In this document: in pieces, positions 1 to 64,000 of the stretch
Position numbering within the stretch: position 1 is the first letter of the stretch
Layout of the letters: every line of letters begins with the position of its first letter
NCBI GenBank assembly: GCA_035495775.1
Contig: DATJFG010000133.1
Location: forward strand, 10,178 to 74,177
Length of the DNA stretch: 64,000 nucleotides
Source: Verrucomicrobiia bacterium
GTDB lineage: Bacteria; Desulfobacterota; Binatia; UBA9968
Reading direction: 5' to 3'
The notes under the pieces: generated by a model
Told to the model about the DNA's origin: nothing
Database searches by the model: none
Seen by the model: the letters and a program-made list of their open reading frames with translations, nothing else
Program-made: the position numbers and the translations under genes

Positions 1-672
1 GCCGGCCCACTGCGCGCTGCGGACTTCCTCGAATTCGAGCTTCGTGATCGGGCGCGAATAGTAGGCGCCGCCCGGAAGCCCTTTCAATTCTGCGATATGC
101 GCGTGCAGCCACCGTGTATGGACCGGGTCAACGGAATTTTCCTGAGCATTGAGCCAATTGCAGTTCAAGACGGGATGCACGACGATTTTCCGCCGGCCGT
201 CTTGTCGCACCAGCACGTTCCACCGAGGAAGCAGCGGCGCGGGCGAAGGGCCCATGTAGGCGAAGAGGAGCCCGGCCAGCTTTTCGACGCGATACGCCTT
301 GTGCTTGGCGATCCTTCTCGCCTTGCTGTCGGGCAGTTCGTCGGGCTGTTCGAGGCAGCGGCCGCCGCTGTCGAAGAGGTAACCGTGGTAGGGGCAGCGG
401 ATGCCGCCGTCCTCGACAAAGCCGTAAGAAAGCGACGCGCCGCGATGCGGGCAGCGGTCGCCCAGAAGCCCGTAGTGTCCCTGGTCGTCGCGAAAAAGAA
501 TCAGGTCTTCGTCCAAAATTTTCAGCCGCTTCGATTTAGGTAGGCCGTATCGTCCAAGACCGTGAAGCTCGGCCGCGGGCGCAACCGGCTGCCAGTAGCG
601 ACGCAACAACTCGCCGACAGGCGTGCCCGCGCCGACGGAGGTCAACAGGATGTTTTCCTCGCGCGTCAGCAT
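1..672 (-). CDS. Rieske [2Fe-2S] non-heme iron oxygenase alpha subunit (phthalate/KshA-like class), 3' end runs off window start
   Basis: Reverse-strand translation from ATG at 672 gives MLTREENILLTSVGAGTPVGELLRRYWQPV...CPHRGASLSYGFVEDGGIRCPYHGY (CxH-X17-CxxH Rieske motif). It is absent from the ORF track because there is no stop inside the window; the frame stays open to position 1. Confidence 0.8.
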   Translation of the reverse strand, partial: MLTREENILLTSVGAGTPVGELLRRYWQPVAPAAELHGLGRYGLPKSKRLKILDEDLILFRDDQGHYGLLGDRCPHRGASLSYGFVEDGGIRCPYHGYLFDSGGRCLEQPDELPDSKARRIAKHKAYRVEKLAGLLFAYMGPSPAPLLPRWNVLVRQDGRRKIVVHPVLNCNWLNAQENSVDPVHTRWLHAHIAELKGLPGGAYYSRPITKLEFEEVRSAQWAG

Positions 673-698
673 GGCCTTGCCTCCGTTGCTCTTTCGCT

Positions 699-887
699 TC
701 AGCTGAGCCAGTCGGATACTTGTCCGGCGAGAATAACCGCGAGGATATGATCGCAATCTTCCAGCGCTCTGTCCGCTTCTTTCGCATCGTTCAGACGCGT
801 TATTCCATGGTTCACGGTCAAATGTAGCGCCTGGACGACCTGGAGTAGATACGTATCCAGCTCCTCGCCTCTCTTGAATTCGGACAT
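699..887 (-). CDS. hypothetical small protein (62 aa) between diiron and Rieske genes
   Basis: ORF with RBS-like GGAGAA upstream of ATG; position inside operon; no recognisable motif. Confidence 0.3.
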   Translation of the reverse strand: MSEFKRGEELDTYLLQVVQALHLTVNHGITRLNDAKEADRALEDCDHILAVILAGQVSDWLS

Positions 888-900
888 CGGTTCTCCGTGT

Positions 901-1617
901 TTAAAGATAATGACGCCCTTGGAGCGGATCGGGGACGCGAAGCCCCATCGACTCGATCAAGGGGTTCACCTCTTTGATATAGGCTTCGCGCGCCTGCTTG
1001 TTGGAGCGCCGTTTGAGGCCCCAGTAGACGTAGCGCTCCGAGTTCCTTGAATCGGAGTGGCCGAACATGTCGAGCGCCTTGATGTACCAGCGGTTGATCG
1101 CCTGCTGGACTTTTTCTTTCGATTCGCCGCCTCTCGCGGCGAGCTCGCGCGTCTGCGTCTCGCCGTAGTCGATATGGCCCAGCTCTTCCTGGATGATATC
1201 AGCCAACAGCGGCTCGATCGGCCGATAGCTGCAGCCGATAAACTCCTCCAGTTGGTAGCGGCCGATCCGGTCGATCAGGCAGCCGAAGACTGCGAAGTCT
1301 TCCCACGTTTGGATCGCGCCCCGGAACGTTTCCACATAGCGCTTTTGATTCGGCATGCTGAGCAGGAAGGAAACATCGAGGCCGATGTCGCCGGCGATGC
1401 GCGCGAACTTCCGGAAATGATCGATCTCTTCGGTCGCCGTGCGTGCGACGATCAACTGGTCGAGCCGCGTCGGCGCCGTCGGCAGCATCGATTCGACGTA
1501 GAGATGCGGCCCGCCGATCTCGCAGTCCGATTGGATCGTGAGCACTTTGCGCACGAGATCCTGATACTCCGGATCCATCTTCTCGAAATCCTTGGCTTCG
1601 ACTTTGTCTTTGAACAT
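901..1617 (-). CDS. ferritin-like diiron protein, PaaA/PaaC (phenylacetyl-CoA epoxidase) family-like
   Basis: Two E..ExxH diiron motifs (TATEEIDH, IQEELGHIDYG); ~240 aa. An ATG at 1617 with AAGGA RBS is preferred over the TTG at 1626. Confidence 0.6.
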   Translation of the reverse strand: MFKDKVEAKDFEKMDPEYQDLVRKVLTIQSDCEIGGPHLYVESMLPTAPTRLDQLIVARTATEEIDHFRKFARIAGDIGLDVSFLLSMPNQKRYVETFRGAIQTWEDFAVFGCLIDRIGRYQLEEFIGCSYRPIEPLLADIIQEELGHIDYGETQTRELAARGGESKEKVQQAINRWYIKALDMFGHSDSRNSERYVYWGLKRRSNKQAREAYIKEVNPLIESMGLRVPDPLQGRHYL

Positions 1618-1648
1618 CGTCGTCAATCCTTTTTACCCGCGGCGTTGT

Positions 1649-2440
1649 TTAATTGCCGGTGAAATTGGCCTTGCGCTTTTCCAAGAAGGCCGAGGTGCCT
1701 TCGCGGAGATCGTGGCTCGTCGCCAGATTCCCGAAGCAGCGCGCCTCGAGCTCGAGCCCCGCGGCCAGATCGACTTCCGGGCCCCGGTTCATGAGCATCT
1801 TCGAAGCCTCCAGCGCCAAACGCGGCAGCGCCGCGAGCTTGGCCGCGAAGTTATTCGCTTCTTCGAGCAGTTTACCTTTGGGCACGACTTTCATGACGAG
1901 CCCGGCGGCGAGCGCCTGCTCGGCGACAATCGGCTCTCCGGTTAGAATCATTTCCTTCGCTTTTGCGCTGCCGATAAGCCGCGGCAGCCGCTGCGTGCCG
2001 CCGCCGCCTGGAAACGCGCCGATCTTGATTTCCGGCAGGCCGAACTTGGTCCCCTCCGACGCGATGCGGAAATCGCAGGCGAGTGCCAGCTCGCATCCGC
2101 CGCCGAGCGCATAGCCGGCCACGGCGCCGATAACCGGCTGCGGCAGCGCCTCGATCTTGTCGAACAGAAGCTGAAACTCGCGGGCGTGGCGGTAGGTCGC
2201 CTCCGCCGTCGAAGCTTCCAGAATCTCGCCGATGTCGGCGCCGGCGCAGAAAAACTCCTCGCCGCCGGTGACGATCACCACGCGCTGCGAAGGATCGCCG
2301 GCAATCTCCTTGAGCGCGGCTTCCAATTCTTCGCGCAACCGGCCGTTGAAGGAATTTTTCTTTTCCGGCCGGTTGAGCCGAAGCGTCGTGATGCCGCCTT
2401 GTTTATCGACGAGCAGATGCTGAAACATAAACTCCTCCAA
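1649..2440 (-). CDS. enoyl-CoA hydratase/isomerase (crotonase family)
   Basis: Crotonase core motifs: FCAGADI, AVAGYALGGGCELALACDFRIA, GLPEIKIGAFPGGGGTQRLPRLIG; 263 aa. Confidence 0.85.
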   Translation of the reverse strand: MEEFMFQHLLVDKQGGITTLRLNRPEKKNSFNGRLREELEAALKEIAGDPSQRVVIVTGGEEFFCAGADIGEILEASTAEATYRHAREFQLLFDKIEALPQPVIGAVAGYALGGGCELALACDFRIASEGTKFGLPEIKIGAFPGGGGTQRLPRLIGSAKAKEMILTGEPIVAEQALAAGLVMKVVPKGKLLEEANNFAAKLAALPRLALEASKMLMNRGPEVDLAAGLELEARCFGNLATSHDLREGTSAFLEKRKANFTGN

Positions 2441-2449
2441 AAAAACAGA

Positions 2450-3301
2450 TCAAAGGCCGAAGAGCTGGACGGTATTGTCGTGCAAGACTTTTCGCTTCAC
2501 CTCGTCTTTGAGCCCGATCTGATCCATTTGATCGAGGCTCGCCTTCCAGGCAAGCCCGTTAGTGCCCCAGACGCATCGGTCCATGCCCATGCGGCTGTTC
2601 ATGAAGTGAAGGATTTCCGGTCCGAGATATTTCGGCAGCCAGCCGTCGATGCCGAAATAGATATTGTCCCATTTGTAGCAAGCGGAGATGAGCTCCGCCG
2701 CCCACGGCCAGCCCGTGTGCGCGCCGATCATTTTCAATTCCGGAAAGTCGCTCGCGATCTTGTCCAGGTAAATCGGCCGGCCGTGCTCGCTCGGCATCGC
2801 CTCGAGCACATGTCCCACCTGCATCGAAACCGGGATGTCGAGCTCGACGCACTTGGCGTAGAGCGGGTACATCTTGGCATCCGAGAGCGGGATGTCGAAG
2901 CCGTAAATATGGACATAGACGCCTTTAAAGCCGTACTGCTTGACGCCGATCTCGATCTCTTGCAGCGATTCTTTGATGCGGAAGGGGTTATAGCCGGCAA
3001 GTCCGACGAAGCGCTCCGGATAGCGCTTTGTGTACTGCGCGACCTCGTCGAGCGTCGTGTCCATGTACATCCAGTGATTGCGGTAGGACCACATCTTGGT
3101 CTGCGTGATGAAGACCTTCTCCACGCCGGCCTCGTCCATCTTGCCGATCATCGCCTCGATCGAATCGAACTGCGGCAGCCCGCCTATGGCGCGCTCCATG
3201 CGGCAGATGAGCTCGTTTTTTTTCGCGTCGTTCCACTTGGCGATAAACTCCGGTGTCGCCACGTAGTACATCATATCGATCGCTTTGAGGCCGTTCTGCA
3301 T
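2450..3301 (-). CDS. amidohydrolase-2 family (ACMSD/LigW-like metal-dependent hydrolase or decarboxylase)
   Basis: TIM-barrel amidohydrolase_2 signature regions (GFKGVYVH, MQVGH, AHTGWPW, DRCVWGTN); RBS AGGAGA. Confidence 0.75.
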   Translation of the reverse strand: MQNGLKAIDMMYYVATPEFIAKWNDAKKNELICRMERAIGGLPQFDSIEAMIGKMDEAGVEKVFITQTKMWSYRNHWMYMDTTLDEVAQYTKRYPERFVGLAGYNPFRIKESLQEIEIGVKQYGFKGVYVHIYGFDIPLSDAKMYPLYAKCVELDIPVSMQVGHVLEAMPSEHGRPIYLDKIASDFPELKMIGAHTGWPWAAELISACYKWDNIYFGIDGWLPKYLGPEILHFMNSRMGMDRCVWGTNGLAWKASLDQMDQIGLKDEVKRKVLHDNTVQLFGL

Positions 3302-3310
3302 GTTTTTCTC

Positions 3311-4075
3311 CTACGACATCGTGAGGCCGCCGCTGACGCTGATCGTCTGGCCGGTGACGAAATCGGAATCGCTGGAGGCCAGGAACACGACCATCGCGGC
3401 GATCTCCTCGGGCTTCGCGGCGCGGCGGAAAGGCGTCGCTTTGATCACGGCATCGACGATCTTGGCGGTTTTTTCCGATTGGTCCTTAATCGCCTGCATG
3501 AGCGGCGTGTCGGTCATGCCCGGGCAGATGACGTTCACATTGATATTGTATCGGGCGCTCTCCCGCGCGAGCGTCTTGGAAAACGCGATCACCGCGCCTT
3601 TTGCGCCCGAGTAAACCGCCTCCCAGCTCGAGCCCACGCGGCCGGCGTCCGAGGCGATGTTGATGATCTTGCCCGAGCCGTGCTGGATCATGTTCGGCAG
3701 CACGGCTTTCGCCGTCTGCAGGACCGATTTGAAATTGATCGACAAGACCTTGTCCCACGTCTCTTCCGTGCTCTCGAGAAACGGCTCCAGTCTGTCCCAG
3801 CCCGCGCAGTTGACCAGAATATCGATCTGGCCGAACTGGCCGAGAACCGTCTTAACCATCTGTTCGACGTCGGCGCGTTTGGTCAGATCGGTGCGGCAGG
3901 CGACGGCGGAGCCGAAACCCGAGTCTTTGATCTGGCTGCAGACCTTCTCGGCCTGCTCGACGGCGATATCGGCGATCGCGACATTGGCGCCTTCGAGTCC
4001 CAAGGCGATCGCTGTCGCGCGGCCGATGCCGCTTGCGCCTCCCGTGACGATGGCAGTCTTTCGTTTAAGCTTCAT
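3311..4075 (-). CDS. SDR family oxidoreductase (BadH-like 2-hydroxyacyl-CoA dehydrogenase candidate)
   Basis: TGGASGIGRA Rossmann motif, NCAG, YSGAKGA catalytic YxxxK; 254 aa; RBS GGAGGTG. Confidence 0.9.
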   Translation of the reverse strand: MKLKRKTAIVTGGASGIGRATAIALGLEGANVAIADIAVEQAEKVCSQIKDSGFGSAVACRTDLTKRADVEQMVKTVLGQFGQIDILVNCAGWDRLEPFLESTEETWDKVLSINFKSVLQTAKAVLPNMIQHGSGKIINIASDAGRVGSSWEAVYSGAKGAVIAFSKTLARESARYNINVNVICPGMTDTPLMQAIKDQSEKTAKIVDAVIKATPFRRAAKPEEIAAMVVFLASSDSDFVTGQTISVSGGLTMS

Positions 4076-4102
4076 GAAATCACCTCCACAGTGTTTGTTG
4101 AC

Positions 4103-4930
4103 TTAAGCTACTTGGGCTGCCGAGGCCGGCTCTTTCCCGCCTTCGCGGATCTTCTCCAGCCGCTTCAGCGCGAGCAGCGCGGCGCCGATCGCGCCGACCA
4201 TCTCCGGCTCGTCGCTCACGTTGACCTTCTTCTTGACCGTTTCCGATAGCGCTTTGACCATACCGTTTTGTCGTGCGACCCCCCCGACGAACGTCAGTTC
4301 TTCCTCGAGGCCGGCGCGCTTCAGAAGCGCGAGGGCGCGCGAGGCGAGCGAATTGTGCACGCCGCGGAGAATGTCTTCGACCGTTTCGCCTGAAGAGACG
4401 TGGTTGATGATCTCCGACTCCGCGAGCACGGCGCATACGCTGCTGATGGTCTGCGGCTTTTTCGCGTTAAGCGAGAGATCGCCGACCTGCTCGATGGCGA
4501 CCTCGAGGTACTTGGCGGCGCGCTCGATGAAGCCGCCGGCGCCCGCGGCGCACTTGTCATTGGTCCGAAACTCGAGCACCTTGCCCGCTTCGTTCACGCG
4601 CAGCGCGCGCGTGCTCTGCGCGCCGATGTCGAGGACGCACCGGGTCTTGGGGAAGAGAAACACCGATCCTCGCGCGACGCACGTAATGTCTGTGATCTGA
4701 ACATCGCGGAACGGCACGTTGTAACGGCCGAAGCCCGTTGTCGCGATATAGCCTAAATCGCTTTGCGCGATCCCCGCCTGCTTGAGCGCGATATCCAGGG
4801 CATCTTGGGCGATCACCGGGAAATCCGGCTTCGTCCGAATCGAGCTTTTTCCGCGGATGCGCCGCTCGCCGTCGAGCACGATAGCCTTGGTGAGCTTGGC
4901 GCCCATATCGATGCCGGCTACAAAAATCAT
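4103..4930 (-). CDS. BadF/BadG/BcrA/BcrD-type ATPase (CoA-enzyme activase, ASKHA fold), short form
   Basis: GIDMGAK...DIGAQSTRA...DKCAAGAGGF...FVGGVARQ motifs typical of HgdC/BcrD; RBS GAGGAGG. Confidence 0.85.
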   Translation of the reverse strand: MIFVAGIDMGAKLTKAIVLDGERRIRGKSSIRTKPDFPVIAQDALDIALKQAGIAQSDLGYIATTGFGRYNVPFRDVQITDITCVARGSVFLFPKTRCVLDIGAQSTRALRVNEAGKVLEFRTNDKCAAGAGGFIERAAKYLEVAIEQVGDLSLNAKKPQTISSVCAVLAESEIINHVSSGETVEDILRGVHNSLASRALALLKRAGLEEELTFVGGVARQNGMVKALSETVKKKVNVSDEPEMVGAIGAALLALKRLEKIREGGKEPASAAQVA

Positions 4931-4960
4931 GAGGCCTCCTCTTAGGCGACGGGCGAACGG

Positions 4961-5773
4961 CTAGGCCGTCGCCTGAGCCAATTCGCCCTTCGCCTTGACG
5001 GCGCGTTCGAGGGCGAAGATCGCCGCTCCGAGGGCGCCGACATAGTGTGAATCTGGGCTGACGTTTATCTTCATGCCGAGTTTTTCCTCCAGCGCGCTCA
5101 CCATGCCGATATTGCGCGAGACGCCGCCGGTGAATGTCACCTCCGGCTCGATGCCGACCCGGCGTATGAGAGAGACCGTGCGCGCGGCGATGGCGCTGTG
5201 GACGCCGCCGAGGATGTCCTCGACCTTTTTATTTTGCGCTAGATAGGACATGATGTCCGATTCGACGAAAACCGTGCACACGGTGGTGAGGCGCACGGGA
5301 TTCTTCGCCTTCAGCGCAATCGGTCCGATGTCGTCGAGATTCAAAAGCAGCGCCTCGGCCGCGCTGCCGAGGAATCGTCCCGTGCCCGCCGCGCATTTAT
5401 CGTTCATAACGAAGTCTTTGACATCGCCGTCCGGGCCGACGCGTATGCCTTTGGCGTCCTGTCCCCCCATGTCGATGACCGTCTTGGTGTTCGGGAATAG
5501 ATAACACGCGCCGCGCGCGTGGCAGCTGATCTCGGTGATCTGCGCGTCGCCGAAGGTTACTTTGTAGCGGCCGTAGCCGGTGCCGACGATGTAGGCGACG
5601 TCTTCGCGCGGCACGTTGGAGACTTTGAGCAATTCTTTGAAGCAGTTGTCGCCCGCGCGCGTCACGTTGGCGCCCGTCATGATGAGAGCACGCGCGACGA
5701 TGTTGCGGTTCTCGTCGAGGATAATGCCTTTGGTTTGCGTCGAGCCGACGTCGATTCCCGCGCTGTACATCAT
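4961..5773 (-). CDS. BadF/BadG/BcrA/BcrD-type ATPase, second distinct subunit
   Basis: [11 protein letters not shown]...[10 protein letters not shown]...[11 protein letters not shown]...FTGGVSRN. The true start is at the MMYSAG doublet (AGGAGGTG RBS); the track ORF has an Arg-rich spurious extension. ATGA overlap with the upstream gene. Confidence 0.85.
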
Positions 5774-7065
5774 GCGGCACCTCCTGCGGCGGCTTTCGCC
5801 TCGCGAACGATTTTCTTGTGCTCCAACGACTCGAAAAATGCGTCGATGCGGTTTTTGATCTGCGCTTCCGAAAAGTAGCGCGGGTCTTCGATGTCGGACT
5901 CGATGAGCAGCGTCGGCACATTGAGGTCTTTCGTGAAGTACTCGCGCATGTCGCCCTGCCCTGCGGAGAAAAGCCGGCAGCTCTTCACGGAATGGATGAC
6001 GAGCGCGTCGGCGTTCCATTCTTCAATGTAGCGGCGGATTTGCGCATAGCGCTGGAGGAAGTTTCGATTCGTGACGTTCCATTCGAGCATGTGCTCGGCG
6101 ATCGATTCGAGCGGCCGGTTCGGGTCGTGCTTGAAGCCGAACTCCCAGAGGCCGCCGACGGTCGAATAGGTAGAGGCGACGGCCACCGCGCCCCACTTCG
6201 AGAAGAGATCGCGGAAGGTCCGCAAAAAGGGCCACGGCGGAGGACCTTCGATGACGAAGCGGAAACGCTCCTCGGGCAGCGGCCCCTGACCCATTTCCAC
6301 TTTTTCTTCCATCTCTTTGAGAGCGGTCTGGAAAAATTTAAGCCCGTCTTCGGTGCCGCGAAGACAATAGAGCGGCGCCATCATCGTCACGGAGTCGAAG
6401 TAGGCGTCGAACGGCGTCGGCCTATGTTTGGTGAGCGACTTCACCTTCGACCACAGCTCGCCGGTCTCGGCCGAGAACTCGACGATTCTCTTGAGCTTGG
6501 CCCAGTCGAGATCTTTGCCGGTGATCCGCTCCATGGCGACTATCACCTCTTCGAGCTGCTTGACGACGTATTCGATATCCGCCTTCGAAGGTTTGCCGGA
6601 CGGGTCGCGCAGAAACGGGATGTCGAGATTATAAATCTCGCCGTCGCAGTATTCCGCCAGATGCTCGAACCACTGGAGATAGACATTGCAGCCGACGTAG
6701 TTACAGAGAATTAAAGACGGCAGCGGGATCGTCGCAAAAGGGGTCTTGCGGTCGCCGAGAAAAAGACCGACGTCGGCCTTCACATAGGCGCAGTTGTCCA
6801 TGGAATAGCCGATCTCCTCGGCCTTCTGAATGAACGGCAGCGCGGCTTTTTTGACCGCGAGCTGCAGCGCGTTGATCTCGGGATACACCGGCACCATGTC
6901 GAAGGCCTGAACGAGCTCGACGGGATTGCCGCTGATCAGCATGTAAACGGCTTTGCCGTCGCCTTGCTCGGCGGCCCGCGTGACGCGGGCGAAGTAGCGC
7001 CCCATCATATCCTTCTGGAGCAGGTGCATCTGGCCCTGGTAAATGCTCTTTGCCGATTCAGCCAT
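5770..7065 (-). CDS. 2-hydroxyacyl-CoA dehydratase/benzoyl-CoA reductase BcrB/BadE/HgdA-like subunit
   Basis: 431 aa; HgdAB/BcrBC-family fold inferred from size, conserved Cys pattern and operon context with two activase ATPases; RBS AGGAGG. Confidence 0.75.
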
Positions 7066-7073
7066 TGTTCCTC

Positions 7074-8228
7074 CTAATCGAACAGCATGGATTCCACGAA
7101 CGTTTCGACCTCGGTTCTCGACTTGTCAAAAATCCACATCTTTTCTTCGAATTCGAGGTAAAGATGAGGAATCCCTGCTTTCTCCAGAGCCTGACGATAG
7201 AGGGCATAGTCAAACAAGGCGGGCTCGCAAAACTTCGCCGCGAGGATCACGACGGCTGCCGCGCCGGTTTCTTTGACTTTGTCGATGAGGTGTTTCGATT
7301 TCCGCTCGCGAGTGTCGTGCTTCACGCCCGAGTAGACGCTCCGTCTCAGATAGCTTTCGGCGAGGTTCCGCACAGGATCGCCGTCGGTCGGAATATCTTC
7401 GGTGAAGAAGCGCCAGCCGGTCAGGAAATCGTCGTCCAGGATGTAACAGCCGGCGGCTTCGAGCCCTTCGATCAATTCGAGCGGCGGCTGCTCGCAGAAG
7501 GAGCCTTCGAGCACGACTTTGATGCGGTCCTTTGGCCTCTCGTCCCGCAGTCGAATGGCAGCCAGGGCTTCCTTGAGAATGGAGATATGCTCTTCGGGGG
7601 GCATCAGTGTCGCGATTCGCGTAAGCACGTAAGTCTCGACCGTGGAGAGGTTCTGCGGCTGTGTCGCGCGGAGCGCGTAAAGGTCGCGCAGCAGCTTTCG
7701 CTGTTCGTTGTAGATTCGCGTGCTGCGTCTGAGAGCCTCGTCGTCGGGTTTGATGCCGGAAAGCTCCGTATAGCTCTCCAGTAGCCGATGATACTCCGCC
7801 GTGAGATAATCGACGGTGGCCGGCGAAGTCATATTCTGCGGAAAGTGGATATATTCGACCATGAGTTTCGGAAAGTTCCGTTTGTAAACGCTGGCCAGGT
7901 TTCGCGCGGGGTCGCAGATCGAATGGAAGACGATGCCGTCGAGGAATCCGATGCGGTCGGTCATCGCGAGTTCGAGTGTGCTTTTGACGATCGAGCAGAC
8001 GAACGATTGAAAGCGCGAATCGGCATGGGCGATCTCCAGTCGGTTGCCGCCGCCGAGGATACCCACCGGCAACATCCCGGCTGCATGAATCAGTTCGACG
8101 GGCGAATAGACGGGATAGCAGCCGACGGCTTTTGTCGTGGGATGGCTCGCCTTCCAGCGCGCGACCCGCTCAAGCGGCGCCTCTTCCAAGGCCTCTCTAT
8201 ACTCGGCGATTACGTTGTCTATGTTCAT
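7074..8228 (-). CDS. 2-hydroxyacyl-CoA dehydratase/benzoyl-CoA reductase BcrC/BadD/HgdB-like subunit
   Basis: 384 aa, first gene of operon, same family as downstream gene; size matches BcrC/BzdN/BadD. Confidence 0.75.
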   Translation of the reverse strand: MNIDNVIAEYREALEEAPLERVARWKASHPTTKAVGCYPVYSPVELIHAAGMLPVGILGGGNRLEIAHADSRFQSFVCSIVKSTLELAMTDRIGFLDGIVFHSICDPARNLASVYKRNFPKLMVEYIHFPQNMTSPATVDYLTAEYHRLLESYTELSGIKPDDEALRRSTRIYNEQRKLLRDLYALRATQPQNLSTVETYVLTRIATLMPPEEHISILKEALAAIRLRDERPKDRIKVVLEGSFCEQPPLELIEGLEAAGCYILDDDFLTGWRFFTEDIPTDGDPVRNLAESYLRRSVYSGVKHDTRERKSKHLIDKVKETGAAAVVILAAKFCEPALFDYALYRQALEKAGIPHLYLEFEEKMWIFDKSRTEVETFVESMLFD

Positions 8229-8280
8229 CGGTGCCTCATATCTGAACGGTCATTCGTTCTGTTCTCCTAATGCTGAAGCG

Positions 8281-8296
8281 AGCAATCCATATGCCA
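8281..8296 (-). promoter_or_regulatory. sigma54 (-24/-12) promoter, TGGCAT-atgga-TTGCT, for the reductase operon
   Basis: Plus strand reads AGCAATCCATATGCCA; reverse complement is TGGCATATGGATTGCT with exact GG/GC spacing; 53 nt upstream of start at 8228. Confidence 0.65.
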
Positions 8297-8520
8297 GCGA
8301 ATTTCTGCCAGTGATTCAGTTAATTGCAAGTATTTGTGTCGTTCGGTTTTCTCAAAATAAAGAAGAAACGAAGGGATATTCTCAATCGTGCGACTGCTGG
8401 ATTGCGACACATCACTCGTCGGTTTTCCGTCGCTTTAGCGCTGGGTTCTACCGATATGCCGGTTTTATTTGAAAATGGAGCGCCGACGGATTATAAATGC
8501 GCGAAAGGGGTTACTTATCC

Positions 8521-9018
8521 ATGGAGTCCGATTTCGAACCACTCGAGGCCTTTTCTGAGGTCGAACGGTTAGTCGGAAAGGTGTATTTCCGATTTTCCCA
8601 TCTTTTCATGGGCCGGCCGGATCTCAGAGATTTCTGGTGGGAAATGGCGCGCCAGGAAGAGCAGCACGGACTCATTCTACTTGCATGCAAACTCATCATT
8701 CAGAATTATGAAGATGAGGAGGTCGATCCGAGTCTCGGCCGCGAGAACGCACGGCGATTGAAAGAGCACGTGCAAAGTTATTTAAGCGAAGGAACGCCGG
8801 CGATCAGCGTCAACGAAGCGTTCAAAATCGCGCTTGACATCGAGACCTCCGAGATCGACGCGATTTACGGCAAGCTGTTACAGTTGGGAGGCCCCAAGGT
8901 CGCTCAGACACTAGAGAACCTAGGCGTGCCGGCGAGCGTGCAGCGACAAAAACTCAAAGGCGCGATTCGTCAGTTTTGCAACGATCCCAACCTAATCGCC
9001 GCGGCGGAGCAGCTATAA
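8521..9018 (+). CDS. hypothetical ferritin-like 4-helix protein (ExxH motifs), possible partner of the adjacent sigma54 activator
   Basis: EMARQEEQHG and LDIETSEIDAIYG motifs; paralog of 18782-19276 product (IILHDEERHHGLL / LILDSEKHERLLG). Start uncertain (8497 or 8521). Confidence 0.5.
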   Translation: MESDFEPLEAFSEVERLVGKVYFRFSHLFMGRPDLRDFWWEMARQEEQHGLILLACKLIIQNYEDEEVDPSLGRENARRLKEHVQSYLSEGTPAISVNEAFKIALDIETSEIDAIYGKLLQLGGPKVAQTLENLGVPASVQRQKLKGAIRQFCNDPNLIAAAEQL

Positions 9019-9023
9019 GACGA

Positions 9024-9974
9024 ATGGATTCCATGCAGAGCGGCTTCGAACATATCATCGGTAAGAGCAGAGTTCTGCTCAACTTGCTGGACATGGTGAC
9101 CAAGGTCGCGCCGACTGCGGCGACGGTCTTGATCTCCGGAGAAAGCGGCACCGGCAAGGAGCTTATCGCGCGCTCCATTCATTCGCTGAGCGACCGGCGC
9201 GACAAGCTCTTTTTACCGGTGAACTGCGGCGCATTGCCGGAGACATTGTTGGAGAGCCTTCTCTTCGGTCACATGAAGGGTTCTTTCACCGGCGCGTTCG
9301 CCAACCAAGAGGGGCTTTTTGAGAAAGCCCGCGGCGGCACGATTTTCTTAGATGAGATCGGCGAAATCCCGCAGCACCTCCAGGTGAAGCTGCTGCGCGC
9401 CCTCGAAGCGAAGGAGATCCTGCCGATCGGCAGCACGAGCCCGCGGCGCACCGATGTGCGAGTGGTCGCAGCGACGAACCGGGATTTGAAAAAGGAGACC
9501 GTCGAGGGACGGTTTCGCGACGATCTATACTACCGACTTAACATCATGGAGCTTCATATCCCGCCGCTGCGCGAACGGCCCGAGGATATTCCGCTTCTCA
9601 TCGAGCATCTGGTTCGCAGGCACAATCCCGAACTGAAAAAAAACTTCAGGGGCGCCGAGCCGGAGGTGATCCGCATGCTCGCCACTCTCGAATGGAAGGG
9701 CAATGTGCGCGAGCTCGACAATGTGATCGAGCACACGATGATCCTCGCCGATGGCGAATGGATCAAAATGGAACATGTGCCGGCGAGCCTCAAGAATCAG
9801 GAAACGGTCACCCCCTTTATTTTGAACCTCAAAGAAGCGACGAGACAATTCGAAAAACAGCACATCGTCCATGTCCTCGAGCAGGCGGGACAAGACCGCA
9901 AAGAGGCCGCGCGCTTGCTCGATATCAGTCTCTCTTCGCTGTATCGTAAGCTCGAAGAGCTGGGAATCGATTGA
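9024..9974 (+). CDS. sigma54-dependent transcriptional activator (bEBP) lacking N-terminal regulatory domain (PspF/HrpS-like architecture)
   Basis: Starts directly in AAA+ domain: Walker A GESGTGKE, GSFTGA (GAFTGA) motif, Walker B/R-finger, C-terminal Fis-type HTH; ~317 aa. Confidence 0.85.
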   Translation: MDSMQSGFEHIIGKSRVLLNLLDMVTKVAPTAATVLISGESGTGKELIARSIHSLSDRRDKLFLPVNCGALPETLLESLLFGHMKGSFTGAFANQEGLFEKARGGTIFLDEIGEIPQHLQVKLLRALEAKEILPIGSTSPRRTDVRVVAATNRDLKKETVEGRFRDDLYYRLNIMELHIPPLRERPEDIPLLIEHLVRRHNPELKKNFRGAEPEVIRMLATLEWKGNVRELDNVIEHTMILADGEWIKMEHVPASLKNQETVTPFILNLKEATRQFEKQHIVHVLEQAGQDRKEAARLLDISLSSLYRKLEELGID

Positions 9975-10073
9975 TTCCGGTTCTGAAGACATTTACCCGC
10001 GTCTTTTCCCGAAGTTGAGAAACGAGCTGCGATTTTCTTCAGCGTAAACAGCGTTCTTCGCGCGCTAAATCCC

Positions 10074-10089
10074 TGGCATCCTTATTGCT
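10074..10089 (+). promoter_or_regulatory. sigma54 promoter TGGCAT-cctta-TTGCT
   Basis: Exact -24 GG / -12 GC spacing; just upstream of the kinase-fusion gene. Confidence 0.6.
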
Positions 10090-10111
10090 CGGCGTATGCT
10101 GTGGAGCAGTC

Positions 10112-11749
10112 ATGGAACCCGAGTCGCTCATGTTGCCGTCGCCGCGTGCTGATCAGGAATCATTGGTGCAGGCGATGCTCGACCCGGCCTTTTACCCGCG
10201 TCGGCCATCGACGGTAAACTATCGCGAAACTCACATCTCGCACCTATTCTTCGCGGGAGACCTCGTCTACAAGGTCAAAAAAGACGTACGGTATTCGTTT
10301 GTCGATTACTCGAACTTAGAGCGGCGGCTGTTTTTCCTCCAGGAGGAACTCCGGCTCAATCGCCGTCTCGCGCCATCGGTGTATCTCGGCATCCTGCCGA
10401 TCTCTCACGACGACTACGGCTGGCAGCTGGGCAGTGATGCCCAACTAGCGGAATACGCCCTGGTTATGCGACGACTACCCGAACGGCGCATGCTCGATCA
10501 TCTCCTCGACACCGGCCAGGCGACGCCGTCGATGATGGACGCAGTGGCGGAAACACTCGCGCCGTTTCACGCAGCGGCGCCGAACGGCCGCAAGGTGCGG
10601 CCCTTCGGCGATCCAGCGAGGATCCGCTCGGTATGGACGGAGAACCTCTCCGATCTCGATCCTTTCATCGGACGCACCGTTGACGCCGGAACGCTCGCGG
10701 CGATTCGAGCATTCGGCGACAGTTTCCTGGCCGAGCATTCAGAACTGATGCAGCGCCGCGCGCTCGCCGGCTACACGCGCGAGGTTCACGGCGATCTTCA
10801 TTGCGAACATATCTGTTTCGCCCCCGAAGGCATCCAGATTTACGACTGCGTCGAGTTCAGCCGCCGCTTTAGATTCATCGACGTCGCGTCCGAGGTCGCC
10901 TTTCTCTCGATGGACCTCCAGGCGCGCGGGGCTCGCGAACACGCTCAGCGCTTTATCAATCGGTATGTCGAGCTGACGAACGACGCCGACCTGGCGAAGC
11001 TTCTGCCGTTTTATGAATGTTATCGGGCGCTCGTCAGGGCGAAGGTATTCACGCTCATCTTTCGCGACCGCGCCGAGGCGGCGTCGCGCTATTTCGATCA
11101 GGCGTACAGTTATACCTGGCAGGCGCTGAAGCCTTTCGTGGTGATGATCGCCGGCTTGACCGGCAGCGGGAAATCCACTCTAGCGCGCGCGCTCGCGCGA
11201 CGGCTCGGCGCGACTGTGATCAACTCCGATGTCACGCGTAAACGCCTTGCGGGCGCCTCCGATCGGCACGATCAGCTTAAGTACGGCGAAGGGCTCTATA
11301 GCCCGGCGATGACGGCGCGCGCCTATCGCAAGATGATGGAAGAAGCGGATAATTGTCTCGCCGCCGGCCGCAGCGTGATTCTCGACGCCACGTTTCATAA
11401 AGCGGCGCAGCGCGATCCGTCTTTGGAGATCGCCGAGCGCCGCGGTGCGTCCATAGCGCTCATCGAATGCCATGCGCGTGACGATCTCATCCGTGAGCGG
11501 CTCGCCGCCCGCGCCGAGGCCAGACGCGATCCTTCTGACGGAAATTGGCAAATTTACTTGAAACAAAAAGAGCTCTTCGAACCGTTTACGCTAAACCCTA
11601 ATCGCCTGCGGCTCGATACGGAGCTGTCGCTTGCGCAGCTCACGAACAAGTCCGAAGAGTTTCTCAGGGCCGCGCTGGCAAAGCCGGCGAATAAGACGGC
11701 CTATCCCATTCGAATTGCCGCCTCGAATCTGCTATCAGAAACCCGATGA
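10112..11749 (+). CDS. bifunctional phosphotransferase (APH/choline-kinase-like) + P-loop AAA_33-type kinase fusion
   Basis: N-terminal half has HGDLHCEHI catalytic loop and DxxE region of phosphotransferase family; C-terminal half has Walker A GLTGSGKST. ATG at 10112 (GGAG RBS) preferred over the TTG at 10085, which lies inside the promoter. Confidence 0.7.
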   Translation: MEPESLMLPSPRADQESLVQAMLDPAFYPRRPSTVNYRETHISHLFFAGDLVYKVKKDVRYSFVDYSNLERRLFFLQEELRLNRRLAPSVYLGILPISHDDYGWQLGSDAQLAEYALVMRRLPERRMLDHLLDTGQATPSMMDAVAETLAPFHAAAPNGRKVRPFGDPARIRSVWTENLSDLDPFIGRTVDAGTLAAIRAFGDSFLAEHSELMQRRALAGYTREVHGDLHCEHICFAPEGIQIYDCVEFSRRFRFIDVASEVAFLSMDLQARGAREHAQRFINRYVELTNDADLAKLLPFYECYRALVRAKVFTLIFRDRAEAASRYFDQAYSYTWQALKPFVVMIAGLTGSGKSTLARALARRLGATVINSDVTRKRLAGASDRHDQLKYGEGLYSPAMTARAYRKMMEEADNCLAAGRSVILDATFHKAAQRDPSLEIAERRGASIALIECHARDDLIRERLAARAEARRDPSDGNWQIYLKQKELFEPFTLNPNRLRLDTELSLAQLTNKSEEFLRAALAKPANKTAYPIRIAASNLLSETR

Positions 11750-12921
11750 GGGAAGTCGTTATCTTGAGCGCCGTGCGGACGCCGATCGGCGGCCTCAACG
11801 GATCGCTGTCTGCATTGCCGGCGCCGGCGCTCGGCAGCGTCGCGATCCGCGAGGCGCTCGCTCAGGCTCGGATCGGCGCCGAGCGCGTCGACGCCGTCAT
11901 CATGGGCAATGTCATCTCCGCGGGCGTCGGACAGGCACCGGCGCGCCAGGCGGCGCTCAAAGCCGGCCTTCCAAATACGGTCAGTTGCACGACGATCAAC
12001 AAGGTCTGCGGTTCGGGTCTCAATGCGGCGATGATCGCCGCGCAAGCGATCCGCACCGGAGACGCGGAAGTCATCGTGGCGGGCGGTATGGAGAGCATGA
12101 GCAACGCGCCCTATCTCCTCGACCGCGCACGCGCCGGCTATCGCATGGGCCACGCGACAGTTCTCGACAGTCTGATCAGAGACGGTCTGTGGGATGCCGT
12201 CGGCGATTTTCATATGGGCGTGGCGGCGGAGAAGTGCGCCGAGCGCTTCGGCATCTCGCGCGCCGATCAGGATGAATTCGCGGCGACAAGTTATCGCCGC
12301 GCGCACGCGGCGCAGATTAGCGGCGCGTTCAAGCACGAAATCGTTCCCGTGCTGACCGTTCAAAAGAACGGCTCCACGCCTGTAGCCGAAGATGAATCGG
12401 TGAAACGCTTCGATGCCGAGAAGATGCGCGCGCTAAAGCCGGCCTTTAAGTCCGACGGAACGGTTACGGCGGGGAACTCCTCTTCGATCAGCGACGGCGC
12501 CGCAGCCGTCGTCTTGATGACGCGCGAGAAGGCCGATGCGTTGGGCCTCAAACCCATCGCGCGGGTGATCGGCTCGGCGTCCGCGGCGCGCGCGCCTGAA
12601 TGGTTCACGATCGCGCCGGCCGACGTTATACCGAGGCTACTCGATCGCTGCGGCTACTCATTGAGCGACATTCACCTCTTCGAGATCAATGAGGCCTTTG
12701 CGGCCGCATCGATCGCCGTCAACCGCCTGCTCCATCTCGATCCGGAAAAGGTCAACGTGCGCGGCGGCGCCGTCGCCCTGGGCCATCCGATCGGCGCCAG
12801 CGGCGCGCGCATCTTGACGACGTTGACGCATGCGCTGGTCGACCTCGATAAAGAGCGCGGCGTGGCCGCGCTTTGCATCGGCGGGGGTGAAGCGGTGGCG
12901 ATGATGGTCGAGCGGCTTTAA
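11746..12921 (+). CDS. acetyl-CoA C-acyltransferase (thiolase II family)
   Basis: N-terminal VIVSAVRTPIGG-like block, active-site NKVCGSG, C-terminal GGGEAVAM; 391 aa; ATGA overlap with upstream gene. Confidence 0.9.
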   Translation: MREVVILSAVRTPIGGLNGSLSALPAPALGSVAIREALAQARIGAERVDAVIMGNVISAGVGQAPARQAALKAGLPNTVSCTTINKVCGSGLNAAMIAAQAIRTGDAEVIVAGGMESMSNAPYLLDRARAGYRMGHATVLDSLIRDGLWDAVGDFHMGVAAEKCAERFGISRADQDEFAATSYRRAHAAQISGAFKHEIVPVLTVQKNGSTPVAEDESVKRFDAEKMRALKPAFKSDGTVTAGNSSSISDGAAAVVLMTREKADALGLKPIARVIGSASAARAPEWFTIAPADVIPRLLDRCGYSLSDIHLFEINEAFAAASIAVNRLLHLDPEKVNVRGGAVALGHPIGASGARILTTLTHALVDLDKERGVAALCIGGGEAVAMMVERL

Positions 12922-12934
12922 TCCACTTTACGCT

Positions 12935-14386
12935 TCAGCGATCGATCTGATCCGCCGTGGCGCTATAGGTCTCGAATTTCGCGCGCACGTAAGGCGAGCT
13001 GTAGCCGTTTCGAATGCGCTCGATGCGCTCGGGCCGGCTGAAGAACTCCCGGTTGATCTCCGCCGACAGCGCTCCGAGCTCCTGCCGTGAGAGATGGCGC
13101 GTCGGCATGACGGTGTGAATCGCATCCCAATTTTTCAGATCGATGTTCTCGACGCGCTCACCCGTGAGCGCTTGGCGCCAGACCGGCGATCCGGGCATCG
13201 GCGTCAGGAGCATGAGAACGCCGATATCCGGGTCGATGTCGTCGACGGCGCGAAAACGCTGCCGAATCTTCGTCGCATCGTCCTCCCAGAAACCGCTCAT
13301 GTAGGTGCCGACTGTCGAGATGTCGTTTCGCCTGAGGAGTCGCACGAGCTCTCTTAAATCTCCGATCGTATAGCGATCTTTGCTTTTATGCAGGTTGACC
13401 AGCTCCTCGTCGCTGCCGACTTCGATGCCGAATAAGACCTGATAGCAGCCGGCGCGCCGCATGCGCGGAATCAAGTCGGCGTCGCGAAGCAGGTTGCGCG
13501 CTCGTCCCATGAAGAACCATTGCATATCGATGCGGCGCTTCTCGATCTCATCCAAGAGATCGACGATTTTTTGCCGGTCGGAGTTGAAATCGTCGTCCAT
13601 GAAGTTGAGCGCCTTCACGCCGTAGGTCTTGCTCAGCAACTCCATTTCATCGGCGACGAGCTTTCCGCTGCGCGTGCGGTGAACGAAAAAATCCTGCCGT
13701 CGGCGAAAATCTACCAGGCCCCACTCGTAGCAGAAGCTGCAGGCTCCTTCGCAGCCGCGGCTCGTCACCGCCTCGTTATATCCTGCGATCCGGGAAAAGC
13801 CGATGTATTTATCCATCGGGAAGAGATCATACGCCGGCATGGGCAACTCGTTCAGATCGATGATGAGCGGCCGCGGCGCGGTGAAGCGGATTTCGGATTG
13901 TTCCCGATAGGCGAGGCCGAGAACATCTTTGAGATTTGGTTGCGCCGATTTGAGCTGCTCCAAAAGCTCGGCGAGCGTCCGGTCGGCCTCTCCGATCACG
14001 ATGTAATCCAGCTGCGGAGCGAGACCGAGAATGTCTTTCGGCATGGACGAAAGCGCAAGGCCGCCGGAGATCGTGACGATACTGGGAAACGCTTGCTTGA
14101 CGGTCTCGAGGGCTTCCAAATAGCGCATCACCGAACCTGCGCCGCCTTCGGTCACGACCCGGGTGCCGACGAAGATCGCGTCGGGCGCGCTCTTTCTGAT
14201 GCTCTCGATCATCGCCTCTTCATCGAGGCCGAGAGCGCGGCAGTCGAGGACTTCGACCTGCGCAACCTTTTGCGTGCGAACGTACGCCGCCAAGTGTGCG
14301 TAGAGGGCATTACAGGCGACGTGGCGCGCGCCCCAGCGCTTCCAATTAGCCATCGGCGGCGTAAGGAAAAGTAGCTTCATATTCAC
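12935..14386 (-). CDS. B12-binding domain radical SAM protein (class B radical SAM)
   Basis: N-terminal cobalamin-binding Rossmann-like domain followed by CEGACSFC (CxxxCxxC) radical SAM cluster motif; 483 aa. Confidence 0.85.
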   Translation of the reverse strand: MNMKLLFLTPPMANWKRWGARHVACNALYAHLAAYVRTQKVAQVEVLDCRALGLDEEAMIESIRKSAPDAIFVGTRVVTEGGAGSVMRYLEALETVKQAFPSIVTISGGLALSSMPKDILGLAPQLDYIVIGEADRTLAELLEQLKSAQPNLKDVLGLAYREQSEIRFTAPRPLIIDLNELPMPAYDLFPMDKYIGFSRIAGYNEAVTSRGCEGACSFCYEWGLVDFRRRQDFFVHRTRSGKLVADEMELLSKTYGVKALNFMDDDFNSDRQKIVDLLDEIEKRRIDMQWFFMGRARNLLRDADLIPRMRRAGCYQVLFGIEVGSDEELVNLHKSKDRYTIGDLRELVRLLRRNDISTVGTYMSGFWEDDATKIRQRFRAVDDIDPDIGVLMLLTPMPGSPVWRQALTGERVENIDLKNWDAIHTVMPTRHLSRQELGALSAEINREFFSRPERIERIRNGYSSPYVRAKFETYSATADQIDR

Positions 14387-14427
14387 CCCGGGACTGTTTG
14401 GGACATGAAATGTTTAGGTGTCAACTA

Positions 14428-14443
14428 AGCAACTGCTATGCCA
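14428..14443 (-). promoter_or_regulatory. sigma54 promoter TGGCAT-agcag-TTGCT for B12-radical SAM gene
   Basis: Plus strand AGCAACTGCTATGCCA; reverse complement has exact consensus spacing; 42 nt upstream of start at 14386. Confidence 0.6.
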
Positions 14444-14590
14444 CCGTAAACAGCCGATACGGGGCATATTAAAGGGAAATTACGTAACAAATTTCTGTCG
14501 ATAAGAAACAGATAGGAAACTTTTCCCAAATTAAGGAAGTGGGTAAATCATCCGTCTAAGACTTAGCACGATGGCGGGGTAGCGCTCTTG

Positions 14591-14643
14591 AAGAAAACCA
14601 AGTGCGTCGTTGCGGCCGCTTTCGTGGCGACCGCAACGACGGC
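14591..14643 (-). terminator. Rho-independent terminator after the NMT1-like SBP gene
   Basis: GC-rich inverted repeat GCGTCGTTGCGGCCGC / GCGACCGCAACGACGGC; followed on the minus strand by TTGGTTTTCTTC. Confidence 0.55.
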
Positions 14644-14650
14644 TGAGTTC

Positions 14651-15670
14651 TTACAGGACGCCTTTTTTATATAGTCCGTCGATGAAGCCGCTCTGATCGA
14701 GTTTGCGGAGAATGCCTTCATCGACGAAATCATCGACGTTCAGCTTGCCGACGGACGGACTGATGTTTTTGACCTCATCGATAATCGCTTGGATGCCTTT
14801 ACGGTTCGGGTAGGGTCTCGCTTTGACCCACAGCGAGGTTACCTGCTCGTACGCCGCAGTGCCATCGCCCATCTTGGGGCCGAGATTTTTCACGAGCGTT
14901 TTCTTGACGGCTTCTTTGTTCGCCGGGTTGAGAATGAAGGCGTTCGCTTCCAGCAACCCTTTTAGAACCGCTTCGACCGATCGCGGACTTTCCTTCAAAT
15001 ACTTTCCGGTCGAAAGCAGCACGTCGTGCTCCCAAGGTATATTCAAGGCGCCGAGATCCGCCAAGATGGGAAACCCCTCTTTCTCGATCATGGGCTGGTA
15101 AAGGCGGTCGAAAACGGTCGCCTGGATGCCGTTCTGACCCAATGCGATCTGCCGCTCGACCTCGTTGCCGGCCGAGATAAGCGTGATGCGGTCTCTTTTC
15201 GGATCGAGGCCGAGATGCTTGAGCCCCAGGATCACACCGATATACGACGCCGATAAGCCGGTGCCGCTCACCCCGAAGATTTTTCCTTTGAGCCCTTCGG
15301 CGGATTTGATCTCTTTGCGCGTGACGACGAGGTAAGGCATCGTCGGCGCGACGGTGGCGAATTCGACGAGATCGGCGCCGCCGGCGCGCGCCGCCACCGC
15401 GGAGTGCGGCCCGGCCATTAAGATTGGAATCGAGCCGGTGAGGAGCGCCTGCGTGCCGATCGGATTGCCGCGAAACTGGATGATCTTCACGTCGACGCCG
15501 TATTTTTTGAAATAGCCGCGCTCGAGGCCGACCCAGAAGCCGACGGGAACGGCGTTTACGAAGGTCTGGCCGACGAGCAGCTCCGTCGCGCGTTGATCGG
15601 CGCGCGCCGGGGCGAGCCACACGAAAATGGCAAACAATGCAGCTGCTACGAGCGTTACTTTCCTGTTCAT
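14651..15670 (-). CDS. NMT1/THI5-like (SsuA/TauA-type) periplasmic substrate-binding protein
   Basis: Signal peptide; SBP type-2 fold signature blocks; 339 aa; no cognate permease or ATPase nearby. Confidence 0.7.
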   Translation of the reverse strand: MNRKVTLVAAALFAIFVWLAPARADQRATELLVGQTFVNAVPVGFWVGLERGYFKKYGVDVKIIQFRGNPIGTQALLTGSIPILMAGPHSAVAARAGGADLVEFATVAPTMPYLVVTRKEIKSAEGLKGKIFGVSGTGLSASYIGVILGLKHLGLDPKRDRITLISAGNEVERQIALGQNGIQATVFDRLYQPMIEKEGFPILADLGALNIPWEHDVLLSTGKYLKESPRSVEAVLKGLLEANAFILNPANKEAVKKTLVKNLGPKMGDGTAAYEQVTSLWVKARPYPNRKGIQAIIDEVKNISPSVGKLNVDDFVDEGILRKLDQSGFIDGLYKKGVL

Positions 15671-15696
15671 TCGATCCTCCTCCTGATGACTTATTG

Positions 15697-16698
15697 TTAA
15701 TGCGGACGCCGCGCCTTTCGGACAAAAGAAAAGTCCACGACATCGGAGACCGCGATCTTCCGATCGATTTTCTGGAGCTTTTTCACCTGCTCGATGAGAT
15801 CCAAGACGAGCGCCTCGGGCGCCTCGCCGTCGGAGCTGAACGTTTTGATCATGAGATCATAGCTGTTTTCCGCCACCCGCCGGCTCAAGTGCCACTGCTT
15901 CGCGATGAAATCGAGAGCCTCGCCGCGCCGCGCCCGCGCGAGCTCCACGCTTCGCACCAACACGCGGGCCATCCGCTCGACCTGCGCGGGATTTTCGTTG
16001 ATTTTCTTCACCGAGCAGGCGAGTCCCGATTGCAGCCCTTCGATGATGTCGCCGGCGAAGACGAGCTTCTTGAACCCCTGCTCCTCGGCGATGGAATCAT
16101 CGGGGACCGTGAGAATGGCCGCGTCCACCGCTTTGCCCTGGAGCGCGGCGATCTTGTTGGCCTCGCTGCCGAGCGGCATCGTAACGATGTCTTTATCGGG
16201 GTTGAGCCCGTAATGGCGTACGATGTCGCGCGCAACGAAGTCGGTCGTCGTGCGCAGGGACGAGACCGCGATTTTGCCGCCCTTCAGCGCTGCGACGCTC
16301 TGGATGCCAGGCTGGACCACCAAAACGAGTGACGATCGTATACCGGTAAACCCGATCGCTTTAAGCGGCATGCCCGAGACCGCGGCGCGGATCGTGGTCT
16401 CGGCGGAAGTTGTGAAGTCGAGGTCGGCGCTGATCAGCGCGGGCAGCGCGAGCGCCGTGCGGATCTGGATGATCTCCGGCTGGAAGCCTTCGGCGTCGAA
16501 GAGTTTTTTATCTTTCGCGAGCAGGATCGGCAGCTGGCTCAGCGCCATCACTGGAATGCCGATACGAATCTTCTCCGCCTTCGCCGTCGAACTGAAGCCC
16601 GGGACAAAGCCGCAGAGGATAACGATCGCGGCGATGTATGACGCTGTGACTCCGGTTGCTCGGCTCACGATCGATCCTTCAAATCTTTTTCCGCTCAT
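15697..16698 (-). CDS. NMT1/THI5-like substrate-binding protein, second paralog
   Basis: Signal anchor VTASYIAAIVILCGF then SBP fold. An alternative GTG start at ~16668 would remove the 20-nt overlap with the UbiD-like gene. Confidence 0.65.
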   Translation of the reverse strand: MSGKRFEGSIVSRATGVTASYIAAIVILCGFVPGFSSTAKAEKIRIGIPVMALSQLPILLAKDKKLFDAEGFQPEIIQIRTALALPALISADLDFTTSAETTIRAAVSGMPLKAIGFTGIRSSLVLVVQPGIQSVAALKGGKIAVSSLRTTTDFVARDIVRHYGLNPDKDIVTMPLGSEANKIAALQGKAVDAAILTVPDDSIAEEQGFKKLVFAGDIIEGLQSGLACSVKKINENPAQVERMARVLVRSVELARARRGEALDFIAKQWHLSRRVAENSYDLMIKTFSSDGEAPEALVLDLIEQVKKLQKIDRKIAVSDVVDFSFVRKARRPH

Positions 16699-18331
16699 TC
16701 AGATATTCTTCGGCTATTTTTTCGAACTCGCCGCGCACCGCCATCTCGGCGCGGCGCGCGTGTACTTCTGGCCACTCTCCCCACGAAACGCCGTGCCACG
16801 GCTCCATCGGTTTGAGCTTGGGCAAGCCGAGTTCCTCCCAAAGAACGCGGCCGCGCTCCATGAACTCTTTCTTCGGCAGCGATGTCGGCGTGTACGCCCA
16901 TTTTCGCGTCGCATCGATCAAGATGGATGAGTTTCCCGAGAGACCGGTCCGCGACATGGGAAATTCCTGCTCATCGAGAGGCAAACTCCTTGGCCCGCCC
17001 GAAGGGTCCGCGGTCGAGCCGCGTCCGGCGATGATCTGCGTATCCCGATGCGGCTGATACCGGAACGACACGCCCCAAAAGACCGATTCCAAATCCCATG
17101 GATCGATATCCGAATCGACGGCGATGACGATCTTGGGCCATTCGGCGGAGACCGCCAGGGATGAATGAAGCGCATGCCAGACGGTGCGGTCGGAAGTCGG
17201 CGAAGAGCCGACCTGCTGCATGCGGATGACGCAGAACCTGCGCGAGCCGCCGCAGTGATGAAACGCGACGTCTTTCACTTGCGGTATGCCGCACGAGTCG
17301 CGCAGGAAGGTGATCATGCGCGCCTCGCGCGTGAGGTTTCCCATGACGCTCGATTCGCTCGGCGGAAACTGGTCGATCAGGTCGTGCCAGATCGGTTTTT
17401 TGCGGTGCGTGATGCAGCGGACGTGAAAGCCGAAGACCATCCGCCCGATGAAAGTGTAGCCGGTATGCTCGCCGCTCGGCGGATCGGGGAGAAGGTAATC
17501 GGTCGGGATTTCCCCTTCGATGACGATTTCCGCGCCAGCCGGCACCTCGATATCGGAGGTCTCGCAGCGGACGACTTCGATCGGTTCGCCGACCAGAGCG
17601 CCGGCCGCTTCGAGCTCGTTCATGCCGTAAGGAATCTCTGTAATGCTGACGGCAACCACCGCCGGGACCGGGCCCACGACGGCAGCGGCCTGAAGTGGAA
17701 TTCCACGCGCCTTGCATTTTTCCCAGTGAACGCGCAGATCGCCGCGCGGCGAGACGCGCAGGCAAAATTTATCGGGACCGAGCAGCGCGCCGTTGTACGT
17801 GCCGACGTTGACGGCGCCGCTGTCGGGATCGCGCGTGACGACGCAGAGCGACGTCATCCGCGGCAGGGCCTCCCAGCCGTTCGTCGTCATCGGGATCGGG
17901 AACTCGCGCAGGCCGCCGTGCGCCAAGAGGTCGCCGCCCTTGTGAACTTCTTCTTTGACGGCTCCGGTCTTTACCAATCGCGTCGGAATCGGATGGCGGT
18001 ACGCTTCGCTCCAGCGCTCGTAAATCGCTTCGCGGGTCGGTTCGCATTTGAGCGCCAGCGCATAGGCCTCCAGCGATGGAGCGATCACGGCGGCGGCAAC
18101 TCTGCCGTCATAGCGCTTGCCATCGATTCCTTTGAGGTTTTCGAAAAGCAATCCGAAGCGCTCCGCTTCCGGCAGGCCGCGAAAAATCCAGCGCACCACC
18201 GGATGAAGTTCCGTGTCTTTGTCGATTTCTTTCTGGATCCGGCGCAGCTTGCCGAACTTTTCCAGCGCCTCAAGGTATTCGCGCAGATCTTTATAGTAGG
18301 CTCGGGAAGCTTCCGTTCTTTCCGCTTTCAT
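16679..18331 (-). CDS. UbiD-family (prFMN-dependent) reversible decarboxylase/carboxylase
   Basis: 550 aa; UbiD family blocks, including the conserved acidic metal/prFMN-binding region; ATGA overlap with the RidA gene. Confidence 0.8.
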   Translation of the reverse strand: MKAERTEASRAYYKDLREYLEALEKFGKLRRIQKEIDKDTELHPVVRWIFRGLPEAERFGLLFENLKGIDGKRYDGRVAAAVIAPSLEAYALALKCEPTREAIYERWSEAYRHPIPTRLVKTGAVKEEVHKGGDLLAHGGLREFPIPMTTNGWEALPRMTSLCVVTRDPDSGAVNVGTYNGALLGPDKFCLRVSPRGDLRVHWEKCKARGIPLQAAAVVGPVPAVVAVSITEIPYGMNELEAAGALVGEPIEVVRCETSDIEVPAGAEIVIEGEIPTDYLLPDPPSGEHTGYTFIGRMVFGFHVRCITHRKKPIWHDLIDQFPPSESSVMGNLTREARMITFLRDSCGIPQVKDVAFHHCGGSRRFCVIRMQQVGSSPTSDRTVWHALHSSLAVSAEWPKIVIAVDSDIDPWDLESVFWGVSFRYQPHRDTQIIAGRGSTADPSGGPRSLPLDEQEFPMSRTGLSGNSSILIDATRKWAYTPTSLPKKEFMERGRVLWEELGLPKLKPMEPWHGVSWGEWPEVHARRAEMAVRGEFEKIAEEYLNERKKI

Positions 18332-18729
18332 ACGACCGCCATCCCTTCGAGCTCGACCATCGCTCCGGCCTCATAGAGGCTTTTCACTTCGACCAAAGTC
18401 ATGGCGGGAAAATGCTTGCCCATGTGCCTCCGGTAAATCTGGCCCAGCTCTTTGCCCGCGGCGAGATAGCGTTCTTTGTCGGTAACGTAGAGATTCAGTT
18501 TGACGATGTTCTCCGCCTGGCCGCCGGCTTCCGTCACCACCGCCAGAAGATTGGCCATCGCCTGATCGAACTGCGCAACGATATCTTCGCCGCCGACAAG
18601 CCTGCCTTCTTTGTCCCAGGCGACCTGGCCGCCGAGAAAGACAAGCGAGGATGCACCGGAGACTTTGAAGCCGTGATTGTAACCTCGCGGGGGCGCGAGT
18701 GTTTGCGGGTTGACGATCGCGATCTGCAC
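18328..18729 (-). CDS. RidA/YjgF/TdcF reactive-intermediate deaminase family protein
   Basis: 133 aa; typical RidA length and conserved C-terminal signature region. Confidence 0.8.
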   Translation of the reverse strand: MQIAIVNPQTLAPPRGYNHGFKVSGASSLVFLGGQVAWDKEGRLVGGEDIVAQFDQAMANLLAVVTEAGGQAENIVKLNLYVTDKERYLAAGKELGQIYRRHMGKHFPAMTLVEVKSLYEAGAMVELEGMAVV

Positions 18730-18781
18730 GATTTCTGCTCGTTTACTCGGCGGCTTGGTTCGGTGTCCCTGGAGCGGGGCT

Positions 18782-19276
18782 TCAGGTCATCTGGATTATT
18801 TTTTCGATCGCGCCGAGGAGTCGCTCATGCTTTTCGCTGTCGAGAATGAGCGCGTCGAGCAGGGCGCCGAAAAATTCGCTCTCTTCGGGCGGAGTCCGGC
18901 TCTTCAGCTCGCGGCACGCCGTGATCGTTTCACGCTCGTGTTCCTGGAGTTTGCGCATGTGGCGGGCGAGCTCGTAGGGATCGACCACCCACGGCAGGGC
19001 GTTCTTCCGCCGATTTTTCATGCGCAGGTACTTGGCCATCATGCGTAGTAGCCCATGATGCCGCTCTTCGTCGTGCAAGATGATATCGATGAGAAAACGC
19101 GCCGGGCCGCTCTCGATGGGGCCGGCAAGCTTGCGGTATTCCTCCATGATGCCTGTCTCGGTCTCGACGTGCTGATCGAGACAAGCCGCGCAAAGCTCGC
19201 GGCTATTATCAAGCGGAACGGCTGGTCGGCTCGGTTCGGCTAGCGTGGACTTACCACGCGGTTCGGAAGTTTTCAT
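18782..19276 (-). CDS. hypothetical ferritin-like protein, paralog of the 8521-9018 product
   Basis: ExxH motifs HDEERHHGLL and DSEKHERLLG; RBS GGAGGTG. Confidence 0.45.
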   Translation of the reverse strand: MKTSEPRGKSTLAEPSRPAVPLDNSRELCAACLDQHVETETGIMEEYRKLAGPIESGPARFLIDIILHDEERHHGLLRMMAKYLRMKNRRKNALPWVVDPYELARHMRKLQEHERETITACRELKSRTPPEESEFFGALLDALILDSEKHERLLGAIEKIIQMT

Positions 19277-19292
19277 GAAACACCTCCGGAAA

Positions 19293-19559
19293 TTACTCTT
19301 CGCTGATGCAATTGGCGGGACAGCCTTTCCGCTCCGGCCAGCGGGTGCATGCGTTTACGCGCAGAGCCGGAGCGCCGACGAGCGCGGATCGCGCGGCATA
19401 CGAGGCGTCGATGCGTATCTCGGCCAGCCCATGGGTCTCGGGACAAGTGACGACGCGCCGTCTGCCATAACGCCGGTAGGTATCGGCGGCGACGGGGAGA
19501 AGCACGTAGAGCAGTCCAACGGCGGCAATCGCCGTGATCGTCAGAAGCGGTGTCTCCAT
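19293..19559 (-). CDS. small membrane-anchored Cys-containing protein (possible zinc-ribbon/anti-sigma-like)
   Basis: N-terminal TM helix LLTITAIAAVGLLYVLLPV; CPETHG...NAC...KGCPANC cysteines; AGGAGG RBS 6 nt before the second ATG. Confidence 0.35.
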   Translation of the reverse strand: METPLLTITAIAAVGLLYVLLPVAADTYRRYGRRRVVTCPETHGLAEIRIDASYAARSALVGAPALRVNACTRWPERKGCPANCISEE

Positions 19560-19765
19560 GAGCATCCTCCTGTGCTTTGCGCGATCTCCTTAAATGGGCG
19601 AGCAAAACAAAGGCCAAGACATTCGGCATCGCTTTGCTGCGGGGGCGATGCCTTTCGTCTGTGAGCATTCTCAAGACTGCAAAGAAGGAGAAATTTTTTA
19701 TTGGATTTGAGAACGAAAAGTTCGAAAAATACTGCCGCGATGCAGCCGTTGCGGGCGTTTTTTGA

Positions 19766-19781
19766 TGGCATATGCCTTGCT
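19766..19781 (+). promoter_or_regulatory. sigma54 promoter TGGCAT-atgcc-TTGCT
   Basis: Exact consensus spacing; 54 nt upstream of the LTxxQ protein gene. Confidence 0.6.
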
Positions 19782-19834
19782 GAATTTACTTTGTGTATTC
19801 TGCGATTGAACTCGATAAGCGAAGGGGAAAGGTT

Positions 19835-20095
19835 ATGAGAAAATTACATTGGCCGATACCTGTTGTTGGAGTCTTTGTCGCGGCGCTGGCGACAGCCCAG
19901 GAGCCCACTTCAAAACCGCCGGAAAATCAAGGAACGCCGCAGGGCATGATGCGCGACGGCGGGCCGATGCGCGACATGAGCGCGATGATGGAGATGATGC
20001 GGACGATGACTCCCGAGCAGCGGGCGAAGATGGTTGAACACTGCCGCGAGATGATGGAAGCCGCGGCGGCAACGACATCACAGGCGGAGAAATAG
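19835..20095 (+). CDS. small periplasmic Met-rich LTxxQ-motif protein (Spy/CpxP/ZraP/CnrX-like)
   Basis: Signal peptide MRKLHWPIPVVGVFVAALATAQE; MTPEQRAKM LTxxQ-like motif; Met-rich segment; good RBS. Confidence 0.45.
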   Translation: MRKLHWPIPVVGVFVAALATAQEPTSKPPENQGTPQGMMRDGGPMRDMSAMMEMMRTMTPEQRAKMVEHCREMMEAAAATTSQAEK

Positions 20096-20101
20096 TCCGA
20101 C

Positions 20102-21205
20102 ATGCATTTTGAAACGAGCGAAGTGTCCGACACCGAACGCGCCGCGAGTCGATTCGTCCATTCGCGCGCGCCGCTTTTAATCTATTGGGAACTTACGCGG
20201 GCGTGCGATCTCGCATGCCGGCATTGCCGCGCAGAGGCGATCGCGCAGCGCGACGCTCGCGAGCTCGATACTTTCGAAGCGATGGCGCTGCTCGAGAAAA
20301 TCCGCTCGTTCAGCGAGCACGGAGTCCACGTGGTGCTGACAGGCGGCGATCCGCTCAAACGTCCGGATCTCTGCACGCTCATCGAGCATGGCGCCAAGAT
20401 AGGGTTAGCGGTGTCGATCGCGCCAAGCAGCACGAATCTGCTCACGCGCGAAGTCTTCCAGCGCTTCAAGGACTCGGGCGTGGAAAGTTTGAGCCTGAGC
20501 CTCGACGGCTCGACGGCCGAAAAGCACGAAGAGATACGCGGCGTCCCCGGCTGCTTCGGCAGAACGCTCGACGCCGCGTGGGACGCTCTCCGCGCCGGTC
20601 TCCGCCTTCAGGTCAATACTTTGGTGACGGCCGAAACGCTGGAGGACCTCGACGAGACTTATGGACTGCTAAAGCATCTTCCGCTGATGCGGTGGAAACT
20701 CTTCACGTTGATCGGCGTTGGAAGGGGACGCACGCTGAAGGAGCCGTCGCCGGAACAATGCGAGGCGCTGCACCACTGGCTTTGCGATGTTTCGAAAGAT
20801 TCCCCGTTTCCTGTTGCGACCACCGAAGCGCCGCATTTTCGCCGCGTCGCCCTGACTCGGATGCGTGAGCGCGGCATGCCGATGGCGAAGATTGAAAAAA
20901 CGCCGGTCGGAAGAGGGTTCGGCATCCGGGACGGCAATGGAATTCTTTTCATCTCGCACAGCGGCCATGTTTATCCATCCGGGTTTCTGCCGCTTGCCGC
21001 GGGCAACGTGCGCAACTCAGACGTGACCGACCTTTATCGCTTTTCGAAATTGTTCCGCAACTTGCGCTCCACGCGGTTGTACAAAGGGAAATGCGGCCGC
21101 TGCGAGTTCAGAGAAATCTGCGGCGGCTCCCGCGCGCGCGCTTATGCGCGCCATGGCGATCCGCTTGAAAGCGATCCGCTCTGCGCGTACGAGCCCGTTC
21201 ACTAA
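20102..21205 (+). CDS. radical SAM enzyme with C-terminal SPASM domain
   Basis: CDLACRHC CxxxCxxC near N-terminus; C-terminal Cys cluster CGRCEFREICGG...C typical of SPASM auxiliary clusters; 367 aa. Confidence 0.8.
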   Translation: MHFETSEVSDTERAASRFVHSRAPLLIYWELTRACDLACRHCRAEAIAQRDARELDTFEAMALLEKIRSFSEHGVHVVLTGGDPLKRPDLCTLIEHGAKIGLAVSIAPSSTNLLTREVFQRFKDSGVESLSLSLDGSTAEKHEEIRGVPGCFGRTLDAAWDALRAGLRLQVNTLVTAETLEDLDETYGLLKHLPLMRWKLFTLIGVGRGRTLKEPSPEQCEALHHWLCDVSKDSPFPVATTEAPHFRRVALTRMRERGMPMAKIEKTPVGRGFGIRDGNGILFISHSGHVYPSGFLPLAAGNVRNSDVTDLYRFSKLFRNLRSTRLYKGKCGRCEFREICGGSRARAYARHGDPLESDPLCAYEPVH

Positions 21206-21364
21206 ACGGCTGCGATAAGTCCGCAGTTCCGTTCTTCTAAGCCTGTTCCAGAAACTAGGACAGCGCCTTACATGCTTTCTCATTTTTGCGAAATTGGAAA
21301 CTGGCCTACGCCTATAAGCCCGTGTTTTTATACGCAATCTTGACAATTTTTGGATCCTCTTCGC

Positions 21365-21380
21365 TGGCATGAAAGGTGCT
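21365..21380 (+). promoter_or_regulatory. possible sigma54 promoter variant TGGCAT-gaaag-GTGCT upstream of split PFOR
   Basis: GG and GC dinucleotides at correct spacing, but -12 is GTGC not TTGC; overlaps the first ATG of the track ORF. Confidence 0.35.
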
Positions 21381-21401
21381 TTGAAAAGTCATGAGAAAAT
21401 T

Positions 21402-23390
21402 ATGAAGACAAGTCTTAAAACGCTAATCGCCTCTAATCATCCTATGCTTCGTTTTCCCGGCATCGCCACGACCGCCGATGGATCCGAAGCCGTCGTCTGG
21501 GTTGAGACGCAAATCAGCCAGGGAGCGTGCGCTTATCCCATCACACCCTCGACGTTGATGGGCGGCGCTTATCAGGTTGCCGTCGCCAATGGTCAAAGGA
21601 ATTTATGGGGTGAGCCGCTGAGCTTTCTCGAGCTCGAATCCGAGCACAGTTCCGCGAGCACCTGCGAAGGGTTCGCGCTCGCAGGCGGCCGCGTGACGAA
21701 CTTCACTTCGGGGCAGGGCTTAATTTTGATGAAGGAAGTCCTGTATGTCATTTCCGGCAAGCGGTTGCCGGTTGTCTTTCACATCGGCGCGCGCGCTTTG
21801 ACTTCGCAGTCGCTGAACATTCACGCGGGTCACGACGACGTCATGGGCGTGTCGGACTGCGGTTGGGGCATGCTGTTTGGCCGCAATGCGCAGGAAGCGG
21901 CGGACCTCGCGTTAATCGCGCGCCGCGCGGCGGAGGAATCTGCGACGCCTTTCTTCAACGTGCAGGATGGATTTTTAACCACGCACACAATCGAGAGTCT
22001 TTTGCTCCCTGAACCGGATCTCATGAAGGAATTTATCGGCGAGCCGAGGAACCTCTGGAATCTGATGGACCCGAGCCGGCCGGTGATGAGCGGCGTCGTA
22101 CAAAACCAAGACAGCTACATGAAGGGAAAGATTGCGCAGCGGACATTCTACGATCGTCTGCCGGAAATTATCGATCGCGTGATGGCGGGCTTCACCGAGC
22201 TTACCGGCCGTCGCTATGGACTTATCGACGGGCACCGCCTCGATGACGCCGACTACGCGCTGGTCGGTATGGGAAGCATGCTGGAGACTGCCGCGGCAAC
22301 GGCGGATTTTCTCCGGGAGCGCGATGGAATCAAGCTCGGCACGCTGCACGTCAGCTGCTTCCGGCCGTTTCCCGGGCCGCAGATCGTAGCGGCGCTCAAA
22401 CATCTGAAGGCGATCGCCGTCATCGAGCGGCTCGATAATCCGACGGCGCAATCGAATCCGCTGGCGGCGGAGATCAAAGCTGCGTTCGCCGACGCGCTCT
22501 CAGGCGCGCCGGGTTATCCGAAGATCGACCGCGCCCCGGCGGTTTACTCCGGCTCTGCCGGTCTCGGCGGCCGCGATGTCAGACCGGCCGACTTTATCGC
22601 CGTCGCAAGACACATCGCGAGCGGCGCGAAGCGGCGCTTCTTTGTCCTCGGCATCAAGCATGACCTGGCTCTGCTTCCTGAAGGCGAAGCGGATGTCCGG
22701 CCCGATGGCGCCTTCTCGATGCGCGGTCACTCGATCGGCGGCTACGGCTCGGTTACGACCAACCGCATCATCGCCGCGGTCGTCGGCAATCTCTCGGGTT
22801 TACGCGTCCAGGCCTATCCGCTTTACGGATCGGAAAAAAAAGGGCTGCCGACGACCTATTATCTGACCGTCGCGGACCAACCGATTCTCGTTCACGCGGA
22901 GATGAGCGCGGCGGATTTTGTTCCGTTGAACAACACCGATGCGTTTCGCATCGGCGATCCCGTCGCCGGCGTCCGGTCCGGCGGCGCGATTTTCCTGCAG
23001 CACGCGAGCCGCGACCCGAGACAGGTGTGGGCGGCTATCCCCAAGGAGGCTCAGGAAACGATCCGGCGAAAGGAGATACGCGTCCTTGCGCTCGACGCAG
23101 TCAAGATCGCGCAAGAGGTCGCGACCAAGCCCGAGCTGGCGCAGCGCATGCAAGGCATCGTCCTGCTCGGAGTATTTCTCCGCGTCGCGCCGTTCCTCGC
23201 GCGCTTGAAGCTGAGTGAGGCCGAGACTTCCGCCGCCGTCGAAAAGGCGCTGAGGAAATTCTTCGCCAAGCAGAGCGAAGCGGTCATTCAAGACAACCTG
23301 AAAGCGGTCCGCCGCGGCGGCGAAGAGGTTTTCGAAATCCCGCGGGAAATTATCGAGACGGAGAGTAACAGCAATGGCAATTCGAATTGA
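21402..23390 (+). CDS. 2-oxoacid:ferredoxin oxidoreductase, alpha+gamma domain protein (PFOR domains I, II, III)
   Basis: YPITPST motif, domain II, C-terminal gamma domain GGYGSVTTN. Start uncertain (21369, 21402 or 21444). Confidence 0.8.
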   Translation: MKTSLKTLIASNHPMLRFPGIATTADGSEAVVWVETQISQGACAYPITPSTLMGGAYQVAVANGQRNLWGEPLSFLELESEHSSASTCEGFALAGGRVTNFTSGQGLILMKEVLYVISGKRLPVVFHIGARALTSQSLNIHAGHDDVMGVSDCGWGMLFGRNAQEAADLALIARRAAEESATPFFNVQDGFLTTHTIESLLLPEPDLMKEFIGEPRNLWNLMDPSRPVMSGVVQNQDSYMKGKIAQRTFYDRLPEIIDRVMAGFTELTGRRYGLIDGHRLDDADYALVGMGSMLETAAATADFLRERDGIKLGTLHVSCFRPFPGPQIVAALKHLKAIAVIERLDNPTAQSNPLAAEIKAAFADALSGAPGYPKIDRAPAVYSGSAGLGGRDVRPADFIAVARHIASGAKRRFFVLGIKHDLALLPEGEADVRPDGAFSMRGHSIGGYGSVTTNRIIAAVVGNLSGLRVQAYPLYGSEKKGLPTTYYLTVADQPILVHAEMSAADFVPLNNTDAFRIGDPVAGVRSGGAIFLQHASRDPRQVWAAIPKEAQETIRRKEIRVLALDAVKIAQEVATKPELAQRMQGIVLLGVFLRVAPFLARLKLSEAETSAAVEKALRKFFAKQSEAVIQDNLKAVRRGGEEVFEIPREIIETESNSNGNSN

Positions 23391-25002
23391 CGGTGTTTCA
23401 GGCGAACCGTTTACGGTCGATGATTCGACCGTCGCGTCGCCTTTTGGTGATCTCGATAGCTTCGCCGAGGATTTTAGCCGCGATATCGTCGGCGCCTATC
23501 AGCGCGGGCAAGCCTCGGCGGCGCTTCCCGCGGACGCAGCCCTCGCCCGCAGCTTGATCCCGCCGGGGACGGCCGCGCTGCGCGATTTCAGCTACATCGC
23601 GCCTGACATTCCCGTATTCAATTCAGATCGCTGCGTCGGCTGCATGGCGTGCGTGACGGAATGTCCCGACACGGCCATCCTGGCCAAGGCCATCCCCGCG
23701 ACTCGCGTCGCCGACGGGTTAAGCGCGATCCGCGACAAGGAAGAGCGCTTCCGTGTCGCCGCGCACTGGACCGTGACGCGGAAGTATCACGAGCTGCCGC
23801 TGAAGCAGGGTCGCGAGAGCGCGCTGTTCGGCTTGTTTATCGATCCGACCAAATGCAAGGGCTGCGGCGAATGCGTCGCGGTTTGCGATGCGCTCGATTT
23901 TCACGCGCTTGAGATGGTCAAAAAAGACGATGCCACGCTGCCGCGTTATCAAAAGGCCTTCGATTTTTTTACCAATATCGGACCCACGCCCAAAGAATAC
24001 ATCAACGAGCGGGCGCTCGCCGATTTCATGCTCGACGAAACGGCGGCGCGGCTTTACACCGGCGGCTCGGGCTCCTGCATGGGCTGCGGCGAAGGCACGG
24101 CGATCCGCATGATGCTGGCTGCCGGCGGGTTCGTTTACGGCGCGGAAAAGCTCGCCATCGTGGCGGCGACCGGATGCAACACCGTCTGCGCCTCGACTTA
24201 TCCGTACAATCCGTATCGTGTGCCATGGACGAACTCGCTGTTCGAAAACGCGCCCGCGGTGGCGATGGGCGTGCGCGCGCGGTGGGATCAACTGGGCTGG
24301 GCGGACAAACGGCTGTGGGTCATCGGCGGCGACGGCGCGATGTACGACATCGGCTTTCAGAGCCTCAGCCGCCTGTTGGCGAGCGGCATGGACATCAAGG
24401 TCCTCGTCCTCGATACGCAAGTCTACTCGAATACCGGCGGGCAAGCCTCGACGAGCACGTTTTTGGGTCAGGAAGCGAAGATGGCGAGCTTCGGTAAGTC
24501 GCTTCAGGGTAAGCGCGAGCACCGAAAGGAATTCGCCCAAATCTGCATGATGCATCCCGACGTTTACGTCGCCCAGACGACGCCGGCGCATATCAATCAC
24601 TTTTACAAAGCCGTGCTCGAGGCGAATGAATTTCCCGGTCCGGCGGTTATCAATGTCTACGCCACGTGCCAGCCTGAGCACGGCGTTGCCGATGATCTAG
24701 GGGCGAGCCATGCGAAGCTCGCCGTGGAATCGCGCGCCTTTCCGCTTTTTATCTACGATCCGCGCAAGGGCGAAAAGATCAGCGAGCGCCTTAGCCTCGT
24801 CGGCAATCCTGCTCAGAAAGAGGATTGGTGGACGCCTCCGAACGCCGGCCAGCCGCTCACGTTCGTCGATTTCGCCCAACGCCAGGGACGCTTCGCGAAA
24901 CATTTTGACGCCGACGGGCGGCCGTCGGAAATGGTGAAGCGCGCGCAGGCCGATCGCGTGGAGAACTGGCGCCGCTTGCAGGAGCTCGCGGGTATCCGAT
25001 GA
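23374..25002 (+). CDS. 2-oxoacid:ferredoxin oxidoreductase, delta (2x[4Fe-4S]) + beta (TPP-binding) domain protein
   Basis: CVGCMACVTECP and CKGCGECVAVCD ferredoxin motifs, then TPP-binding GDG...N region (VIGGDGAMYDIGFQSL). Confidence 0.85.
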   Translation: MAIRIDGVSGEPFTVDDSTVASPFGDLDSFAEDFSRDIVGAYQRGQASAALPADAALARSLIPPGTAALRDFSYIAPDIPVFNSDRCVGCMACVTECPDTAILAKAIPATRVADGLSAIRDKEERFRVAAHWTVTRKYHELPLKQGRESALFGLFIDPTKCKGCGECVAVCDALDFHALEMVKKDDATLPRYQKAFDFFTNIGPTPKEYINERALADFMLDETAARLYTGGSGSCMGCGEGTAIRMMLAAGGFVYGAEKLAIVAATGCNTVCASTYPYNPYRVPWTNSLFENAPAVAMGVRARWDQLGWADKRLWVIGGDGAMYDIGFQSLSRLLASGMDIKVLVLDTQVYSNTGGQASTSTFLGQEAKMASFGKSLQGKREHRKEFAQICMMHPDVYVAQTTPAHINHFYKAVLEANEFPGPAVINVYATCQPEHGVADDLGASHAKLAVESRAFPLFIYDPRKGEKISERLSLVGNPAQKEDWWTPPNAGQPLTFVDFAQRQGRFAKHFDADGRPSEMVKRAQADRVENWRRLQELAGIR

Positions 25003-25012
25003 GGAAATACCG

Positions 25013-25822
25013 ATGACCGCCGCCGAATTCATCAACCGCTTTGTTCTTGCCCGCTCGGCCTATCGGCGCCGCGATACCGAGGCGGCCGAAGCGGCGCATG
25101 CGCATCACCATCTCGAACTATCGCTCTATGAGACCGGGCGGCACGGCCAGCATTTGGCCGACGCGGTGCTCGGGGCGACCGACGGCGTCGTCACAACCTT
25201 CGCAGTCGTCGCCGGCGCAGCGGGCGCGCACCTCTCCTCGGGTGTCGTCCTCATCATGGGCTTTGCCAATCTTTTAGCCGACGGCCTGTCCATGGCGATC
25301 GGCAATTATCTCGGCGCTCGTTCGCAGCGCGATTTCTGGCGCGAGGAACGCGAACGGGAAATCTGGGAGATCGAGCAAATTCCCGAGGCGGAGCGTGAAG
25401 AGATCCGCCGGCACTACCGCCGCAAAGGCTTCGAAGGGGATTTTCTCGAACACGCGGTCGGCCTCATCACGTCCGATAAAGAGCGCTGGCTCGATGAAAT
25501 GATGCGCGAAGAGCTCGGCATCCGCGAAGAAAAGACCGCGCCGGGCATGAGCGGTATCGTCACGTTCGCGGCATTTTCGCTGGTCGGCCTTCTGCCTCTG
25601 ATCTCTTACACGATTGCGTTCTTCTATGCCGATTTTCTGAGGAGCGCGTTTACAGTGTCGATTGCTCTTACGGCCGGCGCGTTGTTCGCCGTCGGCGCGG
25701 CGCGCTGCTTCATTACGCGCCGTACCTGGTGGCGGAGCGGCTTCGAAATCCTCGCATTGGGCGGCGCCGCCGCTCTGTGCGCGTACGCCGTCGGCTATTT
25801 TTTGCAGGCTTTGGTTGGCTGA
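25013..25822 (+). CDS. VIT1/CCC1 (vacuolar iron transporter) family membrane protein
   Basis: Conserved GATDGVVTTFAVVAG and second half LVGLLPLI TM blocks; 269 aa. Confidence 0.7.
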   Translation: MTAAEFINRFVLARSAYRRRDTEAAEAAHAHHHLELSLYETGRHGQHLADAVLGATDGVVTTFAVVAGAAGAHLSSGVVLIMGFANLLADGLSMAIGNYLGARSQRDFWREEREREIWEIEQIPEAEREEIRRHYRRKGFEGDFLEHAVGLITSDKERWLDEMMREELGIREEKTAPGMSGIVTFAAFSLVGLLPLISYTIAFFYADFLRSAFTVSIALTAGALFAVGAARCFITRRTWWRSGFEILALGGAAALCAYAVGYFLQALVG

Positions 25823-25835
25823 AAAGGAGAGCTCT

Positions 25836-26171
25836 ATGACCGTCGAAACGACTGCGGCAACGCCGCTCAGCTTAAGAGAGCATCTTTGGATGGCGCTCGT
25901 CGTCGGGTTTTTGCTGCTCGTCTCGATCGCCTGGACACGGCTGGCGGTGAATGCGTCCGAAGGGCCGCAAAAGAGCGACGGTTATGTCCGGCGCGAGAAA
26001 AAGCCGGTGCTCTCGCCCGCGCTTTTCGTCGGCCAGACGGCGAAGGCCTACCGCATCGCGCAGGAGATTCCCGATGTTCTCGACCAGCTCTACTGTTATT
26101 GCGAATGCGACAGGCACCTCGGGCATAAGAGCCTGCTCTCGTGTTTCACCGATGATCACGGCGCCGGCTGA
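25836..26171 (+). CDS. PCYCGC-motif membrane-anchored protein. The ORF ends at an in-frame TGA and may continue to 26279 as a selenoprotein.
   Basis: TM helix then YCYCECDRHLGHKSLLSCFTDDHGAG; TGA at 26169. The downstream in-frame peptide VNICQGEALDASQMLKQGYSIKQIRAEIDKKYARR runs to TAA at 26277. Confidence 0.55.
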   Translation: MTVETTAATPLSLREHLWMALVVGFLLLVSIAWTRLAVNASEGPQKSDGYVRREKKPVLSPALFVGQTAKAYRIAQEIPDVLDQLYCYCECDRHLGHKSLLSCFTDDHGAG

Positions 26172-26286
26172 GTGAACATCTGCCAAGGAGAGGCGCTGGA
26201 TGCGTCTCAAATGTTGAAGCAGGGCTACAGCATCAAGCAGATTCGCGCCGAGATCGATAAGAAATACGCCCGGCGCTAAAATAAAC

Positions 26287-28284
26287 GTGAAGAATTTTCT
26301 TTTCATTCTTCTTTTTCTTCTTGTCCCCGGGCACGCTTTCGCCCACGGTGAGCACGGCAATGCCGCGCCGCCCACGGGAACGTCGCCGGTAACCGTCGAC
26401 GGCTATCAAATTGAACTGTTGACGGTTCCTTCGCCGCTCGTCGCCGGCAAAGCGAGCCAAATCGTCGCGAAGGTGCTGCGCAGCGGCACGATGGAGCCCG
26501 TGAGCGGCGGCACGGTTTCCATCGGCATCGCCCCGATGGAAGCGGCGGCGGCGATGGATGCGCATAGTGAGCACGCCGGTCATGCCGCAATGAATCACGG
26601 TTCGTCTTTGACGCCGGTGCCCGAGGTCACATGGGCGGGCAGCTATACGCTCGAGCAGACGCCGGTGCAGCCGGGCTCCCATATGGTCCGCGTTGCGCTG
26701 GCGGAGCTCAACGGCAGAGCTTTCGCATCGCCGATCGTTATCGATTTTCATATCGACGTCGGCTCCGCCAACGCAATTTCGCCCGCGCTTCTCATAGCCG
26801 CGCTATCGGCATTGGTCGTCGCTTTCGTCGGCGTCGGGCGCGCCGCGGCGCGCGCGCGCGCGCCGATCGAGGCCGAGGGTTCGCTCGATTTGCTGCGCCT
26901 TCAATGGCTCGATCGCTTCGTCCGCTGGAGAGGATTCCAGCCGGTTTTTCAACTCCCCGTTTTAGCGCTGACGATTCTGCTCGCGTATCTGGGCTTCGCC
27001 GACATCCAGGACGGCGCGAAAAATCTCGCGACGAGACTCACCTGGATCGTCTGGTGGCCGAGCATCATCTTTACTTTTATTCTCGTCGGCCGCTTCTGGT
27101 GCGTGATGTGTCCGTTCGGCGCACTCAACGAATGGGCGGCGAAATTGGGCAAGCCCGGGCGCATGTTTCCCAAACCGCTGCGCAATCTTTGGGTTGCGAC
27201 TTTTCTCTTTGTCCTTCTCACTTGGTTCGACGAGCAGCTCGGCATCATCCGCTCGCCGTATATGACGGCTTCTCTCATCGTCCTGCTCTCGTCGGCCGCG
27301 ATCGTCACCGGACTTTTTTATCAGCGCCGGACTTTTTGCCGATATCTATGCCCGATCACCGGCTTGCAGGGCCTTTACTCGATGATCTCCCCCGTCGAGC
27401 TGCGCTCAAAAAATCGCAGCGCGTGCCAGACCGAGTGCCATCAGGAATGCTATCGCGGCAACGACCGCGGCGACGGCTGCCCGATGTTCGAGTTCCCGAT
27501 GATGATGGAGCAGAATACGTTCTGTAACTTCTGCTTCGAATGCGTGAAAAGCTGTCCGCCGGGAAATCTAGCGCTTAAAACGCGCGCGTTTGGACGCGAG
27601 CTGTGGAGCGCGGGCGTCCGCAAGCTCGACGAAGCGTATCTCGCCGTCGCGCTGGTCGGCATCACCAGCATCGTCAGCGCGCAGATGCTCGGGCCGTGGA
27701 ACGACTGGATATCGCGCCTGGCGCGTTATCTGCCGATCGACATCCGTGTTTTGATGCGGCCCGTGACATATCTCGCGATGACCGAATCGGCCGTGTTCTT
27801 CCTGCTATCGCTCGCCTTTGCCCCCTTGCTGGTACTTTTCGCCGCCTGGTTGGCGGTCAAGTCGTCAGGTGAAACGGCGCGAAGCGTCAAGGAGACGTTT
27901 GTCATGTTGGCGGGCATGTTTATTCCCGTCGGCCTCGCGATGCATCTCGCGCACAACGCGTCCCATCTTCTGGCCGAGGGAGCCGGGGTTATTCCGGCCT
28001 TGCAGCGCGTCTTGAACCGCTACACTCCGTTCGATTTCGGCACGCCCAATTGGCAGAGCAGCCCGCTGGCGTCCGCCGAAGCGATCCACTGGCTGCAGAT
28101 GCTGCTCATCGTTGCCGGGCTCGGTCTCTCGTTGGCCGCCTACGAGCATCTTTCGATCGCATGGCAGGGAAAGCGGCCGCAAGGGGCGCGGGCGCTCATT
28201 CCGTTCGCGGCAGTGGCCCTCATCTTCACGATCATCAATTTGCTCCTCCTCAATCAGCCGATGGCCATGCGCCACGGCATGTAA
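26287..28284 (+). CDS. membrane polyferredoxin of NapH/CcoG(FixG)/NosR type with N-terminal periplasmic His/Met-rich domain
   Basis: Signal peptide; HGEHGN and MDAHSEHAGHAAMNHG; CxxCP motifs FWCVMCPFG and CRYLCPITG; two ferredoxin motifs CQTECHQEC...CP and CNFCFECVKSCPPG; extra C-terminal TM helices; GTG start. Confidence 0.7.
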   Translation: MKNFLFILLFLLVPGHAFAHGEHGNAAPPTGTSPVTVDGYQIELLTVPSPLVAGKASQIVAKVLRSGTMEPVSGGTVSIGIAPMEAAAAMDAHSEHAGHAAMNHGSSLTPVPEVTWAGSYTLEQTPVQPGSHMVRVALAELNGRAFASPIVIDFHIDVGSANAISPALLIAALSALVVAFVGVGRAAARARAPIEAEGSLDLLRLQWLDRFVRWRGFQPVFQLPVLALTILLAYLGFADIQDGAKNLATRLTWIVWWPSIIFTFILVGRFWCVMCPFGALNEWAAKLGKPGRMFPKPLRNLWVATFLFVLLTWFDEQLGIIRSPYMTASLIVLLSSAAIVTGLFYQRRTFCRYLCPITGLQGLYSMISPVELRSKNRSACQTECHQECYRGNDRGDGCPMFEFPMMMEQNTFCNFCFECVKSCPPGNLALKTRAFGRELWSAGVRKLDEAYLAVALVGITSIVSAQMLGPWNDWISRLARYLPIDIRVLMRPVTYLAMTESAVFFLLSLAFAPLLVLFAAWLAVKSSGETARSVKETFVMLAGMFIPVGLAMHLAHNASHLLAEGAGVIPALQRVLNRYTPFDFGTPNWQSSPLASAEAIHWLQMLLIVAGLGLSLAAYEHLSIAWQGKRPQGARALIPFAAVALIFTIINLLLLNQPMAMRHGM

Positions 28285-28313
28285 AACTCCCGCGCACTAC
28301 GGAGGTTGTTTCG

Positions 28314-30680
28314 ATGTCCCGAGCAAATTTAAGCAGGCGCGACTTTCTCCGCCAGACCGCCGCTCTCGCCGCGGCATCGGGCGTATCGCCGAGTGTTTTT
28401 TTCGCCAAGGAGGCCGACGCCGAAGAAGCGGTCGTCGATGCCTGGCAAAAAGCGCCGTGCCGCTTCTGCGGCACGGGCTGCGGCGTTCTAGCCGGAATAC
28501 GCAAAGGCAAGATCGTCGCCGTGCGAGGCGATCCCGAGGCGCCGGTCAACCGCGGGCTTCTCTGTATCAAAGGTTACAGTCTGCCGAAGATCCTCTACGG
28601 CTCCGACCGCTATACGACGCCGCTGCTGCGCCAAGGCGATGAGTTTGTCCCGATCACCTGGGAAAGCGCGCTCGATCTCATGGCCGCCAAGTTCAAGCAG
28701 GCGATCGAAAAATCCGGACCGGAATCGGTCGGCGCTTACTTCTCGGGGCAATCGACGATTTTCGAGGGCTACGCGATCAATAAGCTGATGAAGGGCGGCA
28801 TCGGTTCGAACAACATCGAGGGCAATCCGCGGCTCTGCATGGCTTCGGCCGTCACCGGATTCTACTCGACGTTCAATATGGACGAGCCGATGGGCTGCTA
28901 CGACGATTTCGAGCTCACCGACACCTTTTTTCTCTGGGGCTCGAACATGGCGGAAATGCATCCTATGCTTTACTCGCGCATTGTCGAGCGCAAGCGGCAA
29001 GACCCCGCCGTCAAGATCGTGAGCCTCCAGACCTTTACGAACCGCAGTGCGGAAGCTCCGGCCGATATCGTTATGGTCTTCAAGCCGCAGTCCGATCTCG
29101 CCATCGCCAACGCCATGGCCCACGTGGTCGTCAAAGAGGGGCTCATCGACGAGAACTTCATCCGCAAGCACGTGAATTTTAAACGCGGTCTCACCAACAT
29201 CGGCTACGGCGTCGAAGACCGCTTCGAATACGGCGGCGCGGAGCCGAGCTGGAAAACCTTTCGACCCTTCGCCGACAAAGGCGAGCCGGTAAGCTACGAC
29301 GATTACAAAAAATTTCTCCAGACCTACACGCCGGAATACGCCGAAAAGATCTCGGGCGTGCCGGCGCAGATAATCCGAGAGGCGGCGCTGCTATTCGGCG
29401 ATCCCAAGCGCAAGGCGGTTTCCCTTTGGACGATGGGGTTCAACCAGCACACCCGCGGCACTTGGATCAATAATTTGCTCTACAACCTGCACCTGCTGAC
29501 GGGAAAAATCGCCGCGCCGGGAAACAACCCGCTATCGCTCACGGGGCAGCCGTCCGCCTGCGGCACGACGCGCGAGACCGGCGCGCTCGCGCATCTTCTT
29601 CCCGGCGGTCATTTCGTCGCCAACGAAGAGCACCGAAAGGAGGCGGCGGAAATCTGGGGTGTCGCGCCGGAGAAGATCTCTCCCAAGCCGGGTTATCATA
29701 CGATGGAGCTGTTCCGCGCCTTGGACCGCGGCGACGTTAAAGTGCTGTGGATCAACACGACGAATCCATTTCAGACGCTGCCGCGCGCCGGCCGCTACCG
29801 ACAGGGCGCGCGTAAAGGCGGGGAGCGCTTTTTGATCGTGTCGGAGGTCTACCCGAGCGAGACGTCGCGTTACGCCGATCTCATCCTGCCGTCTGCGATG
29901 TGGATCGAGAAGGAAGGCATGTTCGGGAATACCGAGCGCCGCACGCAGCATTGGGCGAAGATGGTCGAGCCGCCCGGCCAGGCGAAAGGCGATCTATGGC
30001 AAATCGTCGAGCTGGCGAAGCGCTTGGGTCTGGGGAAACTTTTCGACTACGGCGCGGAGCCGCTGGAGAAATCCTTATTCGAAGAATATCGCAAGTTCGG
30101 CTCGGGAAGAGGAAAGGATCTCGCTCCGTACGATGTCTACGCAAAGGTTCGCGGCGGACTTAGGTGGCCGGTGGTCGACGGCAAAGAAACTCGCTGGCGC
30201 TATCGCGAAGGTCACGATCCCTACGTCAAGGCCGGCGAGGAGGTGCGCTTTTACGGCCAGCCGGACGGCCGCGCGGTTATTTGGCTGCGGCCCTACGAGG
30301 CGCCGGCGGAAGCGCCGGACGGCGATTATCCCTTCTGGCTCAGTACCGGCCGCGTCCTTGAGCATTGGCACACCGGAACGATTACGCGGCGCGTTCCCGA
30401 ACTCCACGCGGCTTTTCCCTTCGCCCCGGTTTGGATCAATCCCGATGACGCCAAGGCCATGGACGTCAAGACCGGCGACCGCATGCGCATCCAATCCCGC
30501 CGCGGCGAGATTGTCGCGCGCGCCGAGCTGGGCGGCAGGAACACGGTGCCGAAAGGCTTCGTTTACGTGCCGTTTTTCGATGAGAGCGTGCTGATCAATT
30601 TGGTGACGCTGGACGCTTTCGATCCCATTTCCAAACAGCCGGACTTCAAGAAATGCGCCGTCCGATTAGAGAAAATATAG
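28314..30680 (+). CDS. napA: periplasmic nitrate reductase catalytic subunit NapA (molybdopterin oxidoreductase)
   Basis: Tat signal SRRDFLRQTAALAAA; N-terminal [4Fe-4S] motif CRFCGTGCGV typical of NapA; ~788 aa. The track ORF starts upstream, but the ATG at 28314 with GGAGG RBS fits. Confidence 0.85.
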   Translation: MSRANLSRRDFLRQTAALAAASGVSPSVFFAKEADAEEAVVDAWQKAPCRFCGTGCGVLAGIRKGKIVAVRGDPEAPVNRGLLCIKGYSLPKILYGSDRYTTPLLRQGDEFVPITWESALDLMAAKFKQAIEKSGPESVGAYFSGQSTIFEGYAINKLMKGGIGSNNIEGNPRLCMASAVTGFYSTFNMDEPMGCYDDFELTDTFFLWGSNMAEMHPMLYSRIVERKRQDPAVKIVSLQTFTNRSAEAPADIVMVFKPQSDLAIANAMAHVVVKEGLIDENFIRKHVNFKRGLTNIGYGVEDRFEYGGAEPSWKTFRPFADKGEPVSYDDYKKFLQTYTPEYAEKISGVPAQIIREAALLFGDPKRKAVSLWTMGFNQHTRGTWINNLLYNLHLLTGKIAAPGNNPLSLTGQPSACGTTRETGALAHLLPGGHFVANEEHRKEAAEIWGVAPEKISPKPGYHTMELFRALDRGDVKVLWINTTNPFQTLPRAGRYRQGARKGGERFLIVSEVYPSETSRYADLILPSAMWIEKEGMFGNTERRTQHWAKMVEPPGQAKGDLWQIVELAKRLGLGKLFDYGAEPLEKSLFEEYRKFGSGRGKDLAPYDVYAKVRGGLRWPVVDGKETRWRYREGHDPYVKAGEEVRFYGQPDGRAVIWLRPYEAPAEAPDGDYPFWLSTGRVLEHWHTGTITRRVPELHAAFPFAPVWINPDDAKAMDVKTGDRMRIQSRRGEIVARAELGGRNTVPKGFVYVPFFDESVLINLVTLDAFDPISKQPDFKKCAVRLEKI

Positions 30681-30688
30681 GTGGGCTC

Positions 30689-30985
30689 ATGACGAAAATC
30701 ATTTTCCCGATTCTTTTCGTGGCATTTCTCGCCTTATCGACCGCGCAGGACTCTCCCGCAGAAGAGAGTCAGCGGTTGCCGCGCTCTTATCCTGGAGCGC
30801 CGCCTCTGATTCCGCACGATGTGGAGGCGCGAAAGGGACTTTGTCTCACCTGTCATGAAACCGGAGTGGCTGAGGCGCCGATCGTTCCGCATCCGACGCG
30901 TGATCCGGTATGCCTGGAGTGCCATGTCGGCCAAGACCGTACGGCGAAAGAGTTCCGTAGCTCCACTCAGCCGGCTAAGCAGTAA
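30689..30985 (+). CDS. napB: diheme cytochrome c NapB, small subunit of periplasmic nitrate reductase
   Basis: Signal peptide, two CxxCH (CLTCH, CLECH), LIPHD region; ~98 aa; immediately downstream of napA. Confidence 0.75.
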   Translation: MTKIIFPILFVAFLALSTAQDSPAEESQRLPRSYPGAPPLIPHDVEARKGLCLTCHETGVAEAPIVPHPTRDPVCLECHVGQDRTAKEFRSSTQPAKQ

Positions 30986-31066
30986 AGAGGAGCACGTCGT
31001 CTGACTACCGCGACGGGCTATTCAACACGGAGAGCAGCGTTGGCTTACGCAGGGTGCTTCAGTTAA

Positions 31067-31543
31067 TCAAGCCGCTGCAACAGCCGGCTTCAGCTGCGGC
31101 TGTGGTCGGATAGACAGAACGGGGCAGGATGATTTCCGCACGACGTTTTCCGTGACGCTTCCCGTGAGCATGTGCGATAGCCCTGTCCTGCCATGCGTTG
31201 AGATGACAATGAGATCGACATTCTCCTGGGCGACCTTCTCTACGATATTTTCGTCTGGATTGCCTACTTCAACGATAGCTTCCAACCCTTCCACCGGCAG
31301 CAAATCGCTACAGTGCGCTTCGATGAAGCTCGCGAGCAGCTGACGATGCTTCTTCAACAGCTTTTCAAGCAGAATCGGCTTGACGTGCAAGAGCTGGAAG
31401 CGGACAAATTCGTCAAGGCAAAGCACGTGATAGACGATGACCTTGCAGCCGGACTCTTTGGCCATCTCAAGCGCCGTACGCAAGCCGACAAGCGAAAGCT
31501 CCGATAAATCCGTCGGCGCCAGAATCTTTCCAATTTTTTTCAT
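31067..31543 (-). CDS. universal stress protein (UspA family)
   Basis: 158 aa; USP fold blocks (ILAPTDLSE..., VIVISTHGRTGL..MLTGSVTENVVRKSSCPVL). Confidence 0.85.
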   Translation of the reverse strand: MKKIGKILAPTDLSELSLVGLRTALEMAKESGCKVIVYHVLCLDEFVRFQLLHVKPILLEKLLKKHRQLLASFIEAHCSDLLPVEGLEAIVEVGNPDENIVEKVAQENVDLIVISTHGRTGLSHMLTGSVTENVVRKSSCPVLSIRPQPQLKPAVAAA

Positions 31544-31588
31544 CGTCCGATCCTCTCGGTTAGTGGGAGTTTTCTATTTTTTGCTTCA

Positions 31589-31603
31589 GCACAAAGCATG
31601 CCA
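31589..31603 (-). promoter_or_regulatory. possible sigma54 promoter variant TGGCAT-gcttt-GTGCT upstream of usp
   Basis: Plus strand GCACAAAGCATGCCA; GG/GC spacing correct, -12 is GTGC. Confidence 0.3.
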
Positions 31604-31769
31604 CCCATAACGAGTAAATCTCCAGGAAAAAGCCTGTCTCTACATGGCTTTTTCCACTTTTTAAGAGAATGGCGCTTAAAATTCGCATTGAAGCGAAAAA
31701 TTCCCTCGCCCTCTTCAGTAAGTTGTGCTATTTTTCCACGGCATAAAGCTTGCTGTGTGGTTTCGGCGC

Positions 31770-32510
31770 ATGAGGAATCGGCTCATAATTACGTCCGCTT
31801 TTTCCTTCCTCATCACCTCCTTTATTTTTTCAGCGGCTCTGTCTTTCGCCTACGATGAGATCGCAGTTGCCAACGGCGGTGCGATCAAAGGCACGGTCCG
31901 GTTTACCGGCGGTCTGCCGAAGCTCGCCCCCCCCGTCGTGACGAAGTTCAAAGAGGTCTGCCAGGGCGTTCCGAATGAAAGCCTGGTCAGCGGTCCGGGA
32001 CAGGGAATCCGCTATGCCGTCGTCACGCTTGAAGGCGTCGCCAAAGGACGTCCCATCGAGCGCGAAGTCGTCCATGAAATCGACAACGTAAAATGTCGCT
32101 TCGCGCCCCATGTGATCGTCGCGGAGGTGGGGCAGTTTATCGTCTTCAAGAACAGCGATCCGATACTCCATACGGCGCACGCTTTATTCCAGGGCGATCA
32201 GCCGCAATTCAACGTCGGCCTCTATCCTGGACGCGTCAGCCGCAAGCCGCTGACGATGCCGGGAATCGTAAAGATCATTTGCGAAGTCCATTCATGGATG
32301 AGCGCCTACGTCGGGGTCACCGATCACCCGTATCACGCCGTCACGGACGCCTACGGTGAATATTTAATCCAAGATGTGCCGCCGGGCGTCTACCGGCTGA
32401 AACTATGGCATGAGACTTTGGGCGTCCAGGAGAAAGATATCGAAGTGAAAGCGGCTACGACTGCGCAGGTCGACTTCAGCATGTCGCAAAAATCGGGAGA
32501 AAAGAAATGA
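31770..32510 (+). CDS. secreted cupredoxin-like (type-1 copper, C-x2-H-x2-M) domain fused to carboxypeptidase-regulatory-like beta-sandwich domain
   Basis: Signal peptide; ligand candidates H (PILHTAHALF) and CEVHSWM (amicyanin-like C-x2-H-x2-M); C-terminal YGEYLIQDVPPGVYRLKLWH CarbopepD_reg-like. Confidence 0.5.
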   Translation: MRNRLIITSAFSFLITSFIFSAALSFAYDEIAVANGGAIKGTVRFTGGLPKLAPPVVTKFKEVCQGVPNESLVSGPGQGIRYAVVTLEGVAKGRPIEREVVHEIDNVKCRFAPHVIVAEVGQFIVFKNSDPILHTAHALFQGDQPQFNVGLYPGRVSRKPLTMPGIVKIICEVHSWMSAYVGVTDHPYHAVTDAYGEYLIQDVPPGVYRLKLWHETLGVQEKDIEVKAATTAQVDFSMSQKSGEKK

Positions 32511-33124
32511 TCCGGCCGTGGCTGATCATATCGGTTTTGCTCGCTCTGGATTTTTCATCTGCGCTGGCGGCAGAGCCGGCAAACGGCGTCATTAAGGGAT
32601 CCATCACCATCGGCGGCCGGCCGACCGCCGATGCCGTCGTTTCCTTGGAGGGGTTCTCGCCGAAGGCTGTAAAGCCGCAATCAGCCGCCAGCAAAACGAA
32701 AGCCGTCATCGATCAAAAAGATCTCAAATTTAATCCGCGCGTGCTGGCCGTGATGGTGGGCAAGACCGTGGATTTTCCGAATCACGACAAGACTTTCCAC
32801 AACGTCTTTTCGACCTCAGAGGCGAAAAAATTCGATCTCGGTCTCTATCCGTCGGGCCAAAGCCGCAGCGTCAATTTCGACAAGCCGGGCGTCGTCAAAA
32901 TCTTGTGTAATGTCCATCCAAACATGGAGGCCTACGTTGTCGTCAAGGCGCACCCGTACTTCAGCGTTCCCGACGACCGCGGCAATTATTCCATCAAGGG
33001 TGCGCCGATGGGTAAATATCGCGTCGAGGTGTGGCATCCACAATTCGGCGTCAAAAGCGTTCCCGTGGAGCTGGTGCGAGACGGCGAAGTCCTCGCGATC
33101 AATTTGGATTTAAAGGACAAATAG
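32507..33124 (+). CDS. paralog of preceding gene: cupredoxin-like + carboxypeptidase-regulatory-like domain protein
   Basis: FHNVFS ... CNVHPNM (C-x2-H-x2-M) ... GNYSIKGAPMGKYRVEVWH; ATGA overlap. Confidence 0.5.
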   Translation: MIRPWLIISVLLALDFSSALAAEPANGVIKGSITIGGRPTADAVVSLEGFSPKAVKPQSAASKTKAVIDQKDLKFNPRVLAVMVGKTVDFPNHDKTFHNVFSTSEAKKFDLGLYPSGQSRSVNFDKPGVVKILCNVHPNMEAYVVVKAHPYFSVPDDRGNYSIKGAPMGKYRVEVWHPQFGVKSVPVELVRDGEVLAINLDLKDK

Positions 33125-33250
33125 CTCATTCGAGTCTTGTTTTTGAAAATTACCGGTATTATACCTGAGCGCGAATTTTCAGTCGTCGGTTTGCGGTAAT
33201 TCCGAGGCCGCGGCGATGCGGCCGGTTAGAGAAAGCGAACGGGGGGTTAC

Positions 33251-34213
33251 ATGATCCAACGACCTCTGAAGGATTTCGTTTTCCGCTGTCTTGTAAAATT
33301 TTCCGCAGCGGCTGTTTTCTTCATTCTAACCGCAGCCGCCTGGTCTGCGGACGCACCTCCACCCGAGCCTACCTACGTCGGCAGCGACGTCTGCAAGGCC
33401 TGTCACGCGCCTCAATTCGAGCAGTTCTCGCAGACGCAGATGGGCAAAATATTTTTATTCAACGCCCGCACGCTGCGCGAGAAACAAGCCTGCGAATCTT
33501 GCCACGGACCCGGCAGCAATCACGTCGCCGCCGGCGGCGGCCGGGGCGTCGGCGGGCTGATCTCGTTTCGTAAAGACGCCGAGCCGGGAAAAGTGCAAAA
33601 CGGCGCCTGTCTCCAATGCCATGAGAAGGGCATGCATACGTATTGGGAGGCGAGCCCGCATGCGAGCCGCGGGCTCACCTGCACGAACTGCCACACCGTC
33701 ATGCACAAGACGACCGACCGCTACCAGCTCGCGAAGGTCGACGACAAGACCCCGTTTTTCTGGAAGCGCGCCGATATCGAGGTCTGCGGGCAATGCCATC
33801 TGCAGAGAAAAGCGCAGCTCATGCGCTCCTCACACATGCCGATGCGCGAAGGAAAGATCGGCTGCAGCGACTGCCACAATCCCCATGGAACGCCGAATCC
33901 GTCCCAGCTGAAACAGGCAAGTGTCAATGAGAACTGTTACACGTGCCACACCGAGCGGCGCGGGCCCTTCCTATGGGAGCATCCGCCGGTCATCGAGAAC
34001 TGCACGAATTGCCATGAGCCGCATGGTTCGGTCAACGACCGGCTGCTAAAGGTCACAGACCCGCGTCTCTGCACGCAGTGCCACCAGACGGCATTTCACC
34101 CCTCGACGCCGCGCGGGAAGAATTCGGCCTTTTTCTTCAACCGCAGCTGTACGAATTGTCATAGTCAGGTCCACGGCTCGAATCATCCAGCTGGGATATT
34201 CTTCCAGAGATAA
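33251..34213 (+). CDS. periplasmic decaheme c-type cytochrome, MtrA/MtoA/PioA family
   Basis: Signal peptide and 10 CxxCH motifs in 320 aa (CKACH, CESCH, CLQCH, CTNCH, CGQCH, CSDCH, CYTCH, CTNCH, CTQCH, CTNCH). Confidence 0.85.
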   Translation: MIQRPLKDFVFRCLVKFSAAAVFFILTAAAWSADAPPPEPTYVGSDVCKACHAPQFEQFSQTQMGKIFLFNARTLREKQACESCHGPGSNHVAAGGGRGVGGLISFRKDAEPGKVQNGACLQCHEKGMHTYWEASPHASRGLTCTNCHTVMHKTTDRYQLAKVDDKTPFFWKRADIEVCGQCHLQRKAQLMRSSHMPMREGKIGCSDCHNPHGTPNPSQLKQASVNENCYTCHTERRGPFLWEHPPVIENCTNCHEPHGSVNDRLLKVTDPRLCTQCHQTAFHPSTPRGKNSAFFFNRSCTNCHSQVHGSNHPAGIFFQR

Positions 34214-34225
34214 GGAGGTCGGAAC

Positions 34226-36535
34226 ATGAAAACCATCAAGCGGTCCCGCGCGATTATTACCGGCTTGGCGACGTCGGTGGTTCTGGCCTTCAGCGGTCTC
34301 GCCGCGGCGGAGGTCGAATTCGCCGATCTGGTCGCCAGCGGCAGCGCAGAGATCGGTGGCGTCCCCGGCACGAGAACCGGCGGCAATGAGGGGAAATCGA
34401 AGTTCGAGGAATATCGTGAGACCGGCCTCGGCGGCTGGATCGTTCCCGAGCTGCAGTTGTTCCTCGGCGGCAAGAAAAACGACTTCTTCGTCAGCTTCGA
34501 TTCCACCAAGCCGGGTTTCAGGGATCAAAATTATCGCCTCCGCTTCGGCCTCTACGGCCTCCTCGACATCGAGGCGGAATGGGATCAGATCCCGCATCTC
34601 TTCGACGAGGGGATCTCCCGCACGCCCTTCCGCCGCGACGGCGGCACGTTCCATCTGGACGGCAAACCGACCACCAACATTTCAACTTCGGCTCACTGTG
34701 ATGCGCAGCCGGCGACGAATTTTTGCCATTTTCTCGATAAGGGAAATACGCACCCCGTCGATTTGGGGCTGCTCTACGGCATCGGCCGTTTTAAAATCAA
34801 ATACACGCCCCTTCCGGGCTGGACATTAAACGCCGGTTACTGGTCGCAGCACGTCGGCGGCGACCGCGCGTTCGGAACGATATTCGGCACGCCCGGGAAC
34901 TTTTCCGTGGTCGAGCTCCCCGAGCCGATCGACTATCAGATGCACAACGTCGAGCTCGGCGGGGAATACGCGGCAGACTGGTGGTCGGTGGGGCTTAGGT
35001 ATCAGGGCTCGTTCTTCCACAACAACATCAGCACGCTGATTTGGGACAATCCGCTGAACCTCACCGGCGTCGGCGGCGGCTGCTCCGACTCGGCGACCTT
35101 CAGCAATGCCACCAACGGAGTGGACGCCAACCGCGGCCCGTGCCGTGGGCGGCTCGACCTCTATCCCAGCAACCAGGCGCATACGTTCACGCTCACGGGC
35201 GCGGCGACTTTACCCTGGAAGACGCGTTTCATGGGAACCGCCTCCTACGGCTGGCGGCTCCAGGACGACAAGTTTCTTCCCTTCACGATCAATAGCGCGA
35301 TCACCCAGCCGGCCATGTCCGCGCACAGCCTCGACGGGGACGTCCGGCCGACGATGATCAACGCCACGGTCGTCAACAACGCGATCGATCATCTGAACCT
35401 TAAGGCCTACTATCGCTATTTCGATCTGGACAATCAGAGCCGCAGGGTCTCTTTCCCCGACGGCATCGTCATCAACGATCAGGCGGGCACCGCGGTAAGC
35501 CCCAATTGCCCGCCCGCCGGCGCGAGCTGCGGGGACGCCGAGAGAACCAACCGCTACGCCTATTCCAAGCAGAACATCGGCTTCGACGCCGGATATGACT
35601 TGACCCGCTGGCTGACGGTTAAACTCGGAACAGGCTGGGAGAAGATGCATCGGGAATTCCGCGAGGTCAGAAACAGCGATGAATACGGCGTCGGCCCGAC
35701 GGTCGACGTCAAGCCGTTATCGTCGCTTCTGCTCCGCGCGAGCTACCGCCATTCGTGGCGCAACCCCTCTCATTATAATCTCGACGAGGAGAACATCGCC
35801 AAGAAGTTCGACGAGGCGCGACGGAACCGCGACCGCGCGAGTCTCTTCGCGCAATATACACCGTGGGAGATTTTAAACCTCTACGCCGGATTCGAGTTTA
35901 CCAAGGACGATTATCCCGACAGCCGCCTGGGCACTCAATTCGATTTCAATTATTCGCCCTCGGCGGGCTTTGCGCTAATGCCGTACAAATGGCTCAAGTT
36001 TTTCGGCGATTACAATTGGGACCGCTACGACTGGCAGCTCGATGCGATACAACGAAGCGCGGCTTTGGAGACTCCCGACGCCGTGAATTGTCCGAAGAGC
36101 GGACCGACCCGCTGCTGGACGAGCCGCGGCCTGGACCGAGTCCACACGTTGTCGTTCGGCAGCGACGTGACTCTGATTGAAAACGTCCTCGGCTTCCGCA
36201 TCCAGTACGGCTATTCGTTCGGCACCAGCCGAGTGAACGCCTCGGGCGCCACCTGCGGCGGCTGCACCCGGGCGACGAACTATCCGACGATTAACAATAG
36301 CTGGCAAGAGCTGCTCGCCCGTTTTGAATATCAGGTCATGAAGAACGTCGGTTTAAGGGTGGGCTACTACTTCAACCGTGCCCGCGACAACGACCACGGC
36401 GTCGATATCATGAAACCGTGGATGGGCGATGTCGACCCCAGCGCGAGTGTGCAGCATTCTGTGTTTCTCGGCGACCGCATCAAAGGTCCGTTCACGGCGC
36501 ACGTCGGCTTCGTCGCTTTGAAATTCAGTTTCTAG
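34226..36535 (+). CDS. outer-membrane beta-barrel porin of MtrB/MtoB/PioB family
   Basis: Signal peptide, 769 aa, alternating amphipathic beta-strand pattern, C-terminal ...ALKFSF aromatic terminus; AAGGAGG RBS; gene order matches mtrAB/mtoAB/pioAB. Confidence 0.7.
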   Translation: MKTIKRSRAIITGLATSVVLAFSGLAAAEVEFADLVASGSAEIGGVPGTRTGGNEGKSKFEEYRETGLGGWIVPELQLFLGGKKNDFFVSFDSTKPGFRDQNYRLRFGLYGLLDIEAEWDQIPHLFDEGISRTPFRRDGGTFHLDGKPTTNISTSAHCDAQPATNFCHFLDKGNTHPVDLGLLYGIGRFKIKYTPLPGWTLNAGYWSQHVGGDRAFGTIFGTPGNFSVVELPEPIDYQMHNVELGGEYAADWWSVGLRYQGSFFHNNISTLIWDNPLNLTGVGGGCSDSATFSNATNGVDANRGPCRGRLDLYPSNQAHTFTLTGAATLPWKTRFMGTASYGWRLQDDKFLPFTINSAITQPAMSAHSLDGDVRPTMINATVVNNAIDHLNLKAYYRYFDLDNQSRRVSFPDGIVINDQAGTAVSPNCPPAGASCGDAERTNRYAYSKQNIGFDAGYDLTRWLTVKLGTGWEKMHREFREVRNSDEYGVGPTVDVKPLSSLLLRASYRHSWRNPSHYNLDEENIAKKFDEARRNRDRASLFAQYTPWEILNLYAGFEFTKDDYPDSRLGTQFDFNYSPSAGFALMPYKWLKFFGDYNWDRYDWQLDAIQRSAALETPDAVNCPKSGPTRCWTSRGLDRVHTLSFGSDVTLIENVLGFRIQYGYSFGTSRVNASGATCGGCTRATNYPTINNSWQELLARFEYQVMKNVGLRVGYYFNRARDNDHGVDIMKPWMGDVDPSASVQHSVFLGDRIKGPFTAHVGFVALKFSF

Positions 36536-36556
36536 TCAAGAGAGGAAGATAAAATC

Positions 36557-36940
36557 ATGCAATGGATCATCTTGATTGGTGCGTTAGTGATTTTCTCATT
36601 TTCCTCTCCGGCCAGCACATGGGCGCAGTCAAAAGGGGATGCCAACGCTGGAAAAGCAAAATACGAATCTCTATGCGCGGGCTGTCACGGGAAAACAGGT
36701 AAGGGCGACGGCCCGGCGGCGGCGAGCTTGAACCCCAAGCCGCAGGATCATACCGATGGCAAAGTCATGAATGCTCTCAGCGATCAATACCTGACGGACA
36801 TTGTCAAGAACGGCGGCGCATCGGTTAAAAAATCGCCGCTGATGCCCGCGTGGGGCAAGACGTTGAAGGACCAAGAAGTAGCGGATGTAATCGCCTATAT
36901 AAGAAGCTTGGCCAATCCTCCCTACAAGTCGGGGAAATAA
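36557..36940 (+). CDS. monoheme class I cytochrome c (MtoD-like candidate)
   Basis: Signal peptide, single CAGCHG, distal Met region; 127 aa. Confidence 0.8.
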   Translation: MQWIILIGALVIFSFSSPASTWAQSKGDANAGKAKYESLCAGCHGKTGKGDGPAAASLNPKPQDHTDGKVMNALSDQYLTDIVKNGGASVKKSPLMPAWGKTLKDQEVADVIAYIRSLANPPYKSGK

Positions 36941-37065
36941 GGACGCTCTATTCCCTGTCGGCCTGGAACGTTTTCATTCGGCGGCGAATCGACATCGGCG
37001 GCAGCCGCTTGTAATCATCGATCGGCATATTAAAATTACATAGCAGATTCACAGGAGGAATCATC

Positions 37066-37389
37066 ATGAAAATCTTCGTAGCCATGCTTGGTTTTTTCCT
37101 CGCTGCAGCGCTGTCCGGCGTTGGCTGGGCCGCCGATGCCGGCAAGGCTGTGTATGACAAACAGTGCGCCTCGTGCCATGGACCCGACGGCAAGGGGAAT
37201 CCATCGATGGCGAAGGTTTTTGGCGAGAAGCAACTCAACATCGCCACAAAGGAAGTCGCGGATAAGAAAGACGACGAGCTCGTCAAGGTGATTACCGAAG
37301 GTAAAGGCAAAATGCCGGCCGCGGGCAAGTCGCTGAACGCCGCAGATCAAAAAGCCGTCGTAAGCCACGTAAAGTCTCTCGGGAAGTAG
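37066..37389 (+). CDS. monoheme class I cytochrome c
   Basis: Signal peptide, CASCHG; 107 aa; paralog of 46495-46845 product. Confidence 0.8.
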   Translation: MKIFVAMLGFFLAAALSGVGWAADAGKAVYDKQCASCHGPDGKGNPSMAKVFGEKQLNIATKEVADKKDDELVKVITEGKGKMPAAGKSLNAADQKAVVSHVKSLGK

Positions 37390-37417
37390 GCGGCAGCAGG
37401 GGAACAACACGGCCTTG

Positions 37418-38599
37418 ATGATAAAAATCATCGCTGCCGCTGCTGTTCTCCTCTGCTTGGCCAGCGCGGCGTTCGCTCAATCGCTCTTCACTTCGGAGCA
37501 GGATCCGACCGCCGGCGCTCGCGTCTTCGGTGCTAAGGGATGCTCGAATTGCCATAGCATCGAAGGGCTCGGCGGCAAAATCGGCCCCGATCTCGCGCGC
37601 ACCCAGCAAGGCCGCTCGTTTTACGATCTCGCCGCCGCCATGTGGAACCATCTTCCAGGCATGGCGGACAAGATGCGGGAGTTGAAGATCCAGCGGCCGC
37701 TTCTCAGCGCCGAAGATGCGGCCAACCTGATCGCGTTCCTTTTTACGCTCCAGTATTTTGACCGTCCTGGAAATGTCGATGCAGGCAAACGTCTCTTCGC
37801 GGAAAAAAAATGCGTTGTTTGCCATCAACTGAACGGCACCGGCGGCGTCGTCGGCCCGAATCTCGACGGGCTTAAAGATTATGGCTCGCCGCTCTTCATC
37901 GCCGCTGCTATGTGGAATCACGGACCATCGATGGCCGCGGTTATGCGTGAAAAGAGGATTGCACGGCCGTCGTTCAGGGGTTCGGAACTGACCGATCTCA
38001 TCACATATATAAAATCGGCGGCGACGGCGAAAAGCGAGTCGCCGGTGACTGTTTTGACCGGCTCTCCCGAACGCGGCCGGCGACTTTTCGCCGATAAGCA
38101 CTGTCTCGAGTGCCATAGTGTCGCGAGTCAGGGAGGAAAAATCGGGCCGGATCTGGCGGATAAAGCGCTCCACCGAAGCATTCTCGATTTCGCAGCGGCG
38201 ATGTGGAACAAAGCGCCGGCGATGCTCGCGGCGATGAAGACCCGCAAAGTCGCTGCTCCGAGACTAGAACCCGAAGAGATGGCCGACATCGTCGCCTATC
38301 TTTACTCCGTCCAGTACTTTGCGCGCCCGGGCAACGCGAAAAGGGGGCGCGAGATTGCCTCCCAAAAAGGATGCTTTAGCTGCCATGGCGTAGCTGGCGT
38401 CGGGGATAAGTCCGCGCCGAGTTTTTCGCAGATCAAGGACATCGACTCGCCGGCGACCGTGATCGCGGCGATGTGGAATCATTCGTTTCTCACGGATCGA
38501 CCGTTGCAGGGTCAAAAAACGCTTTGGCCGCAGTTTCGTGCCGACGAGATGGCGGATTTGGCGGCCTATTTGCAAACGAGTGGCCGGGGGCCGACATGA
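37418..38599 (+). CDS. tetraheme cytochrome c built from four tandem class-I cytochrome c domains
   Basis: Four ~95-aa repeats, each with CxxCH (CSNCH, CVVCH, CLECH, CFSCH), a GPDL/GPNL turn and an AAAMWNH motif. Confidence 0.8.
   Translation: MIKIIAAAAVLLCLASAAFAQSLFTSEQDPTAGARVFGAKGCSNCHSIEGLGGKIGPDLARTQQGRSFYDLAAAMWNHLPGMADKMRELKIQRPLLSAEDAANLIAFLFTLQYFDRPGNVDAGKRLFAEKKCVVCHQLNGTGGVVGPNLDGLKDYGSPLFIAAAMWNHGPSMAAVMREKRIARPSFRGSELTDLITYIKSAATAKSESPVTVLTGSPERGRRLFADKHCLECHSVASQGGKIGPDLADKALHRSILDFAAAMWNKAPAMLAAMKTRKVAAPRLEPEEMADIVAYLYSVQYFARPGNAKRGREIASQKGCFSCHGVAGVGDKSAPSFSQIKDIDSPATVIAAMWNHSFLTDRPLQGQKTLWPQFRADEMADLAAYLQTSGRGPT
37480..38590 (+). repeat. 4x intragenic tandem repeat (~285 nt units) encoding cytochrome c domains
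   Basis: Repeated protein blocks G(A/E)(R/K)..F..K.C..CH......G.(I/V)GP(D/N)L....FAAAMWN. Paralogous at protein level, nucleotide divergence substantial. Confidence 0.6.
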
Positions 38600-39849
38600 G
38601 CGCTTTGCGCGCATACGGAGTGTTTTTGTGTTTCGTTTTCCTGGGGCTCGCTGCCTTGTCGTCGGCGGCCGAACCGGAGAGTTGCGTCGCCTGCCATCAA
38701 GCGATCGGCGTACCCAAGCTCACCCAGCCGGTCAAAGATTTTCCCCAGGACATCCACGCAGTCAAGGGGTTTGGCTGTGTCGCCTGTCACGGCGGCGACG
38801 CCAAAGACCCCGGCATGACGGCCATGGACAAGACCAAAGGCTTCATCGGCGCGCCGACGCGAAAAGATCTTCCACAGGTGTGCGGACATTGTCATTCCGA
38901 TGCGCGTTTCATGCGGCAATACAATCCATCCCTGCGCGTCGATCAGGTTGCGGAGTATTACACCTCGGTCCACGGCCAGCGGCTCGCGCGCAACGGCGAC
39001 GAAAAGGTCGCGGTTTGCACGAGCTGTCACCCGGCGCACTCGATCCGTCCGCCGTCGGACCCGCGCTCCTCGGTCCATCCGCTGAAGGTCGCCGACACGT
39101 GCGGCCGGTGTCACGCCGATGCGAAGTACATGGAGAGCTACAAGATCCCGACCGACCAGCTGCCCAAATATAAAAAGAGCGTGCACTGGCGGATGATGTC
39201 GGCCGGCGGCGATCTCTCCGCGCCCACGTGCAACGATTGCCACGGCAATCACGGCGCCGCGCCGCCGGGAGTCTCTTGGGTCGGGAATGTCTGCGGCCAG
39301 TGCCACGCGCAAAACGAAGAGCTGTTCAGCAAAAGCGTTCACTCCAAAGCATTCGTCAAAATGGGCATTCCCGGCTGCGCCACCTGTCATTCAAACCACG
39401 AGATCGTCCCGCCGAGCGACGCGATGCTCGCGGTCGGCGAGGGCGGCGCCTGCGCGGGTTGTCACACCGCCGAAGACAACGGCGGCAAGACCGCTCTGGA
39501 GATGCATCGGCAGATCGATGCGCTGAGAAACGCCTACGACAAGGCGCATGCCGCTCTGGCGAAGGCTGAGTCTGCCGGCATGGAAGTCAGCCAGCCGCAG
39601 TTTGAACTGAACGGCGCCAAGACCGCGCTCGTCAAGTCGCGCGCGGCAGTGCATGCGTTCAACATCGACGCAGTCAAAAAAGAAGCCGCGCCCGGCATCG
39701 ATATCAGCGGAAAAGTCTATGCCAGGGGCGTCAAAGCGCTCGATGAATTGCAATTCCGCCGCAAGGGGCTCGCGGTCTCCGCGCTGATCATCGCCGGGTT
39801 GATCGTCGGCCTGGTCTTGAAAATACGAGAGATGGAGAAGCCGAAGTGA
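38596..39849 (+). CDS. nonaheme c-type cytochrome with C-terminal membrane anchor
   Basis: Signal peptide; 9 CxxCH; C-terminal TM helix GLAVSALIIAGLIVGLVL; ATGA overlap with upstream gene. Confidence 0.8.
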   Translation: MSALRAYGVFLCFVFLGLAALSSAAEPESCVACHQAIGVPKLTQPVKDFPQDIHAVKGFGCVACHGGDAKDPGMTAMDKTKGFIGAPTRKDLPQVCGHCHSDARFMRQYNPSLRVDQVAEYYTSVHGQRLARNGDEKVAVCTSCHPAHSIRPPSDPRSSVHPLKVADTCGRCHADAKYMESYKIPTDQLPKYKKSVHWRMMSAGGDLSAPTCNDCHGNHGAAPPGVSWVGNVCGQCHAQNEELFSKSVHSKAFVKMGIPGCATCHSNHEIVPPSDAMLAVGEGGACAGCHTAEDNGGKTALEMHRQIDALRNAYDKAHAALAKAESAGMEVSQPQFELNGAKTALVKSRAAVHAFNIDAVKKEAAPGIDISGKVYARGVKALDELQFRRKGLAVSALIIAGLIVGLVLKIREMEKPK

Positions 39850-39875
39850 GAGATTCCAACGCCTCAGGAGATAAC

Positions 39876-40331
39876 ATGTCCGACGGAACACTCGATCCGC
39901 GAATCGACCGGAGAAACTTCTTAAACTGGTTTCTAGGTACGACGGCAGGCGCTTTTCTCGTCGCGGTTCTGTACCCGCTGAGCCGCTACCTTATCCCTCC
40001 AAAGGTCGAGGAGTCGACCGCCAAGAATGTTACACTTTCGATCAAACCCGGCGACGTCAAAGTCAACAGCGGCGAGATTTTCCGCTTCGGCAACCAGCCG
40101 GCGATTTTGGTTCGGACCCCCGCCAACGAGCTCAAAGCGTTCTCGGCGGTCTGCACGCATCTGTCCTGTATCGTTCAATACCGATCGGACCTGAGCCATA
40201 TCTGGTGCGCGTGCCACAACGGCCACTATGATCTCAACGGTAAAAATATCATCGGCCCGCCGCCCAAGCCGCTCGAAGCATACACCGTCAACGTCAAGGG
40301 CGACCAGATCGTTGTGAGCAAGACGGCGTGA
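39876..40331 (+). CDS. Rieske [2Fe-2S] iron-sulfur subunit of a cytochrome bc-type complex
   Basis: Tat motif RRNFLNW, TM helix, CTHLSC...CACHNGHY Rieske boxes; ATG at 39876 with AGGAGA RBS preferred over GTG at 39846. Confidence 0.85.
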
Positions 40332-40336
40332 CGCTT

Positions 40337-41434
40337 ATGGAACCGACGACGGAAAAGCACGGCAAGCTCTGGAACTGGTTCGACGCGCGCGTCGGACTGA
40401 AAGATTTGGACAAGCTTGCCAAAAAAAAGCAGGTACCGCTGCACAGGCACAGTTCGTGGTACTACTTCGGCGGCATGACGCTGTTTCTCTTCACGGTTCA
40501 GGTGATCACGGGCATCTTGCTGCTACTGTACTATCGGCCGAGCTCAGGCGAGGCCTACGAATCGGTGCAATTTCTCATGACGGAAGTCGAGTTCGGCTGG
40601 CTCGTCCGGTCGATTCACGCGTGGTCCGCCAATCTGATGATCTTTACGCTGTTCGTCCATCTGTTCAGCACGCTGATGCTCAAGGCGTACCGCCAACCGC
40701 GGGAGCTGACCTGGCTTTCCGGCATGGGCTTGATGGCTCTGACATTGACGTTCGGTTTTACCGGTTACCTGCTCCCGTGGAACAAGCTCGCGTTCTTCGC
40801 CACCAGCGTCGGGACGGAAATCCCCGGGGTTCTGCCGGTCGTGGGCGCGTTTCTCCGCAGACTGCTTCGCGGCGGCGATGAGGTAACGGGCGCCACGCTG
40901 ACGCGGTTTTACGGCATCCACGTCGCCGTCCTTCCTGCGCTCGTTTCCTCGCTGATCGGCGTCCATCTCTTTTTGGTGCAAAAGCATGGCATGAGCGTTC
41001 CTCCGAGCGTCGCCGGGCAGGCGAGCCCGCCGCGAACGATGCCGTTCTTTCCCAACTTTTTCCTGCGTGACGCGGTCGGCTGGCTCTGCGCGCTGGCGGT
41101 GCTTGCGACGCTGGCGGCGTTCTATCCGGCGGAGCTCGGCGAGAAGGCCGACCCGTTTCAGCCGGCGCCGATCGGTATCAAGCCTGAATGGTATTTCATG
41201 TTCATGTTCCAGACGTTGAAGCTGCTGCCGAGCTACATCCTCGGCATCGAAGGCGAGCTCGTGGGTATTCTCGCATTCGGCGCAGGGGGGCTGTTTCTCG
41301 CGCTGATTCCGTTCCTCGATCGTGCATCGGCACGCGGCGAGCGCAGCCAGCTTTTTGTCTGGATCGGCAGCGCGATCATTCTTTACATGCTGGTTTTAAC
41401 TTATCTGGGATACACGATGAGCGCGACAAAGTAG
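40337..41434 (+). CDS. cytochrome b (b6/subunit IV fused type) of bc complex
   Basis: [11 protein letters not shown]-terminus like b6 YDWFEERL; heme-ligand His in TM helices ([22 protein letters not shown]); PEW-like loop LLPWN; 366 aa. Confidence 0.85.
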
Positions 41435-41463
41435 CTTGTACGTATCGTTGAACGCAGGACAAG

Positions 41464-42570
41464 ATGAAAACGGCCGAGTCCATTTCAATCATCGTCGTCT
41501 TCTTCGGTGCGGTTTTTCTCATCTCCTCGATTTCTTTCGCTCAGACTATCGCGTTTCCGAAAGATTGTGTCAGTTGCCACGGTTCCGAAGCGAAATATCC
41601 GGTACGCGGCGTGCGCAGCCAGTATCTGACTTCCGGCCATCGAACCATCGGCAACGCCTCGTACGCCAACGCCGACGATTGTCAGGGTTGTCATACGAAC
41701 GAAGGATTTATCGACAGGGCGAAGACCGGGAAGGTCGATACCAAGAAATACGTACGCTATCCATCGGAAATCGGCTGCTTCACCTGCCACGCTCCGCACG
41801 ACAGAGGCGACTTCTCGTTGCGTAAGACGACGGCTGTCACGCTCGCCAACGGCACCACCTACGACCGAGGCAAAAGCAATTTATGCGCGAGTTGCCATCA
41901 AGCCCGGCGCACAGCCAAAGAAGAAGTGAAGGCGCGAGTCATCCCGAGCGACAGCTGGGGCGCTCACCATGGGCCGCAAGCGGATATGCTTCTCGGCACG
42001 AATGCGTATGAGTACTCGGGAAAGAAATATTCCAAATCACCACACGCGGTTTTATCCAACGCCGACTGTATCACCTGCCACATGGCCCTCCCGAACGGAC
42101 GCTATTCGCTCGCCCCTTCGATCGGCGGGCACAGCTTTAATGTCGCAGGCGAGGTGCACGAACGGCCGACGGTCAACGCGGCGGGATGCCTGTCGTCAGG
42201 CTGCCATACGGAGATGAAACAGATCGAAGGAAAACCCTTCTTCGATCGCAAGGCAGCGGCGGATTACGATGGCAACGGCAAAATCGAAAGCATCCAAGAA
42301 GAAGTGCAAGGGCTCCTTAACAAGCTCATCAACGAGCAAGGCACCGGCCTTTTGCAGACGATGAAAAATCCTCCCTACGACGCAAAAGGAAAATTTATCG
42401 AGAATAAGGTTTCGTATCCCGTCGAGGTCACGGCGGCTCTTTACAATTACAAATTCGTCAAAGAAGACGGCAGCCGAGGGATCCACAATACTACATACGC
42501 CGTCGAGCTCTTGATCGATTCCATCCACGCGTTGAACAAAGATTTCGACGATTCCAAACGGCCGCAATAA
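41464..42570 (+). CDS. hexaheme c-type cytochrome subunit of the bc complex
   Basis: Signal peptide; CVSCH, CQGCH, CFTCH, CASCH, CITCH plus non-canonical CLSSGCH (CX4CH). Confidence 0.75.
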   Translation: MKTAESISIIVVFFGAVFLISSISFAQTIAFPKDCVSCHGSEAKYPVRGVRSQYLTSGHRTIGNASYANADDCQGCHTNEGFIDRAKTGKVDTKKYVRYPSEIGCFTCHAPHDRGDFSLRKTTAVTLANGTTYDRGKSNLCASCHQARRTAKEEVKARVIPSDSWGAHHGPQADMLLGTNAYEYSGKKYSKSPHAVLSNADCITCHMALPNGRYSLAPSIGGHSFNVAGEVHERPTVNAAGCLSSGCHTEMKQIEGKPFFDRKAAADYDGNGKIESIQEEVQGLLNKLINEQGTGLLQTMKNPPYDAKGKFIENKVSYPVEVTAALYNYKFVKEDGSRGIHNTTYAVELLIDSIHALNKDFDDSKRPQ

Positions 42571-42600
42571 AAGGCCGGCCGAGAAGTCGGCGGATCGTCA

Positions 42601-44565
42601 ATGAGGGTTTGTGTGAGTAGGCATTGGTTTGCTGTGATCCTCGCAGTTTGTTTCTTCGCGTCGCTTTTTTCGCTGTCAGTCGTGCATGCAGCGGAACCTT
42701 TAGCGAAGGAAGTCTGTCTTTCGTGCCATGGCGCGCCGGGATTGGAAAAAACGCGCGACGGCAAGACCGTCTCCTTGCAGGTCGACGGGGACGCTTTTGA
42801 GCACTCCGTGCACGCTCCTTTCGGGTGCGTGACGTGTCACAGCGACATCAGCGCCATCCCGCATTCACCGCAATTAAAGCCGGTGGATTGTAGCGCCTGC
42901 CACGCCGAAGCCATCAAAGTTTTCTCGCAGAGCGTTCACGGTAAGGCGCGGGCCAACGGAGCAGCCGAAGCGCCGACGTGCAAGAGCTGTCACGGCGACC
43001 TCCACCGCGTCAAACGAAGTTCCGAGCCGGACGCGCGAACTTATCGCACGAACATTCCGAACGTGTGCGCGTCGTGCCACGCCGATGAGAAGATTGCGCA
43101 GAAATTCCGCATCCCGATCGTCCGTCCGGTCGAGGCGTATCTAAAAAGCGTGCATGCGCGTGCCGTTGCCGCCGGCAGAAACGGCGCCGTCTGCACCGAC
43201 TGCCACGGCTCGCACGGCATTGAGCCCGGATGGGACCCGACTTCTTCCGTATGGCGGATCAGCATTCCGGCGACCTGCGGCAAATGCCATGAGCAGATCC
43301 AGACGGCATACCGCGAGAGCGTTCACGGGGTGGCGCTCGCTCGCGGAGTGCGCGAAGCTCCGGCTTGCACCGACTGTCACGGAGAACATCGCATTCTGGC
43401 GCCGAGCGAACCGCAGTCGCCCGTATTCGCCGCCAACATTCCCGGTGAAACCTGCGGCCGCTGCCACGGCGACGCGCGCCTGAGCGAGAAATACGGGATT
43501 CCCATCGACAAGGTTCGAGCCTATCAGGACAGCTATCACGGACTCGCCTTGCGCGGCGGCAAGGTCACCGTTGCCAATTGTTCGAGCTGTCACGGCGTGC
43601 ACGATATCAGAGCGTCTTCGGATCCGCGCTCGCATGTTAACGCGAAAAACCTGCCGCAGACTTGCGGCAAGTGCCACCCGGGGGCCGGTCTCGTTTTGGC
43701 GCTCACACGCGTGCACGTCCTGCCGACCGAGTCGGACCCGGTGCTTTATTGGATTCGCTTCATTTATCTCTGGATCATCGGCCTCGTCATCGGGGGCATG
43801 CTGATTCACAACTTGATCGACCTTGTGAAAAAAGCGCGCAGCGAAATTCCGCATCATGCCGAGATCGTCCCGACGTCCGAACGGATGCCGCGCCAGCTCC
43901 GCTGGCAGCACGGTCTCGTCATGGTGAGTTTTCCTTTGCTGGTCTATACCGGCTTCGCTCTCACGTATCCGGAAACCTGGTGGGCCACGCCGCTGGTCCG
44001 CTGGGAGGCTCAAGTGGGAATCCGCGGCCTTCTGCACCGCATTGTCGCGTGCATCCTTGTCGCGTCTCTTTTGTGGCACGGGATATCTATTGCCCGCAGT
44101 CCAAGACTGCGCGAATGCCTGCTGCGCTCAATCATGTTCCGGTTCCAGGATATACGGGATATGATCCGGCTCCAGCGTTACAATCTCGGATTTGATTCCG
44201 AACGGCCGCGGTTCGGTAAGTTCAGTTACATCGAAAAAGCCGAGTACTGGGCATTCATGTGGGGCATGATATTGATGACCGTCACCGGAGTGCTTCTGTG
44301 GTTCAACAATACGACCCTGCGCTACCTGTCGAATTGGATCACCGACATCGCGACTGCTCTTCACTTCTACGAAGCCGTTCTGGCGACCCTCGCAATCCTG
44401 GTCTGGCACTTCTATTGGACGATGTTCGATCCTGAGGTTTATCCGATGGACGCAAGCTGGTGGCACGGCCGCGCGCCGGCCGCCCGCGAGGCGGAACGCC
44501 ATGAGCCGATATCGCCTCCGGTTGAGGGGAAAGAAACGCCGAATCCGCCACTCGATAGAAAATAA
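42601..44565 (+). CDS. CbcL-like fusion: periplasmic multiheme (11 CxxCH) cytochrome c domain + C-terminal diheme cytochrome b (HydC/FdnI-type) membrane domain
   Basis: 11 CxxCH in the N-terminal 370 aa. This is followed by 4-5 TM helices with conserved His (HNLIDL, WWHG...) typical of Ni/Fe-hydrogenase or Fdh gamma b-type cytochromes. Confidence 0.75.
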   Translation: MRVCVSRHWFAVILAVCFFASLFSLSVVHAAEPLAKEVCLSCHGAPGLEKTRDGKTVSLQVDGDAFEHSVHAPFGCVTCHSDISAIPHSPQLKPVDCSACHAEAIKVFSQSVHGKARANGAAEAPTCKSCHGDLHRVKRSSEPDARTYRTNIPNVCASCHADEKIAQKFRIPIVRPVEAYLKSVHARAVAAGRNGAVCTDCHGSHGIEPGWDPTSSVWRISIPATCGKCHEQIQTAYRESVHGVALARGVREAPACTDCHGEHRILAPSEPQSPVFAANIPGETCGRCHGDARLSEKYGIPIDKVRAYQDSYHGLALRGGKVTVANCSSCHGVHDIRASSDPRSHVNAKNLPQTCGKCHPGAGLVLALTRVHVLPTESDPVLYWIRFIYLWIIGLVIGGMLIHNLIDLVKKARSEIPHHAEIVPTSERMPRQLRWQHGLVMVSFPLLVYTGFALTYPETWWATPLVRWEAQVGIRGLLHRIVACILVASLLWHGISIARSPRLRECLLRSIMFRFQDIRDMIRLQRYNLGFDSERPRFGKFSYIEKAEYWAFMWGMILMTVTGVLLWFNNTTLRYLSNWITDIATALHFYEAVLATLAILVWHFYWTMFDPEVYPMDASWWHGRAPAAREAERHEPISPPVEGKETPNPPLDRK

Positions 44566-44603
44566 GCGGACGAGGGATCGACAAAAAGGAAGGATAAGTC
44601 TTA

Positions 44604-46412
44604 GTGAATCAATATCTAAGAAGACTGATTAGCCATCCGGTGAGCCTCGCCGGCGCGATCCTCGTCATTTTCAGCTTTCTGTCGATCGTCTCGATGCTGA
44701 TGATCGAGGCGGTCATAGGAAGACCGAATCCCTACGCCGGGCTCTTCGTTTACATGGTTTATCCCGGCCTGCTGATCTTGGGACTCGTTCTCATGCCGGT
44801 CGGCTTCTTCCTCGAACGCAAGCGCCGGGTGGTCGTCGGCGAAGCGCCGCCGTTCCCGCGTATCGATCTGAACGACGCGCGAACCCGCGCCACCTTCGTC
44901 ATTCTGGCAGGAGCGGCGTTTGTCGTCGTGGTTCTCATCTCGACGATCAGCTATCAGGCGTACCATTTTACCGAGTCGGTCTCCTTCTGCGGCGAGCTCT
45001 GTCATTCGGTCATGAATCCCGAATACACGGCGTACCAAGCCTCGCCGCACTCGCGCGTCGCCTGCGCGGATTGCCATGTCGGCCCAGGGGCGACCTGGTG
45101 GGTACGCTCGAAGCTCGCCGGCATGTACCAGATCTATTCGGTCGTGTTCAAACAATATCCGAAGCCGATCGCGACGCCGGTGCACAGCCTGCGTCCCGCG
45201 CGCGAAACCTGCGAGCAATGTCACTGGCCGGAGAAATTCTTCGGCGCTCAGATGAAGGTCATCAATCGCTTCGGCTACGACGACCGCAACACTGCGCGCC
45301 AGATTCAAATGCTCATCCGCACCGGCGGCGGCAGTCCGACGACCGGTATTACCGCCGGCATTCACTGGCACATGAACATAGCGAACGTGGTGTACTATGG
45401 CGCCGCCGACGCGCACCGGCAAAAGATTCCTTGGGTTTGGATCAAAGATCCTCAGGGCAGGGTGACGGAATATTTCGACACCAGCGCATCGCTCAAGCCT
45501 GATGAATGGAAACAGCTCGAGATCCGACGCATGGACTGCGTCGACTGCCACAATCGTCCCTCGCACATCTTCCGCGATCCGGACGCGGCGGTCGACAATG
45601 CGCTTTTCGTCGGGCTCATCGACCGGGGGCTGCCGTTTATCAAGCGCGAGGCCGTCAGGGTCTTGAGCCAGAGCTATCCCAGCCGTGAAAAGGCCCTCGA
45701 GGGAATCGCCACCATGCTCGATGCGTACTATGTCAAAGAGTTTCCGAAATTATATAAGGAGAAAAACGAGGCCGTTAAAAAAGCGATCAGCGAGACGCAA
45801 AAGATCTACGAGGTCAACTTCTTCCCCGAAATGAAAGTCGACTGGCGCACGCACCCCGACAATATCGGCCATACGCTCTATCCGGGTTGCATGCGGTGCC
45901 ACGACGGCAAGCACGTGAGCCGCGAAGGCAAGGTGATCCGCAATGAGTGCCAGCTCTGTCATACGATCATCGGTCAGGAAACTCAGGTGCGCAATCCGAC
46001 CGAAGTCCAGGCGGCGGAAAAGTTCAAGCATCCGTGGCCGCTCATGGGCAAGCACGCGCAGCTCACCTGCAACAGCTGCCATTTGCGCGGGCGCGGCTTA
46101 ACGCCCGAGTGCTCGACCTGTCATGTCCGTCCCGCCGATGCGCCAATGGCGTCGTTCCCGTGCGGACAATGTCATTTAAAGGAGCAAAGCGTTCAGCCGA
46201 CGCAGAACTGCGCGACATGCCATCCATCGCGAGCCGGACTCCATGTGAAGGCAACCCATTCGGCGGCTCCGTGCGTGACCTGTCACATCCCGCACGAATG
46301 GAAAGTGGCGAAGCGAGAGCCCTGTCTCGCCTGCCATACCGATAAAGCGGAGCATAATGCTCCTGTGGCATGCCGTGACTGTCACAGCTTCCGGCCGGCC
46401 GCCAAGACATGA
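44604..46412 (+). CDS. inner-membrane multiheme cytochrome c (13 CxxCH), NapC/NirT/ImcH-like N-terminus
   Basis: Three N-terminal TM helices, then CGELCH...CADCH and 11 more CxxCH; GTG start with AAGGAAGGA RBS. Confidence 0.75.
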   Translation: MNQYLRRLISHPVSLAGAILVIFSFLSIVSMLMIEAVIGRPNPYAGLFVYMVYPGLLILGLVLMPVGFFLERKRRVVVGEAPPFPRIDLNDARTRATFVILAGAAFVVVVLISTISYQAYHFTESVSFCGELCHSVMNPEYTAYQASPHSRVACADCHVGPGATWWVRSKLAGMYQIYSVVFKQYPKPIATPVHSLRPARETCEQCHWPEKFFGAQMKVINRFGYDDRNTARQIQMLIRTGGGSPTTGITAGIHWHMNIANVVYYGAADAHRQKIPWVWIKDPQGRVTEYFDTSASLKPDEWKQLEIRRMDCVDCHNRPSHIFRDPDAAVDNALFVGLIDRGLPFIKREAVRVLSQSYPSREKALEGIATMLDAYYVKEFPKLYKEKNEAVKKAISETQKIYEVNFFPEMKVDWRTHPDNIGHTLYPGCMRCHDGKHVSREGKVIRNECQLCHTIIGQETQVRNPTEVQAAEKFKHPWPLMGKHAQLTCNSCHLRGRGLTPECSTCHVRPADAPMASFPCGQCHLKEQSVQPTQNCATCHPSRAGLHVKATHSAAPCVTCHIPHEWKVAKREPCLACHTDKAEHNAPVACRDCHSFRPAAKT

Positions 46413-46443
46413 AAGGGGGGCGAAAAAATGTAAAATTGAAGTG

Positions 46444-46481
46444 TTGACACCGGTTGTGCGTCTAATTATTGGGTTTATAAA
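46444..46481 (+). promoter_or_regulatory. possible sigma70-type promoter (TTGACA / TTGTGC ... TATAAA) upstream of monoheme cytochrome gene
   Basis: TTGACA at 46444 and TATAAA at 46476; spacing ambiguous. Confidence 0.25.
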
Positions 46482-46494
46482 CGGAGGTGAAACC

Positions 46495-46845
46495 ATGCAT
46501 ATTTTTAGTGCGAAAGCGGCGGCGGCCACTTTGGCCCTGGCATTTGCGGTTTCTTTGACGTGGGTTTCGACGGCGGGCGCCGGCGAAGCCAAAGCTGGGA
46601 AAGCCCAGTACGATAAGCTCTGTACTTCATGTCACGGCGCCGACGGCAAGGGAAACCCGGCGATGGCGAAGTCGATGGGAGAAAAGGGGTTGAACCTTAC
46701 GACCAAAGAAGTCAAAGACGCCAAAGACGAAGAACTCATAAAAGTCATTACCGAAGGCAAGGGCAAAATGCCGGCATCGGGCAAGAGCCTGAGCAAGTCG
46801 GAGCAGAAGGAAGTTGTCGAGTACGTACGGTCGTTGGGAAAGTAA
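46495..46845 (+). CDS. monoheme class I cytochrome c (paralog of 37066-37389)
   Basis: Signal peptide, CTSCHG, KVITEGKGKMPA block shared with the 37066 gene; RBS GGAGGTG. Confidence 0.8.
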   Translation: MHIFSAKAAAATLALAFAVSLTWVSTAGAGEAKAGKAQYDKLCTSCHGADGKGNPAMAKSMGEKGLNLTTKEVKDAKDEELIKVITEGKGKMPASGKSLSKSEQKEVVEYVRSLGK

Positions 46846-46882
46846 AAACGGCAGTTCGTCCGTATTCGTGCGTGATTTCCGG

Positions 46883-46918
46883 GGCAAGCACCGCTGCAGT
46901 TTGATTGCGGTGCCTGCC
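46883..46918 (+). terminator. stem-loop after cytochrome operon (11/12-bp GC-rich stem, 12-nt loop), no clear U-tract
   Basis: GGCAAGCACCGC tgcagtttgatt GCGGTGCCTGCC. Confidence 0.3.
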
Positions 46919-47049
46919 CCAATCCCACTCAGCCGAATCCTCAGCTCAAAAACGCGTCTCTAGATTCCGATCAAGTTGTTGACAACCCCCGCGCCTTAGC
47001 TTTAGGCTCACTTTCGTTCGTGATCGTTTTCCTTGCGGCTGAGACAACA

Positions 47050-48393
47050 ATGTCGCGCAAAATTCTCATTGTCGACGACGAGCCCTTCAATTTGGACGTT
47101 CTCGAGCAGGAGCTCGGCGACCGCGGTTATTCGATCGAAAGGGCGGCCGATGGCGCCGCCGCGCTCGCTCAAACGGAATCGCTTCGTCCCGACCTCATTC
47201 TTCTCGATTATCAGATGCCAGACATGAACGGCATCGAAGTCATGAAAGAGCTTAGGAGTCGCGGCAACGAAGCGCCGGTAATCATGCTCACCGCGTATGG
47301 AACGATCGAGCGGGCGGTTCTGGCGATGAAGGGAGGCGCCTACGATTTCGTCACCAAGCCGTTTGATCCCGATCATTTGCTCCTCGTCGTCGAAAAGGCC
47401 CTGGAGCGGGAGACACTGAGGACGGAGATCGGAATTCTTTCCGACGAAGTCGGCGAGCGGCACCACCTCGTCGTCGGTAAGAGCAAGAAAATGACGGAGA
47501 TCGCGGACGCTGCGAAACAGGCCGCGTCAAGCAAAGCCACGATCCTGCTCCTCGGCGAGAGCGGCACCGGAAAGGAGATCTTCGCGCGGGCCATCCATCA
47601 TTGGAGCGAGCGAAAAGATAAATCTTTCGTGGCGATTAATTGTGTCGGCCTCTCCAAGGAACTGCTGGAAAGCGAGCTGTTCGGTCACGAGAAGGGGGCT
47701 TTTACGGGCGCGCATCAGCTGAAGAAGGGAAAAATGGAGCTGGCCGACGGCGGCACCGTTTTTCTCGACGAGGTCGGCGACATTACCCCCGAGCTTCAGA
47801 CCAAACTCCTCCGCTTTCTTCAGGAGCGGGAGTTCGAGCGTGTCGGAGGCGGCCGCTCGATATCCGTCGACGTGCGGATCATCGCGGCCACCAACCGGAA
47901 CCTCGAAGAGGATGTGAGGCAGGGCCGCTTCCGCGAAGATCTCTATCATCGTCTCAACGTCGTGCCGCTCGTCTTGCCGCCGCTCCGTGAACGAAAGGAA
48001 GACATTCCGGAGCTCGCCAACTATTTTCTTCACCGCTTTGCCAGAGAGACCAAGAAAAAGTTCGACGCCGTCACTGACGAAGCGTTGGCGTGTCTCTGCG
48101 CGTATTCGTGGTCGGGCAATGTCCGCGAACTTGCGAACGTGATCGAGCGGGGCGTCGTCCTCGGTCGGGGCTCTCGGTTAGATGTTGCCGATCTCCCCGC
48201 GCGGATCACTGGCGCCTTGTCGCCCCCGCCGCAATCCAGCGCCTCTTACCATGAAGCGATCGACGCCGCGCGGCGCGAGCTGGTCCAAAGGGCGCTCGTC
48301 CGAGCCCAAGGCAACCGCACCGAGGCGGCGAAGCTACTTGGTATGCATAAGACCCACCTATTCCGATTAATAAAAGCGCTCGGCATCGAGTGA
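47050..48393 (+). CDS. NtrC-family sigma54-dependent response regulator (REC + AAA+ + HTH)
   Basis: REC domain with DD...D...K residues, GESGTGKE Walker A, GAFTGA motif, C-terminal Fis-like HTH; 447 aa. Confidence 0.9.
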   Translation: MSRKILIVDDEPFNLDVLEQELGDRGYSIERAADGAAALAQTESLRPDLILLDYQMPDMNGIEVMKELRSRGNEAPVIMLTAYGTIERAVLAMKGGAYDFVTKPFDPDHLLLVVEKALERETLRTEIGILSDEVGERHHLVVGKSKKMTEIADAAKQAASSKATILLLGESGTGKEIFARAIHHWSERKDKSFVAINCVGLSKELLESELFGHEKGAFTGAHQLKKGKMELADGGTVFLDEVGDITPELQTKLLRFLQEREFERVGGGRSISVDVRIIAATNRNLEEDVRQGRFREDLYHRLNVVPLVLPPLRERKEDIPELANYFLHRFARETKKKFDAVTDEALACLCAYSWSGNVRELANVIERGVVLGRGSRLDVADLPARITGALSPPPQSSASYHEAIDAARRELVQRALVRAQGNRTEAAKLLGMHKTHLFRLIKALGIE

Positions 48394-48523
48394 AGCATTT
48401 CCGCTACGCCCAGTAGCTAAGCCGCTACCACGGCACGAGCACTGGCCTCGGCCGGCATCGACACCCTTCAAGAATCCGCCGTTATTTTCATGACTTGACT
48501 TAGGTCAACCGCTCGCGTCATTG

Positions 48524-48539
48524 TGGCACGGCCATTGCG
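48524..48539 (+). promoter_or_regulatory. sigma54 promoter TGGCAC-ggcca-TTGCG
   Basis: Perfect -24/-12 consensus; 100 nt upstream of the SBP/sensor-kinase cluster; palindrome TTGACTTAGGTCAA 18 nt upstream. Confidence 0.6.
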
Positions 48540-48641
48540 CCAGATTGGGGTAGAGAAAACGTATCTTTGCAGTAACCTTGATGATCATGGGGATAAATCT
48601 GCTCCGCCTACATGGTCTGAGGACGGTGAGGATGAGGGAAG

Positions 48642-49623
48642 ATGAATAGAAAAATTATCTTTGCCGTGCTCGCGGTTTTTCTCGTAGCGCATTGTGCTCC
48701 GGCGCAGGCGCAGCCGGCGGGGAAAATCCCACGCATCGGATTTCAGCTCGATGCTCCTGACTCCGTAACTTCTGGCCGCATCGATGGATTCCGGCAAGGT
48801 CTCCGCGAGCTTGGCTATGTCGAGGGCAAGAACATCTTCATCGAGTGGCGCTCCGCCGAAGGCAATTCCGAGCGCCGCGGCGACATCGCCGCCGAGCTGG
48901 CACGCCTGAAGCTTGACGTCATCGTCTCCGCCGGGCCGATCGTGACTCGTGCTCTCAAAGAAGCGACTTCCTCGGTGCCGATCGTCATGGGTCAGGATAC
49001 CGATCCCGTCGGCAGCGGCTTCGTCGCCAGTTTGGCGAAACCCGGCGGAAACATCACGGGATTATCGGCGCTGGCGCCGGAGATGAGCGGCAAACAGCTC
49101 GCGCTGATGAAAGAAATCGTTCCCAGGCTCTCGGACATAGCGATCATCGGCAATTCGACCATCCCCGGCGACGCGGAAACGCTGAGAGAGACCGTGCTCG
49201 CCGCGGGATCGTTCGAGGTCTACTTGCGCTATCTCGACGTTCTCGACCCCAAGGAGGTCGGGGCCGCGTTCCAAGCCGCGGCGAAAGGGCGCGCCGACGC
49301 GCTGCTCGTGTTAGGGAACCCGATCCTCAACTCCCAGCGCAAGCAGGTCGTCGAGCTCGCGGCAAAGCATCGCCTGCCGGCGTCGTACGGCCGGCCGGAA
49401 TACGTCGAGGCTGGCGGGCTATGTATTACGGCACGAACTACAACGACTTGTTCCGCCGCGCCGCTTACTACGTCGATAAGATTCTCAAAGGCGCCAAGCC
49501 TGGCGACCTTCCCGTCGAGCAGCCGACCAAGTTCGAGCTCGTGATCAATTTGAAAGCGGCCAAGCAGATCGGCTTACGATTCCGCCGCGGGTGCTGGCGA
49601 CGGCGGACAAGGTGATCAAATGA
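48642..49623 (+). pseudogene. PF04392 (ABC_sub_bind) family substrate-binding protein gene disrupted by two single-base deletions
   Basis: Frame 1 loses homology after ...EAGGL near 49420. The conserved C-terminus [50 protein letters not shown] continues in frame +1 (49421-49570). The final [16 protein letters not shown] requires a second 1-nt shift at ~49575 (ttacg vs ttaacg). Confidence 0.55.
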
Positions 49624-50621
49624 TCATAGATAAAGCCGGGTTCACAACTCGGCATGTAAAATGGATGGGTTTTCTGGTTGTCATCTTGCTAGGCTCGGCG
49701 GGGCCGGCCGCGGCGCAGCAAGCCAAGCCAGCTCGGATCGGAGTCTTGCTCCAGGGCGGTGCCTGGTACGACGCGATCGATGGGCTGCGCCAGGGACTTA
49801 GAGAGCTAGGGTATGAAGAAGGCAAGCAATTCGCGCTCGACATTCGTGACGCGAAAGGCGACCTTAACGCGGTCGAGAAAGAAGCGGCAGCCCTCGAACG
49901 CGAGAAAGTCAAGCTCCTATACGCCGTCGCCTCCTCGGTGGTGACCGCAGCGAAGGAAGCGACGAAGGAAGTCCCGATCGTCTTCAACGTCGGCAGCGAT
50001 CCCGTCGCGGGCAAGCTTGTGGAGAGCTTCGTCAAGCCAGGAGGTAGGCTCACGGGAGTACATTTTCTCGTGAAAGATCTGACCGGCAAGCGTTTGGAGA
50101 TTTTGAAGGAGTTTTTGCCCAAGCTCCGCAGCGTGCTGGTTATCTACAATCCGGCGAATCCGGTCGCCAAAGAGTCGGCGCAGCTGGCTCAGGCCGAAGC
50201 GAAGCGTCTCGGCCTTAAAATCGCCGAGCGGCACGTGGCTTCGGTCGAGGAGATCCGTGCCGCGCTGCGCGACATGAAGGCGGGTGAAGCCGATGCTTTC
50301 TTCTACCTGCCCGACGCCATGGTCGGGAGCCAGTCCCAGGCGATCATCGATAGCGCGAAAGCCAAAAAGCTCCCGACGATGTTCCAGGAGCGCGGCCTCG
50401 TCGTGAAGGGCGGCTTCGCGAGCTATGGCCAGAACTATTACGGACTGGGCCGGCTATCGGCAAAGTACGTCCAGAAAATTCTCAACGGCGCATCGCCCAG
50501 GGAGCTCAGGATCGAGACCGCCGATGATGTCGAGCTCGCGGTCAACCTTAAAACCGCCAAGGCTATCGGCGTGACGATTCCTCCTAACGTGCTGGCAAGG
50601 GCGGATAAGGTGATCAAGTGA
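49620..50621 (+). CDS. PF04392 (ABC_sub_bind) family periplasmic substrate-binding protein, intact paralog
   Basis: Signal peptide; conserved C-terminal SYGQNYYGLGRLSAKYVQKILNGASPRELRIE...NLKTAKAIGVTIPPNVLARADKVIK. Confidence 0.8.
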   Translation: MIIDKAGFTTRHVKWMGFLVVILLGSAGPAAAQQAKPARIGVLLQGGAWYDAIDGLRQGLRELGYEEGKQFALDIRDAKGDLNAVEKEAAALEREKVKLLYAVASSVVTAAKEATKEVPIVFNVGSDPVAGKLVESFVKPGGRLTGVHFLVKDLTGKRLEILKEFLPKLRSVLVIYNPANPVAKESAQLAQAEAKRLGLKIAERHVASVEEIRAALRDMKAGEADAFFYLPDAMVGSQSQAIIDSAKAKKLPTMFQERGLVVKGGFASYGQNYYGLGRLSAKYVQKILNGASPRELRIETADDVELAVNLKTAKAIGVTIPPNVLARADKVIK

Positions 50622-50693
50622 CTTCATCATTCAAGTGCGGAGTCCCTGCGTAGAATGCGCCGGGTGAAATGTTGATTTCGGTAGAGTAAGATC

Positions 50694-53129
50694 ATGACCC
50701 TCATGCAAAGGCTCGCTGGCTTCTCTCCGTTTCGGCTTTTCCGCACGCGGCCACGAGGACGCCTGGCACGGGACTACTTTCTGATCTCCGTCGTGCTCGT
50801 CGGCGGCGGCTTGATTTCAAGCGGTCTCGTCGAAATTTACTTCCGTTACCAAGAGAGCCGCGAGCAGCTGGCGATTTATCAGCGCGAAGTCGCGACGAGC
50901 GCGGCGTTTAAGATCGAGCGTTTCGTTCAGGAAATTCACAACACGCTGAAGGGCGCGACCCGGAGCAGAGAGATCGCGCCGAAGGGTCTGACGGCGGATT
51001 TCCGCTTCGAGCTGGAAAAGCTCCTTTTAATCGCTCCAGCCGTCACCGAGGCGGTCGCCTTGGATGAAAAAGGCGTCATTCGGGTTCAGGCCTCGCGTCT
51101 TCGAACAGTCTTGCCTGAGGCGAAGAAGGACCTCTCGGACACTCCATCGTTCCAGCGCGCCAGAGAGGGCAAATCGTATTTCGGTCCGGTTCATTTCGTG
51201 CGCGGCTCCGAACCTTATATGACGATCGCCGTGCCCATCGAGCGCTTCGCCGGCGATGTGATCGGAGTCCTCGCGGCGGAGGTCAACCTTAAATACATCG
51301 GCGACGTCGTCTCGAACATCACCGTGGGTAAAGCCGGTTATGCGTACGCCGTCACCCGCGCCGGCGAGTTGATCGCTCATCCCGATATCAGCCTCGTCCT
51401 GCAACGGCGGAATGTGGCGGCGCTCGATCAGGTCAAGGCGGCGTTCAGAAGCGACGCGCTTAACAAGCCGAACGCGATCGTCACAAGCAATCTAAAAGGG
51501 GAAAAAGTCTTCAGCTCGTTCGCTCTTATCCCGACGCTCGACTGGGCCGTTATCCTCGAGCGGCCGATCAAAGAGGCTTACGAGTCGATCTACGCTTCGA
51601 TGATGCGAACTTCCACGCTGCTCTTGATCGGCCTCGGGATGGCGCTGCTCGCGAGCTATTTCGTCTCGCGGCGCGTCATCCAGCCGATCGGCACGCTGCG
51701 CGAGGGCGTCGAGCGGATCGGCAGCGGCGACTTGAGTCATCGCCTCGAAGTCAAGACCGGTGATGAGATTGAAGCCCTCGCCGAAGAGTTCAACAAGATG
51801 ACCCAGCGGCTCCAGGAATCGTACGCGGGCTTGGAGCAAAAGGTCGAGGAGCGTACCAGGGAGCTCACCGAATCTCTTGCGCAGCAGACCGCGACCGGCA
51901 AAGTGCTGAGCGTCATAGCGAGCTCGCCCACGGACCTACAGCCCGTCTTGGAAACCGTCATTGAAAACGCGGTCCGTCTCGCCGGCGCGAACCAAGGGCA
52001 TATCCGGCAATTTGACGGCGAGCGGCTTCAGATGGTCGCGAGCTATGGTGAAACACCGGAGGAAATCGACATCCTGAAAGCCGCCGCGATCAGGCCGGAT
52101 GAGGCGGAGCCTGGTTCATTGCGTGCCATCGCCTTCCTCGAGAAAAAAATCGTCCATATTACTGACGTTCTCGCGCAGTCTTACCGCTCGCCGCAGGCGA
52201 TTTTGACCGGCGCCAGGACGCTGCTCGGTGTGCCGCTGCTGCGCGAAGGGACGCCCATCGGAGTCATCACAATCTGGCGTACCTTCGTCGAGCCGTTCAC
52301 TGAACGGCAGATCGAGTTGGTCAAAACCTTCGCCGACCAGGCGGTGATCGCGATCGAGAACGTGCGGCTGTTCCGGGAGATCCAGGAGAAGAATCAGCAG
52401 CTCGAAACCGCCAGCCGCCACAAGTCACAGTTCCTCGCCAACATGAGCCACGAACTGCGCACGCCGCTGAACGCGATCATCGGCTTTACGCGGCTCGTGC
52501 TGAGGAAGACCGAAGGACATATTGCGCCGCTCCAGAAAGAAAACCTGCAAAAGGTGCTCGTGAGCTCCGAGCACCTGCTCAACCTCATCAACGGTGTGCT
52601 CGATCTCTCCAAGGTTGAGGCGGGGCGGATGGAAGTGTTCGCCGAGACCTTCAAGCTCGACGAGGTGGTGCGCATCGCGGTGTCGACGGTCGAGCCGATG
52701 CTGAAAGACGGCCGAGTGCGGCTGGTGACGGAGATCGCGCCGGAGATGCCGCAGCTCCACACCGACAGAGACAAGCTCAAACAGTCGCTGCTTAATCTTC
52801 TCAGCAATGCGGCCAAGTTTACCGAAAAGGGTCAGATCAAAGTGTCGGCGTGGCCGGAAAACGGCTCACTCAAGCTCGTGGTCTCCGACACCGGCATCGG
52901 CATGACGCCCGAAGCGCTCAAAGTTATTTTCGACGAGTTCCGCCAGGCCGACATGTCGACGACGCGCAAATACGGCGGCACGGGCCTCGGCCTCGCGCTC
53001 GTCAAAAAATTCGTCGAGCTCATGGGCGGCGCGATCGCCGCGGAGAGCGAGGCCGGCAAAGGCTCGAAATTCACCGTGACGCTGCCGATCGACTATAGGC
53101 CGCAGCCCGGAGGGACGAATGGAGCGTAA
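50694..53129 (+). CDS. sensor histidine kinase: periplasmic Cache-like domain, HAMP, GAF, HisKA, HATPase_c
   Basis: Two TM helices flanking ~240-aa periplasmic domain; HAMP; GAF region; H-box SHELRTPLNAI; N/G1/G2 boxes (NLLSNAAKF, DTGIGM, GGTGLGL). Confidence 0.85.
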   Translation: MTLMQRLAGFSPFRLFRTRPRGRLARDYFLISVVLVGGGLISSGLVEIYFRYQESREQLAIYQREVATSAAFKIERFVQEIHNTLKGATRSREIAPKGLTADFRFELEKLLLIAPAVTEAVALDEKGVIRVQASRLRTVLPEAKKDLSDTPSFQRAREGKSYFGPVHFVRGSEPYMTIAVPIERFAGDVIGVLAAEVNLKYIGDVVSNITVGKAGYAYAVTRAGELIAHPDISLVLQRRNVAALDQVKAAFRSDALNKPNAIVTSNLKGEKVFSSFALIPTLDWAVILERPIKEAYESIYASMMRTSTLLLIGLGMALLASYFVSRRVIQPIGTLREGVERIGSGDLSHRLEVKTGDEIEALAEEFNKMTQRLQESYAGLEQKVEERTRELTESLAQQTATGKVLSVIASSPTDLQPVLETVIENAVRLAGANQGHIRQFDGERLQMVASYGETPEEIDILKAAAIRPDEAEPGSLRAIAFLEKKIVHITDVLAQSYRSPQAILTGARTLLGVPLLREGTPIGVITIWRTFVEPFTERQIELVKTFADQAVIAIENVRLFREIQEKNQQLETASRHKSQFLANMSHELRTPLNAIIGFTRLVLRKTEGHIAPLQKENLQKVLVSSEHLLNLINGVLDLSKVEAGRMEVFAETFKLDEVVRIAVSTVEPMLKDGRVRLVTEIAPEMPQLHTDRDKLKQSLLNLLSNAAKFTEKGQIKVSAWPENGSLKLVVSDTGIGMTPEALKVIFDEFRQADMSTTRKYGGTGLGLALVKKFVELMGGAIAAESEAGKGSKFTVTLPIDYRPQPGGTNGA

Positions 53130-53484
53130 AAAGATTCTCATCGTCGATGACACCGACTGGAACCGCGATCTCCTCGTCCAGCTCCTGGAAGACGATTATG
53201 ACATCGTGCAGGCGGTTGACGGAGCGGAAGCCGTAAGGCGAGCGGGAGATGAACGCCCCGACTTAATCTTGATGGACCTCGGCATGCCCGTGATGGACGG
53301 CTGGGAGGCGACGCGGAAGATTAAGGCGAAGGCGGAACTGAAGGACATCCCCGTGATCGCCGTCACCTCGCACGCGATGGTGGGCGACGAGATCACTGCA
53401 CGCGAGGCTGGCTGTGACGATTATATCGCTAAGCCGGTGGATGAGACCGTGCTTCTGGAAAAAATTAAAAGACTGCTTTCGTGA
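53119..53484 (+). CDS. single-domain response regulator (CheY-like receiver)
   Basis: DD, phospho-acceptor D in LILMDLGMP, T and K residues; 121 aa. Confidence 0.85.
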   Translation: MERKKILIVDDTDWNRDLLVQLLEDDYDIVQAVDGAEAVRRAGDERPDLILMDLGMPVMDGWEATRKIKAKAELKDIPVIAVTSHAMVGDEITAREAGCDDYIAKPVDETVLLEKIKRLLS

Positions 53485-53501
53485 AACCAAGGAAAGCAAA
53501 C

Positions 53502-54506
53502 ATGACGAAGGCCGTCAAAGCCTTGGTTATCATTGGCGCCGTTTTCGCGCCGTGGCTTGCGGCTTTTCTGACCACCGCTCCCATGCTGAGTCTTCGCGCG
53601 CACGCGGCGCAGGGCGATTTTCTAAAGCTCACCGTCGGCTACACGCCGATCGCCGGGGCGTCGCTGCCGTTTTTCATCGCCGTCGAGGAGAAGAGCTTTC
53701 AAAAATACGGACTCGAGGTCTCACCGATATTCATGGGCGGCTCGCCGCTGATCAACTCGGCGATTCTTTCCGGCGAGTTCCCCATCGGCTACACGGGAGG
53801 CGGCGCGCTCATGTCGAGCCGCCTCGCGGGCAGCGATCTGATCGCGATCGCCTCGCCGCTGCCGGTCTTGACCATCGACGGCTGGGCACGGCCTGAGATC
53901 AAGTCAGTCGCAGATCTCAAGGGAAAGAGAATCGGCGTTACACGGTTCGGCGCATCGAGTTATTTCGCGGGACTCTCCATGCTGGAGTCGGCCGGGGTCA
54001 AACCCAGCGAGGTCGTTTTTATCCAGAACGGCGGTGTCGGAGAGTCGCTCGCGGCGCTGCTCGGCGGCCGCGTCGACGTCTGCATGATTGGCTATCCCTT
54101 CGGTTTGAGAGCCAAAAAGGAGGGTTTCCACCTGCTTTTCCGGCCCTCGGACACCGAATACGGTTTTTTTCCGACTGCCGTCATCGCGGCGCGAGAGTCG
54201 TGGCTTAAAGAGGCCAAGAGCCGCAACCTCGCGATCAACTTTTTGCGCGCGCTCAACGAAGGGCAGCAGCTCGCCAGAGAAAACGCGGAGGCGAGCAAGA
54301 AGGCGCTCAGAAAATATACCCGCGTCGACAATGACGCGGAGTTGCAGGGCAGCTTCGAATACTACAGGTCCGCATTCTCCAGCACACTCCGCACCGCAGA
54401 TAAATCCATGGCGAACGCACTCAAATTTATCGATCATCCCAAGGCCAAAGGGGCCGATGTGAAACAGTTTTACGACAACAGTCTGGTCGACGAGGCGATG
54501 AAATGA
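53502..54506 (+). CDS. NMT1/SsuA-like periplasmic substrate-binding protein
   Basis: Signal peptide; SBP type-2 fold; RBS AAGGAAAG before ATG at 53502. Confidence 0.65.
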   Translation: MTKAVKALVIIGAVFAPWLAAFLTTAPMLSLRAHAAQGDFLKLTVGYTPIAGASLPFFIAVEEKSFQKYGLEVSPIFMGGSPLINSAILSGEFPIGYTGGGALMSSRLAGSDLIAIASPLPVLTIDGWARPEIKSVADLKGKRIGVTRFGASSYFAGLSMLESAGVKPSEVVFIQNGGVGESLAALLGGRVDVCMIGYPFGLRAKKEGFHLLFRPSDTEYGFFPTAVIAARESWLKEAKSRNLAINFLRALNEGQQLARENAEASKKALRKYTRVDNDAELQGSFEYYRSAFSSTLRTADKSMANALKFIDHPKAKGADVKQFYDNSLVDEAMK

Positions 54507-54545
54507 TTTTACATTGTCGATGCTCTAGCATGGATGAAATAAACT

Positions 54546-55631
54546 ATGCCGAATAAAATTCTCATCGTCGACGACGAGCCGTTCAATCTCGATCTCCTGG
54601 AGCAGGAACTCGCCGATCACGATTATCTGATCGAGCGGGCGAGCGACGGCGTCGAGGCGCTTGCGAAGGTCGAAAGCTTCGCGCCGGACGTCGTCCTGCT
54701 CGATTACATGATGCCGAACATGAACGGCATCGAGACCGTCAAGCGACTGAGGGAGGACGAACGCTTCCGCTCGCTGCCCGTGATTCTTGTTACGGCCAAG
54801 GGTTCGCAGGACGACAAGGTGCGTGGCCTCGACGCCGGAGCGGACGATTATGTGGTGAAACCGTTCGACTCCTTCGAGCTCCTGGCGCGGGTTCGCTCGA
54901 TGATGCGCATCAAGCGGCTGCATGATTCTCTCGAAGAGTTGAACCGTTCTCTCGCGGACAAAGTCTCCGATCAGGTGCGGGAGATCGAAAGGATGGGGCG
55001 GCTCAAACGATATCTCTCACCGCAAGTTGCCGACACGGTTCTGGAGAAGGACGAGGAGAGCCTGTTTAAGACCCACCGGCGTGAGATCACGGTCGTGTTC
55101 CTCGATCTCCGCGGATTCACCGCCTTCGCGGACAGCGCCGAGCCCGAAGAGATCATGGAGCTTCTGCGCAGCTATCACTGTGAGATGGGAAAATTGATCT
55201 TCAAATACCAAGGCACGCTGGAGCGCTTCGCCGGCGACGGTATCATGATTTTCTTCAACGACCCCATCCCGTGCGAAGACCACACACTGTGCGCGGTGCG
55301 CATGGCGGTCGAGATGCGCTCCCGCGCCGCGGAGCTCAGAGCCGGCTGGCGGAAGCGCGGATACGATCTCGATCTCGGCATCGGGCTAGCTTGCAGCTAC
55401 GCAACGCTCGGAAATATCGGCTTCGAAGGACGCATGGATTACGGCGCGATCGGCAATGTCACCAATCTCGCCTCGCGCCTCTGCGACGAGGCCAAAGGCG
55501 GGCAGATTCTCACGAATCAAAAGACGCTCAGCAAGATCGATCATCTGGTCGAAGTCGAGCCGCTTGAGGAGCTTCAACTGAAAGGCTTCGCGCGGCCGGT
55601 GAAGGCCCTCAATATCGTCGCGCTGAAATAG
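54546..55631 (+). CDS. response regulator receiver fused to class III adenylate/guanylate cyclase domain
   Basis: REC domain nearly identical at N-terminus to the NtrC-like REC; cyclase motifs FLDLRGFT, ERFAGDGIMIFFNDP, GIGLACSYATLGNIG. Confidence 0.85.
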   Translation: MPNKILIVDDEPFNLDLLEQELADHDYLIERASDGVEALAKVESFAPDVVLLDYMMPNMNGIETVKRLREDERFRSLPVILVTAKGSQDDKVRGLDAGADDYVVKPFDSFELLARVRSMMRIKRLHDSLEELNRSLADKVSDQVREIERMGRLKRYLSPQVADTVLEKDEESLFKTHRREITVVFLDLRGFTAFADSAEPEEIMELLRSYHCEMGKLIFKYQGTLERFAGDGIMIFFNDPIPCEDHTLCAVRMAVEMRSRAAELRAGWRKRGYDLDLGIGLACSYATLGNIGFEGRMDYGAIGNVTNLASRLCDEAKGGQILTNQKTLSKIDHLVEVEPLEELQLKGFARPVKALNIVALK

Positions 55632-55680
55632 TCGGAAGCGCGATAGGGCTGTTCCCCCGCTTCTGCTCTTCCCGCCCCGA

Positions 55681-57486
55681 TTACCTTCGACTCTCAACCA
55701 CAGTGGATTCCGTGACGTGCGCAAGATCAGGCGCCGCGCTCACGCGCGCGCGTACACCGATGCGGCCGCCGAGGGCTCTGACGACGATAGCTCCCGTCAC
55801 GGTGAGGACGATGATGAAGATGCTGATGATGCTCGCCGCCTCGCGGTTGCTGATGGCGATCGACGAGAGCTCCAGCGCCATCAGTGACAGCGTCATGGTG
55901 TCGCGCGAGGCGAGCAGGATGATGCTGCCCGTTGCGCTGGCGGCGCTGACGAAATTCATTACGGCTATCAGCATCAGCGCCGGCATCAAGAGCGGCAGCC
56001 AAATGCGGAAGTAGGTTCTCAGCCAACCCGCTCCGGAGACGCGGGCCGCCTCCTCCATATCCGCGCCGATCTGTACGAAGAGCCCCTTCATCACGTTCAC
56101 TCCGGTGGTTTTTCCCTGGAGGATCACCACGATGATCAGCGCCCAGATCGTCCCAAATAAGAAACTCAGCCCCGGTGTGCCGAGAAACAGCCACAAGAGG
56201 CCGAGACCGGCGAGGATTCCCGGGACCGCCCCCGAACACCAGACCATAAGGTCCAACGCGCCGCGGCCCGGCAGATGGGTTCGCACCAGGATGTAAGCAA
56301 TGATCGAGAATAGGAGCGGGCTGATGACGGCCGCGGTGGTGCCGAGAATTAGCGTCGTGTCGAGCGCTTTGATGAAAACGGGATCATTCAGGACGAGCTT
56401 CCAATGCTCGAGCGTGAAGCCGAGCATGAAGTAGCCTATGCGGGTCATGAAACTTCCGAGCACGAGTATGCACAGCGGCCCCACCGTCAGCAGCATCAGA
56501 AGCAATGCGATCGCGCCGAAGGCGACGTAGTTCCACCGGCCCATATCGATGAGCCCCGGGCGAAAGCTGCCCGTGACGGTCGTGTAGCGGCGCCGCTCGA
56601 GGATCCAGCGCTGCACGGGAATGATCAGCGCGATCAAGAGCAGCGTCATGCTCGCCAGCACCGTCGCCTCGCCGTAGTTGGGAACCGGATCACGTATCAG
56701 CGCGAAGATCTTGGTCGAATAGACGTAGAAACCAAACGGCATCCCCAGCAAGTATTCGGTCTCGAAAGACTGAAAAATTCTCAAGAGCTGAAGCGCGAGG
56801 ACCAGCATCATCGGCGGCAGCATGAGCGGCAGCGTCACTCTGAAAAGAGTCCGCAGGTTGCCGGCGCCGCCGACGCGCGCGGCCTCCTCCAAAGCGGAGT
56901 CCATGTTGCGGAACGCCGGCGTCAACAGCATGACCTTGATGGCGATGCCGTGGCCCATCAGGTTCGCCCAGACGATTCCCGGCACGCTGAAGATGTTGAA
57001 AGGGCCCTGCGCGAAAAGCCCGAGCTTCGTCAGCCCGACATTGATGAGTCCGAGATCCGGGTCGAGCAGGCTGATCCAGGCGATGGTCGTGGGGAGGGTC
57101 GGCACCATGTACGCAATCCAGAACATGAATTCCAAAGAATGGCTGTAGGGAGTGCGCGTGCGCGCGAGGAGCCAGGCGATGGCGACTCCGATGGGAAAGC
57201 TGAAAGTAACCGTCAGCGACCAGATCAGCAGGGAGTTGCCGAGGGATTTGAGCAGCCCCGGCCTGAGAAAGGCATTTTGCCAGTGCCGCAATCCCCAGAC
57301 ACGCGGCTCGACGAACCAATCGCCCGCCGCGTTGAAGCTGTTGATCAGCAGCAGCAGGACCGGCCAGACGAGAAAGTAGCCCAGCACGAGCAGCACCGCC
57401 GCCATGACGACATGACCCGCGGTGAGGTGCATCGCGGAGGCATTTCTCGCGAGGGGTAATTCGTCTATCGTCGGCGCTCGCTCCAT
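55681..57486 (-). CDS. ABC transporter permease with duplicated BPD_transp_1 domains (FbpB/ThiP-type)
   Basis: 601 aa, ~12 TM helices, two EAA-like loops. Confidence 0.8.
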   Translation of the reverse strand: MERAPTIDELPLARNASAMHLTAGHVVMAAVLLVLGYFLVWPVLLLLINSFNAAGDWFVEPRVWGLRHWQNAFLRPGLLKSLGNSLLIWSLTVTFSFPIGVAIAWLLARTRTPYSHSLEFMFWIAYMVPTLPTTIAWISLLDPDLGLINVGLTKLGLFAQGPFNIFSVPGIVWANLMGHGIAIKVMLLTPAFRNMDSALEEAARVGGAGNLRTLFRVTLPLMLPPMMLVLALQLLRIFQSFETEYLLGMPFGFYVYSTKIFALIRDPVPNYGEATVLASMTLLLIALIIPVQRWILERRRYTTVTGSFRPGLIDMGRWNYVAFGAIALLLMLLTVGPLCILVLGSFMTRIGYFMLGFTLEHWKLVLNDPVFIKALDTTLILGTTAAVISPLLFSIIAYILVRTHLPGRGALDLMVWCSGAVPGILAGLGLLWLFLGTPGLSFLFGTIWALIIVVILQGKTTGVNVMKGLFVQIGADMEEAARVSGAGWLRTYFRIWLPLLMPALMLIAVMNFVSAASATGSIILLASRDTMTLSLMALELSSIAISNREAASIISIFIIVLTVTGAIVVRALGGRIGVRARVSAAPDLAHVTESTVVESRR

Positions 57487-57522
57487 AACTTACTTCGCGC
57501 AGCTTATGAAATCACGCGCGGA

Positions 57523-58692
57523 TCATTTCTGGCGCGACTCCCAGAGCTTGTAGATCCATTTCTGGGCTTCTTCCTGGCGCGCGCCGAATTTTGGGTCCGC
57601 GTCGGGAAAGCCATACTCGGCCCCTGGCGCGCGCCGCTGGTCCGGCGGCACTTCGCCGAAGGGCACGTCGTTGCGCAAAGACGAGCGATCGAGATTCGGC
57701 ACCAAAGTGTGCGTCAGCGACTGCGCCTCTTTGGTGAGAAACCAGTTTGCGAACAGTTTCGCCGCGCTCGGATGGGGGGCGTTGGCGAACGCGGAAATGC
57801 AGCAGCCGGAGCCGCCGGCGCGTATCAGCGCGACCTGCTTGGGAAGAAAGGCCTGTTTGATCGGCAGTCCTTTTTTCGCCAGGCCGATGAGGTCTTCGCT
57901 CCCGGTGACGACGGGCTGAAGTGGAAACCGTCCGCCCACGAGCCAGGTCTCAAGAATCCTGCGATCGTCCGAGAATGTTAATCCCGCATCGAGAAGATAA
58001 GTCCGCACCCAGTCCGGCCCGCGGTCGGGCTCGAAATAGCTGTCGATCATCTGCCGGATCCCGGACGGGTCGCCCATGCCCTGGCCGATCATCTTTCCCT
58101 TCCAGCGCGGATCGAAGAAGTCCGTCTGCTTTTTCAGCGTCGCGATCTCCGGCTCTTTGATCTTGTCGGTGTTGTACCAATATTCGTACTTGTCCTCTTT
58201 CGTCACGTGATAGATAAAGATCGTGTTCGACGATTTGTCGCCGTACCAGTGGCGGCCGAGATACCAGGCGGACTTGTCCAGGACATCGGGATGAATGAGC
58301 AAGGGCGGGAACGGCACCAGCGACCCGGACGGAAGCAGTCTCTGCTGCGCCTCGCGGATGCTGATCAGGGCGATGTCCATGGTGTATTTCCCCGCCTTGC
58401 GCTCGGCGAGCACACGGTTGACCGTATCGGTCGCGCTGCCGGTGGACACCTCGACGGTGACGCCGAACTTTTTTTGGAAGACATCGACCACGGGTCGGTA
58501 CTGGCGCGAAGGCGCGCCACCGGAGGCGATCGCCACGGTCCCCTCGCGTCTTGCCGCAGCGACAAGCTTGGACCATTCCTCTTCGAAGTTCGATTTGGCC
58601 GGCGCGATGGGCTTTTCTGCGGCGGCGGCAACAGCGATAGTTGAATAGTTGAACGCCGCGGCGAAGAAAACCAGTAAAATCATCATGAGCAT
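57523..58692 (-). CDS. extracellular solute-binding protein family 1 (iron(III)/thiamine/polyamine-type)
   Basis: Signal peptide, 389 aa, type-2 SBP fold; adjacent to permease and ATPase. Confidence 0.7.
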   Translation of the reverse strand: MLMMILLVFFAAAFNYSTIAVAAAAEKPIAPAKSNFEEEWSKLVAAARREGTVAIASGGAPSRQYRPVVDVFQKKFGVTVEVSTGSATDTVNRVLAERKAGKYTMDIALISIREAQQRLLPSGSLVPFPPLLIHPDVLDKSAWYLGRHWYGDKSSNTIFIYHVTKEDKYEYWYNTDKIKEPEIATLKKQTDFFDPRWKGKMIGQGMGDPSGIRQMIDSYFEPDRGPDWVRTYLLDAGLTFSDDRRILETWLVGGRFPLQPVVTGSEDLIGLAKKGLPIKQAFLPKQVALIRAGGSGCCISAFANAPHPSAAKLFANWFLTKEAQSLTHTLVPNLDRSSLRNDVPFGEVPPDQRRAPGAEYGFPDADPKFGARQEEAQKWIYKLWESRQK

Positions 58693-58707
58693 GACGAATT
58701 CCTCCTG

Positions 58708-59919
58708 CTAGACGGCGTCATCGCGGAGCCAGTCGGACGCCCAAGCGCTATGCCCGTCGGGCCTGAGCTTGAGCCAGACCTTGCTGCCTTCTTCCACCGG
58801 ATTATGACGCTCGCCGTAAATGATGATCTCCCCTTGTCCATGGATCTCGACCTGATATTCGATACGCTCGCCGACGAACAGCGCCGCCTGAGCCGTGCCG
58901 CCGATCATCCCGGCCGGCACGCGCGTTCCCAGCGCGGGAAGGATCTCCACGTCTTCCGGCCGCACGGCGATATAGACCGCCGCGCCGCTTTTAACGCCGC
59001 CGGGGTTATAGCTGCGGCCGAAGACGACGCAGTCCGGCGCACCGTCGACGGCGATGGCGATCTGCCCAGACGGGTTGCTGGTCTCGACTCTCCCTTTGAA
59101 CAACAACGTCCGGCCGACGAAGTCGCGCACGAATTCGTTAGCCGGCTGTTCGTAAAGCAGCCGCGGACCGCCCTGCTGCTGCACGACGCCGAAGTTCATG
59201 AGCGCGATGCGATTCGACAGGCTCAGGGCCTCGATCTGATCGTGGGTGACGAACAGGACGGCGATATTCAGCCGCTTTTGTAAAAGCTTGACCTCGATTC
59301 GCATATGCTCGCGCAGCTTCGCATCGAGATTGCTGAACGGCTCATCGAGCAGCAACACCTGGGGCTCGGTCACGAGCGCGCGCGCCAAGGCGACGCGCTG
59401 CTGCTGTCCGCCGCTTAAAAACGGCCCAGGGCGCTCCTCGTATCCGGCCATGCCGACCAACTCCAACGCCCTGCGAACGCGATCTTTGATTTCTGTCCTC
59501 GGAAATCTCCGCGACTTGAGAGGAAAGGCTACGTTCTCCGCCACCGTCATGTGCGGCCAGATCGCGTAGGACTGAAAGACCATGCCGACGTTGCGCTTCT
59601 CGGGCGGCACGAATAATCGTCGTGAGCTTATGACGACGGCGCGGTCGTGGAAAAAAATATCGCCTGCGTCAGGGACCTCCAAGCCGGCCACCATGCGGAG
59701 CGTCGTCGTTTTGCCGCAGCCGCTCGGACCAAGCAAGGTCACGATTTCCCCTTCGCACACATCCAGGGAGAGGTCCTTGACCGCGGGATGTGGATTTCCG
59801 GGATAGCTCTTCCACAGGCCTTGAAGTCGCACAGCGGCTTTGGCCTGGGCGGCCGGCGCGCGCGGCGCGTCGATGCTCGACCGCAGCGCATCACCAGTCT
59901 TCTGATTTAGATTCTGCAC
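58708..59919 (-). CDS. ABC transporter ATP-binding protein with C-terminal TOBE domain (FbpC/PotA-like)
   Basis: Walker A GPSGCGKTT, signature LSGGQQQRVALARAL, Walker B LLLDEP, H-loop; C-terminal TOBE. Confidence 0.9.
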   Translation of the reverse strand: MQNLNQKTGDALRSSIDAPRAPAAQAKAAVRLQGLWKSYPGNPHPAVKDLSLDVCEGEIVTLLGPSGCGKTTTLRMVAGLEVPDAGDIFFHDRAVVISSRRLFVPPEKRNVGMVFQSYAIWPHMTVAENVAFPLKSRRFPRTEIKDRVRRALELVGMAGYEERPGPFLSGGQQQRVALARALVTEPQVLLLDEPFSNLDAKLREHMRIEVKLLQKRLNIAVLFVTHDQIEALSLSNRIALMNFGVVQQQGGPRLLYEQPANEFVRDFVGRTLLFKGRVETSNPSGQIAIAVDGAPDCVVFGRSYNPGGVKSGAAVYIAVRPEDVEILPALGTRVPAGMIGGTAQAALFVGERIEYQVEIHGQGEIIIYGERHNPVEEGSKVWLKLRPDGHSAWASDWLRDDAV

Positions 59920-59933
59920 GAGAAAGTCTGGAG

Positions 59934-60884
59934 CTACTGCCCCGGAAGCGCGGCGGCCTCGGCATGAAAAAAGGTACGGTAATCGATGCGGTTCGGCGAC
60001 AGTCCCTGTTCATGCGCGAACTGCGTCATCGCTTCGAGCGTGCGGCGGTTGTTTTCGATGTTGTACGACCAGTAATTGTCGCCCATGAGCGCGCGCTGGT
60101 CGCCGACCGCGGCGGCGGCCCACGAATAGATGATGATGCTAGGGTCGGGCCCCTCGAGGCGGTTGAAGGCTTCGTCGCGCGCGCGGCGGAACGCCTTCAG
60201 CAGCGCGACCGGCGCGCCTGGATGACGGTCGACGAACTCTTGCTTCAGCGTCACGATGTGACTGGTCGGGAAAATGCCGGTCTCTTTGAAATAGGTCTGC
60301 TCCTCGCTCCGGTAATCGCGGAAAAGCCGGCGCGCGCGCGGGTCGCGATTCGTGATCGAGGGCAGCACGTTCGGTCCGATGACCGCGTCGAGTTTTCCCT
60401 CCACTAATAAACCGTCCAACATCGCGTCCGCGTCGCCGCGGCCCTCGAGCTGCTCGATGCGAATGCCTGCGGCGACGCCGTCTTTTTTAACCCGCGGCGC
60501 GAACCATTTGATGCGCGTAAGATCGACGCCGTAATAATGCTGCAGCGCGCCGCGTGCCCACACCCCCGCCGTGTTATCCCATTGCATGATGCCGACGCGC
60601 TTGCCATCCAAATCCTTCGGCGACTCGACGCCCGCTTTGCTGTTGACGAAAATATAGGCAAGGCGAAACTTGCGGTTCGGGAACGCAGGTATGGAGATGT
60701 GCGGGAGACCCTGAGCGTATGCCCGCACGCGCGCGGCGAAGCCGCAGTCCCAGGCGTCGGCCTCGTCTTCCGTAGGCACGAACTCGAAATCGAAGCCGTC
60801 GATCTTGACCGTGCCGTCGGTGATCGCGGTGTTGGTGTCGATCGTGGGCTCGCGGAAATAAAAACGGAGCTTGGGGTTGGCCAT
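59934..60884 (-). CDS. 4,5-dihydroxyphthalate decarboxylase (PhtD)-like / NMT1-fold protein
   Basis: DLDGKRVGIMQWDNTAGVWARGALQHYYGVDL and ALMGDNYWSYNIENNRRTLEAMTQFAHEQGLS blocks resemble the PhtD family. True start MANPKL with AAGGAG RBS; the track ORF has an Arg-rich artefactual extension. Confidence 0.55.
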   Translation of the reverse strand: MANPKLRFYFREPTIDTNTAITDGTVKIDGFDFEFVPTEDEADAWDCGFAARVRAYAQGLPHISIPAFPNRKFRLAYIFVNSKAGVESPKDLDGKRVGIMQWDNTAGVWARGALQHYYGVDLTRIKWFAPRVKKDGVAAGIRIEQLEGRGDADAMLDGLLVEGKLDAVIGPNVLPSITNRDPRARRLFRDYRSEEQTYFKETGIFPTSHIVTLKQEFVDRHPGAPVALLKAFRRARDEAFNRLEGPDPSIIIYSWAAAAVGDQRALMGDNYWSYNIENNRRTLEAMTQFAHEQGLSPNRIDYRTFFHAEAAALPGQ

Positions 60885-60931
60885 CGTTGAACTCCTTGTA
60901 ACCAGCGAGCGCGGAAGGCGGCGCGGCAGCG

Positions 60932-61954
60932 CTAGAATCCTCGCGCTTCTTCTTTCAGGTAGAAGCCGAGCTTTTTCATCGCCGGCCAATCGTCGATCGA
61001 GAAGAGGACCGCGTCGCCGCCGCCCGTGTTCTCGTGATGATGCCACTTCCAGGCGGGGACGGCGAAGATGTCGCCTTGCTGCCATGCGAGGCGCTCGCCC
61101 TCGATGGCGACCGCGCCTTCGCCTTCGAAGCCGAAGTAAAAGGTCGTGCTGTTGTGCCGGTGCGGAAAAGTTCTCTGCTTTCGCTCCAGCAACTGTGCCT
61201 GCCAGGCGATCGTCGGCAGAGTCGGCCCGCCGTCGACGGGACTTGCGAGCATCGTGAGAAATCCATCGTAGGGATCGCTCGCTCCGGCCTGCCGCAGCGC
61301 CGTTAGCGCCGCTTGCGTCGCGGCCCACGGATAGCGCATCGGCGGAATAGGGAAAACCGTCTCACCCGGCGCGGAGCGCGCGCCTTCCACGGCGATCGGC
61401 CCGTCGCCGGCCTCTTTTTTGATCTCCTGATAGGGCGCGTCGTCCGGCAGCCGCTCGTTTATGTTCACGTTCGGGTTGTAGCCGTTGTCGTAGCCGTCGA
61501 TCCAGATCGCCGGCGTCGCGCCTTTGTTCCAATGGTCGTGGAAGGTCCACGCCGGGTTCGTGACCACGTCCCCGCGCTCCATCGGGTAGGTCGCATGCTC
61601 GCAGACGAAGACCGCTTCCTCGGGCGCCTGGCAGACGAGCCGCGTCTCGCTCCGCAAGTTTCGATGCGCCTGGGTCCGCTCACCGGGCATGAGGATCTGG
61701 GCGTTCATCCAGATGGGAAAGCGGCGCGCTTCGATGCCGACGACCGACCGCATTCCGGTCATGCCGCTGGGCCCCACGGTCACGATCTTTCCCGACTGCA
61801 TCAGCCCCTTGTAGATTCCTTCCCAGGACCAGTGGGCGGCGGTGTTGCCTTCGCGCGGCGCGGTGCGCCCTTCACGCCTGAGCCCGGCGCCGACGAGGTG
61901 ATGCTCGGCGAGAAACCGCTCGAGGTCTTCGTGCGTGGTCCCTACGTCAAGCAT
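60932..61954 (-). CDS. gentisate 1,2-dioxygenase-like bicupin
   Basis: Two cupin motifs (HRHNSTTFYFGFEGEGAV..., metal-binding His); ~340 aa from MLDVGTTHEDLERF. Confidence 0.7.
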   Translation of the reverse strand: MLDVGTTHEDLERFLAEHHLVGAGLRREGRTAPREGNTAAHWSWEGIYKGLMQSGKIVTVGPSGMTGMRSVVGIEARRFPIWMNAQILMPGERTQAHRNLRSETRLVCQAPEEAVFVCEHATYPMERGDVVTNPAWTFHDHWNKGATPAIWIDGYDNGYNPNVNINERLPDDAPYQEIKKEAGDGPIAVEGARSAPGETVFPIPPMRYPWAATQAALTALRQAGASDPYDGFLTMLASPVDGGPTLPTIAWQAQLLERKQRTFPHRHNSTTFYFGFEGEGAVAIEGERLAWQQGDIFAVPAWKWHHHENTGGGDAVLFSIDDWPAMKKLGFYLKEEARGF

Positions 61955-61985
61955 GGATGGTTTCTGCGAGCTTGCGTCCGGCGTT

Positions 61986-63137
61986 TCAATCGAGATGGAA
62001 ATATCTGACGGTGTTGCCGACGAGCATTGCATGCCGGTCTTTTTGCGGCACGCCGGAAAAGTCTTCTTCCATGACCGGGATCGAGTTCGGCCACTCGCTC
62101 GCCGCATGGGCGAAATCGGTTCCCCAGATCAATTTGTCCGCGCCGATGCAATCGCGCTTGCGGACGCCGACCGGATCGTGCAGAAAGCCCCAGTAATTTC
62201 GGTCCTTGAGGTATGCGCTCGGCGGCCGTTCGAGATATTTGAGCCCCCAGTTCTCGTGGATCATCGGCATGTAGCGCTGGTAGTGATCGTCGAGCTGCCA
62301 GAGGCCGTATTCGAGCCAGCCGATCATGGTCTCGGCCCAGTACATCTCGAGCGTGGGGAAGCGGTCCCAGACTCCGGCGAACGCCATCTGAACCGCGCCC
62401 GTCATGGCGTCGTTGGTGAAGCGAAAGAAATAGTTCAGGGGCTCCCGCTGATGCACATCGGGTCCCGGCTCCTTGTCGTAGAGGAGACTGGGCTCGCCGC
62501 GACCTGAGCCGAATCGGCCGGTATTGTGATTGGTCAGCGGCATGCCGATCTCGAGCGCCGCCTTCCAGAATAGATCGTCTTCAGGCGTCGGATATCCTTT
62601 GCCGCTGGGGAACTTGTCGAGCTTCACGCCTTTCAATCCGAGCTTGGCGCAGTGCTCGAGCTCCCGCACCGCGTCGTTGACTCCGGATGTCGGGATCACC
62701 CCCATCGGAAAAAGGCGGTCCGGCGCCGCGGCCATGTATTCCTCGGCGAGAAACTCGTTGTAGGCGCGAATCAACTCCAGATAGAAAGCGTCGTCTTTGG
62801 CCTGCCGCAGCACGAATGAGATCTGGCTGAACAAGATCTCCGCGTCGATGCCGTCTTTGTCTTGCTCGCGCACGCGCTGTTCGGGCGAGCCGGTGCCGGC
62901 GCTGTTTTCGAACGTGGGGACCTGCTTGGCGAGATCGCTGTGCGCCACGCGCACGCTGCGGGTGATGCCGATCGTGTTGGGCTCGCCGCCGTCGATGACC
63001 ACGGCGTCCGAGCCGTTCGGCATTTTAACGCGCTTGGGGGCGCGGTCGCGCCATTTGGCCGCGACGCGGCCCCGCCAAACGTCGGGGTTGAGATCGATGT
63101 GGCCGTCTCCGGAGATGACTTTATACTCGCGCGCCAT
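61986..63137 (-). CDS. amidohydrolase-2 family (ACMSD/LigW/gamma-resorcylate decarboxylase-like)
   Basis: ISGDGHIDL N-terminal metal ligands HxH-like, GVKLDKF, WGTDFAH C-terminal block; start MAREYKVIS with GAAGGA RBS. Confidence 0.75.
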   Translation of the reverse strand: MAREYKVISGDGHIDLNPDVWRGRVAAKWRDRAPKRVKMPNGSDAVVIDGGEPNTIGITRSVRVAHSDLAKQVPTFENSAGTGSPEQRVREQDKDGIDAEILFSQISFVLRQAKDDAFYLELIRAYNEFLAEEYMAAAPDRLFPMGVIPTSGVNDAVRELEHCAKLGLKGVKLDKFPSGKGYPTPEDDLFWKAALEIGMPLTNHNTGRFGSGRGEPSLLYDKEPGPDVHQREPLNYFFRFTNDAMTGAVQMAFAGVWDRFPTLEMYWAETMIGWLEYGLWQLDDHYQRYMPMIHENWGLKYLERPPSAYLKDRNYWGFLHDPVGVRKRDCIGADKLIWGTDFAHAASEWPNSIPVMEEDFSGVPQKDRHAMLVGNTVRYFHLD

Positions 63138-63165
63138 GATGGAATCCTTCTCGTTGCGCCGGCGA

Positions 63166-63212
63166 ATTGAAAAACTGTACCCATGCCCTCCCCGGCAAGG
63201 AGAGGGCATGGG
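63166..63212 (-). terminator. Rho-independent terminator/attenuator between DapA-like and amidohydrolase genes
   Basis: 13-bp stem CCCATGCCCTCC / GGAGAGGGCATGGG; followed on the minus strand by GTTTTTC. Confidence 0.5.
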
Positions 63213-63223
63213 TCGTAGCTGAA

Positions 63224-64000
63224 TTACACCGCTTTCCTTTTCTGACCGGCGGCGGGCATCAGCGCGCTCAGCTCGTCGAGCAGCCGCTTCATGTTCTCCT
63301 CGTACAATTTTATGTGTTCGGCGCTCATCGGCTTCGTCGGCCATCTGGGATATTCTTTCACCTGGAGCCCCCTGATCCGCAGCCCTTGCAGCGTGGTGCC
63401 TCTGCCGTACTGTTTCATCGGCGCCATGCGCTCGCCGTGCTCGAGCAGGAGCACCTGGATTTTCTGCGCGCGCTCGAAATCCTTCGCCCAGATCGCCTCG
63501 ATCAGCGCAACGCCGCTTTCCGGAACCGTCACCGGCGTTCCCGCGGCGATGCTGCCGCAGACGCCGACCTGCATGCCGGGGATCATCTGCGTGATCGGAA
63601 TAAAGATATTAAACTCCCGCGACATCACGCGCAGATAGTTTACCGCCTGATCGACGCTCCCCATCGCAAGCTTCGCGGCGAAGACGTTCGGCACCGCTTC
63701 GCGGATTTTCGCCATCATCGGCGCCGGGATCGGATAACCGGAGTACTCCGGGTTATTGTAGAGCAGCATCGGCATTCCGACCGCCTTGTCCACCATCTTG
63801 TAGTGCTCGAGCAGCTCCCACTCGTTGCGGTCGCTGTAATAATAGGGGCCGACGACGCCGATCGCGTCCGCACCGATCTCTTTCGCGTGATTTCCGAGCT
63901 CGATGCTCGTGTACGGTTCCACCGCCCCGACCTGGACGACGCACGGCACGCGCCGGTTGACGCGGCGCACCACTGTCTCGGCGACCGCTTTCCGCTGATC
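63224..64000 (-). CDS. DapA/NAL (dihydrodipicolinate synthase/N-acetylneuraminate lyase) family class I aldolase or hydratase, N-terminus outside window
   Basis: ERKAVAETVVRRVNRRVPCVVQVG and downstream DapA-family blocks; the frame remains open to 64000. Confidence 0.7.
   Translation of the reverse strand, partial: DQRKAVAETVVRRVNRRVPCVVQVGAVEPYTSIELGNHAKEIGADAIGVVGPYYYSDRNEWELLEHYKMVDKAVGMPMLLYNNPEYSGYPIPAPMMAKIREAVPNVFAAKLAMGSVDQAVNYLRVMSREFNIFIPITQMIPGMQVGVCGSIAAGTPVTVPESGVALIEAIWAKDFERAQKIQVLLLEHGERMAPMKQYGRGTTLQGLRIRGLQVKEYPRWPTKPMSAEHIKLYEENMKRLLDELSALMPAAGQKRKAV

Follow-up and report, generated by a model that had tools for sequence, protein, structure and literature searches.

A tandem pair of putative blue-copper proteins with a nested fold beside a respiratory gene island in Binatia

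The 64,000-nucleotide stretch of Binatia DNA analysed here (the window) holds two adjacent genes, A and B, whose products carry copper-site motifs and which lie between the genes of a periplasmic nitrate reductase and those of a porin–cytochrome conduit, raising the question of what such proteins do at this place. Characterised blue-copper proteins are free single domains or enzyme appendages; here, a type-1 domain is nested in a second sandwich. An earlier note on this DNA had considered the location of the two proteins consistent with roles as periplasmic electron shuttles.

A cupredoxin inserted into a second sandwich

That A and B are tandem paralogues, as the earlier note had it, was borne out by two plus-strand open reading frames whose products share 34% identity over 186 residues (BLASTP, E = 2e-29; Table 1). 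A longer version of A, starting from a GTG at 31725, is possible. The ATGA overlap between the two genes, together with the GGGAG Shine–Dalgarno sequence ahead of it, implies translational coupling, and the same 4-bp overlap recurs in the orthologous loci L001, L003, L008, L016 and L017. On inspection, the N terminus of A shows a hydrophobic signal or anchor (residues 1–27) and that of B a cleavable-looking signal peptide (residues 1–22). Judged by these signals, both proteins appear to be exported to the periplasm, and their previous description as secreted holds as far as inspection by eye can carry it.

The predicted structures of A and B (AlphaFold, pLDDT 87) resemble amicyanin and plastocyanin. 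Each contains the Greek-key β-sandwich of a cupredoxin, in keeping with the copper-protein fold proposed previously, and a host sandwich with a seven-strand transthyretin-like fold. The AF2 model of A (pLDDT 87.1, pTM 0.81) matched plastocyanin, pseudoazurin and the cupredoxin domain of NirK in Foldseek, with TMt values of 0.6–0.74. At the profile level, B scored 32.3 bits against PF00127 (plastocyanin/azurin; gathering threshold 21.2) and 35.5 bits when its domain was excised. A gave no Pfam cupredoxin match, even with the domain excised, and we assign it to the type-1 cupredoxins because of its paralogy to B, its ligands and its predicted fold.

The host sandwich corresponds to PF13620 (CarboxypepD_reg). 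Intact A scored 33.1 bits over profile positions 21–81 (gathering threshold 32.3), and removing the insert raised the score to 48.5 bits over positions 2–81; for B, the score was 24.9 bits before and 31.4 bits after splicing, the latter just under the threshold. Thus, the cupredoxin is nested within a CarboxypepD_reg/transthyretin-like sandwich, between strands 2 and 3, and the earlier description of a sandwich that follows the cupredoxin has to give way to an insertion. In A, strands 1 and 2 are additionally parted by a loop of ~36 aa that is specific to this paralogue.

Table 1. Features of the A–B locus, in window coordinates unless residues are given
Feature	Position	Strand	Evidence or remark
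napA and napB (periplasmic nitrate reductase), upstream of the pair	28314–30985	+	NapA NF010055 1073 bits, cut-off 904; NapB Pfam 32.9 bits, GA 25.1
Universal stress protein gene (usp), divergent	31067–31543	−	Pfam Usp, 101 bits
σ54-like element of usp	31588–31603	−	Pattern search
σ54-type −24/−12 element, CGGCATAAAGCTTGCT	31739–31754	+	Pattern search; begins 31 nt 5′ of the A start codon
Gene A	31770–32510	+	Open reading frame from ATG, 246 aa; the pair is GenBank HTM10111.1/HTM10112.1
A, CarboxypepD_reg strands 1–2	residues 37–45, 84–88
A, cupredoxin	residues ~91–184
A, rest of sandwich	residues 185–238
A His134, putative N-terminal type-1 Cu ligand, in LHTAHA (32166–32183)	32169–32171	+	Translation; column invariant in 141 sequences
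A putative ligand loop C171-E-V-H174-S-W-M177	32280–32300	+	Translation; invariant columns; 120/120 homologues
A stop/B start overlap, ATGA, 4 bp	32507–32510	+	GGGAG Shine–Dalgarno ahead; sequence
Gene B	32507–33124	+	Open reading frame, 205 aa
B, CarboxypepD_reg strands 1–2	residues 27–35, 44–48
B, cupredoxin	residues ~51–147
B, rest of sandwich	residues 148–203
B His98, putative N-terminal type-1 Cu ligand, in FHNVF (32795–32809)	32798–32800	+	Translation; invariant column; aligns with amicyanin PHNV
B putative ligand loop C134-N-V-H137-P-N-M140	32906–32926	+	Translation; 120/120 homologues; aligned to amicyanin loop
DmsE/MtrA-family decahaem cytochrome	33251–34213	+	254 bits, above NCBIfam cut-off; 10 CxxCH motifs
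MtrB/PioB outer-membrane porin	34226–36535	+	246.5 bits, above NCBIfam cut-off
Cytochrome/Rieske cluster	36557–46412	+	Pfam, NCBIfam, haem motifs

Putative copper ligands and relatives

Both proteins had been credited with a histidine followed by C-x-x-H-x-x-M, and the motifs quoted at the time, CEVHSWM and CNVHPNM, translate exactly. Aligned with HMMER, the ligand residues of A and B fall on the PHNV and C-T-A-H-P-F-M segments of amicyanin (1sf3, a P94A mutant chain), and the C-x2-H-x2-M spacing has the length of the amicyanin loop, the shortest type-1 loop. The His/Cys/His/Met columns are invariant in joint alignments of 141 sequences. C-x2-H-x2-M was kept in 120 of 120 homologues of each paralogue (240 close homologues altogether), and the type-1 ligand motif was found in all 84 related loci, from many phyla. 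At the level of sequence, such conservation is far beyond chance and, judged by alignment to solved cupredoxins, A and B are predicted to bind type-1 copper. Additional conserved residues are C64, C109, H102, H114 and H137 in A, and H149/H186 and W-H at 176–177/213–214 in both proteins.

Likeness to amicyanin (MauC, PDB 1aac) extends to ~25% identity and a common ligand-loop length. However, the 105 residues of amicyanin form a free-standing domain; the A and B cupredoxins are nested in a second β-sandwich and come as a coupled pair. Amicyanin proper (TIGR02657) was rejected as an assignment: B scored 27.6 bits against an equivalog cut-off of 110.2, A did not match, and there is no mau context, with no methylamine dehydrogenase (MADH) subunits among the annotated neighbours in the window. 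The C-terminal cupredoxins of copper nitrite reductases and multicopper oxidases (6hbe, 9cck) and the Nitrosopumilus purple cupredoxin (5fc9) are appended to a catalytic enzyme; by contrast, the host in A and B is a small non-catalytic sandwich, joined by insertion. CarboxypepD_reg domains in carboxypeptidase D (5aq0) and in the SusC N-terminal extension (9hfj) are contiguous, with structural or docking roles, and have neither a nested domain nor a metal centre.

The nested family comprises thousands of proteins and is spread very widely among uncultured bacteria of soils and sediments. A search with A returned 790 homologues, a Bryobacter member alone retrieved 3,701 proteins, and more than 575 species genomes encode relatives. 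Hence the statement that this is not a standard cupredoxin architecture stands among characterised proteins and fails for the databases, where it is very common. Pipelines call the relatives 'plastocyanin', 'plastocyanin/azurin family copper-binding protein', 'carboxypeptidase regulatory-like domain-containing protein' or 'methylamine utilization protein'. Our literature search found no experiment on any family member and no paper joining cupredoxin with carboxypeptidase regulatory, or PF13620 with PF00127; queries on 'methylamine utilization protein' with histidine kinase, and on Binatia with multihaem or extracellular electron transfer, gave nothing relevant. The family appears to be very large, uncharacterised and inconsistently named, and a practical gain would be an annotation that improves on 'plastocyanin' or 'methylamine utilization protein'.

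A proposed electron-carrier role in the Binatia setting

Profile scores uphold the location of the pair between napAB and the porin–cytochrome genes (Table 1). The decahaem cytochrome gene begins 126 bp 3′ of B, and a terminator scan predicted none in between. Beyond the porin, the cytochrome/Rieske cluster encodes two monohaem cytochromes c, a 4-haem cytochrome c, a 9-haem cytochrome, a b6f-type Rieske protein and a cytochrome b, as well as 5-, 11- and 12-haem cytochromes, the 11-haem one with a b561-type membrane domain. No oxidase was found within the window.

Across Binatia-type genomes, the A–B pair is conserved behind a σ54-type promoter, usually with genes for a Rieske/cytochrome b complex and for multihaem cytochromes around it and, in some cases, those for MtrAB. 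Its most constant neighbour is the cluster of Rieske/cytochrome b and multihaem genes, syntenic in L001, L005, L012 and L017, and this cluster, not specifically Nap or MtrAB, is the stable partner. A minus-strand usp gene precedes A in L001–L003, L005, L007 and L010. The combination of an outer-membrane conduit, cytochromes c and a bc1-type complex or oxidase is present in the window and L012, partly present in L001, L005, L008 and L017, and absent from L010, L014, L015 and L016, the 4 of about 10 loci with usable flanks that have few or no cytochrome genes near the pair. The σ54 element occupies an equivalent site in the orthologous loci L006, L007, L008 and L012 with 0–1 mismatch, against a background of 0.0035 per 200 nt; in the whole window, the pattern is not above chance (24 versus 22.7 expected), and the weight of the element lies wholly in its positional conservation. 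Scanning for σ70 promoters and terminators around the genes gave no promoters and one terminator-like site just 5′ of usp, not above shuffles.

We favour, at roughly even odds (about 0.5), the explanation that A and B work as a pair in the periplasm, carrying single electrons for the respiratory island next to them. Such a putative shuttle role fits the Binatia-type synteny. The N and C termini of a cupredoxin both lie at the pole distant from the copper, so the sandwich may be a pedestal that holds the cupredoxin in its strand 2/strand 3 loop, with the copper site and an exposed His turned outwards. Transcribed from the σ54-type promoter and translationally coupled, A and B would be made in equal amounts, and for this reason they probably work together, as a pair or a heterodimer. 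They would move single electrons between periplasmic haem proteins, namely the decahaem/porin conduit, soluble cytochromes c and the multihaem Rieske/cytochrome b complex. The high potential of blue copper centres makes uptake the likely direction: electrons would enter from the decahaem conduit or from cytochromes and then be taken to a high-potential acceptor or back into Rieske/cytochrome b, by analogy with rusticyanin in Acidithiobacillus iron oxidation. A high-potential copper would also be a poor donor to NapAB, which weakens the argument that the earlier note drew from the position between nap and porin genes.

The gene for rusticyanin, a periplasmic blue-copper protein of Acidithiobacillus ferrooxidans (rus/petI), is found together with that for an outer-membrane cytochrome, and the protein lies on a route that leads from an outer-membrane entry point through cytochromes c to an oxidase, or uphill to the bc1 complex. 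The neighbourhood of A and B follows a like logic, with an outer-membrane conduit, cytochromes c and Rieske/cytochrome b, and the analogy is functional only: rusticyanin was absent from the PDB sequence matches at E ≤ 1, with no specific sequence relationship. The rusticyanin system uses Cyc2, whereas the A–B island uses the MtrAB type and a nested architecture, and its host is not a known acidophile. If the electron-carrier reading is true, the MtrAB-type conduit and the multihaem Rieske/cytochrome b complex of Binatia-type genomes would be wired via copper and not by haem carriers only, which bears on iron and mineral oxidation and on nitrate respiration in soils.

Relatives beside sensor kinases

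In other phyla, the gene is a single copy, and the gene directly 3′ of it encodes a sensor kinase with dCache_3 and HAMP domains or a transducer of another kind. Only in the Binatia type is the gene duplicated to give a coupled pair, set among cytochrome genes whose order varies. We analysed 67 non-Binatia loci, from Acidobacteriota, Myxococcota, Eisenbacteria, Verrucomicrobiota, Gemmatimonadota and others. A same-strand transducer gene lay downstream within 300 bp in 44 of them and within 1.3 kb in 51. The 59 downstream neighbours included 30 HAMP–HisKA–HATPase kinases (22 with dCache_3), 6 HD-GYP proteins, 2 Ser/Thr kinases and 1 cyclase. With so many single-copy relatives next to transducers, the family may originally have served in signalling or in the response to copper, and not in bulk electron transfer.

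This arrangement raises a tentative alternative, that the protein is a redox-sensing co-receptor whose Cu(I)/Cu(II) state is told to membrane transducers via their periplasmic dCache_3 domains, the Binatia pair regulating respiratory genes through an unlinked kinase. The transducers vary in their output domains but have sensor modules in common, a classic mark of a sensor partner, and it would also suit this explanation that Bryobacterales loci carry an OmpR-type response regulator and that Myxococcota members include a fused truncated globin, likewise a module that senses redox state or gases. In the window, the σ54 promoter of the pair is accompanied by genes for an NtrC-type activator and a kinase 14–20 kb downstream. 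However, no transducer gene was found in the flanks (≤10 kb) of any of the 17 Binatia-type loci, and the kinase in the window carries a dCache_1–HAMP–GAF sensor, not dCache_3, and has ABC-type binding proteins on its flanks, so that we rejected a kinase partner for this pair. The confinement of the coupled pair and its cytochrome setting to the Binatia type likewise speaks against a co-receptor.

A wider proposal, which we consider speculative, is that the whole family is an undescribed class of periplasmic sensor module, with a transthyretin-like pedestal beneath a blue-copper centre, and that dCache_3/HAMP kinases, HD-GYP proteins and other transducers respond to its oxidation state or copper load. 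In Binatia, this module would have been duplicated and recruited to an island for extracellular electron transfer and Rieske/cytochrome b, there gating expression or forming a two-copper relay. In other phyla, the nested module may be the long-sought input of many dCache_3 sensor kinases.

The same neighbours bear on copper homeostasis, in which a CopI- or CinA-like periplasmic cupredoxin under a two-component system would bind or detoxify copper, and the pair would supply or buffer copper for cuproenzymes and not carry electrons. Cupredoxin genes beside copper-responsive two-component systems have precedents in CopI with CopRS and CinA with CinRS, and the non-Binatia branch resembles these in having a periplasmic cupredoxin beside a histidine kinase and, in places, an OmpR-type regulator; the CusS sensor domain has weak matches in two of the downstream kinases. 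B itself matched the NCBIfam CopI profile (NF051440) weakly (E = 0.058), but at 13.2 bits against a cut-off of 280, and CopI was rejected. Neither A nor B has a visible His/Met-rich copper-binding stretch, the adjacent kinases of the family are mostly of the dCache_3 type and not the small CusS/CopS-type sensor, and the pair in the window has no adjacent kinase. Given in addition the respiratory setting in Binatia, where the annotated neighbours in the window include no copper ATPase, CusCBA or multicopper oxidase, we consider a homeostatic role unlikely.

To return to electron carriage by A and B, the electrons might also come from a soluble reductant, Fe(II) or Mn(II), with the blue-copper pair as a direct periplasmic oxidant and first acceptor, not a relay. 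An MtrB/PioB-type conduit adjoins the pair and the island includes a gene for a VIT1 iron transporter. Against this stand a lone type-1 centre with neither a substrate-binding nor a trinuclear site, the lack of any indication that the invariant His and Cys residues specific to A form a metal-substrate site, and a nested architecture without experimental precedent for such activity, all of which make a direct oxidant very improbable. Copper proteins with ferroxidase or Mn-oxidase activity have been discussed for iron oxidisers in a study of Sideroxydans on magnetite, in which the cupredoxin proteins are extracellular and different from A and B (PMC12016527).

Predicted copper sites of the paired proteins

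The adjacent window genes A and B (table) encode paralogous proteins with 34% identity over 186 residues (E 2e-29). Their reading frames overlap in ATGA, which serves as A stop and B start, with a GGGAG ribosome-binding site 5' of the overlap. By inspection, both proteins carry a hydrophobic N-terminal export signal: that of B looks like an ordinary cleavable Sec type (…SSALA/AEP), and that of A, whose hydrophobic stretch spans about 22 residues, could be either a membrane anchor or a signal peptide (…LSFA/YDE). The two GenBank entries that follow are HTM10113.1 (DmsE-family decahaem cytochrome) and HTM10114.1 (MtrB/PioB porin). NCBI labels the source MAG 'Verrucomicrobiae bacterium', yet A, B and the decahaem gene all have their closest relatives in Candidatus Binatia MAGs (75-91% identity); the discrepancy may reflect taxonomic mislabelling or mis-binning.

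B scores 32.3 bits with the Pfam plastocyanin/azurin model, above its cut-off of 21.2, and also matches the NCBIfam amicyanin, pseudoazurin and plastocyanin models, all far under their equivalog cut-offs. A matched no cupredoxin HMM, either intact or with the domain excised. Database searches returned 542 relatives of B and 790 of A, and C-x2-H-x2-M was present in all of the best 120 of each set; it was also kept in 84/84 related loci fetched. In joint alignments of 141 sequences covering both paralogs, the four ligand positions were invariant (H98, C134, H137 and M140 in B; H134, C171, H174 and M177 in A), and HMMER aligned these residues with the amicyanin ligand motifs PHNV and C-T-A-H-P-F-M, using the P94A mutant chain 1sf3 as reference. 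AlphaFold2 gave confident models of B (pLDDT 87.2, pTM 0.80) and A (pLDDT 87.1, pTM 0.81). Taken together, the HMM match of B, the invariant ligands, the amicyanin alignment and the models give good support, in sequence and in predicted fold, to an amicyanin-like type-1 site. The earlier note had proposed such a site from motifs (CEVHSWM, CNVHPNM and an upstream His) that match the translations exactly, and its proposal holds. A and B are very probably type-1 copper proteins, with a site canonical in kind.

Features in the window and in related loci (window positions unless a locus is named)
Feature	Positions	Strand	Remarks
Gene A	31770-32510	+	246 aa from ATG; upstream GTG at 31725 gives 261 aa; HTM10111.1, 'carboxypeptidase regulatory-like domain-containing protein'
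Gene B	32507-33124	+	205 aa; HTM10112.1, 'plastocyanin/azurin family copper-binding protein'
Sigma-54-type -24/-12 element	31739-31754	+	CGGCATAAAGCTTGCT; begins 31 nt 5' of A start codon
Divergent sigma-54-type element	31588-31603	-	Usp/A intergenic region; precedes Usp (universal stress protein gene)
Further sigma-54 site	8281-8296	-	<=1 mismatch, 5' of window gene
Further sigma-54 site	10074-10089	+	as above
Further sigma-54 site	14428-14443	-	as above
Further sigma-54 site	48524-48539	+	as above
A upstream-His motif	32166-32183	+	LHTAHA (translation)
A ligand-loop motif	32280-32300	+	CEVHSWM (translation)
B upstream-His motif	32795-32809	+	FHNVF (translation)
B ligand-loop motif	32906-32926	+	CNVHPNM (translation)
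A C64	31959-31961		
A C109	32094-32096		
VIT1-family iron/manganese transporter	25013-25822		just 5' of nap genes
Region with small PCYCGC-domain gene	25013-26175		gene after VIT1, called on a contig sharing the window's gene order
Respiratory island	26287-46412	nearly all +	20 kb
Signalling cluster	47020-55631		just 3' of the island
NtrC-type sigma-54 activator	47020-48393		
dCache_1-HAMP-GAF histidine kinase	50694-53129		
Kinase/transducer linked to a relative	L038:10705-12465		example
Kinase/transducer linked to a relative	L030:10488-12296		example
Kinase/transducer linked to a relative	L083:10445-12289		example
Globin fusion, Myxococcota	L019:9164-10591		also in L024, L025, L037, L082; motif CNLHAAM and similar

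Nested topology and its distribution

In intact A and B, CarboxypepD_reg is matched only from profile position 19/21 to 81, C-terminal to the cupredoxin; the earlier note had described a fusion in which the sandwich follows. Two strands also precede the cupredoxin (residues 27-35 and 44-48 in B; 37-45 and 84-88 in A). When the cupredoxin was removed in silico, by joining residues 24-50 to 148-205 of B or residues 33-47, 78-90 and 185-246 of A, the match extended over the full length of the profile (2-81 of 82), scoring 31.4 instead of 24.9 bits for B and 48.5 instead of 33.1 bits for A. The N-terminal strands and the restored match thus place the copper domain, on profile and predicted-structure grounds, in the strand 2/strand 3 loop of a transthyretin-like sandwich. 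Because cupredoxins have both chain termini at the pole opposite the copper, the copper site would face away from its host. This arrangement is absent from solved structures: profile matches in the PDB were to a cupredoxin or a sandwich, none spanning both.

In A, an extra loop some 36 residues long separates host strands 1 and 2. C64 and C109 are invariant in A (101/101) and absent from B, as are the invariant or near-invariant H102, H114 and H137 of A; W176 is another A-specific invariant residue. The invariant cysteines suggest a possible disulfide tying the loop to the cupredoxin, and the histidines possibly a second metal site. Common to both paralogs (A/B numbering) are H186/H149 and W-H at 213-214/176-177.

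The architecture, which the earlier note had called non-standard, proved very common. When a single genome was scanned for each species, at least 575 stretches encoding it came up; the closest belong to Candidatus Binatia and 'Deltaproteobacteria' MAGs, and more distant ones to Acidobacteriota, Myxococcota, Eisenbacteria, Verrucomicrobiota, Gemmatimonadota and others. A single Bryobacter member as query retrieved 3701 proteins, and a profile search gave 12,728 matches at E<=1e-10 among 1.84 billion representatives, a count that takes in unrelated multi-repeat CarboxypepD_reg and poly-cupredoxin proteins. Pipeline labels already exist: JGI calls most relatives 'plastocyanin' and one Bryobacteraceae relative 'methylamine utilization protein'. 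Automated annotation already shows the domain content of A and B, and the system is not new in kind. Our literature search found no description of the architecture. Apparently undescribed are the nested topology, the conserved translationally coupled pair with its sigma-54-type promoter within an extracellular-electron-transfer/Rieske-cytochrome b island, and the wider family's strong association with sensor transducers.

Respiratory setting of the Binatia-type pair

In 15 of the 17 Binatia-type loci (L001-L017, which share 46-100% identity with B), A is found immediately 5' of B, with the same 4-bp overlap wherever readable (L001, L003, L008, L016 and L017) and often a divergent Usp gene upstream. 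The sigma-54-type element keeps its position in orthologous loci despite otherwise diverged intergenic sequence, being perfect in L007 (TGGCACGAGGCTTGCT), with one mismatch in L006, L008 and L012 and two in L010; the background rate at <=1 mismatch is 0.0035 per 200 nt. The 126 bp that separate B from the decahaem gene contain no predicted terminator, so the two may be co-transcribed.

A respiratory gene set recurs beside A-B in shuffled order. The window runs NapAB, Usp, A-B, decahaem, MtrB/PioB, cytochromes c, 9-haem cytochrome, Rieske, cytochrome b and 5-/11-/12-haem proteins; L012 has A-B, MtrAB (decahaem cytochrome plus porin), 9-haem, Rieske and cytochrome b; L017 has Rieske, cytochrome b, cytochrome c, A-B and multihaem proteins; L005 has multihaem proteins, Usp and A-B; and L008 has MtrAB at 6 kb from the pair. 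L001 has A-B, an EB_dh haem-domain protein, cytochromes c, multihaem, Rieske and cytochrome b; the EB_dh protein takes the place of MtrAB in L001-L003. The set is scant in L010, L014, L015 and L016. The steadiest partner is the Rieske/cytochrome b-multihaem complex, not specifically Nap or MtrAB.

We infer that A and B, translated together, work as a pair that carries single electrons through the periplasm for the adjoining island; this is the best-supported reading for the window, with a probability of roughly 0.5. Blue-copper centres are high-potential and MtrA-type haems low-potential, so electrons would be expected to pass from the conduit or cytochromes to the copper, as they do to rusticyanin in iron oxidation; passing them on to NapAB is thermodynamically unfavourable. 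A CopI/CinA-like role in copper homeostasis is a weaker rival, since the match to the CopI model reaches 13.2 bits where 280 are required.

The window island also contains a NapH-like Fer4_5 membrane protein, and its cytochromes c are three class-I proteins, its Rieske protein (next to cytochrome b) is of b6f type and its 11-haem protein is fused to a b561-type membrane domain. The signalling cluster encodes the sigma-54 activator response regulator, two ABC_sub_bind proteins, the dCache_1-HAMP-GAF kinase, a stand-alone receiver, an NMT1-like binding protein and a receiver-adenylate/guanylate cyclase.

Transducer linkage and fusions in other phyla

In the 67 non-Binatia loci (L018-L084) the gene is single-copy, and a same-strand membrane signal transducer follows within 300 bp in 44 and within 1.3 kb in 51. 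The 59 downstream neighbours called include 30 HAMP-HisKA-HATPase kinases (22 with a dCache_3 sensor), 6 HD-GYP proteins, 2 Ser/Thr kinases, 1 cyclase and 4 multihaem cytochromes. This linkage across the family to dCache_3/HAMP proteins, whose output domains vary, strongly supports the main rival, in which the family reports redox or copper state to transducers. However, the flanking sequence covered for the Binatia-type loci (up to 10 kb) contained no sensor kinase. Because the Binatia pair has exchanged kinase for respiratory linkage, we rank the carrier role first and a sensory role for A and B second, as the less probable.

Bryobacterales loci carry an extra OmpR-type regulator and an uncharacterised 475-aa protein upstream, the latter without a Pfam match; another non-Binatia subgroup has an uncharacterised protein of about 400 aa 3' of the kinase. 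Single chains that fuse two complete modules also occur (P0386, P0390, P0393 and P0396), some with both copper motifs and some with one lost, which supports the notion of two modules acting jointly. In Myxococcota, a truncated bacterial globin (PF01152) is fused to the module (456-475 aa) with the copper motif kept. Long proteins of 630-1150 aa (P0387, P0397, P0417, P0425, P0429, P0435, P0453 and P0515) string together 5-8 tandem amicyanin-type cupredoxin domains, each with C-x2-H-x2-M, and by analogy with multihaem cytochromes these could be 'copper wires'.

Follow-up and report, generated by a model that had tools for sequence, protein, structure and literature searches.

The window analysed here, a 64,000-nucleotide stretch of DNA from an uncultured bacterium, probably of soil or groundwater, contains a respiratory gene cluster of ~15 kb (31770–46845) made of two nested units. 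The genes of the cluster all lie on the (+) strand, and eight co-directional open reading frames fill 37418–46845. The initial annotation gave about 56 c-haem motifs in describing this 9.4 kb segment of a 13.6 kb operon. Our motif census bore out the haem density: the segment itself holds 44 motifs, whereas 500 shuffles that kept amino-acid composition averaged 0.5 and never exceeded 3. The figure of 56 belongs to the 13.6 kb cluster at 33251–46845, which adds the ten motifs of MtrA and two monohaem cytochromes. The 44 are distributed over tetraC (4), nonaC (9), hexaC (5 CXXCH and 1 CX4CH), a CbcL-like protein (11), an ImcH-like protein (12 CXXCH and 1 CX3CH) and a final monohaem cytochrome (1). 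In six frames, CXXCH occurs 54 times within the cluster, three times in 1–33250 and not at all in 46846–64000, and no MtrC-like gene was found in the window. The domains named in the initial annotation were each recovered with Pfam and NCBIfam.

The first unit encodes a porin-decahaem pair and candidate soluble carriers. Its first gene is probably 31770..32510, encoding a cupredoxin-like protein with a C-x2-H-x2-M copper-site motif, a C-terminal CarboxypepD_reg domain (Pfam) and a signal/anchor sequence; a CarboxypepD_reg gene truncated by the locus end occupies the same position in the related locus L002 (35% identity, tblastn). A sigma-54-like site lies at 31739–31754, a pattern no commoner than chance. 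The second cupredoxin (32507..33124; Copper-bind, E 1.4e-7) is of the plastocyanin/amicyanin type, also carries CarboxypepD_reg, matches the cupredoxin domain of Cu nitrite reductase, plastocyanin and amicyanin in the PDB, and has same-position homologues in L001 (84% identity) and L002 (77%). It is followed by a periplasmic decahaem cytochrome of the MtrA/MtoA/DmsE family (33251..34213; 10 CXXCH; TIGR03508, 254 bits, cutoff 192), with Shewanella baltica MtrA as top PDB match (6r2q_A, E 2e-58), and by an outer-membrane beta-barrel of the MtrB/PioB family (34226..36535; Pfam MtrB_PioB, 295 bits; TIGR03509, 246.5 bits, cutoff 240). Two monohaem class-I cytochromes come next, c1a (36557..36940; one CXXCH and an LMPAW Met) and the putative periplasmic carrier c1b (37066..37389; GKMPA Met ligand motif; PDB matches to CcoP, c6 and c552). 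They share only 33% identity, and c1a is an additional, lineage-specific copy: L001, L002 and L084 each have one monohaem gene in that position and lack c1a. By comparison, c1b is 72% identical to its paralogue c1c, the last gene of the cluster (46495..46845; Cytochrome_CBB3, E 2e-14, the family to which c1b is assigned via this paralogue), so that a monohaem pair brackets the second unit. Between them, tetraC (37418..38599) consists of four tandem class-I domains (Cytochrom_C in four stretches, E 1e-38), and AAMWN[HK] comes after each of its 4 CXXCH. Met-ligand motifs were found in seven class-I c domains of the cluster.

The second unit includes nonaC (38596..39849), which has 9 CXXCH, a haem-free linker of ~100 aa and a C-terminal TM helix at 392–410, an architecture identical in all eight homologues examined; 606 clusters at 50% identity match it at E<=1e-30. 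Downstream lie a Rieske [2Fe-2S] protein (39876..40331; CTHLSC and CACH boxes, Tat motif RRNF, N-terminal anchor; Pfam Rieske and TM_PetC) and a cytochrome b in which a b6-like N-terminal part is fused to a subunit-IV-like C-terminal part (40337..41434). PDB comparison and ligand motifs identify the latter: its top match is cytochrome b6 (1q90_B, E 1e-57), it carries H-x13-H at 97–111, H-x14-H at 198–213 and PEWY at 286, and Phe stands in place of the haem-ci cysteine in the alignment to 1q90_B. Next comes hexaC (41464..42570; 5 CXXCH and one CX4CH), inserted here; the Rieske, b6-like and CX4CH-containing hexahaem genes are thus present as initially described. HexaC represents a narrow, highly conserved family, with the motif residues and eight further His invariant in 45 homologues and all 665 homologues named "hypothetical".

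Which cytochrome serves the Rieske/cytochrome b pair? Anammox Rieske/cytochrome b complexes have multihaem c subunits in place of monohaem c1 or f. Across loci nonaC invariably adjoins the Rieske and cytochrome b genes, and three database proteins (P0424, P0449, P0489) are cytochrome b-nonahaem fusions; because of this invariant synteny, the shared architecture of its homologues and these fusions, nonaC, rather than hexaC, is likely the c1-equivalent subunit.

Two further quinone modules complete the unit. The product of 42601..44565 is a fusion of the CbcL/MtrH/MtoC type, with an 11-haem periplasmic domain and an FdnI/HydC-type dihaem cytochrome b domain that keeps all four FdnI haem-ligand histidines. 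The product of 44604..46412 is an ImcH-type inner-membrane cytochrome with a 7-haem core and a C-terminal 6-haem extension similar to small tetrahaem STC-type cytochromes. It has 12 CXXCH and a CX3CH at 129, three TM helices (16–34, 52–70, 97–115), a NapC/NirT Pfam match and a match to NrfH (2j7a), and its E124/K170/Q176/Y185 are spaced exactly as E127/K173/Q179/Y188 of Geobacter sulfurreducens ImcH, an enzyme that oxidises menaquinol and reduces periplasmic cytochromes (10.1101/2023.05.03.539133).

We infer that the cluster is an operon. The largest gaps, at 36941–37065 (125 nt) and 46413–46494 (82 nt), have exactly the lengths initially reported, and the remaining junctions of the 15 genes span -4 to 38 nt, two of them being 4-nt overlaps. 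A stable hairpin with a 13-bp stem lies 3' of the last gene (46880..46920 (+); -37.8 kcal/mol over a 100-nt stretch, z -3.0), whereas the internal gaps hold no stable structure (fold z +0.5 to +0.9). This hairpin possibly marks the transcript end, but it has no U-tract and its role as a terminator is therefore only a suggestion. Both larger gaps contain promoter-like hexamers, so internal promoters are possible.

The cluster recurs in other genomes. The whole of it is syntenic in L001, L002, L084 and L085 (76–96% protein identity), and in L001–L003, L084 and L087 tetraC precedes nonaC and c1c is kept after the ImcH-like gene. A core set, which we call the hub (Rieske/cytochrome b/nonahaem, ImcH-like, CbcL-like and monohaem c), is shared by Acidobacteriota and by MAGs that carry the labels Binatia, Deltaproteobacteria, NC10 and Zixibacteria. 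MAGs labelled Deltaproteobacteria, Binatia, Acidobacteria and Zixibacteria are the nearest relatives with a name, and among NC10-labelled MAGs the Rieske/cytochrome b/nonahaem trio occurs in L077 only. The order Rieske-cytochrome b-nonaC-(c)-ImcH-CbcL was found in eight species-representative genomes, mostly Acidobacteriota. Of 80 CbcL-like loci, 48 carry an ImcH-like gene no more than 5 kb away and on the same strand, 40 carry a monohaem c and 15 an MtrA-like decahaem gene. Hub neighbours are exchangeable: MtrAB, an unrelated porin-like protein, or a Qrc-like Mo/FeS/NrfD complex, which adjoins the hub in L003 and L087, where MtrAB is missing. In L013 and L019 a decahaem gene and an 840–905 aa OMP-like ORF unrelated to MtrB lie upstream of the hub; a link between the hub and trans-outer-membrane transfer thus recurs independently. 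The component families are known and the hub recurs across several phyla, but we found no description of it in the literature searched.

How does this cluster compare with known systems? As in the mto/mtrAB clusters of Gallionella ES-2, Dechloromonas RCB, Sideroxydans ES-1 and Rhodoferax, a decahaem MtrA-type protein, an MtrB/PioB porin, a monohaem class-I c and a CbcL/MtoC-type fusion occur together without MtrC, MtoC/MtrH belonging to the CbcL family and their genes clustering with mtoAB/mtrAB (PMC6295460; PMC5566968). In contrast to those clusters, the Rieske/cytochrome b/nonahaem set, an ImcH-type protein, hexaC, a fourfold class-I c and two cupredoxins are also present, and the host is not a betaproteobacterium; a 2018 survey found no imcH with adjoining mtrAB/mtoAB (PMC6295460). 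In Geobacter sulfurreducens, imcH and cbcL lie at separate loci, whereas their counterparts here are adjacent. The ImcH-like protein shares with Geobacter ImcH the three TM helices, the CX3CH and E/K/Q/Y around haem 1 (compared by signature), and the CbcL-like protein shares with CbcL a multihaem c domain joined to an FdnI-type dihaem b domain (compared by architecture); the haem counts differ (7 and 9 in Geobacter, 13 and 11 here), as does the fused 6-haem tail, which Geobacter ImcH lacks. The Geobacter proteins work with low-potential trihaem PpcA, whereas the neighbours here are class-I monohaem c and Rieske/cytochrome b. The tetraC-nonaC-Rieske-cytochrome b order mirrors Geobacter extHIJKLMNOPQS, which joins a porin and multihaem cytochromes to a 10-haem c (ExtN), a Rieske protein (ExtO), cytochrome b (ExtP), a subunit-IV-like protein (ExtQ) and a 4-haem c (ExtS) (PMC5877670). 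NCBIfam ExtP and ExtS are best or second-best matches, both below their equivalog cutoffs (211 against 290, and 61 against 100), and tetraC is weakly similar to ExtS. Unlike in the ext cluster, the cytochrome b is fused (P+Q), the porin is MtrB-type rather than ExtI-type and there is no rhodanese or selenoprotein; ext in turn has no ImcH or CbcL genes. The likeness to Acidithiobacillus ferrooxidans rus/petI, where an outer-membrane cytochrome feeds a cupredoxin, a class-I c and a bc complex, is by role only (PMC5566968), with MtrAB here in place of Cyc2, and multihaem wires and ImcH/CbcL modules missing there. The likeness to anammox complexes lies, by description, in a b6-like cytochrome b with multihaem c-type subunits; NAD(P)-oxidoreductase and HAO-like subunits are missing here.

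We propose that the cluster encodes a multi-route quinone-to-periplasm hub that by default oxidises quinol and is wired here to an MtrAB/MtoAB-type conduit, a reading to which we give an even chance. The first unit would form the conduit across the outer membrane, without MtrC, served by soluble carriers of high-potential type (two cupredoxins and seven class-I c domains). The second would be a conserved inner-membrane hub with three parallel routes linking the periplasm to the (mena)quinone pool: the Rieske/b6-like complex with the membrane-anchored nonahaem cytochrome as c subunit, the ImcH-type NapC/NirT-like quinol dehydrogenase with its fused 6-haem wire, and the CbcL/MtoC-type 11-haem and dihaem-b protein. 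Electrons would pass through multihaem wires and monohaem carriers to MtrAB, and other periplasmic reductases may also receive them. Like gears, the three modules may differ in driving force and in the energy they yield; they would be expressed together, with the acceptor potential selecting among them on thermodynamic grounds, an idea taken from what has been proposed for Geobacter ImcH, CbcL and CbcBA.

The direction of electron flow is ambiguous. The same hardware could support net inward flow, a reading we hold possible but rather unlikely, in which extracellular Fe(II), reduced humics or minerals are oxidised through the MtoAB-like conduit and monohaem c and cupredoxins carry electrons downhill to a periplasmic reductase or oxidase, e.g., NapAB 2 kb upstream, and uphill to the quinone pool via the MtoC-type protein and a reversed Rieske/cytochrome b complex. 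FdnI-type b domains are suited to carrying periplasmic electrons to a quinone site on the cytoplasmic side, as established for Fdn-N, which would suit such transfer. A NapA equivalog (1072 bits) and NapB lie directly upstream, although an oppositely oriented Usp gene separates them from the cluster, and a VIT1 iron transporter is nearby. The conduit without MtrC, with just three CXXCH elsewhere in the window, the seven His/Met-type class-I domains, the two type-1 copper proteins, the Rieske/cytochrome b pair and the MtoC-type protein are shared with Fe(II)-oxidiser models, and inward flow matches the mtoABCD and rus/petI schemes, the MtrA-MtrB-monohaem c ... MtoC-type order paralleling mtoABD(C) (PMC6295460; PMC5566968). 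Moreover, high-potential carriers would be ill suited to reducing a low-potential decahaem, which counts against outward flow. Against inward flow, the only activity linked to the ImcH family to date is quinol oxidation, in metal reducers (PMC6295460), and reverse flow alone hardly justifies three parallel quinone modules. No carbon-fixation or oxidase genes were seen in the window, 64 kb being too small to judge, and the neighbourhood resembles that of an anaerobic heterotroph.

It is improbable, in our judgement, that the cluster is instead a respiratory island of adjacent but independent modules, with Rieske/cytochrome b, class-I c and cupredoxins serving ordinary aerobic or denitrifying chains, the ImcH-like and CbcL-like proteins serving other periplasmic reductases, and MtrAB as a separate add-on. 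Most hub loci do lack MtrAB, with the Qrc-like complex adjoining two of them, hexaC and c1a are lineage-specific insertions, the larger gaps hold promoter-like sites, and many genomes with the hub carry the label Terriglobia or Acidobacteriaceae, groups which include aerobic heterotrophs. Contrary to independence, the spacing of the 15 genes is very tight, four independent contigs keep the genes from MtrA through to the final monohaem c in the same order, a decahaem/OMP pair joined the hub independently in Acidobacteriota, and paralogous monohaem c genes flank the hub on both sides. Most doubtful is the initial view of an anammox-like bc complex with hexaC as c subunit and nonaC as a separate carrier: hexaC has an N-terminal hydrophobic segment, a possible anchor, and in the window, L001, L002 and L084 directly follows cytochrome b (29-nt gap here) in the usual petC/c1 slot, but no other hub locus (L003, L087, acidobacterial and NC10-labelled) has it, in L088 and L089 it is monocistronic with unrelated genes around it, and it is nonaC that follows cytochrome b in Acidobacteriota and is fused to it elsewhere.

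For the organism, quinol oxidation through the hub would fit its gene neighbourhood, where BcrAD/HGD, PFOR-like and UbiD genes of anaerobic-heterotroph type are consistent with a need for electron sinks. Since the hub is also found without porin-cytochrome genes in the surrounding DNA examined, it is perhaps not an extracellular-electron-transfer device but a general quinol:cytochrome c interface.

The segment 37418-46845 is filled by eight open reading frames (ORFs), all in the same direction, within a cytochrome cluster that spans 33251-46845 on the plus strand; start codons of the plus-strand series were adjusted by comparison with homologues. The initial annotation gave about 56 c-haem motifs, a figure that holds as the total of the entire cluster, the 9.4-kb segment itself carrying 44. 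Composition-preserving shuffles of each protein yielded a mean of 0.5 haem motifs and a maximum of 3, and a six-frame count of CXXCH over the window gave 54 in the cluster, 3 in the upstream flank and none in the downstream flank. The two large gaps first reported, of 125 and 82 nt, were recovered exactly, and the remaining junctions between genes measure -4 to 38 nt. The underlying observation is confirmed by the co-directional ORFs, by the motif census against shuffles and flanks, and by the gaps.

The first two genes of the cluster encode a porin-cytochrome conduit. The MtrA-like protein (33251-34213) matches TIGR03508, the DmsE/MtrA decahaem model, at 254 bits (cutoff 192) and finds its best PDB match in the Shewanella baltica MtrA chain 6r2q_A (E 2e-58), and the MtrB-like protein (34226-36535) scores 246.5 against TIGR03509, the MtrB/PioB model (cutoff 240). 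The two genes adjoin, with 12 nt between them, and pair a periplasmic decahaem cytochrome with an MtrB/PioB barrel. An extracellular decahaem protein (MtrC/OmcA) was looked for, and no further multihaem ORF was found anywhere in the 64-kb window. Thus, as far as the window shows, the conduit (33251-36535) is of the two-component MtoAB/PioAB type and not MtrCAB.

Small carriers flank the inner-membrane genes. Three proteins, c1a (36557-36940), c1b (37066-37389) and c1c (46495-46845), are class-I monohaem cytochromes of the CcoP/c6/c552 kind with Met within an (L/K)MPA motif; c1b and c1c are paralogues (72% identical), one on each side of the inner-membrane genes, and tetraC (37418-38599) is a tandem array of four class-I domains. 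At only 33% identity to c1b, c1a looks like a recent insertion; together with the 125-nt gap behind it, it is missing in close relatives (loci L001, L002 and L084), which have one monohaem gene between MtrB and tetraC. Immediately 5' of MtrA lie two plus-strand cupredoxin genes, cup1 (31770-32510) and cup2 (32507-33124), each with a C-x2-H-x2-M copper site and a C-terminal CarboxypepD_reg-type domain. Homologues of both occupy the same position in L002, that of cup2 alone does so in L001, and L086 has a cup2-like gene some 9.6 kb upstream of its ImcH-like gene. Both cupredoxins are probably part of the cytochrome-cluster unit, though they fall outside the stretch marked by the initial annotation.

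Which proteins form the bc-type complex? The Rieske protein (39876-40331; Pfam Rieske E 1e-10) carries both cluster boxes with their disulfide cysteines (CTHLSC at 103, CACH at 121) and a Tat-type N-terminus with a twin-arginine RRNF at 22. Its box II reads CACHNGHY, with Gly in place of the Ser of the high-potential CPCHGSxY and the Tyr retained, a pattern that we take to go with lower-potential, menaquinol-oxidising Rieske proteins. Cytochrome b (40337-41434) shows the histidine pairs H97-x13-H111 and H198-x14-H213, the second with the b6-type spacing of helix D, and PEWY at 286; in the PDB it matches cytochromes b6 best (E 1e-57), and the subunit-IV part is fused in the same protein. The cysteine that binds haem ci covalently in b6f and firmicute complexes is absent, Phe standing at the Cys35 position in an alignment with 1q90_B (WYYFGG against FYCIGG). 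Cytochrome b is b6-like by ligand spacing, yet is no haem-ci cytochrome b6.

The Rieske protein and b6-like cytochrome b of the initial annotation thus hold up, and the CX4CH-containing hexahaem gene hexaC (41464-42570) exists as described, but its proposed place as the c subunit of the complex is not favoured. The genomic evidence assigns that role to nonaC (38596-39849), a predicted protein with nine CXXCH, a haem-free run of some 100 residues and, at its C-terminus, a transmembrane (TM) helix, because this architecture of nine haems, linker and anchor is kept in all homologues examined and because cytochrome b fusions exist. In three database proteins (P0424, P0449 and P0489), a cytochrome b 39-48% identical to that of the window is joined to a nonahaem domain; their cytochrome b portion is full or partial, and a gene-calling artefact is possible. 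A further candidate, P0366, was checked and is not a fusion. nonaC is syntenic with Rieske/cytochrome b in L003, L087, L001, L002, L084 and L085 and in at least nine loci of a genome scan, and an exhaustive search returned 606 clusters at 50% identity (E<=1e-30). In contrast, the hexaC family is narrow (665 matches, 65-86% identity, always about 368 aa, every one named 'hypothetical') and mostly a stand-alone gene; in contigs L088 (10001-11098) and L089 (10001-11107), the homologue is alone amid unrelated genes. The five CXXCH and one CX4CH of hexaC, plus eight more His, are all invariant among 45 homologues. Its AlphaFold2 (AF2) model (pLDDT 52) is too low in confidence for a fold search, and its weak sequence match to HAO is non-significant (E 0.07).

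The ImcH-like protein (44604-46412; 602 aa) bears out the 13-haem NapC/ImcH-like cytochrome of the initial annotation: it has three TM segments (16-34, 52-70, 97-115), a CX3CH (CGELCH, 129-134) fourteen residues past the third, 12 CXXCH and the residue pattern of the haem-1 site. Its first haems match NapC/NirT (PF03264, E 1e-8), NrfH (TIGR03153, E 1e-13) and the PDB NrfH chain 2j7a_C (E 3e-6). In Geobacter ImcH, His137 and Gln179 are the haem-1 ligands and E127, K173 and Y188 are conserved quinol-site residues (10.1101/2023.05.03.539133). The corresponding H134, E124, K170, Q176 and Y185 reproduce the G. sulfurreducens offsets (-10, +36, +42, +51) identically, as a match of spacing and not an alignment with GSU3259, and the [ED]-K-Q-[YF] pattern is kept in 114 of 116 ImcH-like homologues. 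Residues 1 to ~499 make up a canonical 6+1 (7-haem) ImcH; six further, closely spaced haems follow at residues 503-590, with weak resemblance to small tetrahaem STC-type cytochromes. The ImcH family has been described as having 5-9 CX2CH, with 6 in Geobacter (PMC6295460), a range that the 12 CXXCH found here exceed. By this count the protein is an extended family variant, yet a common form, since among the 120 closest homologues 79 are 12+1, 19 are 6+1 and 15 are 15+1.

The neighbouring CbcL-like gene (42601-44565) encodes the c+b fusion of CbcL architecture that had been proposed: 11 CXXCH at residues 39-355, behind a signal-like segment, precede a C-terminal HydC/FdnI-type dihaem cytochrome b domain with its conserved His ligands present. 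Eleven motifs are also found in 115 of the 120 closest homologues, and proteins of the CbcL/MtrH/MtoC family have an N-terminal periplasmic domain with 3-23 CX2CH (PMC6295460); because its 11 haems lie in this range, the predicted protein is an ordinary family member. Membrane topology in the cluster rests on simple hydropathy plus one AF2 model: against the roughly six hydrophobic or TM segments used as the family criterion, the crude scan gave an N-terminal segment plus four, and the model gave five long helices in the b domain. The gene also contains an internal DNA repeat (42929-42998 and 43316-43385; 71% identity, 387 nt apart), and its haem motifs at 97/127/156/198, 226/256/285/327 and 355 are offset by exactly 129 residues; the periplasmic domain is therefore built of tandem four-haem modules. 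Beyond the four FdnI-equivalent ligands, H403 and H493 are invariant in 32 homologues. H403 lies on an extra TM helix ahead of the FdnI-like bundle and H493 14 residues past H479 on the same helix; these residues could be ligands of a third cofactor or line a quinone site.

A single operon is suggested but not proven. Tight spacing favours it, as do the three larger internal gaps, where no unusually stable structure forms (z between +0.5 and +0.9), and a hairpin with a 13-bp stem that lies 35 nt past the last stop codon (z -3.0); sigma-70-like hexamers in both larger gaps (125 and 82 nt) count against it. Sigma-70 and terminator scans inside the cluster gave nothing convincing, and an Rfam scan of 30900-47200 returned no RNA families. 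Behind the cluster is the gene of a sigma-54-dependent response regulator (47050-48393), one of two sigma-54 activators in the window, the other being at 8976-9974. An imperfect sigma-54-like site, cGGCATaaagcTTGCT at 31739-31754(+), precedes the cup1 start codon by 16 nt; with 8281-8296(-), 10074-10089(+), 14428-14443(-) and 19766-19781(+), it belongs to the intergenic promoter-like sites of TGGCAT-N5-TTGCT type. The pattern is not enriched over chance in the window (24 matches, 22.7 expected); individual intergenic sites look plausible.

Around the cluster, a nap (periplasmic nitrate reductase) cluster occupies 25013-30985, about 2 kb upstream. It comprises a VIT1-family iron/manganese transporter (25013-25822) ahead of a 665-aa Fer4_5 (NapH-like) protein (26287-28284), NapA (an equivalog match; ORF 28050-30680, true start near residue 93) and NapB (30653-30985); a Usp gene in opposite orientation (31067-31543) separates it from the cytochromes. 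Anaerobe-type genes in 4961-8228, 16679-18331 and 21369-25002 include a BcrAD/BadFG ATPase with two HGD-D subunits (benzoyl-CoA reductase or 2-hydroxyacyl-CoA dehydratase type), a UbiD-family decarboxylase and a two-gene 2-oxoacid:ferredoxin oxidoreductase. Downstream, the first of two ABC_sub_bind paralogues (48642-49640) has two apparent frameshifts near its 3' end, where homology to the second (49620-50621) switches to frame 2 and from there to frame 1; the gene is a pseudogene, or else the sequence is in error.

How general is this arrangement? We call hub the combination of Rieske/cytochrome b/nonaC, ImcH-like, CbcL-like and monohaem c. The CbcL-like and ImcH-like families are huge, with more than 8000 candidates each. 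In four contigs (L001, L002, L084, L085), whose proteins are 76-96% identical, gene order is the same throughout, from cupredoxin to the final monohaem c, with one monohaem gene fewer than in the window, since c1a is absent. At about 62% identity, L003 and L087 keep two tetraC genes followed by nonaC-Rieske-cytochrome b-CbcL-ImcH-c; neither MtrAB nor hexaC was found in these loci. Directly 5' of their hub (L003 1-5708, L087 1-5747) lie a Mo/FeS/NrfD complex, an 85-aa ORF and an extra four-domain class-I c. The best matches of this complex are QrcB/C/D, all under NCBIfam cutoffs, and its NrfD subunit scores DsrP higher. With these matches, a terminal reductase was rejected; they point to another quinone-interacting complex, so that L003 and L087 would encode four different ones consecutively. 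The Qrc-like complex is presumably related to alternative complex III.

We then scanned one genome per species, the matches listed being at most 50% identical and mostly from Acidobacteriota. Of 80 CbcL-like loci among these matches, 48 have an ImcH-like gene no more than 5 kb away on the same strand, 40 a monohaem c and 15 an MtrA-like decahaem, and Rieske, cytochrome b, nonaC, ImcH and CbcL occur together in 8. Two acidobacterial loci, L013 and L019, read decahaem, an ORF of 840-905 aa, then c-Rieske-cytochrome b-nonaC-c-ImcH-CbcL. These ORFs (L013 1894-4611, L019 1561-4083) have a signal peptide and end in ...LSVRYAF as outer-membrane barrels do, and they show no MtrB similarity (phmmer, blastp) and no Pfam match; they may belong to a porin family, so far undescribed, that serves porin-cytochrome conduits. 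The overall design of the window is thus reassembled there around an unrelated outer-membrane protein. The putative Binatia-like affiliation comes only from the names on MAG proteins 61-73% identical. The window preserves well an arrangement that is widespread, and is no unique oddity.

What could such a set of proteins do? Their predicted features show that they can pass electrons among the quinone pool, the periplasm and the outer surface of the outer membrane. Three parts interact with quinone: in cytochrome b the b haems and the PEWY of the Qo site, in ImcH the NrfH-like haem-1 site, and in the CbcL-like protein the FdnI-like dihaem b domain. These three parallel interfaces would supply one shared periplasmic pool. 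The Rieske/cytochrome b complex would be the proton-motive route; bc chemistry requires an acceptor whose potential lies well above that of the quinol. In Geobacter, CbcL serves low acceptor potentials, and CbcL-like would be a further route of that type. The ImcH-like protein would be the electroneutral one: ImcH is described as electroneutral, electrons and protons both being delivered to the periplasmic side, with haems reported to titrate from -350 to -150 mV (10.1101/2023.05.03.539133). Whether ImcH or CbcL is required is decided by the acceptor reduction potential (PMC5877670, PMC6295460). The co-encoded modules would act as gears picked by thermodynamics, not transcription. Two kinds of carrier can be told apart: bis-His multihaem wires of low-potential type (nonaC, hexaC, the ImcH tail, the 11-haem domain and MtrA) on the one hand and, on the other, high-potential-type His/Met class-I domains with type-1 copper proteins. 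This suggests two potential branches.

The direction of electron flow cannot be read from sequence. Outward or bidirectional use seems to us about evenly balanced against all other readings: it is favoured because ImcH has so far been linked to reducers alone, because three gears suit acceptors of varied potential and because neighbouring genes look anaerobic-heterotrophic. Net electron uptake is a less probable but serious alternative, supported by the lack of MtrC in the window, an arrangement like mtoABD(C), cupredoxins, class-I c and a bc complex reminiscent of Acidithiobacillus, and NapAB just upstream of the cluster. That the modules are adjacent yet independent is improbable.

All protein families in the cluster are already known, and of the clusters described so far the nearest are mtoAB(D)(C)/mtrAB-mtrH, the Geobacter ImcH/CbcL system and Geobacter extHIJKLMNOPQS. 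Despite a similar organisation, the window proteins score as non-members of Geobacter Ext by NCBIfam (ExtP 210.7, cutoff 290; ExtS 60.6, cutoff 100; ExtQ 16.5, cutoff 150). A 2018 survey explicitly noted the absence of an imcH homologue within an mtrAB cluster (PMC6295460). In the open-access literature, we found no description of the hub, of an imcH homologue in an mtrAB cluster, of recurrent ImcH-like/CbcL-like adjacency with a Rieske/cytochrome b/nonahaem complex across phyla, or of a 13-haem ImcH form.

We tentatively propose, as a reading that may well prove wrong, that the hub is a widespread, unrecognised respiratory 'gearbox' in abundant, still uncultured bacteria of soil and groundwater (Acidobacteriota, Binatia-like and others). 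The hub proteins would cooperate, possibly as a supercomplex, in two-way electron exchange with extracellular iron, manganese or humics, with an energy yield set by the redox potential of the partner and with unrelated porin-cytochrome conduits repeatedly recruited. If the hub merely comprises alternative complex-III-type enzymes, it would be ordinary and still useful for annotation. Nearly all understanding of extracellular electron transfer derives from Shewanella, Geobacter and a handful of iron oxidisers, and the question touched here is how the quinone pool is linked to iron, manganese and humics in abundant, uncultured or little-studied soil lineages. The hub, common to many Acidobacteriota and other MAGs, gives a concrete, testable parts list, and the adjacent ImcH-like/CbcL-like pair, with or without the Rieske/cytochrome b/nonahaem trio, would be a better metagenomic marker. 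With three quinol-oxidising enzymes of different coupling efficiency encoded side by side, it also offers a natural system that bears on the old question of how energy conservation is matched to acceptor potential.
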